Positions 1 to 44,206 of a stretch of DNA of 44,206 bases are shown in pieces (the first letter of the stretch is position 1; each line of letters opens with the position of its first letter). The notes under the pieces are model-generated. The model saw nothing but the letters and a program-made list of their open reading frames with translations. It did not search any database and was not told the origin of the DNA. Both the position numbers and the translations under genes were made by a program. This DNA comes from Octopus sinensis (taxonomy: Eukaryota): contig NW_021834821.1 in NCBI RefSeq assembly GCF_006345805.1, positions 1-44,206 of the forward strand, in the 5' to 3' direction.

Positions 1-633
1 GAATATTGATTCACTCTTGGGTGAATTCTTAGAAAATGAGCATTTTTCGTTGTCTTTTGGGGCTGGCAAACCAGTCTGAGTTGGTCAGATATAGACTGCT
101 GTTTCCAGACGTTCACTTGTGTCTTTTAGGTGAGTCCTAACCCCTGCCTCAAGGGACGAAGTCAAGAATTGCAGGGGAGCTGGTTCTGAAAGACTTGAAT
201 CGCCTCTCGTAAGTGGAATAGGAAATCTCTTAGGAGAGCTGTTTGTTGCTAGAGGCACAAAAACTGCAGTCGACAAGACTAGGTTTAAATGCTGACTAAA
301 CTTTTTAAAATGTTTACTGGTTGCACATGTAAGAATTCAGGAGAGATGCAACGCATAAAAGGAAGGCATTTTCTGTTGGAAGTTGTTGATAGGATGAAGT
401 GTGCAGGTGAGACATGTCTGTCGATGTGGAGTGAGAGAATGGTAACTGTTGCAGCCTGTGATGCGCAGGATTTAGCGACAACATTTCTATGAATCTCATT
501 GTGAGGATGTTACCAGAGCCATAATTATATAGGTGTATGCAAGTATATAAATACTTGCATAAACTTACGTGTGTGTGTGCGTGCGTGCGTATGCTTACAC
601 GTGTGTTTGTCTATGTATACATATATATATATA

Positions 634-780
634 CGACGAGCTTCTTTCTGTTTCCGTCTACCAAATCCACTCACAAGGCTTTGGTTGGCCCAAGGCTACA
701 GATGTGCCACGCAGCAGGACTGAACCCGGAAGCATGTGGTTCGTAAGCACGCTACGTACCACACAGCCACTCCTGCGTCT
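634..780 (-). mobile_element. tRNA-derived SINE family A, 5' head only
   Basis: Reverse complement reads GCAGGAGTGGCTGTGTGGTA...GGGTTCAGTCC (Pol III A/B-box-like), then the GTGAGTGGATTTGGTAGACGGAAAC segment found in many other copies in this window. Confidence 0.8.
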
Positions 781-933
781 ATCTATGTATCTGTCTTCTG
801 TCTGTCTATCCATCTCTCCCTCTCTTTCTCTCTATCTGTCTACCTATCGATCGATCAGTGTGTGTTTCTACTTGGTTGAGTCCTAGAATAGAGGCCGAAA
901 ATGTTCTGTTCATTCTATCTTGTTATATACATA

Positions 934-1183
934 TTGGCTTGGTGCATAATTATTGCGGCTTTTTTCAACAAATTTCATTCAACAAAAACAATAACAACAT
1001 GCAATAAAAACATCTTTAAATGATTATTCCGGAGCATATTCACCATCTCCTTCAATTACTGCTTCCTATTTGCTTGGCAGACGGTCAGACCGTCATTCAA
1101 AGATGTTTTTGTTAAATATTGTTATTGTTTTTGTTGAATAAAATTTGTTGAAAAATAGCCGCAATAATTATACACCAACTCAA
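934..1183. mobile_element. Mariner (Tc1/mariner) derived MITE
   Basis: Imperfect long TIRs TTGGCTTGGTGCATAATTATTGCGGCT / AGCCGCAATAATTATACACCAACTCAA, flanked by TA at 932-933 and 1184-1185. TIR resembles the Hsmar1/MADE1-type GGTTGGTGCAAAAGTAATTGCGG. Confidence 0.8.
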
Positions 1184-1680
1184 TATCTCATAGATATACA
1201 CGTAATATGGCCACAAGCAGAGAGACGTACACACATGTTTTGTATATGACTGTGTACTTGTGGCTGCATGTGTTTATATTGGTGAATGTATGTATAAAAC
1301 GCGTGTTATAACTCTGCGAGTTGGTTTCCTGTGGATTCGCGTTCAAATCCATGACAAGGCAGAGGTAGAGAAGGAAATCTATTTTCTTATTTCTCTTTCT
1401 ATATTGAGTAAAAGGATTGCCTCACACCTACACATCTGCACAAATAGGACGGACGTCCCTTTCCATCACTGAACGACGTGGGTGTGTATGTGTTGGATTG
1501 TTTGCATGTGTGTGTGTGTCTTGAGGACTCAGTAGTAGAATGGGAGGCTGAAACACTCCTTGTTAAACATACCACTTCCATAAACAACCAAACCCCAGAC
1601 ACTGGTACAGAGTGGAGGTTGTTGTAGATAAAGACAAAGTGAGAGAGTTAAATACAGACAGATATATATATATATATATA

Positions 1681-1881
1681 CCAATTGAGGACTGAACACG
1701 AAAAGTGGACAGTCAACATGCTAGATATAGACGTCAAATCGCCATTCTCCACAAAAGATTATGTTCTCAGATCAAACTTGGTGAGTTTAATCTGAGAACA
1801 TAATCTTTTGTGGAGAATGGCGATTTGACGTCTATATCTAGCATGTTGACTGTCCACTTTTCGTGTTCAGTCCTCAATTGG
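1681..1881. repeat. Near-perfect palindrome, 98-bp arms, 5-nt loop, embedded in (TA)n
   Basis: 1681-1778 is the reverse complement of 1784-1881 with one mismatch (1773 C vs 1789 A). Loop is TGGTG, with TA runs on both sides. Confidence 0.95.
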
Positions 1882-1991
1882 TATATATAAATATTTTAAT
1901 CTTCGGATTCTTTTTTAATATGCTAGACCACTGGTCTTAATTGATAAATATCAATTTCTACCCTTAATTATATTATATATATTATACACAT

Positions 1992-2058
<67 letters not shown>

Positions 2059-2085
2059 TATATATGTGTGTGTGTGTATGTGTGT

Positions 2086-2473
2086 AGGCGCAGGAGTGGC
2101 TGTGTGGTAAGTAGCTTGTTTACCAACCACATGGTTCCGGGTACAGTCCCACTGCGTGGCATCTTGGGCAAGTGTCTTCTACTATTGCCTCGGTTCGACC
2201 AAAGCCATGTGAGTGGATTTGTTTGATGGAAACTGAAAGAAGCCCGTCGTATATATTGATATATATATATATGAGTGTGTGTCTGTGTTTGTCCCCCTAG
2301 CATAGCTTGACAACCGATGTTTACGTCCCCGTTACTTAGCGGTTCGGCAAAACAGACCGATAGAATAAGTACTAGGCTTACAAAAGAAAAAGTCCCGGGA
2401 TCCAGTTGCTCGATTAAAGGCGGTGCTCCAGCTTGGCCGCAGCCAAATGACTGAAACAAGTAAAAGAGTAAAA

Positions 2474-2476
<3 letters not shown>
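2086..2476 (+). mobile_element. tRNA-derived SINE family A, full length
   Basis: Head AGGCGCAGGAGTGGCTGTGTGG...GGTACAGTCCC, CORE-like GGCATCTTGGGCAAGTGTC, internal TA/TG microsatellite, and tail ...GGCGGTGCTCCAGC...GACTGAAACAAGTAAAAGAGTAAAAG. Confidence 0.85.
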
Positions 2477-2534
<58 letters not shown>

Positions 2535-2615
2535 AATAGATATATACATAAAAAGATTGACAGATAGAGAGAGAGATGGCTAGATAGATAGGGGAGAGAG
2601 TCAAACAGACATATA

Positions 2616-2662
<47 letters not shown>

Positions 2663-2666
2663 ATAT

Positions 2667-2710
<44 letters not shown>

Positions 2711-3455
2711 GCAGAAAGTGACGTTCCCGGATACACACACACACACACACACACAACATCACACATAAATACACACACACGCACAAACATAAACAGGCGT
2801 GTATACACACACACAGACACACCGATCCACACCCCAGACATCATTCGTCTTATGTGTATACATGTGTAATACTCCACCCTCTCTCTCCCCCTTTCTCTCT
2901 CTATAGACGTATGTAAATATTCATACACACTTACATATATAAATATTTACCTGCTTATGTACATACATAAATACATACATATACACACATCCGTTAGTTT
3001 TCCTTTCTTTTTCACGTCCAAATTAATTATAATTCCTAATTAATGACTTAATTGTGAGACCTTAATGTCATTTAACATTATTTAATTCATAAAAATGCTG
3101 ACAATGTCTCTTTGATTTTAAATAAAGAATTTAGACAAAGTTTTGTCTAAATTTCCCGCCTTTTTCTCCACGTTTTTTGTCTTTCAAATTAGCGTTGCTA
3201 GGCAACAGATAGAAACAATTGAACGGGAAGCGACAGAAGTTATAGAGAGACTCCAGACTGGGCGGTTTGTATGATACCAGACCCGAAATATCACCAGATA
3301 CCCTTAAGTATGGATGGTCACAAATGAATTTACCTGTCGTCTTTTCTATGTGTGTGCAAGAAGTCTACGTATAATAATGTATAATTATATGTATATATAT
3401 CTGTAGGTGTATATATATCTGAGTTTATATATGAAAATGCATGTATGTATAATAT

Positions 3456-4609
3456 TGTTACGGAATCACCCGTCGTCGCTCGCCCGAACGGCACAAGTTC
3501 GCCACGGAACCCAGAGAGGAGAGAGGAGAGATACAACAACAACCACAACCGCAGCAGCACAGAGATACAGAGGCACAACCCAGAGAGACACCCAAAAGAG
3601 GCACAGAGGCAACAGAGACACTGGCTTATATTTAACAACAGTTTATATGACAATCAATTGCTACACATCAAATACATTTAAGGCAAACAACAAATCAATA
3701 CATCATATGGGTATACCACAGATCAAAAGCATTTAACAACATGCATGTAACAATATATCAGTCCGGAGACACAACAAGTCATATACAGTATTTCAAAGGT
3801 ACACATCACAGATAACGTCACATCAACAAGTCCTTTACTCTTCAATTCACAATGTTCTTTATCGACTACATCGACAGAGTCCTTGACTGTTCTTTTCACT
3901 GTTCAATACACCGTGACACATATCAATGCACAAACACATACCTCAATTCCTAATTGAATCTGCCAGTGTTCCATTCCTCTCAATACTGCTAAATCCTCTG
4001 TACATATCCCTTCTGTGCCGCCAAGCTTTCTCGCATCCAACTTGCTCCTAAAATTCCAACGCTTCTAAGATTCCATCTACTCGCTCTGACTTCCAGAATC
4101 CGACTGTGTTCTCTGACGACCGGTTCCCAACTGTCTTCTTCGAGGACCGGCCAGCGACTGCAAGATCCGTCTGTGTTCTTCGACGACCGCTCACCGACTG
4201 CCCAGAACCTCACTTCCTTGTCCTGCCTTCCACTCCCTATAATCTCCCACTTATAGCCTTTCTATTTGCTATCTGATTCCTTACTCTATCTATATCGCCT
4301 ACTGTCCCTTAGCCTCTCTATCTGTCCCTTAGTCTTATACTCTATCTCTCTCATGACAGCTCTACCATACTCTCTGCCTGTCCTTCTCTCTTACTGTCAA
4401 TACCCTCTCCATCTGCTCTTAGATTCCCTTAATCTGTCTTCCTCTTTCACATTCTCACTGACCCTTTTCTCAACCGCACCAGGTCACAGGTCCTTCCAAA
4501 ACTCATCAGTCTCCCACTAAACAAAGAACCTGTCAGTTCCTTTACCAGACATGCCGGCGCCACACCCACGATGTGGGTCAGCAATACTGCACTAGTTAAA
4601 CCCGTAACA
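3456..4609. mobile_element. Solo LTR (LTR retrotransposon, probably Gypsy-like)
   Basis: Starts TGTTACGG and ends CCGTAACA (8-bp terminal inverted repeat, TG...CA). ATAT lies on both sides (3452-3455, 4610-4613), a 4-bp TSD. No coding capacity. The superfamily is inferred only from termini and TSD length. Confidence 0.7.
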
Positions 4610-4829
4610 ATATTCTGCTTTCCTGTGGGTATAATTATGATGTATATTTATATTCCTATATAAATGTATCGGCAATGCTATAGAATAGAGTCGGAAATTA
4701 TCCAATACCTCAAATATTCCAACATCTTTTGATATTTCTTTTCTAAACTTGTACATATACATGAATAAATGTATACACAAACAAACACATACATATAATA
4801 TATATATATACACACCTACATTTCTACAG

Positions 4830-4871
<42 letters not shown>

Positions 4872-4873
<2 letters not shown>

Positions 4874-7238
4874 CCTCACACACACAAAAAACAAAAAACT
4901 CCACCACCTCCTCAACCCTCACCCCCTTCCCCATCCTCCCCCACTGCTCCCCCAAACCCCTCCTTCGTACCTCCCCCCCCCCTCCCACGGACCCACACCG
5001 TGACCTTCCTACGCCTAACCCATCTTCACCCAACCACCTCTACCCTCCCCTTCACACCCCTGCACCCCCTCTGCCTGACCCTAGTCCTCCCACCACCCCG
5101 CTTCCTCGCGCTGTTGTCACTATACCCCCCAACCTCCCCCTCTCCGCCGCCGAGCGTTCTCTCCTCAGTAAGGGTCTCCGCTTCACGCCACTCACGCGCC
5201 ACTGTGATGAGTTCGAGACTCGGGCTGACGTCAACCTGTTCCTGCGCCGCCTCAAACTTTGCGCATACTACCACGCGTCCCCGCAGCGTCACAACAATCA
5301 GGATTGCCTTGTGGAGCTGGGGCGTCGTCCATCCCACTGGACGCCGCCCCCAGGCCTATTCAGTAGCCTAGATTCGTTTGTACATGACTGCAACGCGTTG
5401 GTCCACCGGTTCAACTTTGAACCACGTCCCCGCCGAACCAACCTCACTCGGGCCAAATCCATTGCCCTTCGCCACCTCCGCCGCCGTGATGACATCGTCA
5501 TCAAGCCGGCGGACAAAGGCGGGGCAGTGGTAGTGTGGCGCGCGGACCTATACAGGGAGGAAGCGCTCAACCAGCTTCAAAATCCCCTCTTCTATCGCCT
5601 CCTCCCCTCCGATCCCACCTCCTCCTACCAACAGCGAGTTTCCTCCACCATCCGCGACCTCATCTTCTCCTCTGCTCTTCCCCCACCGCCACCAACCTCA
5701 TCGTCCGCACACCCCGCATCTCCACCATCTACTTCCTTCCCAAGATCCATAAACCCTCTAATCCGGGCCGTCCCATAGTCTCTGCCTGTAATTGCCCCAC
5801 TGAACTCATTTCCCTATACCTCGACCGCATCCTGTCCCCCCTAGTCGCAGCCCTCCCATCCCACATACACGACACCAACCACGCCCTCCGTCTCTTCAAT
5901 TCCTTTTCCTTCCCTTCCAGCCCCTCACACCTCCTCTTCACATTAGATGTAAAATCCCTGTACACTGATTCCCCACAATGACGGTCTCCTAGCCCTCCAA
6001 CACTTCCTCGACCGTCGTCCCGACCCCACCCCTAGCACCCCCACCCTCCTCCGCTTGGCTGAGCTCGTCCTCACCCTCAACTGTTTCACGTTCGCCGGGG
6101 AAACGTACCAACAGGTGTCCGGGGTCGCGATGGGAACTAGGATGGGCCCCAATTTCGCCAATCTCTTTCTTGGCTACATTGAGGCCCAAGTATTCTCCCA
6201 GTTCTCCGGGCCGACCCCCGAACTATACGGTCGCTATATAGACGACTGCATAGGTGCCAACTTTCACCCCTCTCTTCAATTCACCTCCACCATCTCCAAC
6301 ACCTCTGTCAACTTCCTCGACATCTCTCTCCGAATCGACCACCACTCCAACTCTCTCACCACCTCCGCCTTCTTTAAACCTACGGATTCCCACCTCTATC
6401 TCAACTTCTCTCCTCCCACCCCTTCCACACCAAACGAGCCATCCCCTACTCCCAGTTCCTCCGCCTCCGACGTTTGTGCAGCCGCGACCAGGATTTCGAG
6501 TCCAATCTCAATACCTGGCCCGCCTGTTCAGACTCCGAGGTTACCCACCCATACTCATCTCTAATGCTCTCACCTGCGCCCGACGCATCGACCGCACCAC
6601 CGCCCTGTCTCCTTCCCCCCCCCACCCACCCCTTCCCCATCCTTTTCCACCCCTCTACCCTACCCCTTCGTCGCAAGATACTACGTGCCTTCCGTCGCCT
6701 CCAGCTTGATCCCACAACCCGCCCCATTTTCCCTAACCCACCCCTGTCCTCCTTCAAACGAGCCCGTAATCTACGGGACCTCCTGGTCCACAGCACCCTC
6801 TCTCCTTCCCCCTCAGCCCCACACGGATCATTCCCTTGCTCTAGATCCCGCTGCAACACTTGCCCCTTCATCACCAACACCACTGCTGTCACCGGCTCCA
6901 ACCGGCGCACTGTACGTATTAGGCACTCTTTTACGTGCACCTCGTCTGGCCTCATTTACTGCATTAAATGCAACCTATGCAGGATGCTGTATGTAGGAGA
7001 GACGGGACGCCGGTTGTCCGATCGATTCACAGAACATTTGAGGGACGTTCGCCTACACTCCCTTTCTCCTATCGCACGCCACTTCCGCTCGGCCATCCAT
7101 TCCCTAGATAACATCTCAGTGTTTGGTCTCGCCCCCCACAATGGCCGTCCTCTTTCTAGGCTCCACTTGGAGCAACGCTACATCTTCACCCTACAAACCA
7201 CTACCCCACACGGACTTAACACAGCCCCCTCCTCCTAG
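4872..7238 (+). pseudogene. PLE ORF: reverse transcriptase + GIY-YIG endonuclease, frameshifted
   Basis: Joined frames give LLSKGLRFTP, IVIKPADKGGAVVVW, FLPKIHK..GRPIVS, LDVKSLYT, QQVSGVAMGT, RYIDD, FLDI, KPTDSHLYL, RGYP, linker CSRSRCNTC, and endonuclease LIYCIKC..C..YVGETGRRL..RF.EH...LEQRYI...HGLN. Confidence 0.92.
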
Positions 7239-7259
7239 GTTTTTTTTTTCTCGGATAAA

Positions 7260-9890
7260 CACCCCCCCCCCCACACACACACCTACCTACATCCCACACG
7301 CCTGTTCAAACACACACATACGGATACACATCTACGTACACGCATTCATAATCTAATCACACATACTTACAGACACACATGCACACACTAATATACAAAC
7401 CAACACGCACATACATACACACATACATACATACACACACACATACATACTTACACACACACACACAGACATACATACATACATACACACACACATACAT
7501 ACGTACACACATACACACACACACACACATCGCACATACATACTTCACACACCTATACTTACATACACACACACACATGCACACATACATGTACGCACGC
7601 ACACATACATACACACATACCCACACATGTACACCTTTACACGAATGCACACACACATACACCTATTCGCACCTAGGCAGCCCCCCCCTTTTTTTCTGCT
7701 TTCTAGTTTTGGTTGATGGATCCTCGGTTCCCGTGGAGCGGGTTGTTCGGGGGCCCCCGCGCGCGCACGCCTTGGCGCGTGACAGGGGTTGGTCGGCCCC
7801 ATGGGCTTGCGTTGTATTGTTTGTGTGTTGTGTGTGCGAGCGCGCTTCGTGTGTGTGGGCGTGCTTCGGTTGTGTGCGTGCGTATGTATACATACATACC
7901 CACACACACGCATGCATCCCTACCCACACACATACACGCACACCTACTCACACACACACTTACACACACACATACACACACACACATACCTGCGCACACA
8001 CACACATACACATACACACACATACCTACTTCAGACATACACACACACACCTCACACATACATACACACACATACCTACTTCAGACATACACACACACAG
8101 ACATACACCCATACACTCACACTCACACGCATACACACACACACACATACACACGCACACGCACACATACACACACACACACACCTACATACATACATTA
8201 CACTTGTACACACACACACTTACATTCATACACACACACACACACATACACATACATACGCACACACACATATACTTACACACATGCACACACACACACA
8301 CACATACATACATACACCCACACACATACACACACACATACTTACATACTCCTATACGCACATACATACACACATACACACTCACACATACATACACACA
8401 CACATACTTACACACGCACTCGCCTGCACGCGCACACATATGCATGACAAACACCCATACACTCACACTCACACACACACACACCAACATATACACGCAC
8501 ACATACACGCACACACACACACACACACGCCTACACACCTACATACACACACATACACGGACACACCCATACATACTTACATACATACACCTATACACAC
8601 ACGCCTACACACCTACATACACACACATGCATACACACACACACATGTACGCACATACACACACATATACGCACATACATATATACCTACACACATGCAC
8701 ACACACACACACACACACACATACGCACACGCATGCATGCACGCACACCTACACGCATGTACGCATACATGCACACACACACACACGCACGTACACATAC
8801 ATACCTACACACACACATACATACACCCATACACATACATGCATCCTACACACACAGACATACACACTCACACACACATACACACACACACACTCACTCA
8901 CACACCTGCATGTACGCGCACACACATGCACATACACACACTTCCACACACACACACGTACATACATACACACTCATACACACACACACACACACGGACA
9001 TACATCTATACACACATATACACACACACATACTTACATACATTCATCGGACACACTGACACTCAGACTTACACACAGACACACTCACACATACATACTC
9101 ACACACGCAATCGCAGGTGCGCGCACATGCTCGCTTGTGCGCGTTCGCGCACGCTTGCACCACGCTCATGGGTGACCGACCGGATCTCCTGTCCGTATCT
9201 GGGGCCGGCGCGTTGTCTTTGGGTTCTCCCACGCCTGTCGCCGCGGGACCACTCTTCCATCTTCCCCCTCCTCTCCCCCCCCTTCGCTGCAGTTCTTTTT
9301 CCCTTACCCCCCCCTTTTGTACACACACGCACACACATACACACACACACACATTTGCATATATATACACATTACATTTACACACACTTCAAATTTACTT
9401 GCCACACACACAACTACGCACGCTGGACATATACACACACTACCACTCAACACACACACTGGAACATTACATACGCCCCCACCCTTTCCCGCCCCGCACG
9501 CACTAACATATACATATTTTCTGTTTTTTTATCACGCCTCACACACACATACACACACGCACACACTCACACATACATACACACGCACACACACATACCT
9601 TCCTGTTTCTGATCTGCCTTTCCGACTTGCTAGGGTACCCCCACACCACTCCTTTAATTCTACTACTGCCTGCTACTAGCCATTGTCCACCATACACACA
9701 CATACACACACGCACACACTCACACATACATACACACGCACACACACATACCTCCCTGCTTCTGATCTCCCTTTCTGACTTGCTAGGGTACCCCCACACC
9801 ACTCCTTTAATTCTACTACTGCTTGCTACTAGCCATTGTCCACCATACACACACATACACACACACGCACACTCACACACACACACCGTC
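7260..9890 (+). repeat. Large compound (CA/CATA)n tract
   Basis: Mostly ACAC/ACAT runs. It generates the spurious His/Thr-rich ORFs in the track. Confidence 0.95.
9540..9885 (+). repeat. ~153-bp tandem duplication
   Basis: CTGATCT..CTTTC.GACTTGCTAGGGTACCCCCACACCACTCCTTTAATTCTACTACTGC occurs at about 9609 and 9762. Confidence 0.85.
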
Positions 9891-10061
9891 ATCTCCCAAC
9901 ACCTTTTTTACCATTCCCTCATTGATTCAGCTCTCCTGTTTTTAAAAAACATTTTCCTCCTTTTTTACTACTTCCGTCTTTTCAGTATGTGACCTCGTGA
10001 AGACGACCTGCAATTTTTTTCCTCTGTCCTCCCGTCTCGGGATCTTTCTTTCTTTCTCTTA

Positions 10062-10098
10062 TGTTTCCGACGAAGAGCTCCGCTCGAAACGTCATACC
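10062..10098 (+). ncRNA. Minimal type I hammerhead ribozyme motif in the PLE 3' repeat
   Basis: TGTTT-CCGACGA-A-GAGC-TCC-GCTC-GAAA-CG-TC-ATAC. Core is the variant CCGACGA, stem II is GAGC/GCTC, GAAA is present, palindromic ACGT forms stem III, and predicted cleavage is after GUC at 10093. Confidence 0.65.
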
Positions 10099-10529
10099 CT
10101 CCTTCTTCCATTTTCCTGAGCGCCTAATAATAATAATACTGTAATTGTTCCACGTGTTGTTGTTTTTTCTGTTTTCCCGTTTGGATTAACCTATATATAT
10201 ATATATACATCCTGTGGCATAACTACAGATGAACACCCCATCGACTTTGTTTCCTCATAACTTCCAGGAAAATGGATATTTTTAATGAAACTTCCACTTT
10301 CATTTCCTAACAGAAAAGGATGCTCTCAAAAGAAATCCTCTTTTACAAAGCTCTTATTTAAATCCCTGTGGATAAATCCCAGCAAGAATCTTCTCAGGCT
10401 CTCCAATATTTTACAATTATATAAAGAGAAAGAATCGGGGGCCAGGAAGTGGGCAAAAATAATCAGAGATTTTTAAAATATTCTTTTTATTTTTTATAAC
10501 ATAAATGTGTTTCTGAGGGAAAAAATGAG

Positions 10530-11170
10530 GGAAAAAAAAGAAGACAAGGAGGGTGGTGTGCTAGAAACAACAGCCAAATCTCCCTTAAATCACACATTTT
10601 TTCCCTCGACCCCTTACAAAACATTTTACCTACAAATTTCTTTTTTATCGTAATCTGCATCGTTTCAAAGTTATTTCTACCAAATTTCATTCAAAAATAC
10701 CCATATTTATACAAAAATACCTTTATACACATGTATATACCTACATATACACACAGGTCTTTGCTATGTTTTTTAAACACATAAAACTCATAGATACACT
10801 TAAACCGCCGCAGGACAATATTTTTAGAGTTGCTTCTTAAGTGTCCTTCACTTTTTTGATGAAAAACGATACAAATTTCAGAGTATTTGGCTGTTATTTC
10901 TAGCATGATGTTAGGCCATCTATAGGACAATATTTGACATGGATGCTTTGGAAATTGTCCTTTGATTTTTATTTGTGATGAGACAAAAATGTGAAGGTTT
11001 TTGTGGCTCTTTCTAGCATGAAATGAGACCATATACAGGCCAATTTTATTTATGAATGCTTCTTGCTGTCCTTCAAAATTTATATGAAAAGTAAAGTGGT
11101 TTCTATTTCTAGCATGAAAAATGACCAGCTATGGGAAAGCTTTTACTGAATGCTTCTTAAAGTGTCCTTC
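10530..11170. repeat. Degenerate repeat cluster carrying the GCTAGAAATAGCAGCCAAA motif family
   Basis: GCTAGAAACAACAGCCAAA near 10560. Reverse-strand TTTCTAGCATG and GTGTCCTT units recur about every 110 bp from 10830 to 11170. Confidence 0.55.
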
Positions 11171-11347
11171 TCTTTTTTTTTGAACCCCCAACAGCAACAA
11201 CAACAACAACAACCCTACGAGGACGAAAGGCAATGTTTGTGCGTGTGTGCAGTTGGAATGTCACTGCAACAACAACAACAACAACAATCTATTCTTATTA
11301 AACGTTAAAAACTGTCAGATGCAGACTGCACACACGCACACACAACG

Positions 11348-11535
11348 CTGATGATGATGACGATGATGACGGTGATGATGATGATGATGATGATGTGATG
11401 ACGATGATGACGATGATGACGACGATGATGATGATGATGACGATGATGACGACGATGATGACGATGATGGTGATGATGATGACGACGATGATGACGACGA
11501 TGATGATGATGGTGATGATGATGATGATGACGATG
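11348..11535 (+). repeat. (GAT/GAC)n trinucleotide microsatellite
   Basis: Direct reading of the sequence. It lies downstream of the large gene's stop codon. Confidence 0.95.
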
Positions 11536-11646
11536 AAGGCGGTGGTGGTGGTCGTCTGCTGTTGTTGTTGTTGTTGTTGGTCGTCTGCCTTTTAATGGAG
11601 AATCAATGATTATGACCAGACATTCCTATACATACATGCATGCGTG

Positions 11647-11680
<34 letters not shown>

Positions 11681-11923
11681 AACATACATACTTATAGCCT
11701 TATTTCTATACATACATTCCTAAATATGTGTGTATATATATATATAAACACATGTACACATACTGTATATAAATATACACACACACACAAAGAGAGAGTG
11801 TTGAGGAATGTTACAACAATAAGTGTGTAGAATGCAATGTATGCGATGCAGGTTCGATTCCCGGGCGAAGCCATTTACAATAAGAAGAAGAAGAAGATTG
11901 AAGTTTAATATTTCTGGAAATAT

Positions 11924-14900
11924 TTATTTGTCAAAATAAAAGAAAGCAAAAGATTGACGTCCAGGAATAATTCCAAAAACCATCAAAGAATTGTCTGAAA
12001 CATCCAAACCAAGAACTTCAACGACTTCATTATCCTCCCCTCTGAGGAGTAAATATTTTGGATTATCTTTTAATCTCAGGATTTCATCATCTTCAGATGT
12101 TTCCTCTTCAATATGTCGAGGTATTTCGTAAATATTGTTTCTTGTATCTGTTATATAAACACATTCACCAATTATGGTCAGACGAGGTCTTGCAATATAA
12201 TATCCCAGAACAATAAACATTTCTTCTATTCTTATCCTCCTCACCAAAGACTTTTCCCTGAACCATTCCACAAAACACAAATCTTCCCAATTTCCAGACT
12301 CCTCTTCCACCTCCCTCCTCACAACAACAACATCACCAAAAGATGTGACTCCCACACCATACACCCCTTCATCTCCCTCAAACCTTCCCCATCTCCTCAT
12401 CTCCCCACGACACACTTCATCTTTACATTTCCCATCTTTGATATCAACCACATCCACATAATAAGGGTCAAAGATGTCGGGGTCACCGCAATAATAGTAA
12501 TCCTTGTTGTTCTTCCATCTTTGGTATTTCTCGTGTCTCTCTTCTTGAGTTATGTCTCTAATATAATGACCACCACACACGAGTTGATTGTCGTTGTATT
12601 TATAAATCCTGTTGTAGTATTTCTCAGTTCTGATGGTTTTTAAACGACGGAGTACCCTGTTGAAGACCCTCATTTCTCTCCCAAAGGCGACAATGAAACA
12701 TTCCTCTGTCCACCGACATATGTCCAGTGGTGTTCGTTGTTGTTGTTCATGTTGAAGTATGTCCACTGTTGTTGTTGTTGTTGTTCTGATTAATGTGACA
12801 CTTTCTCGAAACATCAACACACTCACATTCTCATCTAACTTAATTAGTTTACTGTTCCGGTCCCTAATGTCCCTAAAATCATAATCAACAGGTTCCTCGA
12901 ATGCAGGAATGGAAAAAGGGACCATTGCTGTCCTATATGGAAGTCTCCTCACTGATATTTCATCAATTCCTGAATTATTAATCTCCGCTATGTAATTACC
13001 ACATCTCACCTTTAATCTACCTTTACCAATTATTTCACCTGATTTACCTCTTCTTCTTCCTCCTCCATCTCCATCTCCTCCTCTGTATTCCAATTTATTA
13101 ATTAATTCATTACTGAATATTTCCTTGTTCTTTTCAGATGTAATGGAAGGGAAACGAAGACCAGAATCAAGATTTAATGACAACACAGATTCCAGAATGT
13201 TCACTTGGTCCCCATCAATCTTTATGCAATGACATTCAATCAATTCATTATGTACACACCAGTAAATACCCGCCACTTTTCTCCATATTACACCATAAGG
13301 GATGAGACTCGACCAAACTTGAGATGTCTGCAAATCTTCTCCATTCAGTTGAAATATTTCTTTCCTTTTAGGAACCGTGGCCATTATGTGTGATTCTTGT
13401 GTAAAACACACACCACCAACTAAACTTGCAACATTTCTGTGACATAGCAACTGGCCGTCTTCATCGAATATTTTAACATTTCCATTATTGGCTTTTTCAC
13501 ACACAACTGTCTTCCTTCCTCAGAGACATCAAAATCTTTTACTTGAACAGGACATTCGTCTGTTTGTAAACGAGCAACCGGGAAGCTGTCTCGATTCACC
13601 ATAAACAACCCTTCAACATACAATTCATTCTCTCTCCTTTCGGGGCTTCCAACAAACCTTGGTCCTTTACAGTCTATACTGGAGAATTCTACTCCATCTT
13701 TATAAATTCTTTTATTTAAAAATATTCTCTTGTATTCCCCATTCTGGGTCAAACACAAAATATTTCGATATCCGGATAAAACAAAATATTTCTCCCACTG
13801 ACCATGAATGTACAAAAAACTGTCATCAATTGTCATCTTGTCATCATCACCAACATAATACTCCATGTAGTGTCTGACTGAATGTAAATATTGACCACCA
13901 CTGTTGAAGAAAATGATGAATCTTTCGTTGAAGACGATGATGACATCTTCATCAGAAACTTTAATATCCCGGATTATATCATAATAATCTCCATCTTCTG
14001 TTCTCCTTATTAATGGTTCAGGTATGTCTATTTTTTTTATTTCCTTCACACTCGAATGTATTTCATCAATATCAACAAAATGCAAATGTCTTACATCTCT
14101 CCATTCACTCAAAACCAGTTGATTGTTTGATAAAGAAGCCACACATTCATAGTTATTTCTCGTTTGGTAAATTACCAACGACAATGGAAATTCCACTTTT
14201 AATGTCCACAGTTGGTGTTTATTAAAACGATCCCAAGTCATAATGACCAGTGTGTTTGACTGCCATCGACACATTTTCATATTACAATAAACATTCACTT
14301 TGATTGAATCCATAAGGTGACCATCCAATGTGAATATCTTAATGTTTCCATTCTCCCAGTCCCATCCTGCAATCAGATTATTTTCAGTAAGAACCAAACG
14401 ATTAATCTTCGCTGGTTCTTTGTCTCCCAAATGTTTAGGGAGAGGAATATGTCTGGCTTTATCAGAAACTGTCAGGTTCTGTAGATATAAAGTGGAAGAC
14501 AAGATTTCACTGAGAGAAATGTGTCTGGAAAATACATCCACCAGGTCGATATAATAATTAAGTTGATTATTAGTAACGAGATCATTAACCAACAAGTTCT
14601 TATCGTTTATGGCAAACATACGGCTTCTGTCTATCAAATAAACAGACGTTTGGTCAATAGATCCACCTTGGAGACTGAGGGGACGTTTCACTTGGGACAT
14701 TAAAACACTGGGGACCATCTTAGTTTTACTAGCATAACAATATCTAGTTTTACCACCACGAAGACGATGACGACGATGACCACCACCACCTATTCTAGTG
14801 TTGTACTGAAAAGCTTTTTCCCTAGTAACAATTAATAGCTTTTCTGTTTCCTTGTCTACTGATAATGATTTCACAAACACAGGGATATTAATTGTCTTAA

Positions 14901-17394
14901 TTACTTCAACTTGATTATAATAATTGATGGCTAAAATGTCTAAATGTGATGGTTTATCACAATAACAAACAATTTCACATTCACCCATCTTACACACCCG
15001 TACATAAGGCTGCCTTAATGATACACTTCTCACTCTCTTTGATACGTTTCCGATGACCCTTAATTGTTTCTGTAGAGGTAATGTGACCCCTATATGATTA
15101 GAATCCCATCGACATATATCTGTGGCTGTAGACGGCAGAGATAATCTGGACACAATGTCTCCTTCCTCAGAAATATACAACAAGCAATCATGGTTGATGT
15201 CGGACACCACCAACTGTCCATTGGACAGATTACATATTCCGCCAATTACAAGTTTTTGGTCATTCTCCTTTTCTTTGAGTCGTAGATTTAGATTTCTGAT
15301 ATAAGGATTTTTAATGGGTAAAAGACAGCCAGACGACCGGTCTTGATACTTGTAAAGAAGAACCCTGTTGAGTTGAGTGTCCGGGACATAAAGAGTTCCT
15401 TGGAAAACAGCAATGTGAGGGTGAACAGGGAAAGGCAGTTCCCACTGCCATTTCATTTGTCCATATAGATCGTAACATCTGAGAATAGAGTGTCTCCTGA
15501 AGAGGACATAGAAATAAACATTATCAGAGTAGATGTGATGAGGGTGGCCATAGAATGGAAGGTATTTTTGAAAAAGTTCTTCACCACATGTGGAATAAAA
15601 TACCATTTTATTTTCGTTTCCATCTATGACTACAAAATTAATTGGAGTTGCAGCAATGCTGACATTATGATGTCCCAGAGAAATTCTTTCTGCAATGTCA
15701 ACTTTACCTTCGTTGATCAAGAGGATATGGACCTCACTTTTGTTTTCAGTGGTGGTCACAGCTAGACACTTATTTGATACAATATGACATATTTTCATGT
15801 AACCAGTTTGCACCTTTATTAAAGGGCCTTTTCTTAGTTCAGGACAGGTGATATACTGAAATCCTTTCATTTCAGGATAAAATACCAGGAATCTGTTTGC
15901 GTTTATTCTACAACAGAAAGAAGGAAGCTCAAGGAAAACTGAATTATTTTGGCTAATTATTTCCCCGTTATCAGTGAATACTTTAGCTTTCTTGTTTTTG
16001 TAAATTATTAATATAGAAGATGTAGACATAGGTAGAATATTTGTAATGTTGTAGCAATCCTCAATATCAATATAGTCTTTTAAACTGGGGGTATGTAGCT
16101 GGTGGTTGTATGACAGTTTGGGCCAAAAGTCTTTATTCATTTGAATACCATGTGGTTTGCCGCAATAATCTGTTACCAAAATGGTATCTTTACCAACAGA
16201 AATAGAGCGGCATTTCCTGCCAATGTCCCTCCTTGTCACACCACCTTTAGCTGAAATCCTATAAATTATTTGTCCCTGGAGGACATAGAAATAATTTTGG
16301 TAGAGAGAGATTTTACTTGGGAGGTGCAGAGAATGGGTCTCTACCTCCCATATCTGTTGGCCATCCAGTTTGTAACAGATTACTCTGTTGATGCTGGCGA
16401 ATGTAATTACAAGTATATTCTGGACCCCTACAGCAATATCTGTAGGGGTTTCTTTGGTAATAAATTGATAGTTTATGGTATTATCCTCCCAATCAAATTG
16501 GTAAACTGTCTTACCAAACATTTCTACACCTATAAGTGTAGAATCTTCCAAGTAACTCACCATATGTAACCCCAACTGTATCCTTTTGATCTTTAAGGTT
16601 TTGGGGCTGATAATAAGAATCATTTCTTGGAAGGGGAGGGTTGCCAGAACCATGTCTTCACTGATTCTGGTGAAACTGGTCACAGAAGATGGACAATGGA
16701 CATCAATTCTGTCACTGTCTCTTGTTACTAAACTTATTGTCTTACAAAGGTGGGAATATGTCATCACTCCCTCCTCTATGATGACAATATTGGATATTAT
16801 TGGGATTTCTTCAAATTCTTCTCCAGATTCCTCAATATTTACTTCTCTGGTCACAACTGGCTGAAGCGGCCGAAATTTCGTGGTTACTTTTGCTGGTTCA
16901 ATGGTCTTGTGGTTGTATGGGTTACAGGTGACATAAATGTCAAAGAGTCTTTGTTGAAACCATTCGAGGTCCTGCTCAATAGAAATATTCTGTTCTTTAG
17001 TATATTTCAGCAAAATTCCAAGTCTCTCTTTGACCTTTTCTAAAATACGATTGGCACTTAACCCCAGACTTTCATAATGTTTGCTCTCCTTAACTATATG
17101 CTCCATAAACATCATGCAGCGATCATATTGAAGACGAATCCTCTGTATTTTAGCAACTATTTGTTTTTCAGTTTCTTTTGTGCTTTCTTTGTCTCCAGAT
17201 ATGGCCTTCACTGCTGATTCTCTCTCTGAAATAACACTACAATATCCTTCATCACTCCTCCTTGAACCATCATCTTCCTCGTATTTACCCCTTTGATTGT
17301 CAACTCCTTCTTCATCCCCTTTTGGTGTTGAGTAACTCAAAGCCCATTTCTGAGGGATAAGTTTCCTTAAAGTATTTTCAGTCTGGTCTTCCAT
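11924..17394 (-). CDS. Coiled-coil + tandem NHL-like beta-propeller protein (TRIM-NHL-like C-terminal modules), 1823 aa after repairing one frameshift at 13512-13513
   Basis: Two overlapping ORFs (1324 aa and 526 aa) join in frame if one A is added: DFDVSEEG-KTVVCEKANNGNVKIFDEDG, a typical NHL blade. The span is free of microsatellites. Recurring blade pairs include ICNLSNGQLVVSD..CLLYISEEG..DICRW..VTLP and LVLTENNLIAGWD..NIKIFTLDG..MCRW. A splice acceptor lies 7 nt upstream of the ATG. Confidence 0.85.
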
Positions 17395-17401
17395 AGTGAA
17401 T

Positions 17402-17425
17402 CTGCAAAGAAATATAAGGAAAACA
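17402..17425 (-). promoter_or_regulatory. Splice acceptor for the large exon
   Basis: Minus strand reads TTTTCCTTATATTTCTTTGCAG|ATTCACTATGG: polypyrimidine tract plus CAG, exon starting at 17401. Confidence 0.7.
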
Positions 17426-18539
17426 TTTAGCTTTGTGAAAATATTAAAGTTTCAGGGAGATGATGTTTGCTTCATCATTTGAAAAACACCAACAAAACAT
17501 TTATGTATTTCTGTCAGTGAATTAATCTTGTCTAATTAATATTTAAACAACTTATTACAATCTATTCTAAGATGTATTAATAAGTTTCATTAATTACATG
17601 GAGTCTAGATATTAGAAATAATTATTTTCACTGGAAATGATATTTGCTCTCAACATCACAAAGAAATAGTCATGTGTGGCTTAGATTTATTTAACGATAA
17701 TTAGTCAAAGAGATTCCCCTGCTCCAAAAGCACTCAATAACGAGACACTCTAAGCTGTAGAGAAAATTAACTTTAATTGGTGTACATGCTATATTATGTC
17801 CCAACACACAGCAATCATGTTCAAACTTTGTTAACATGGAACAATTAGCAAAACATAGGCTTTATTATGTTTCATAGACATTTGTCAGGTACAAGTATTA
17901 CTAATGATGGGACAGTCATGGTTGGCTTGGTTTCCATCATATTTACCTGGATTAACAGATAGCAATAAAGCTGGAGATGAAACTGTTCTTAACCTGACAA
18001 ATGCTGTAAATCTCTCGACATTTCAATATAATCCACACAATTATCATACACAACATTGATTAACTCGGAAAGCTGATCCAAAGATGGGCTTTCATATAAT
18101 CACACTGATAGACAGCATGTTGAGAGGATCGTTATTATTGTTGCTAATTGAGATTAATAAAGATTGGTTAATGAATAAGCCTAATTAGTGAAAGGTAGGT
18201 TCCTCCTAATTATCTTTTAATATAAGGGACAATGTTTGGGTAGCAATGAGAAAGATGTGTTTGTATGAAAAAGGGGTTTGGCAGGTGAAGTGTGTTTTGT
18301 TTTGTGTCAGGTGAGGAGTTATAACTTGGTGTAGTTTATTATGAAGTATTGGGGGTTTAATGAGGTGGATTAGGAAATATTGGTGGGGGTGTTTAATAAC
18401 ATTGTGGTGACCCATCATCATCAGAATGATCCTCCACCCCTCCTTGGTCTATGAAATAATGACTGTTACTCTATTGACCCCAGGAGGAATGAAAAATAAA
18501 AGAGACCTTCTTCAGGATACACATACATATATATGTATA

Positions 18540-20417
18540 CTAGCAGTATCGCCCGGTGTTGCTCGGGTTTGTAAGGGAAATAACTATATAAGCATTTTTA
18601 GTGAGTTATAGCAAAAAATGCATTAAAAAATGGAATAAAATATGATGGTAATTTTTTTTTTAAATCGTTGACTCATTGTAGACATTTTTAGAGAGTTACT
18701 TCCCTTATATAATAGCGAAAAATGCATTAAAATGGAATAAAAAATGATGGTAGTTTTTTTTTTTTAATCGTTGACTCATCGTAGACATTTTTCGAGAGTT
18801 ACTTCCCTTATATAATAGCGAAAAATGCATTAAAATGGAATAAAAAATGATGGTAAATTATTTTTAAAATCGTAGACTCATCGTAGACGTGCGCTAATAC
18901 CCAGAAGGGCTCGATATGAATCACGACTATAAGATACCCGGCTTTGGTTACACTGCACTGCAAAATGTGGGAGTAGTTAGGAATCTAAATCGTAGGAGAC
19001 AGACACACAACCTTACTTTTATATATAAAGATTTGTGCAACAACTAAAACATTCAGTTGTGCAAATTGTTTGAATCACGACCATAAGATACCCGAATTTG
19101 GTTAAACTGCACCGCAAAATGTGGGAGTAGTTAGGAATCTAAATCGTAGGAGACAGACACACAACCTTACTTTTATATATAAAGATTTGTGCAACAACGA
19201 AAACATTCAGTTGTGCAAATTGTTTGAATCACGACTATAAGATACCCGGTTTTGGTTAAACTGCACCGCAAAATGTGGGAGTAGTTAGGAATCTAAAACG
19301 TAGGAGACAGACACCAACCTTACTTTTATATATAAAGATTTGTGCACAACGAAAACATTCAGTTGTGCGAATTGTTTGAATCACGACTATAAGATACCCG
19401 GTTTTGGTTAAACTGCACCGCAAAATGTGGGAGGAGTTAGGAATCTAAATCGTAGGAGACAGACACACAACCTTACTTTTATATATAAAGATTGTGCAAC
19501 AACGAAAACATTCGGTTGTGCAAATTGTTTGAATCACGACCATAAGATACCCGAATTGGTTAAACTGCACCGCAAAATGTGGGAGTAGTTAGGAATCTAA
19601 ATCGTAGGAGACAGACACACAACCTTACTTTTATATATAAAGATTTGTGCAACAACTAAAACATTCGGTTGTGCAAATTGTTTGAATCACGACCATAAGA
19701 TACCCGAATTTGGTTAAACTGCACCGCAAAATGGGGAGGAGTTAGGAATCTAAATCGTAGGAGCCAGACACACAACCTTACTTTTATATATAAGATTTGT
19801 GCAACAACGAAAACATTCGGTTGTGCTAATTGTTTGAATCACGACTATAAGATACCCGGTTGGTTTAAACTGCACCGCAAAATGTGGGAGTAGTTAGGAA
19901 TCTAAATCGTAGGAGACAGACACACAACCTTACTTTTATATATAAAGATTTGTGCAACAACAAAAACATTCGGTTGTGCAAATTGTTTGAATGACGACTA
20001 TAAGATACCCGGTTTTGGTTAAACTGCACCGCAAAATGTGGGAGTAGTTAGGAATCTAAATCGTAGGAGACAGACACACAACCTTACTTTTATATATAAA
20101 GATTTGTGCAACAACTAAAACATTCGGTTGTGCAAATTGTTTGAATCACGACTATAAGATACCGGTTTTGGTTAAACTGCACCACAAAATGTGGGAGTAG
20201 TAGTTAGGAATCTAAATCGTAGGAGACAGACACACAACCTTACTTTTATATATAAAGATTTGTGCAACAACGAAAACATTCGGTTGTGCAAATTGTTTGA
20301 ATGACGACTATAAGATACCCGGTTTTGCTTAAACTGCACCACAAAATGTGGGAGTAGTAGTTAGGAATCTAAATAGAAGGGGACAGACACTCACACAACT
20401 ACAGCTTTATATATATA
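18540..20417 (-). mobile_element. Non-autonomous Helitron with amplified 5' termini
   Basis: Minus strand 3' end is the hairpin CCCGAGCAACACCGGG followed by CTAG|T at 18540. There are internal ~105-bp repeats (18600-18900) and repeated 5' ends A|TCTTTATATATAAAAG. Confidence 0.75.
19033..20417 (-). repeat. Tandem array, 9 units of ~153 bp
   Basis: Units start at about 19033, 19187, 19340, 19492, 19645, 19797, 19950, 20104 and 20260 (TTGTGCAACAAC...TATATAAAGAT). Confidence 0.95.
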
Positions 20418-20419
20418 TA

Positions 20420-20935
20420 CTAGCAGTATCGCCCGGCGTTGCTCGGGTTTGTAAGGGAAATAACTATATAAGCACTTTTAGAGAGTTACTTCCCTTATAG
20501 ATGCCAATTCGGGCTTTCTTAGCCATTTCTGTTTTGGTGTCTTCAAGCCACGAAGTCGTTGTTCTAAAAGAACGCTGGTCTCCTTGACAACGCTTTACAA
20601 CGTTAATTTCCTTACACTCCCTTCCCCACAGCTTCACGGGGGAGGGAAGAAGGGGAGGAGAAGCAACACAGGTGCAGGTGTGACGATGGACGCCAACTCC
20701 GCCGCCATCGACACACGAAAAAATATGCATTAAAATGGAATAAAAAATGATGTTAAATTATTTTTAAAATTGTAGACTCATCGTAGACGCGCGCTAATAG
20801 CCAGACGGGCTTGATATGAATCACGACTATAAGATACCCGAATTTGGTTAAACTGCACCGCAAAATGTGGGAGGAGTTAGGAATCTAAATCGAAGGGGAC
20901 AGACACTCACACAACTACAGTTTTATATATATAGA
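20420..20935 (-). mobile_element. Non-autonomous Helitron, ~516 bp, same family, head-to-tail with the array
   Basis: 5' A|TCTATATATATAAAACTGTAG at 20935. 3' hairpin CCCGAGCAACGCCGGG plus CTAG|T at 20420. Confidence 0.75.
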
Positions 20936-21160
20936 TATGAAAAGGAGTGGCTGAGTGTTGGGGAGAGACTCAGGTAGGTCCAGTAACATCCCTAGTTTCA
21001 TTGGAAGAATGGTGAAGAGAAGAGATTTACTGCCAATCTTTGTCACAGCAGTAAGATAGTAGAGTAAAAAGAAGAAGAGAGAGTGATTGAGAGATGAAAG
21101 ATAGAGGTAAGGGTGATAGGGGTATGGCAGTAGGGACTCAAGCTCCGAGAGTTGACACTC

Positions 21161-21213
21161 ATCAAACTGGTTTTTGGAGGTCTGGGAATATACCTCCAAA
21201 AAACCAGTTTGAT
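21161..21213. other. 20-bp stem hairpin with 12-nt loop (pre-miRNA-like)
   Basis: ATCAAACTGGTTTTTGGAGG / CCTCCAAAAAACCAGTTTGAT, with an imperfect basal extension of about 10 bp. Confidence 0.4.
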
Positions 21214-21278
21214 AAATGCTAATAAACGAATCTTTCGGATCTTGGGTCACTTTGTTACTTCTGCTACATATATATATA

Positions 21279-23272
21279 TATATAAGAAAATAGTAAAGAG
21301 TGAAAAAACGACAGAAGGCTTAAATGTTAAAGAATATATATATTTGTGTCAAGATGTCTGGAGAATATTGGAAAAAATTTTTTTTCCCTCCTTAAAATGA
21401 CATAATTTTATAATTTTTAAAGAAATACCGGTTTCGCAGTTTGTTTTTCAAATTTCTTGTGACTTAATGTTTATTTATAATAACGTAATTCTTGTATTTT
21501 TGCTATGGAGAGCTCTAAATAAGGGAAGGAATTAGTGATTTCTTCCGGTGTAAGGGAGATAATCGCTTAAAAAAATTTTTTTCGTTTCCTCTTAGTGTGA
21601 ATAGTTGAGTCTGGGTTTGTACTTTTCAATGAAGAATGTTTCCTTGTTTAGTCTAATTTGTGATGATAATCCAAAAGCACATTGGTAAAATGGAAAGATT
21701 AAAAATTGTGGTTTCAGTTGCTTTGCGCATTTCTCAATGTGTTCACTAAAAGGTATCATTCTATATTCTGGGAATGCAATCTGTTGTCGATGCAGTGTGC
21801 ATCTACGCCTGAGTGATAGTCCCGTGGACCCCACGTAGTCTTGGTGGCAACCCGAGCATTTAATGACATAAATTATGTTTTCAGAGGCACAAGTAAAGTT
21901 AGATTTGATCTTGAATTTCTGTCCCTCTTTAAAAAAAAATTCTGATCCTTCCAATAGGTTAGGACATGTTGCACAGTTCGATCTACCACATTTTTTTACT
22001 TTTGCATCCGTCGTTTTAGAAGACAATTTTGCCTTTGTGAGAATCTTTTTAAGTGATTTAGGCTGTTTGTAGCTTTTAATGATTTGGTGTATGTTTAGAA
22101 TTTCCTTTAATTTGGGGTTTTTATGAAGTATTGGTAAATTCTGGGTGATGATGGTGAAAGCTTCTTTGTTTTGGGGTTGTATGTAGATATGTAAGGTAGT
22201 ATTTTCGGGGAAGGTGTGTTGTTGTGTTGAACTTTTCTTAAAGTTTCTATGTTGATTCTGTTGCACGTCTGATCCCATCCTCTATGAGTTGAGTTGGGTA
22301 ATGTCTGTCAATTAAGGTGTTTTTGAGTTCTTGCAGTCTGAAGTTCCTGGTATTTTGTTCTGACACTATTGTGCATATCCTTCTTGCAAGGTTGAAGGGG
22401 ATGTTTGTTTTAGTGTGTCTTGGGTGGCATGAATTAAAGAGAAGGTATTGTTTGGCGTCTGTGGCTTTGTAGAAAATGTCTGTTTCTATTTTAAGGTTAA
22501 TTTTTTTGATTAGTATATCCAAGAACAGAAGCTCCTTTTGGTTGTATTCCATTGTGAACTGTATATTTGGGTTTATGCTGTTCAATAGGTTTTTAAATTT
22601 TAAGAGTTTATCTGTGTTTTCATTCCAGAGAATAAAACAATCGTCCAAGAATCGTTTCCAGTTCTCTTTTATGTATTGAGAGAGGGGGTTTCCAAATGCT
22701 CGGGTTGCCACCAAGACTACGTGGGCTCCACGGGACTATCACTCAGACGTAGATGCACACTGCATCGACAACAGATTGCATTCCCAGAATATAGAATGAT
22801 ACCTTTTAGTGAACACATTGAGAAATGCGCAAAGCAACTGAAACCACAATTTTTAATCTTTCCATTTTACCAATGTGCTTTTGGATTATCATCACAAATT
22901 AGACTAAACAAGGAAACATTCTTCATTGAAAAGTACAAACCCAGACTCAACTATTCACACTAAGAGGAAAGGAAAAAAATTTTTTTAAGCGATTATCTCC
23001 CTTACACCGGAAGAAATCACTAATTTCTTCCTTATTTAGAGCTCTCCATAGCAAAAATACAAGAATACGTTATTATAAATAAACATTAAGTCACAAGAAA
23101 TTTGAAAAACGAACTGCGAAACCGGTATTTCTTTAAAAATATAAAATTATGTCATTTTAAGGAGGGAAAAAAAATTTTTCCAATATTCTCCAGACATCTT
23201 GACACAAATATATATATTCTTTAACATTTAAGCCTTCTGTCGTTTTTTCACTCTTTACTATTTTCTTATATA
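21279..23272 (-). mobile_element. Penelope-like retroelement 2, 5'-truncated, with inverted 3' duplication
   Basis: Minus-strand RT C-terminus and GIY-YIG at 21592-22693. 22694-23272 is an inverted copy of 21279-21861. Confidence 0.9.
21592..22693 (-). pseudogene. PLE RT (C-terminal part) + GIY-YIG endonuclease fragment
   Basis: Motifs WKRFLDDCFILW, FLDI, FYKATD.KQYL.FNSCHPRHTK.NIPFNLARRIC, CGRSNCATC, IIYVIKCSGC.QDYVGST, LNKETFFIEKY.PRLN. Two 1-nt frameshifts fall in A runs. Confidence 0.9.
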
Positions 23273-23336
23273 TTCACCCACGTGCTTTACCAAACAAACT
23301 TTCTTATCTATATATATATATATATATATATAAAAA

Positions 23337-23640
23337 AAATCAAAATCAAATCCAAGTCGATCAACATCAATGGAAATTGTAGCTGTGATACCAGTGCCGG
23401 TGGCACATAATAAGCACCATCTGATCGCAGCCATTTGGCAGCCTCGTCTGGCACCTGTGTTGGTGGCACGTAAAAAGCACCACTACACTCACGGAGTGGT
23501 TGGCGTTAGGAAGGGCATCCAGCCGTAGAAACTTTGCCAGATCAGACTGGGCCTGGTGCAGCCTTCTGGCTTCCCAGACCCCAGTTGAACCGTCCAACCC
23601 ATGCTAGCATGGAAAGCGGACGCTAAGTGATGATGATGAT
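23337..23640 (+). mobile_element. Short element with RTE-type 3' tail (family C)
   Basis: GGTGGCACGTAAAAAGCACC unit, GGTTGGCGTTAGGAAGGGCATCCAGCCGTAG, ending GGAAAGCGGACGCTAA(GTGATGAT)n. Matches the 3' UTR of the RTE copy at 42214-42990. Confidence 0.8.
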
Positions 23641-24659
23641 ATATATATATACATATATATACCTTCACATACCCATGTATAAATATTTGTGTCCATGTAT
23701 GTTTATAGCTATGAATCAATGAACAACAAAAGAACAAGAGTTACGTAGACACCTTCATTAGCTTCCAGCTGTTTCTGCTACAGGAAGCAGTGAACTCGAG
23801 CTGAGTGTGTGTGCGCGTAGGGGTCTGTGCATTTGTTTATGCTTGCAATCTCTTTTAAGTTGCTCCAGGCAGAAACATCTGTCAACCAATCACCCCCACC
23901 TTGGAAGACATGGGAAATAAGAACTTTTGTTCTTGCAAAATGGTTTTGGGTGAGCAATAAGAAGGCTGTCTGTCTGTAAAACAAGGCTACAATAATATAT
24001 TCACCTAACCCATGCTAGCATACAAAGTCAGAAGTGCAATCAAACATAAGTAAACCCATGTTTATTCATTCATATACTCTTATGCACGCATAAACACACA
24101 CACACACGTGTATGTGTGCATCTGGTGTTAAGAAGATCATCCAGCTGTAGAAATCTTGCCAAATCTTTCATTGCAGCTCAGCAATGTCCTCTGGTTCACT
24201 GCTTCCTCGTCAACTGTCCTCCCCATGCCAGTTAGGGAAAATGGATGTCAAAACCTTTATAATGCATCAGATGATGTATTTTCTTTTCTGTATTTTCTTT
24301 CTCATAATTTTGTTTTGTTTCTTGCCAGGTTCTTGTGAGTCCCACTCAGTCAAGTCTATGACTACACTCGATGAGAGTCACCAATCCTCACTTGGCTTCA
24401 AGCAAGAGAATATTTCCCCAAGTTCTTCCAACATGAACAGCACAATGGTTGGATATGTTTTCTGGTGGAACACTGCAAACAAACGACTCTGTTTGTGTGA
24501 CGTGACATTTGTTTATAATTTGCAGCAGATGTCAAGACAAGGAGACATGAGCAGATATATGCACACACACACACACACACACACACATAAATGCATACAC
24601 ATACAAGTACAAATATAGATATGCATACATGAATATACACACACATGTATATACCATAG

Positions 24660-24812
24660 ACTTTATCAGTTCCTGGTACGAAACCCACTCACAAGGCTTG
24701 AGTCAACCTGGAACATTAGAAGAAGTTAATTCTTTAAGGTGCTGCAAAGTGGGACTGAACCTGAAACCACAAGATTGCAAAGTGAATTCCTTAACCTTAC
24801 AGCCATGCCCCC
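24660..24812 (-). mobile_element. SINE family A head, degraded
   Basis: CCACTCACAAGGCTT...GTGGGACTGAACC...ACAGCCA similarity to other copies. Confidence 0.6.
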
Positions 24813-24930
24813 ATCTTTTTTTGGTGATATTTTGAAGATAATAATAATAATAATCCTTTCTACTATAGGCACAAGGCCTGAAATTTTGGGTGTGGGGTCT
24901 AGTCGATTACATCAACCCCAGCACCCAACT

Positions 24931-25291
24931 GTAGTGGGTGCTTTTACGTGTCACTGGCACGGGGCCCAGTCAGGCAGTACTGGCAATGACCTCGCTCGAA
25001 TCTTTTACACATGCCACTGGTATAGGTGCCAGTAAGGCAATGCTGTAACGATCACACTCGAATGGTGTGTTTTACGTGCCATCGGCATGGAGGACAGATA
25101 GCTGCTCTGGCAACGATCATGCTCGGATGGTGCCCTTAACACCCTACTAGCACAGGGCTCGAGTGCCAGTAAGCCGACGCTGGTAACGATCACACTTGAA
25201 TGGTGCCTTTTATGTGCCACTGGCAAAGAACCCGGTTAGCCGCTCTGTCAGCGACCACACTCGTATGGTGCTCTTTGCACCCCGCTAGCAC
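24931..25291 (-). mobile_element. Family C internal repeat segment
   Basis: Repeated GGTGCTTTTACGTGCCA / GGCAACGATCA units shared with the other family C copies. Confidence 0.7.
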
Positions 25292-25669
25292 TGTAATTTA
25301 ATTAATTAATTAATCAATTAATTAACAATTTTACCAAGTCGATCGGTACGTTAAAATTACCTTTATAGGTAAAATTATCCATATAATTATAATTAGGCTC
25401 GATTGTGTACATATTCAGTCATAGCACTTTGAAATTGTATAAAAATTGGAAATATTATACTGAAGAGAGAAGTAAGTAAAATTCAAATTACTTTAATCTC
25501 GAAACACGAATATAATTAATTCTGGTCATGTTGATTCATTGTCTTTCTCTTTGCCTTCGTAAAAAAGTATGTTTACCGTCATGGAGATTCTTATAGTAGT
25601 AGAAAAGGAATTTTTAACTCCCATTTCTAATTTCGGGATGTGGTGAAGCAGTTAGCTGAACCCTAATTA

Positions 25670-25910
25670 TCTCTGTATATATAAAGCTGAAGTTGTCTGT
25701 GTATGGCAGGTTTGTTAGCCTTCAACTAACACTGTCTCCTCCGAGATCCTGCCGCGCAAGTTGACCAAAATTGAGAGTGTGATAGAAGAAGGTTTGCTCT
25801 TCCTTCCGCAGAAGAAAAAATTCAAATTGGACCATGTTAACACCAAAAATTATTTACATCAAAAAGGTGCTTTTTTTCTATAAAAATCCCTATTTTTTAT
25901 GATATTCCTA
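25670..25910 (+). mobile_element. Helitron-like 5' fragment
   Basis: A|TCTCTGTATATATAAAGCTGAAGTTGTCTGTG resembles the 5' end of the Helitron at 20935. No 3' end was identified. Confidence 0.45.
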
Positions 25911-25932
25911 TTATAATAAAACTGATTTTAAA

Positions 25933-26610
25933 TTTTGGCACAAGGCCAGCAATTTCAAGGAAGTACTCAGCTAGAACTTAATTTATCAATCCCAAAAGGA
26001 TGAAAGGCGAAATCAACCTTGGTGGAATTTGAACTCAGAATGTAAAGACGGTCAAAATTCTGCTTTGCATCCACATAATTCTGCCGGCTCGTCACAGTAA
26101 TAATAATAATAATAATCCTTTCTTACTATAGGAAGAAGGCCTGAAATTTCGGGTGAGGGGACTAGTTGATTACATCAGACCCAGCCCCTAACTGGTTCTT
26201 ATTTTATCAATCAGAAAAAAGGATGAGAGGCAAAGTCGACCTTGTGGAATTTGGTGGAATAAGTACCAGTTGCACAACTCCAGTGTGTAACTGGTACTTA
26301 TTGAATTGACCCCAAAAGGAAGAAAGGCAAAGTCGACCTTGGTGGAATTTGAACTCAGACTGTAGCGGCAAACGAGTCATCATAATATTAATAATAATAA
26401 GAATGGCTTCAAATTTTAGCACAAGGCCAGCAGTTTCAGGGGAGCAGGTAAGTTGATTACAGCGACCCCAGAACTCGAAAGGTACTTATTTTATCGACCC
26501 TGAAAGAATGGAAGTTGACATCGGCAACATTTGAACTCAGAACGTAAAGACAACCAAAATGCTGCCAAGCATTTTGCCCAGCATGCTAACTGTTCTGCCA
26601 GCTCACCACC
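25933..26610 (-). mobile_element. Cluster of tRNA-derived SINE family B copies (about 25933-26095, 26116-26375, 26404-26610)
   Basis: Shared GCACAAGGCC...GGTACTTATTTTATCGACCC...GAAAGGCAAAGTCGACC...GAATTTGAACTCAGAA. The reverse complement contains the B-box-like GAGTTCAAATTCC. Confidence 0.75.
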
Positions 26611-26784
26611 TACATCATCATCATCATCATCATAATAATAATAAACAATAACAACAACAACCATACTTTTCCTATTTCATATCCTTCATATGTCCCCTTT
26701 TACTTTCATCTCTCTCTCTCTCATTCACTGTCTCCTTTTAAATATCAACTTCAACATTTCATTCCCTTCTTTTACATAAACATA

Positions 26785-26817
26785 TATATATATATTATGT
26801 GTGTATATGTGTATATA

Positions 26818-26889
<72 letters not shown>

Positions 26890-26936
26890 TATGTGTATAT
26901 ATATATACATATGTATATATATAATATATATATATT
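26785..26936 (+). repeat. (TA)n microsatellite
   Basis: Direct reading of the sequence. Confidence 0.95.
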
Positions 26937-26940
26937 ATGT

Positions 26941-27278
26941 ATCATCATCATCATCGTTTAACCTCTGCCTTCCATGCTAGCATGGGTTGGACGATTTTGA
27001 CTGAGGGCTGGCAAACCAGATGGCTGCACCAGGCTCCAATCTTGATCTGACAGAGTTTCTACAGCTGGATGCCCTTCCTAACGCCAACCACTCCGAGAGT
27101 GTAGTGGGTGCATTTTACGTGCCACCGGCAGGAGGGCCAGTCAGGCGGTACTGGCAACGACCTCACTCGAATGGTGTCTTTTACGTGCCACTGACACGGA
27201 AGCCAGTTAACCACTCTGGCAACGATCATGCTTGGATGATGCTCTTAGCACCCTACTAGCCCGGGCACAAGTAAGGCC
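26941..27278 (-). mobile_element. Family C element (RTE-type tail)
   Basis: (ATC)n tail, CCATGCTAGCATGGGTTGGACG, GGATGCCCTTCCTAACGCCAACC. Confidence 0.8.
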
Positions 27279-27300
27279 ACGTGTATATATATATATATAT

Positions 27301-27650
27301 TCTTTAATTCTTGTACTTGCTTCAGTCATTTGAGTGTGGCCATGCTAGAGCACTGCCTTTAGTCAAACAAATCAACCTCAGGACTTATTCTTTCTAAGAC
27401 CAATACTTATTCTATTGGTCTCTTTAGCCAAATTGCTAAGTTACAAGGATGTAAACATACCAATATTGGTTGTCAAGCTCTGTTGGTGGGACAAACAGAG
27501 ACACATAAATATATCTGATGGGCTTCTTTCAGTTTCCATCTAACAGATCCACTCACAAGGTTTTGATTTGCCCAATGTGCCATGCAATAGGACTGAACCC
27601 AGAGCCATGTGGTTGGCAAGCATGCTTCTTACCACACAGCCACTCTTGTG
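27301..27650 (-). mobile_element. SINE family A, full length
   Basis: Tail TTCAGTCATTTG..GGCCATGCTAGAGCAC and head ...ACCACACAGCCACTC. Confidence 0.8.
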
Positions 27651-27744
27651 CCCCTGCCCCACTGCTTCTAATTCTTGTCACCTCCCACATTACCACTCCC
27701 CCTTTCCGTTGTCTCTCATAATATATATATATGTATATATTGTA

Positions 27745-27932
27745 TTCCTTTATTTGTTTCAGTCAATTGACTGCAGCCATGCTGGAGCACCGCCTGTAGT
27801 CAAATATAAATGGACCCCAGTTCTTATTCTTTGTTTTGCCCAATACTTATTCTATCAGTCTCTTTTGCCAAATCGCTAAGATACAGGGACGCAAACCCAC
27901 CAAAATCGGTCGTCAAGCAAAGCTGGGGGACA
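27745..27932 (-). mobile_element. SINE family A tail
   Basis: GTTTCAGTCA..GCAGCCATGCTGGAGCACCGCC...GGGGGACAAAC. Confidence 0.7.
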
Positions 27933-27961
27933 AACATATACACACACACATATATATATAT

Positions 27962-28440
27962 AATCGAAATTGAACCAAATTCGATGACTGGCACCCGTGC
28001 CAGTGGAGCGCTAACAGCACCATCCGAGTGTGATCATTGCCAGAGCAGCTGTCTGGCTCCCATGCCAGTGGCACATGAAAAGCACCATTTGAGTGTGATC
28101 GTTACCAGCATTGCCTCATCGGCACTTGTGCTGGTGACACAAAAAACAATTCGAGCGAGGTCGTAGCCAGTGCCGCTGGACTGGCTCCTGTGCAGGTGGC
28201 ACGTAAAAGGCACCATTTGAGTGTGGTCGTTGCCAGTATCACCTGACTGGCCCTTGTGCCTGTGTAACGTAAAAGCAACCAGTACACTCTCGGAATGGTT
28301 GGCATTAGGAAGGGCATCCAGCTATAGAAACTCTGCCAGATGAGATTGGAGCCTGGTGCAGCCATCTGGTTCGCCAGTCCTCACTCAAATTGTCCAACCC
28401 ATGACAGCATGGAAAGCGGACGTTAAACAATGATGATGAT
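27962..28440 (+). mobile_element. Family C element (RTE-type tail)
   Basis: Several GGTGGCAC.T.AAA.GCACC units, GGAAGGGCATCCAGC, ending GGAAAGCGGACGTTAAAC(AATGATGAT). Confidence 0.8.
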
Positions 28441-28589
28441 ATTCTTTCATTTCCTTCTACCAAATCCTCTCACAAGTCTTTGGTTGGCCTGAGGCTATAA
28501 TAGTAAACTCTTGCTCAAAGTATCACGCAGTGGAACTGAACCCGGAACTATGTGGTTGGGAAGTAAGCTTCTTACCACACAGCCACTCC

Positions 28590-28592
<3 letters not shown>
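28441..28592 (-). mobile_element. SINE family A head
   Basis: CTACCAAATCC...GGAACTGAACCCGGAAC...ACCACACAGCCACTCCTG. Confidence 0.75.
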
Positions 28593-28621
<29 letters not shown>

Positions 28622-31176
28622 CACCACAGATTCACAAACCTAAAGATCCTGACTCCATACGGATTTATAGTGGCAGAGCTGATGCTGGGAATGGCCAATG
28701 AGCTGGTGTTGACAACAACAACAACAACAGAAGCACAGTGGCAGTGACCGGATGGGTGTCTTTGAGACCAGAGCCTTAAACGGCTGAAAAAAGTGGAAGG
28801 GTCAACTACAACAGTTGTTGCAGACTTGATAATATAAACAAAGAGAAGAACGATGAAAGAGGGAGGAAATGGATGAAGAGGAGGCATGTAAATAAACTCT
28901 GGGTCTACATTGATGGAAAATAAGTTGAAAAACAGCATCAGAAGATCTGACCTCTCTGGCTGTATTTAAAATCAAAAGAGGTCAACCAGATGACATAAGA
29001 TATAGAATGACTTGAAGAGATTTGAAATCTGGAGGAGCCTTTCTCTCTACTTGTGTAACCCCTGGCAATGTCTTGCACATAGAAAGAAAGAAGTGGTTGA
29101 AGAGGAGGAAGAACAACAATGATGACAAATCTACTCCAGTACTTGACTGGTTCTTTATCAATCATAATATAAAGTAAAGCTGACCTCACTAGGTATTGAA
29201 CTCAGAGCACCAGAGCAGATACTGGAAACAGTCTTTTAGTAAAATGTGTGAAAGCCTTTGCCAACTGACCCCTTTTTACATGAATAAGTTCACTTGTTTA
29301 ACTGTTTGATTTCTATGAATATATTATTGCTTGAGAGAGCATCATTAGAGAAACATAACCAGGTCGTACCTTGGCCAGGTAATAACAAATGATTAATTAC
29401 ATTATACACGGGTGCATGTTCATTGGTATATCTGATGTTACCTTGGAATTGTTTAATTTTTAGACAATTCTCTTTGTTAACTTGAAGAAATATACAAATT
29501 TATAACATATATTATTATTATTAAAAATACAATATTTAAATGTAATTTATAAAAATATATTAAAAATACAATCTTTTAAAATGTTATAAAACTTTTATAA
29601 TTCCAAAATACAATTTATAAAGTTGAAATATTGAAACATTAAAATTATTTTTATAAACAGTAAATATATCTAAAATGAAAGAAATACATTTGTTTAAAAT
29701 ATATTAAAACTATGATTTCCATTTTTGATTTTTCACTGAAAGTTAATTCTTGTCTAGCGATGCTATAGTCAAAAACTCTCTAACCATGACCCTCCCATAA
29801 GTTGTCATGATTGAATATGTTTTTAGGGGCATTTTAGGGACTTTGTTCTTTGTTTGTAATAGAGTTTATATTAAATGCAGACAATGTGAAATATTTCCCA
29901 GAAGCCATCCATCTGATAAATAATATCGAAGATGGTGAGAAAACATATTTAATGCATTGCACATGTTGATGTAGGATAAAGATGTGCTGAGAGAGAAAAT
30001 ATATGTTGTCACCAAATTGTTTAACATTTAAACAATTCTTCTTGTTTGCTTCAAGATATAAAATAGAAATGAAATCACCAGAACAATTCCATTTATATAC
30101 AAAGTTTAATATTAAAATAAAAAATCAGTTTAAAACATTTCAATTAGTAGAGTCGTTAGAATGGTATTAGTACTGACACTTTGTGTTCTGGGTTCAAATT
30201 CTGGCATGGTCAACTTTGACTTTTATTATGCAAGGGTCAATAATTTAAATACTAGTTTGAGGTGGTAGAATTAAATACTGGACACGATGCCTTCCAGTAG
30301 GTAATGTGGTTCTTTATGAATTGAGTTCAAATCCCATTGTGGCCACCCTATGTTGCAGACTATATCTATCACCAAATTTCACACCAAAAGCTGGCCCCTG
30401 AGCTGCTTTTAGCAGAGGATTTCTCTTTTGTCTGCATTCACATTAGGCCCCTTGTTTTGAGAATGTGTTTCTCCCACTCATCCCTGTCAGAGACCCTGGA
30501 AAATAAAAGGGTCATATGCAAGGCCCTTCTCCCTCAACAAAGCTTTTAAAAAATTAAGTTTATGAAAAACAGCCAATTAATTTATCTGCCATGAAATTAA
30601 TTTGCAAATTTTAAATTTCACTTGAGACTTAGAAATCCACTTTAAACTACGTAAAATGATGTATCCTTAGATGAACATTTCCATCAAATAGTTTTGACAT
30701 AGTTATAACACAACCATACTTTATATTCTGGAAATGAAAGGTTTTACTTGTGATGTGACACTGCAAAATGTTTAAACAATGTTTAGTCTATAAAATGGTG
30801 TGTGCAAATAAAACAATATCTATATAACAGTATATTTATGTTTGAAATAAGTCTAATGAATGTTTAGCAATGTAAATGTGGTGGTAAATTGTGTGTTAAA
30901 TAAATAGGAGAAGAATATTATTTACCAGGGTTGGTTATTGGGTTTTGATACTGGCTTGAAGTCTTTCTGTCTCAGAAATATTCTGTGAGTCTGCTTCGCT
31001 CGAACAGCAATGAAGATATGGCAACAGTTAAGAGGATACTTATAATATATCCGGGAGTAGTAGGCATTGCCTCCTCATATGTGTGTGTGTGTGTGTATAC
31101 ATCTTTATGTATGTATATATAGATGGATATACACATACATACATGTCTGTGTGTATATACATTTCTATGTGTGTAT

Positions 31177-31487
31177 AGGTGTGGGAGTGGCTGTGTAGTA
31201 AGTAGATTGCTTACCAACCACATGGCTCTGGGTTCAGTCCCACTGTGTGGCACCTTGCACAAGTGACTTCTACTATAGCCTGGGGCCAACCAAAGCCTTG
31301 TAAGTAGATTTGGTAGATGGAAACTGAAAGAAGCCCATTGTATATATATATGTATGTGTGTGTATATGTCCCCCATAGCTTAGCAGTTTAGCAAAAGAGA
31401 CTGATAGAATAAGTACTAGGCTTACAAAGAAAAAATCCTGGGGTCGATTTGCTCAATTAAAGGCAGTGCTCCAGCATAGCCATAGTC
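31177..31487 (+). mobile_element. SINE family A, near full length
   Basis: GGAGTGGCTGTGTAG...GGGTTCAGTCCCACTG...GAAACTGAAAGAAGCCC...GTGCTCCAGCATAGCC. Confidence 0.8.
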
Positions 31488-31851
31488 TTGTTAGAAATAA
31501 TAAAGAAATTTTCCTGAAATAACATACAACCTTCTCATAAATACACACACATATATATAGATATGCTTATTTTTATATACGTATGTATATATATATGTGT
31601 GTATATATATACACATACACACTCACATGTTTATATATACACATGTATGTATATATATATATATATATCTGTGTATATGTCTGTGTAACACAACTATGGT
31701 GTTACTGTTGTGAAACCGGCATTTCTTATGCTTGAAGAATTTTGGTATTGGTCTGGAATCCAACAGCCCAGAGCTCAGGTTGGGTTTCTCTGGAAATAAT
31801 CTACCAGGAACTAACTTATATGTATGTGTGCACATATGTATATGTATTCTC

Positions 31852-32056
31852 TTATTCCTTTACTTGTTTCAGTAATTTCAATGTGGTCATGCTGGAGCAC
31901 CACCTTTAGTAGAAGAAATCGATCCGAGGACTTACTCTTTGTAAGCCTAGTAGTTTTTCTATTGGTCTTTTTTGCTGAACTGCTAAGTTATAGGGGTGTA
32001 AACACAGCAACACTGGTTCTCAAACGATGGTGAGGGTGGACAGTCACAGATGCACA

Positions 32057-32090
<34 letters not shown>

Positions 32091-32261
32091 TGTGTATTTT
32101 TCTTGTTAACAATTAACCACAAAAAAAATACATAAACAGGTACCAGGAAGTAAAAGAATTTGAACAACCCGCGTTTAACTCTATATCTCTATCTACCTAT
32201 CTATCTATCTATCTATCTACCTATCTATATATCTATCTATCTATCTATATATATATATATA

Positions 32262-32297
<36 letters not shown>

Positions 32298-32406
32298 CAC
32301 ACACACACACATGCACTAGTACAGATTAAACACCTTCATAATTGCACTCATATATTTATCAACACACAACACACAACACACACACAATATATATATTATA
32401 TATATA

Positions 32407-32445
<39 letters not shown>

Positions 32446-32619
32446 TACACAAACACACACTCATATATTCAGGATGGACTTCTTTCTGTTTCTGTCTACC
32501 AAAGCCACTCACAAAGCTTTGGTTATAGTAGATGACACTTGCTCAAGGTGCCACACGGTGGGACTGAACCTGGAACCATGTAGTTGGGAAGCAAGCCTCT
32601 TATCACAAAGACACTCCTG
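31852..32619 (-). mobile_element. SINE family A split by an expanded internal microsatellite
   Basis: Tail at 31852-32046, head at 32470-32619, with TA/CTAT/CA runs between. Confidence 0.6.
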
Positions 32620-32922
32620 TTGTTATTTGGATTTGATTTTCACTTCCTCCCTCTTAAGATCTCAAAATCCATTTTGAAATAATTCCAGTTGTTTCCAACT
32701 GATAAAGCATTCATTTACATTTACTCAACAACTCAAGGGTTTTGTTTACACATTGGTCCCCAAAATGCAAGTATTCACATCCCCACCACCACCGCCACCA
32801 CACAAAAAACACCCCACTCTCATCATCATCATCATCTTATTCATTAGTTTCAGCTGTCATTTATTAAAAATATAATGCTTTGTGTATTGTTTTTGTTTTC
32901 CTGTACACCACCTCATTCTTTC

Positions 32923-33079
<157 letters not shown>

Positions 33080-33713
33080 ACTTTCACACACACTCTCTCC
33101 CTCTCTTCAAATAATCACTCTGAAATCATTTGATCCTTGTTGTTCTTTTGATTTCGTTTCCCCTCCCTCCCTCTCAACATCTAACAATCTGCTTTTGTGT
33201 CACAATGGCTAAGCTGCCTTTAGACAAAAATAAATATAATTGAAACCTCTTTGCAAACTGATAACACATTCATTACAGATTCAGGGTCATCTCAAGGGTT
33301 TTGCTTTTAAAACCCTTAGAAACTGTGGTTTTTCTAATGAATATGCATTGTTCTGTATAAATTTCACTTTCTTCAGTCTGGATGCAAATACTTACACCAA
33401 CACCAACACCACCACCACCAACAACAACAACAGCATTATCACCTTCATCATCATCATCATCACCATCACAATCATTGTGTTATTTTGAATTTATTAAAAA
33501 TAAATTTATTTATTCTATTTTTATTTCCGTTCACTGATTAAAAAGGTGAAGCAGCACCTTTGGGTGTTTTCCTTTTTCCTATCAGAATACAATCTTGGAT
33601 GTTTTCATATATTCATAAGTTCAATTAGAGGTGAATTTCGCCTTAGTTAAGGGATGGCACCATTCAAGGAGTTGCTGGTTAAATACCTAACATGTTTAGG
33701 GAAAATGATAGGA

Positions 33714-33890
33714 AAATGGGATCTACCAATACTATATTTGCATACACATGCATAAACTAAGAATATGCAAATGAAACTAATAAATTATAGTAACTAAGGA
33801 GTTTATATACAATTATAAATATTTAGGGGTGAAAAAAGTATTCTTAGTTTATGCAAGTGAATGCAAATATAGTATTGGTAGATCCCATTT
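33714..33890. repeat. Inverted repeat, 52-bp arms, 73-bp spacer (MITE-like)
   Basis: AAATGGGATCTACCAATACTATATTTGCAT...AAGAATA versus TATTCTT...ATGCAAATATAGTATTGGTAGATCCCATTT, two mismatches. Confidence 0.85.
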
Positions 33891-33964
33891 ATGTTCATTA
33901 GAAATCAAATAAATGAGGAATTATGACACATCACGAATATTTATTTGCCCACCACTGTATGTAT

Positions 33965-34157
33965 ATATTTGTTTGTCTGTGGTTGTCCACACCATTGCTT
34001 GACAACCGATGTTGGTGTGTTTACATCCCTGTAACTTTGTGGTTCAGCAACAGTGACTGACAGAATGAGTACAAGGCTTACAATGAATAAGTCCTGGGGT
34101 TGATATGCCTGACTGAAGGTGGTGCTCCAACATGGCCACTGTCATGTAACTAAAAGA
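33965..34157 (+). mobile_element. SINE family A tail
   Basis: GCTTGACAACCGATG...GGTGCTCCAACATGGCC. Confidence 0.7.
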
Positions 34158-34165
34158 ATATCTAT

Positions 34166-34196
<31 letters not shown>

Positions 34197-34621
34197 CATA
34201 TGTAGTATTGACCTCTAGTGTAACGGTCACGGCCATGCAGGGGCACCACAGTATCATCATATTCTCTATCTATCTATCTTTCTATCTATCTTTCTATCTA
34301 TTTATCTAACCATCCATCTGTATAGATATATAAACACTCTTTTATTCTTTTACTTGTTTCAGCAATGGGACTGTGGTCATGCTGGAGCAATGCCTTAAAG
34401 GGCTTTAGCCAAACAAATCGACTCCAGGGCTTACTCTTTGAAAGCTTAGTACATATTCTGGCAGTCTTTTTTACCGAATGAAATTACAGGGATGTAAACA
34501 CACCACCATCGGTTGTCAAGTTATGATGAGGGTGGGAGGGAGGCTGACACACAGCCAGGCACACCTACATGCACATGAATCTATATATATATATATTTAT
34601 CTATCTATCTATCTATCTATC

Positions 34622-34670
<49 letters not shown>

Positions 34671-35019
34671 TATATTATTATATATATATATATATATGTG
34701 TATGTATATATATATATATATATATGTCTGATGGGCTCACTTCAGTTTCCATATGACAAGGTCCACTTACAAGGTCCGAGGTCAAAATAGAAGTGCCATG
34801 GAAAGCAAACTTCTTACCACACAGGAACACCTGTGCCTATACATTTGTGGAGCACACAAACATGTGTATATATATATATATATACACACACATATAATGT
34901 ATTTATTATGGTAGTTTGACTTTAATAGTCCCTCGTAGTGTGAAGCATTTATGTATGGTAATGCCCTGATATATAAACATATATATATGTAAATATATGT
35001 TGTATAGCTAGAATGATGG

Positions 35020-35055
<36 letters not shown>

Positions 35056-37321
35056 ATTCGTATGCTCCCAGTCATCTTCCCAAATACATTCGTAAACTAT
35101 GACAAGATATACTCTGACATGCGGGTTCCATTCCTTCTCTGCCGATTATATTCGTAGTCTCGTTATGTTGATTTGGGGGCATCAGTCTCACAGATTTTAT
35201 TTTAGAAATCCACCCCATACGTATTCAGTTAGTCTCTTGTACTGAAGCACAAACCAAATCTAGACATATATTTTGGGAAGGGACCCTTTGTGAGAAAATA
35301 TGCAATACATTCATATAACTGTTGTTTCTAGCAAACTTTGTATTTAAGTTTGTGTCTGTAACTAGTTTTTTGTTGTTGTATTAATTTCATTTTAATAATT
35401 AAATGCAAATTAATGCCTAATTTAAAAATATAATTAAAAGCATGACATATAAAATGCAACTGAATGCAAGAGCTGCTAGTAATAGCAGCCAAATTTACAG
35501 AGAAAACAGCCCCATATTGTCTCACGTAACTCCATACATAGTTATATAGCTAGAGTTGCTTGAAATAGCAGCCAAATGCCCCTCCAATCCACTGTACTTC
35601 TGAAATTAGCTACAGTTTAAAATTCTACGCCTGTTTGTCATGCAAAACAAATCCAATACAACAGGTCCATTAAACTGTGTCATTTCATATGCTAGAAACA
35701 ATAGCAAGTGTTTAGCAAAAATATATACAAAGACGGACAGAAAAAACTGGGAGGAAAGCAAAAACCAAAAAAGATCGGAATATATAATGTATCAATGTTA
35801 AATGTACTTGCTAGAAATAGCAGCCAAAACTCACTGAATCACAGCTGTCTGTCTATCTATTTGTCTGTCTGTCTGTTTGTCTCTCTATTTATATAAATAT
35901 ATATATATATATATACATTCTTTTATTCTTGTACATTTATTTATTCTTTTATTTGTTTCAGTTATTTCACTGTGGCCCTGCTGGAGCACCACCTTCCTGG
36001 GTTTCTGTCAAACAAATCTTTGTAAGTTTAGTACTTATTCTATCAGTCTCTTTTGTCAAATCAAAGTCACAGGGACATAAACAGACCAACATCGGTTGTC
36101 ATACGATGGTGATGTGTGGTGTAGGGTAGACACACACAAATGAATATGTATATATATATATATATATACACACATACAAATAGATATACATACATACATA
36201 TATGATGGGCTTCTTTCAGTTTCCATCTAGCAGATCCACTCACAAGGCTTTGGTTGGCTTAAGGGTCATTTAAAAGACACTTGCCTAAGGTGCCACACAG
36301 TAGGATTGAACCTGGAAACATGTGGTTGGGAAGCAAACTTCTTATGACAGAGCCTGGCCGATGCCAGTTTGCATTACTGGTACCTGTGTCGACTCGTTTC
36401 TTCCCGATTGTCTTCCCACACACATTCCTAAACGACACCAAGGTATACTCCAACATGTTGGTTCCATTCCTTCCTCTGCCGATTTTACTCGTTGTCTTGT
36501 TGTTTCTGTCAATTCTGGGGCACCAGTCTCAAGGATTTTATTTCAGAAAATCGACCCCAAACATATTCCCTCCGTCCCTTCTACTCAAACAACAAACTAA
36601 ACCTAGGCACAAAGCTTTGGAAAGGAGACTTTATAAAAAAATATGTGATACATTCCTTTAACTGTTGTTTCTAGCTTCAACTTGTATTTAATTGTGCATT
36701 TGTAACTATTTTATAGACTTGCTGCTAGAAATAGCAGTCAAAACTCACTGAATCACAGCTGTCTATCTATCTATTTGTCTTATATGGTTTTCCAGTTTTG
36801 TATTAATTCTTTGGAATAATTAAATGGAAAATGAAGTCTAATTTAGAAAAGAAAACGAAATCATGATGTATAAGAAGTAAATGAAAGCAAGGGCTGCTAG
36901 AAATAGCAGCCAAATCTACGTCGAAACAGCATCATACTGCCTCACGTAACTCCATCCATATTTATATATGAGCCGATAAAAATTGAAGCCAATGAAAATG
37001 ATAGCTAGATTTGTTTGAAATAGCAGCCAAATGTCCCTCCAATCTGCTGTAGTTCTGAAATTAACTTCAGTCTATAAATTCTACACCTATTTGTCACGCA
37101 AAACAAGACAAATACAAAGGGTCCATTAAACTGAGACGTTTCCTATGCTAGAAACAACAGCAAGACTTGAGCAAAAATATATGCGAAGAAGGATACAGAA
37201 AATACTGAGAGGGAGGCAGAAAGAAAAGACATTTAAATATAGAATGTTTCAATGCTTAATGGATGCCAGAGTTACTGCTAGAAATAGCAGCCAAATCTCA
37301 CATCTGTCTGTTTATCTATCG

Positions 37322-37506
37322 AAGGGGTTCCCAACCTTTTTTATGCCCTGCACCCTTAAAAACCTTTAATATGTTCTCACACCCCTTAAAGTAATAGTTT
37401 ATATAAGAATAAAGGTGCCCGGAGCAATTGCCGACTTTGACCCCATATAAATCCAGCCCTGCTCGCACCCCCAAGCGGTGTGTGCACCCCTGGGTGGGAA
37501 ACCCTG
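37322..37506. mobile_element. hAT-like MITE
   Basis: Termini AGGGGTTCCCAACC / GGGTGGGAAACCCTG match the CAGGGGTT/CAGTGG-type hAT TIR pattern. The TSD is degenerate. Confidence 0.6.
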
Positions 37507-37825
37507 CATCTAAATATATTACATTCTTTGTTTCTTTTACTTGTTTCAGTTATTTGACTGCGGCCATGCTGGAGCACTGCCTTAAAGGGTTTTAGTCAAA
37601 CAAATCGACCCCAGGATTTATTCTTCGTAAGCCTAGGACTTATTCTATCAGTCTCTTTTGCCAAACTAACTTAAAGGGTTGTAAACAGACCAACATAGGT
37701 TGTCAAGTGATGGTTATGTGGGGTGGGGTTCAGATCTATACACACATGAATATAATATTATATATTATAATATATATATACACAAACACAGATATATACA
37801 CTCACACACATATATATATATCTGT

Positions 37826-38041
37826 TTACTATAGGCACAATGCCTGAAAGTTTGGCGGGTCGGGGTGGGGGGTTGGGGCGAGTGATAACATCGACCCAAT
37901 GTTTCACTGGTACTTCATTATTGACCCTGAAAGGTTGAAAGGCAAAGTTGACCCTGACGAAATTTGAACTCAGAATATAGTGACAGGTGAAAAACCGCTA
38001 AGTACTTTGTCCGGTGCACTAACAATTCTGCCAGCTCACCT
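37826..38041 (-). mobile_element. SINE family B
   Basis: GGCACAATGCCTG...GACCCTGAAAGG..GAAAGGCAAAGTTGACC...GAACTCAGAA...TCTGCCAGCTCACC. Confidence 0.75.
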
Positions 38042-38201
38042 CTCTCTCTCTGTAATATAACATATATATATATGTATCATATATGTATATATATTATATT
38101 ATATATAATTATAGATACATATATATATATGTAAATAATATATATATATATATGCAAAAAAACAAGTAAAAAATAGAAAATGCTAAGATCTATTTCATAT
38201 G

Positions 38202-38246
<45 letters not shown>

Positions 38247-38327
38247 GTATATATATATGTATATATATATAATATATATATTATATATATATATATACAT
38301 ATATATAATATATATTCGAGACAAAAC

Positions 38328-38363
<36 letters not shown>

Positions 38364-39764
38364 TGTATGTATGGGTATAAATATACGATGGGCTTCTTTT
38401 AGTTTCCGCCAACCAAATTCTACCCACAAGGCTTTGGTTGGCCAGATGCTGTAGTAGAAGACACTTGTCCAAGTTGTCATACAGTGGGACTGAACCCCCG
38501 AGTGTGTGGTTGGGAAACAAGCTTCTTACCACACAGCCACACCTGTATGTGAATGCATGTTGTATAGTTAGATGGAGATGGAGAGATTATATATATAAGT
38601 ACAAATGTATATACATAGATATCAATCCATTCGTTTGTTCCCAGTCGTCTTCCCTCACACACTCCTAAACGATGCAAAGATATTCTCCTAAATGTGGCTT
38701 CCATTCCTTCCTCTGCCGAATACATCCATACTCTTGTTGCTTATGCTGATTTAGGGGCACCAGTCTCACAGATTTTATTTCAGAAAACCGACCCCCATCC
38801 CCTATACATATTCACTCAGTCTCTTGTACTGAAGCACAAACTTTACGTAGACACACGTTTTTGGAAAGGAAACTGTGTAAAAAGAAACATGAAATACTTC
38901 TATATAGCTGCTGTTTCTAGCATATGTAAGTGTGTGTTTGTAACTAGTTTTGGTTGTTGTATTAATTTCACTGTAATACTTAAATGCAAATTAAAGTTTA
39001 ATTTAATGAGAAAATTAAATTAATCATGTGTAAAATGCAAACGAATGCCAGAGCTGCTAGATATAGCAGCCAAATCTACGTTGAAACAACATCATACCGT
39101 CTCTTCTAACTCCATACATATTTATATATTAGCTGATGAAAGCTGAAGTGTACATGATAGCTAGAGTTGTTTGAAATAGCAGCTAAATGCCCCTCCAATC
39201 TACTGTTCTTCTGAAATTAATTGCAGTTTATAAATTGTACACCTATTTGTCACACGACACAAATCCAATACAACAGGTCCATGAAACTGCAACATTTCAT
39301 ATGCTAGAAACAACAGCAAGAGTTTAGCAAAAATATATGCAAAGATGGACACAGAAAACGAGAGAAGGATGCAGAAAAAACAAGATCTAAATATATAACG
39401 TATCAATGCTTAATGTACAGTAGACCTGCTGCAAGAAATAACAGCCAAATCTCACAGCCATCCATCCATCCATTTGTCTGTTACTCTCTTTTCTTCTCAG
39501 AATTTGGGAGCAGAAATTTTCCTTGTAATCTTCACCCACATCGACATTCAGTCCCAGGGCACCCATGGAGACTTCCGCTTTCTACCATACACATATGTGA
39601 TCATTCTTTGTCTAAAGAAAACAAGGCCTGGAATTCTAGTAGAGGCAACTAATTGACTCCAACGACCCTGCGTGTGAACGATTCTGTCACCTCATCGGCT
39701 TATACACACACACACACACATACCATAACAGATCTATCTACCCCTCTCTCTCTAATTTACTTTT

Positions 39765-39968
39765 TACTATTAGCACAAGGCCTGCAATTACTGTGGGCAA
39801 CTAATCAATGACTTCATCCTTAGTATTTGACTGGTACTTAATTTATTGACCCTGGAACGATGAAATGGATAAATCGACCGAGGCAGAACTTGAACTCACA
39901 ACATGAAGCTATACAAAATGCGATTAAGCATTTCCTCCAGCATGGCAACGATTCTACCAATTTCCCCA
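39765..39968 (-). mobile_element. SINE family B
   Basis: Same diagnostic blocks as the other family B copies. Confidence 0.7.
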
Positions 39969-39970
39969 CT

Positions 39971-40001
<31 letters not shown>

Positions 40002-40812
40002 CATAGCAACAATAATATATATCAATATAGTTGTACTAATACATCTCCTTCTAGAAATAGCAGTCAAATCTCCTGAAATCACACATCATACTGTGTAATA
40101 TCTGAGGGGATTATCTGCAATGAAAGTAGGCTCGTTGGAATTACCAATTAATTACAGCGTACTCTCTTATGTGTGTCTAATGAGGCCATGCAGGACCCCT
40201 ATCTGGTGACTAGACCACTTTCGGTAAATGTCGATTTAACCCGTCCCCTTAAAATTTCTGGCGTGGATGAGGAACTATAATTCTTTTTGAGGTCTGGGAG
40301 TCACTTCTTGTATATCTGTGAATATAGTTGTATCGATATTTCTCTTGCAGAAATAGCAGTCAAATCCCTTTAAATCACAACATTATAGTGTGTAATGCCT
40401 GAAGGAAATATTTGCATTGTGACTCAGTTTGTTAGAAATAGAGAGAGAGAGAGAGAGAGGATGAGCGAGTGAAAAAGAAGGTGCTATATGGAGGGATCGA
40501 TGGAATAAATACAAGGCTTAACACAAAGATGTACTGGGTTCAATTCTTCGACTAGAAATTCTTCAAGGTGTTGCTCCAGCATGGCCACAGTCTAATGTCT
40601 GAAACACGTTAAAGATAAAAGATACACACAGACACAGGCATACTTTTATGCATTTGTTTTGCCGGATTCTTCATGTGAAGTTGCGTGTTGAAAGAGACAT
40701 TGTTGTATTTCATGATGGTCATGTCCTTTCTTTCATTACATAATAAATAGAGAGAGAGGGAGAGCGAGAGACAGACAGCCAGATAGATAGAGAGAGAGAC
40801 AGACAGACAGAC

Positions 40813-40852
<40 letters not shown>

Positions 40853-41874
40853 GCGTTATAGTATGTGTGTGTGTGTAGTTTGTAAAATCTCAGGAAGTAA
40901 AGTGAGCCAGCACATCAAAGTGGCTGCTGAAAGTTACTACTAGTTTAACCCCAGGCAGATTCTCCACCAGCGGGTTATCGCTGTGCTACACTGCACCCTA
41001 TATATACAATATCTTGTTAGCAGTGGTGGGGAGGGGGGTGCGTACCTCGGTAAACTTTCAGATTAACACGCCGCACGATTTTCACCAAGAAAAGTCGTGA
41101 AAAATTACAAAAATCGATTCCAGGGGAGAATGCGATTGGCAAAGCCATGGGAACGTGCATTTGTACGCACAAGTACATCAGATGTTGCAATCGATACTAG
41201 ATACGCGAGAAAATTGCACGTGCAGTTTGCGCAAAAAAGCCGGCTGGCTTGAAAAATAATGCCACAAAATGCAGAATATTTAAGAGACCAAAAAAGTAAG
41301 ATGCAAAAGAGATATTTTCTCCAAACTTGGCATGAAGGAAGGAAAAACTATTTTGTTTCTGAAGAAGTCTTTTCTTTTTTTTGCCTTAATTTCGTTTAAC
41401 AAAACCAAAACTTTTATTGAAATAAAGGCATGCTTAATTATTTTTTAATGAAAAGAAAACACAGATTGCTTTTTATTCAAGGAAGAAAATATAATTTTCT
41501 TGTTAATAAATGATTTTCAATGTTTGTGTTCTCCCAGTCTACAGACTTATCATTTCTGGTACTTTTAAACTCTTCGGTTGCATATTTGTGTGAATAAATC
41601 GTTTTTCGTTGGAATAGAAAAAAAGTCTATCTTTATTTCTTCTTTTGCTGATGTCTAATTTAGGTTAAATCAGTGCTTCTCAAAGGGGTGGCCTATGAGG
41701 CTGTCGGACAAGTTGTTTTGAGAAAATTTGGTTTAAATGTTTGACAACTCAGCACCGTGTGTGTGTATAAATATATATATGTGTGTGTATATATATAATA
41801 TGTGTGTGTGTGTATACATATATATGTGTGTGTGTGTGTGTATACATATATGGGGGTGTGTGTTTATACATATA

Positions 41875-41909
<35 letters not shown>

Positions 41910-42213
41910 TCCTGCATGTATATACATGTGTATATATATATGCATATTATATATTCATAAACATATATATGCATATATATACATGTAATATATATATATA
42001 TATAATTAATTAATAAGGGTGAGAGAATTAGATACTAATTAATATAGTATATCTATTCAACACCAGTGACCACTCTCTTATATTTATTTATATATATATA
42101 TATTATACATATACTCACACACATATATATATTCATAAATATATGTATGTATATATATGTATTTATGTATATATTCATTACATTTACTCACACACACCAC
42201 ACACCCACACATA

Positions 42214-42990
42214 TCATCATCATCATCATCGTCATTTAGCGTCCGCTTTCCATGCTAGCATGTGTTGGACGGTTCAACTGGGGTCTGGGAAGCCAGAAGG
42301 CTTGCACCAGGCCCAGTCTGATCTGGCAGTGTTCTAAGGCTGGATGCCCACCCAACGAACGCCAACACTCCGTGAGTTGTAGTGGGTGCTTTTAAGTGCC
42401 ACCCGCACAGGTGCCAGACGGAACTGGCAAACATCCACGGACGGATGGTGCTTTTTACGTGCCACCAGCACGGGGGCCAGGCCGAGGCAGGCAACGGCCA
42501 CCGATCGGATGGTGCTTTTTACGTACCACCAGCACGGAGGCCAGTGGGGCGGCGCTGGCAACGGCCATGATCGGATGTTCCTTACTTGTCACAGGCACTG
42601 GTACCACAGCTGCATTTCCATTGATGTGATTGACTTCGATTTTGGTTCTGCTTTCTGATATCTGATTTGATTTGGTTTGATTTTGATTTTGATTTTGCTT
42701 TTGATTTTGATTTTCAATTGCCTCAACGGGTCTTCACAAGTGGAGTTTTGTGTCCCAGAAGGAAACGTATGTATAAGTCGACTGGCTACATACCAGGTAG
42801 GGGCCACGGGTTATGGGTCTCCTAGTCTTGCCGGGTCTTCTCACGCACAGCACATACTTCCATAGGTCTCGGTCTCTAGTCATTTCCTTGGTGAGACCTA
42901 AAGTTCGAAGGTCGTGCCTCACCACCTCCTCCCAGGTTTTCCTGGGCCTACCCTTATCCACAGGTTCCCTCACTGCTAGGGTGTGGCACT
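42214..42990 (-). mobile_element. 5'-truncated RTE-clade LINE: ORF C-terminus + 3' UTR
   Basis: Peptide KCHTLAV...GRPRKTWEEVVRHDLRTLGLTKEMTRDRDLWK is typical of RTE ORF ends. It is followed by (ATCAAA)n, GGTGGCACGTAAAAAGCACC repeats and a (GAT)n tail. Confidence 0.8.
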
Positions 42991-43026
42991 TTTTCCTTTC
43001 GAATCTTTATAAATAGTTTCAGTAAT

Positions 43027-43215
43027 TTTGTGGGAGAGAGGATAATCGACACCAGCGATCCCAGTACTTGACTGGTACCTTATTTTATTGACTCCCGAAA
43101 CAATGAAGGGCAAAGTTGACCTCGGCAGGATTTGAACTCTGAACGTAAAGTAAGAAGAAATATCGCAAGACATTTTTTTCCCCGACGCTTTGACGATTCT
43201 ACCCAACCCGCTACC
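43027..43215 (-). mobile_element. SINE family B
   Basis: GGTACCTTATTTTATTGAC...GGCAAAGTTGACCTCGGCAGGATTTGAACTCTGAACGTAAAG. Confidence 0.75.
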
Positions 43216-43487
43216 CCTCATCTTTACAAATAATAACAATAATTTGGGTACGAGGGAACCACTTTATAGGAGTTTACATCAATAAGTAAGATAAAACCAT
43301 AAAGATATTACACATAAAATGGATCTTACAGCTGTACTTCACCAGCAGTATATTGGATAACTGATATCCCATCGTGGGTTACACTCATAACCCCTATCTC
43401 ACTTTATATATATATATATATAAAGTGTCTTGCAGGTTACACTCATAACCCCTATCTCACCTTTATATATATATAATAAGTGTCGTG

Positions 43488-43666
43488 CAGGTGGCACGTA
43501 AAAAACACCCACTACACACTCACGAGTGGGTTGGCGTTAGGAAGGGCATCCAGCCGTAGAAAAACTGCCAGATCTGACTGGGCCTGACGAAGCCTTCCAG
43601 CTTCACAGACCCCAGTTGACCCGTCCAACCCATCTAGCATGGAAAACGGACTCTAAACGATGATGA
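43488..43666 (+). mobile_element. Family C 3' tail
   Basis: GGTGGCACGTAAAAAACACC...GGCGTTAGGAAGGGCATCCAGCCGTAG...GATGATGAT. Confidence 0.75.
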
Positions 43667-44206
43667 TAAAATGAGATAGGGGTTGAAAATTCAACCAACC
43701 ATGGGATAACATATATCCAATATACTGCTAGATAGTACCCAACAAGACTAATACATAGATGTTAGAAATTATCAAACAATCAGTTCATCTATTGTATTAT
43801 AGGGCAAAGGTATATATTACCATAAATTAATACTACAAAATTAGAAAATGGAAAACATACTTCAATCAATAAAACATCAACTATCAGATGATACCCATCA
43901 TACTTTATTACACCATTATATATCAGTAAAGGCATTATACAAAATATACAGTAAATGTAAATAGACAAGGAAATATAAGTATAAAAATATAAAATATAAT
44001 ATGTAATTATATCATATCTGACAGCTGTTTCGGCAGCAAGGGCAGTCATACCTCATTTAACCTATAAGCCATAAAGGCAGGTATAAATGAGGCGTTAACA
44101 AGGATGCCCCACGGCCTCTTCAGAGAATTTAATTTGTTATAATTATGAAAAAATTATTTTTCATATACATATAAATATAAAAATATAAAAATGTAAATAT
44201 AAAAAC

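Follow-up and report, generated by a model that had tools for sequence, protein, structure and literature searches.

A candidate octopod family of intronless genes encoding six tandem, diverged NHL-type propellers

What does a run of coding sequence of more than 5 kb, lying on the minus strand of a 44,206-nucleotide stretch of the Octopus sinensis genome (hereafter the window), encode, and is it a working gene? The window carries one paralogue from a family of intronless genes, approximately 5.4 kb each, that is confined to octopods. The NHL domain from which its product is built is known; the architecture and the family are undescribed, and a literature search found no paper on the family.

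The reading frame and its octopod family

The coordinates given for the gene in a preliminary description are exact, and the ORF listing places it on the minus strand. The ATG-initiated ORF (17394-13420, 1,324 aa) is continued by a second ORF (13504-11924, 526 aa) lying one frame off. Joining the two frames at a 1-bp deletion yields 1,823 aa, reproducing the repaired length proposed earlier, and tblastn of the joined protein spans 17394-11927. The single 5.47-kb coding exon of that description stands once the frameshift is bridged; as it reads in the window, the frame is broken once. The features of the locus are as follows.

11924-17394, minus strand: whole reading frame, 1,823 codons plus stop, intronless, with one frameshift
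13511-13515, minus strand: frameshift site, GGAAG, at which intact paralogues read GGN AAG (Gly-Lys)
10192-18539, strand not applicable: core of the duplicated segment common to the paralogous loci (blastn against L001-L004)

The frameshift was located from the three-frame translation, the paralogue sequences and the rebuilt junction. Intact paralogues carry DFDVSEEGKTVVCEKANNGN across this region; the window has GGAAG in place of the expected GGNAAG, and one base is therefore missing at approximately position 13513, in blade 1 of propeller 5. The 529 codons beyond the frameshift are still open, and open frames of 1,324 and 529 codons cannot be due to chance in DNA of approximately 37% G+C. 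The window copy is thus a very young pseudogene, unless the missing base is an assembly error. Its joined translation is 92% identical over 1,804 aligned residues to an intact O. vulgaris relative (P0001, 1,903 aa) and 39% identical to a relative from Argonauta; another intact paralogue, P0003, is a single 5,406-bp exon. The duplicated core, which comprises the gene with approximately 1.7 kb on its 3' side and 1.1 kb on its 5' side, is colinear with the four paralogous loci at 92-98% identity, and extra colinear pieces occur outside it at 4609-4853 and 20929-24931. Retroelement debris is present near the window gene.

The 46 relatives found are all unnamed octopod proteins, and family members, which include P0001 and O. 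bimaculoides LOC106868082, occur only in O. vulgaris, O. sinensis, O. bimaculoides and Argonauta hians, in keeping with the lineage-specific origin suggested previously. When 1.84e9 representative proteins were searched exhaustively with a HMMER profile, 34 matched: 28 family members and six outside proteins from cuttlefish, mussel and other samples. In each of the latter, Pfam recognises a B-box, an NHL repeat or both at E <= 0.01 (NHL in five, B-box in four, RING in one), and such molluscan (RING)-B-box-NHL-like proteins are the only matches from outside the family. Rather than a well-annotated, conserved single-copy gene, the family consists of dozens of paralogues, with at least 50 gene models that lack annotation. 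Approximately 30 of these lie on a single 29.19-Mb chromosome of O. vulgaris, at 6.5, 9.8, 21.9 and 22.7 Mb, and three copies, including a broken one, share a single 43-kb stretch. Several paralogues are broken, many gene models skip whole chunks, and two are fusions with zinc fingers or with a DUF4371 domain of transposase type. The tree resolves three slow single-copy lineages and one expanded clade. The old lineages are single-copy in three species, with 92-94% amino acid identity between O. vulgaris and O. bimaculoides. The window copy nests within the O. vulgaris burst clade, in which many copies keep open frames of approximately 1,800 codons.

Six propeller modules and their NHL ancestry

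The protein very probably comprises six tandem, diverged NHL-type propellers, presumably six-bladed, behind an acidic tail and a helical head. Its parts are listed below; percentages and E-values are hhalign probabilities and expectations from profile-profile alignment against the propeller of a molluscan B-box-NHL protein (P0074, Acanthosepion pharaonis CAE1315789.1).

17170-17394, minus strand: acidic low-complexity N-terminus, aa 1-75 (composition)
16915-17169, minus strand: helical head, aa 76-160 (AlphaFold2 helices), most variable among recent paralogues
16048-16827, minus strand: propeller module 1, aa 190-449, variable (91%, E 9e-7, 212 columns)
15238-16047, minus strand: propeller module 2, aa 450-719, constant, basic (67%, E 5e-5)
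14413-15237, minus strand: propeller module 3, aa 720-994, constant, basic (98.6%, E 1e-15)
14737-14793, minus strand: Gly/Arg-rich disordered loop in module 3, aa 868-886 (pLDDT <50, model residues 774-796)
13543-14412, minus strand: propeller module 4, aa 995-1284, variable (98.2%, E 3.5e-14, 238 columns)
12854-13542, minus strand: propeller module 5, aa 1285-1514, most constant, containing the frameshift (90.5%, E 1.4e-6)
13031-13084, minus strand: Gly/Arg-rich disordered loop in module 5, aa 1438-1455 (pLDDT <50, model residues 217-296)
11927-12853, minus strand: propeller module 6, aa 1515-1823, variable (91.3%, E 9.5e-7, 240 columns)

The ancestor of all six is the NHL propeller found in molluscan RING-B-box-NHL proteins, which are of TRIM-NHL type. 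All six module alignments, made as the preliminary description had proposed, run end to end across P0074 residues 400-655 (E 1e-15 to 5e-5). The module starts put forward there (approximately aa 200, 450, 720, 995, 1285 and 1515) are right to within a few residues, and segments cut at those starts align from their first residues onto P0074 residues 400-410. The modules also align in register with one another in profile-profile comparison (best pair 3/6, 93% probability, E 3.5e-7); self-BLASTP of the window protein returned no internal repeat match, and tblastn gave a single weak one (aa 746-810 with aa 1545-1607). The signature 'G.lvvsD ... P.dIC.W ... vTLP..kql' is common to the octopod modules and the molluscan B-box-NHL-like proteins, and is clearest in module 3 (NGQLVVSD...DICRW...VTLP). 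Proteins of this molluscan type, such as P0074 and P0071 (Mytilus galloprovincialis VDI39367.1), measure 440-660 aa and carry a single propeller after RING, B-boxes and coiled coil; their identity to the octopod modules is approximately 20%.

The P0074 propeller in turn matches the solved NHL domains of TRIM3 and TRIM2 (E approximately 2e-11), as well as TRIM71, Brat and the Pizza6 designs, with solved TRIM-NHL domains ranging from 1e-11 to 1e-5. The top matches of the family profile to PDB sequences are exclusively TRIM-NHL domains, but lie below significance. The propeller of TRIM-NHL proteins (TRIM2, TRIM3, TRIM71/LIN-41, Brat, Mei-P26, Thin) is homologous to the octopod modules, and the blade motif agrees, as in 'liagydkenknikiftldgqll' set against TRIM71. 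However, TRIM-NHL proteins have one propeller, whereas the octopod family has six and lacks RING, B-box and filamin domain. The octopod family has lost both RING and B-box and retains no detectable resemblance to the coiled coil of TRIM proteins: as anticipated, no RING or B-box was found in the window protein or 17 full-length relatives (Pfam, E <= 0.01), nor any B-box in the upstream ORFs of the window. Neither the NHL repeat model PF01436 nor, at significance, WD40 models matched the same 18 sequences. Unlike in TRIM-NHL proteins, the Pfam NHL model is silent on single sequences of the family, a distant member (P0051) giving a marginal match (E 0.002, 18.5 bits against a 20-bit cut-off), and precomputed Pfam annotation is empty for nearly all members.

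AlphaFold2 models are all-beta, with four-stranded blades throughout; mean pLDDT is 63-66 on shallow alignments of 33-45 sequences, and blade number and ring closure are judged from strand counts (23, 25, 21, 22, 16 and 23 in modules 1-6, module 5 being incomplete with its 16 confident strands). Local pLDDT is approximately 85 in module 1 and up to 95 in module 6, which has unusually long strands at approximately aa 1580-1730. The Gly/Arg-rich loop of module 5 sits at the same offset as that of module 3. Module 2 (pI 9.0) and module 3 (pI 9.2) are basic, whereas modules 4-6 are acidic. Foldseek matched multi-propeller chains, which together with the profile alignments and all-beta models bears out the earlier proposal of about six diverged NHL-like propellers. 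The model of modules 1-4 returned the six-bladed arrays of LRP2/megalin (E 7e-24) and also DDB1, and the C-terminal half returned AIP1 (TM approximately 0.4, the best score for the C-terminal propeller pair), IFT-A, EML1 and microtubule-doublet proteins; comparison with BFVD gave generic propellers only. The YWTD arrays of LRP2, LRP4 and other LDL receptors, although the best structural match to modules 1-4 as chains of six-bladed propellers, are extracellular and membrane-anchored, with EGF modules between propellers, and have no sequence relationship to the octopod model (approximately 10% identity, TM 0.05-0.16). DDB1, AIP1/WDR1, EML TAPE domains and IFT-A likewise place several propellers in one soluble chain, but these are WD40-type, seven-bladed and conserved in single copy, and the resemblance is one of fold only.

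The N-terminus is acidic, as described before (18 D+E against 12 K+R, net charge -6 and pI 4.6 over aa 1-75). The helical or coiled-coil stretch proposed behind it is helical, with short AlphaFold2 helices at aa 96-109, 114-134 and 143-157 (the model begins at aa 95), but a long coiled coil is not seen; the predicted head looks more like a small helix bundle. It has no detectable similarity to the TRIM coiled-coil region of the relatives (hhalign probability 0.3%), and 93% of columns over aa 91-150 are variable in the O. vulgaris burst clade. Neither a signal peptide nor a membrane segment was found in any family member checked, and a soluble intracellular protein is therefore expected.

Constant and variable propellers

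At the sequence level, the paralogues are mosaics of constant (2, 3 and 5) and variable propellers. Within the O. vulgaris burst clade, identity is 0.93, 0.93 and 0.97 in modules 2, 3 and 5, compared with 0.59 in the head and 0.79, 0.81 and 0.86 in modules 1, 4 and 6. Between the window copy and P0011, dS is 0.02-0.09 in modules 2, 3 and 5 and 0.33-0.74 in modules 1, 4 and 6; in module 5 it is 0.01-0.06 in every pair. Resolved by module, as had been suggested, dN/dS among close paralogues is approximately 0.5 or less in modules 2, 3 and 5 (0.3-0.6 in module 2), 1.5-1.7 in module 4 and 1.3-2.2 in module 6, as pairwise Nei-Gojobori counts on four non-independent sequences, a type of estimate that gene conversion distorts. 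Between the intact P0001 and P0003, modules 4 and 6 together carry 125 non-synonymous and 20 synonymous differences, above the neutral expectation (p = 0.004) and distinct from the 47:28 of modules 2, 3 and 5 (Fisher p = 1e-4).

These data bear on whether the recent copies, including that of the window, are largely or wholly functionless duplicates in decay, the old single-copy members alone being functional. The frameshift in the window copy, a neighbouring copy that lies in several frames and the gene models that skip chunks are consistent with decay. So are the non-coding flanks, which match between loci to the same degree as the coding sequence does (92-98%), the far slower change of the old lineages and whole-gene dN/dS of 0.6-0.86; a value of approximately 0.8, like the number of broken copies, would also suit relaxed constraint. 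Nevertheless, we consider decay unlikely, given the intact frames of approximately 1,800 codons in many burst copies, the 529 codons still open past the window frameshift, the low dN/dS of modules 2, 3 and 5, and ratios in modules 4 and 6 that exceed the neutral value instead of settling at 1.

Proposed role and alternatives

On balance, the best explanation overall is an octopod-specific six-propeller family acting as a multivalent recognition scaffold. More tentatively, we infer an intracellular scaffold of this kind, with a recognition or defence mechanism, as the likeliest role. The recognition scaffold, possibly in immunity, put forward earlier draws indirect support from the family's expansion, the turnover of its copies and dN/dS over 1 in propellers 4 and 6. 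Propellers 2, 3 and 5, two of them basic, are near-identical between paralogues, probably through gene conversion and purifying selection, and may bind a partner common to all copies, perhaps RNA or some conserved protein. The fast-diverging parts, the helical head with propellers 1, 4 and 6, of which 4 and 6 would be under diversifying selection, would give each paralogue its particular ligand specificity. As it has no E3 domain itself, the protein would work by sequestering ligands or by recruiting other factors.

The constant/variable split resembles, by analogy, a pattern known from intracellular defence or restriction factors. It is possible, if rather doubtful, that the family is an unrecognised, octopod-invented class of such factors, its variable propellers and head forming a repertoire against viruses or transposons. 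Positive selection acting on dozens of paralogues from a single small chromosome would then diversify the variable propellers and the head, and the propellers kept uniform by gene conversion would supply a shared effector or anchoring function. Fast-evolving TRIM restriction factors such as primate TRIM5/TRIM22 (PMC3845644) are alike in evolutionary pattern: they show lineage-specific expansion and copy turnover, and only their recognition domain is under positive selection. They differ in that the variable domain is B30.2/SPRY and the E3 ligase module is kept, and the octopod family is not known to be antiviral.

To our knowledge, little is known about cephalopod innate immunity and genome defence. 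Octopus genome papers reportedly stress only a few expansions (protocadherins, C2H2 zinc fingers and GPCRs). The present family, invisible to Pfam, has a TRIM-type recognition domain multiplied six-fold in one polypeptide without the ubiquitin-ligase module, and its constant/variable split provides a testable hypothesis that separates parts binding a shared partner from parts recognising changing targets.

It is distinctly unlikely that the protein is instead a post-transcriptional regulator like Brat/LIN-41, with several propellers reading RNA motifs cooperatively and no link to defence. The modules derive from TRIM-NHL propellers, and in Brat, LIN-41 and Mei-P26 the NHL domain is a direct RNA binder (PMC4015489, PMC5908797, PMC9070667); the basic modules 2 and 3 and the Gly/Arg-rich loops of modules 3 and 5 are weak hints in the same direction. 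However, known RNA-contact residues are not traceable at such divergence, modules 4-6 are acidic, and dozens of fast-changing paralogues are unusual among developmental regulators. An assembly scaffold (EML-, AIP1- or IFT-like) for an octopod-specific cell structure, structural or cytoskeletal, is very improbable: the Foldseek matches of the C-terminal half, and the resemblance of the whole chain to DDB1 and LRP arrays, reflect a generic propeller fold (7-12% identity, TM scores low), by sequence the family derives from NHL and not WD40 proteins, and such scaffolds are normally conserved and single-copy. That the gene is cargo or part of a mobile or selfish element would account for its intronless 5.4 kb and its dozens of copies across a chromosome, and the retroelement debris and the DUF4371 and zinc-finger fusions speak for it. 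It is nevertheless scarcely credible, since homology between loci extends for many kb and fades gradually without shared termini, the shared core contains neither a transposase nor an integrase nor a reverse transcriptase, the three old lineages have remained single-copy in three species, and BFVD yields generic propellers only.

For the recognition-scaffold family favoured here, the concentration of copies suggests that one small chromosome is a hotspot of octopod gene birth and death.

Reading frame and NHL ancestry of the six modules

The gene is encoded on the minus strand of the Octopus sinensis window and occupies two open reading frames (ORFs) in the ORF listing:

17394 to 13420, minus strand: first ORF, ATG-initiated, 1324 amino acids
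13504 to 11924, minus strand: second ORF, in another frame, 526 amino acids

The two ORFs overlap by approximately 85 bases, and three-frame translation reveals that the protein carries on through the overlap. Intact relatives read ...DFDVSEEGKTVVCEKANNGN... at the frameshift site, and the window has GGAAG in place of the expected Gly-Lys (GGN AAG), so that one base is missing at approximately position 13513. Joining both frames at the shared base yields 1823 residues, the length claimed in the preliminary description. Programmed −1 frameshifting was ruled out: the site has no slippery heptamer and every paralogue is uninterrupted there. The lesion is accordingly either mutational or an error of assembly; since 529 codons downstream of it stay open, it is very recent, if real. 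An exact look-up of the 1324-residue ORF returned no gene with that product on record. A (TGA)63 microsatellite at 11349–11536, approximately 400 bp beyond the stop codon, lies within the segment common to the paralogous loci.

The six modules descend from the NHL propeller of TRIM-NHL proteins, with loss of the RING and B-box. Pfam returned no significant match for the window ORFs or for 17 full-length relatives, and self-BLASTP detected no repeats within the joined protein; single-sequence tools are thus blind to the repeat, and profiles are needed. In profile comparisons, segments cut at the module boundaries proposed earlier align mutually in register over 130–230 columns, the best pair being modules 3 and 6 (93% probability, E-value of 3.5e-7). 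A HMMER search with a profile of modules 3–6 against all 1.84 billion cluster representatives gave 34 proteins at E ≤ 0.001, comprising 28 family members and six non-family proteins (E-values of 3e-5 to 8e-4). All six carry Pfam B-box and/or NHL-repeat domains (NHL in five, B-box in four, RING in one), and they include the RING-B-box-NHL protein P0074 of the cuttlefish Acanthosepion pharaonis and the B-box protein P0071 of Mytilus galloprovincialis. When each of the six module profiles was aligned to the non-family proteins, it fitted end to end on one C-terminal domain, residues 400–655 of P0074 (E-values of 9e-7, 5e-5, 1e-15, 3.5e-14, 1.4e-6 and 9.5e-7 for modules 1–6). The blade signature noted in the preliminary description proved common to the modules and their NHL relatives, running from G.lvvsD through a G..l turn and P.dIC.W to vTLP..kql.

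Judged by sequence similarity, P0074 belongs to the true TRIM-NHL proteins. At the N-terminus it resembles the RBCC of TRIM28 and the RING of TRIM2; at the C-terminus it resembles solved NHL propellers, namely those of TRIM3 and TRIM2 (approximately 2e-11), Brat, TRIM71, PknD and the designed Pizza6 proteins; and its closest database relatives have RING, B-box, filamin and NHL domains. A comparison of the family profile with PDB sequences placed TRIM-NHL domains alone at the top, below significance (E-values of 0.14–0.6).

The AlphaFold2 model of residues 95–1294 (45 aligned sequences, mean pLDDT of 65.9) comprises three helices at residues 96–157 followed by unbroken short β-strands in fours, with a pLDDT of approximately 85 in module 1 and 70–85 over most of modules 3 and 4. 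A second model, of residues 1190–1823, has a pLDDT of 63 and a pTM of 0.57, with pLDDT values of up to 95 in module 6. Modules 1–6 contain 23, 25, 21, 22, 16 and 23 confident strands, close to the 24 that six blades of four strands would have, and we infer from the models that the modules form closed propeller rings. Foldseek comparison with the PDB matched modules 1–4 to the multi-propeller chains of LRP2/megalin (7e-24), LRP4, DDB1 and IFT-A, and modules 5 and 6 to AIP1 (TM-score of approximately 0.4), IFT-A, EML1, UTP21 and COPB2; such matches to predicted models are evidence of fold class, not of ancestry. Two Gly/Arg-rich disordered loops occur at an equal offset in modules 3 and 5 (residues 868–886 and 1438–1455). 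No membrane-like hydrophobic segment was detected in the window protein (best 19-residue Kyte–Doolittle mean of 1.52) and its N-terminus is charged, so the protein should be soluble and intracellular.

A family restricted to octopods

The first homology search gave 42 proteins, every one of them belonging to Octopus vulgaris, O. sinensis, O. bimaculoides or Argonauta hians and annotated as hypothetical or uncharacterised, with a Pfam domain missing from nearly all. The closest relative, P0001 of O. vulgaris (1903 residues), shares 92% identity with the joined protein of the window across 1804 aligned residues; an Argonauta member is 39% identical. Every family member looked up among the 28 HMMER matches came from Octopus, and the search returned no six-propeller member from a decapodiform, though the library includes cuttlefish proteins such as P0074. 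Further word-indexed searches added no distant relatives: the family profile recovered the same proteins, and P0074 recovered only three classical TRIM-NHL-filamin proteins. No publication on the family, its six-fold NHL architecture or its evolution emerged from literature searches by topic and locus name; already known are the NHL domain and the proteins themselves, as unnamed predictions in databases.

A neighbour-joining tree resolves four lineages in Octopus:

P0051/P0078: O. vulgaris and O. bimaculoides proteins 94% identical
P0047/P0075/P0076: 92% identity for the vulgaris–bimaculoides pair, 99.5% for the vulgaris–sinensis pair
P0044/P0045: 86%
Expanded clade: two Argonauta copies and a large burst of paralogues found only in O. 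vulgaris

The window copy is nested in this burst beside P0001, a placement made by the tree alone. It was ruled out as the O. sinensis orthologue of P0001, because the two proteins differ by 8%, compared with 0.5% for true vulgaris–sinensis orthologues; it is thus a paralogue.

Genomic setting and turnover of copies

The family has expanded with turnover of its copies. A single 29.19-Mb chromosome, OX597841.1, carries approximately 30 of the O. vulgaris gene models, and the copies located on it occur at 6.55, 9.8, 21.9 and 22.66 Mb. One locus, L003 (21.89–21.93 Mb), holds three copies within 43 kb, at 3903–9355, 27567–32924 and 38182 onward, and this trio represents local birth and death within the family. 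The first of the three is on the opposite strand and is broken into four or more pieces in different frames; a 411-residue annotated gene covers part of it. The P0003 gene of O. vulgaris consists of one genuine exon, 5406 bp long; P0001 and P0011 likewise have single-exon bodies, and the tiny 5′ exons in their gene models are doubtful. Many family gene models lack whole protein blocks, as is usual for annotation around frameshifts. The O. vulgaris models P0002 (fused to C2H2 zinc fingers) and P0017 (fused to a DUF4371 transposase-like domain), and the 2526-residue model P0043, which merges two copies, are probably run-on annotations within a cluster that is dense and rich in repeats.

Past the ORF, the window still resembles four paralogous loci: the match covers 10192–18539 at 92–98% identity, with colinear pieces out to 4609 and 24931. 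No shared termini of the duplicated segment were seen among the compared loci, and homology fades gradually across more than 10 kb; a compact transposon unit was ruled out on these grounds, and segmental duplication fits better than a compact mobile element. Viral origin was also ruled out, the BFVD matches being only generic WD40 and PQQ propellers. A scan of the window with Rfam gave no match.

Several repeats flank the gene. Region 4853–10192 is an insertion relative to paralogous locus L001, where its flanks adjoin; it is GC-rich (51–58%), shows reverse-transcriptase-like motifs by eye, includes an ORF at 6474–7235 (plus strand) with a weak GIY-YIG match (E-value of 0.007), and is probably a decayed Penelope-like retroelement. 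The strong negative GC skew is explained by long arrays of CA-rich microsatellites at 7361–9886. Two satellite arrays at 18608–20390 (103 bp × 2.7 copies and 154 bp × 9.6 copies, 95% matches), approximately 1.2 kb upstream of the ATG, are missing at that point in L001, L003 and L004. On the minus strand, 21595–22278 encodes a 228-residue ORF with weak Pfam matches to SIR2 (E-value of 2.7e-4) and GIY-YIG (E-value of 0.01); its DNA is a dispersed repeat, found also at 2812–3653 of L001 (86% identity), and may be another retroelement fragment.

Constant and variable modules and their possible role

The modules form a mosaic of constant and variable parts. The most variable stretch within the O. 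vulgaris burst corresponds to the helices at residues 91–150, and columns that vary occur somewhat more often outside strands than inside them. Modules 2 and 3 have a basic pI of approximately 9, and modules 4–6 are acidic.

Protein identity within the O. vulgaris burst
Head: 0.59
Module 1: 0.79
Module 2: 0.93
Module 3: 0.93
Module 4: 0.81
Module 5: 0.97
Module 6: 0.86

Pairwise Nei–Gojobori estimates among the window, P0001, P0003 and P0011 give a dN/dS of 0.6–0.86 over the whole gene. Between the window and P0011, dS is low in modules 2, 3 and 5 (0.09, 0.06 and 0.02) and high in modules 1, 4 and 6 (0.74, 0.36 and 0.33), a difference best explained by gene conversion keeping modules 2, 3 and 5 uniform. 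For close pairs, dN/dS reaches 1.3–2.2 in modules 4 and 6 and averages approximately 0.5 in modules 2, 3 and 5. Between the intact P0001 and P0003, modules 4 and 6 carry 125 non-synonymous and 20 synonymous changes, above the neutral expectation (p = 0.004), compared with 47 and 28 in modules 2, 3 and 5 (Fisher p = 1e-4). All these estimates and tests compare pairs drawn from a small set of sequences and are sensitive to recombination, so that they are suggestive rather than final.

The constant and variable pattern of the octopod family resembles that of fast-evolving defence genes, and we infer that the family is an intracellular multivalent recognition scaffold. The constant propellers would bind a shared partner, perhaps RNA as in the case of the NHL domains of Brat and LIN-41 (PMC4015489, PMC5908797), and the variable propellers and head would confer recognition specific to each paralogue. 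Less probable rivals are a largely decaying swarm of duplicates, a Brat-like RNA regulator, a structural scaffold and cargo of a selfish element; for the frameshifted window copy in particular, the decaying swarm is the strongest of them.

Two Argonauta hians members, P0040 and P0041, carry an insert of approximately 100–150 residues between modules 5 and 6, made up of proline/glutamine-rich 'TPPPLQYH' tandem repeats; at the same position, the Octopus proteins show no more than a short stretch rich in Thr and Gln.
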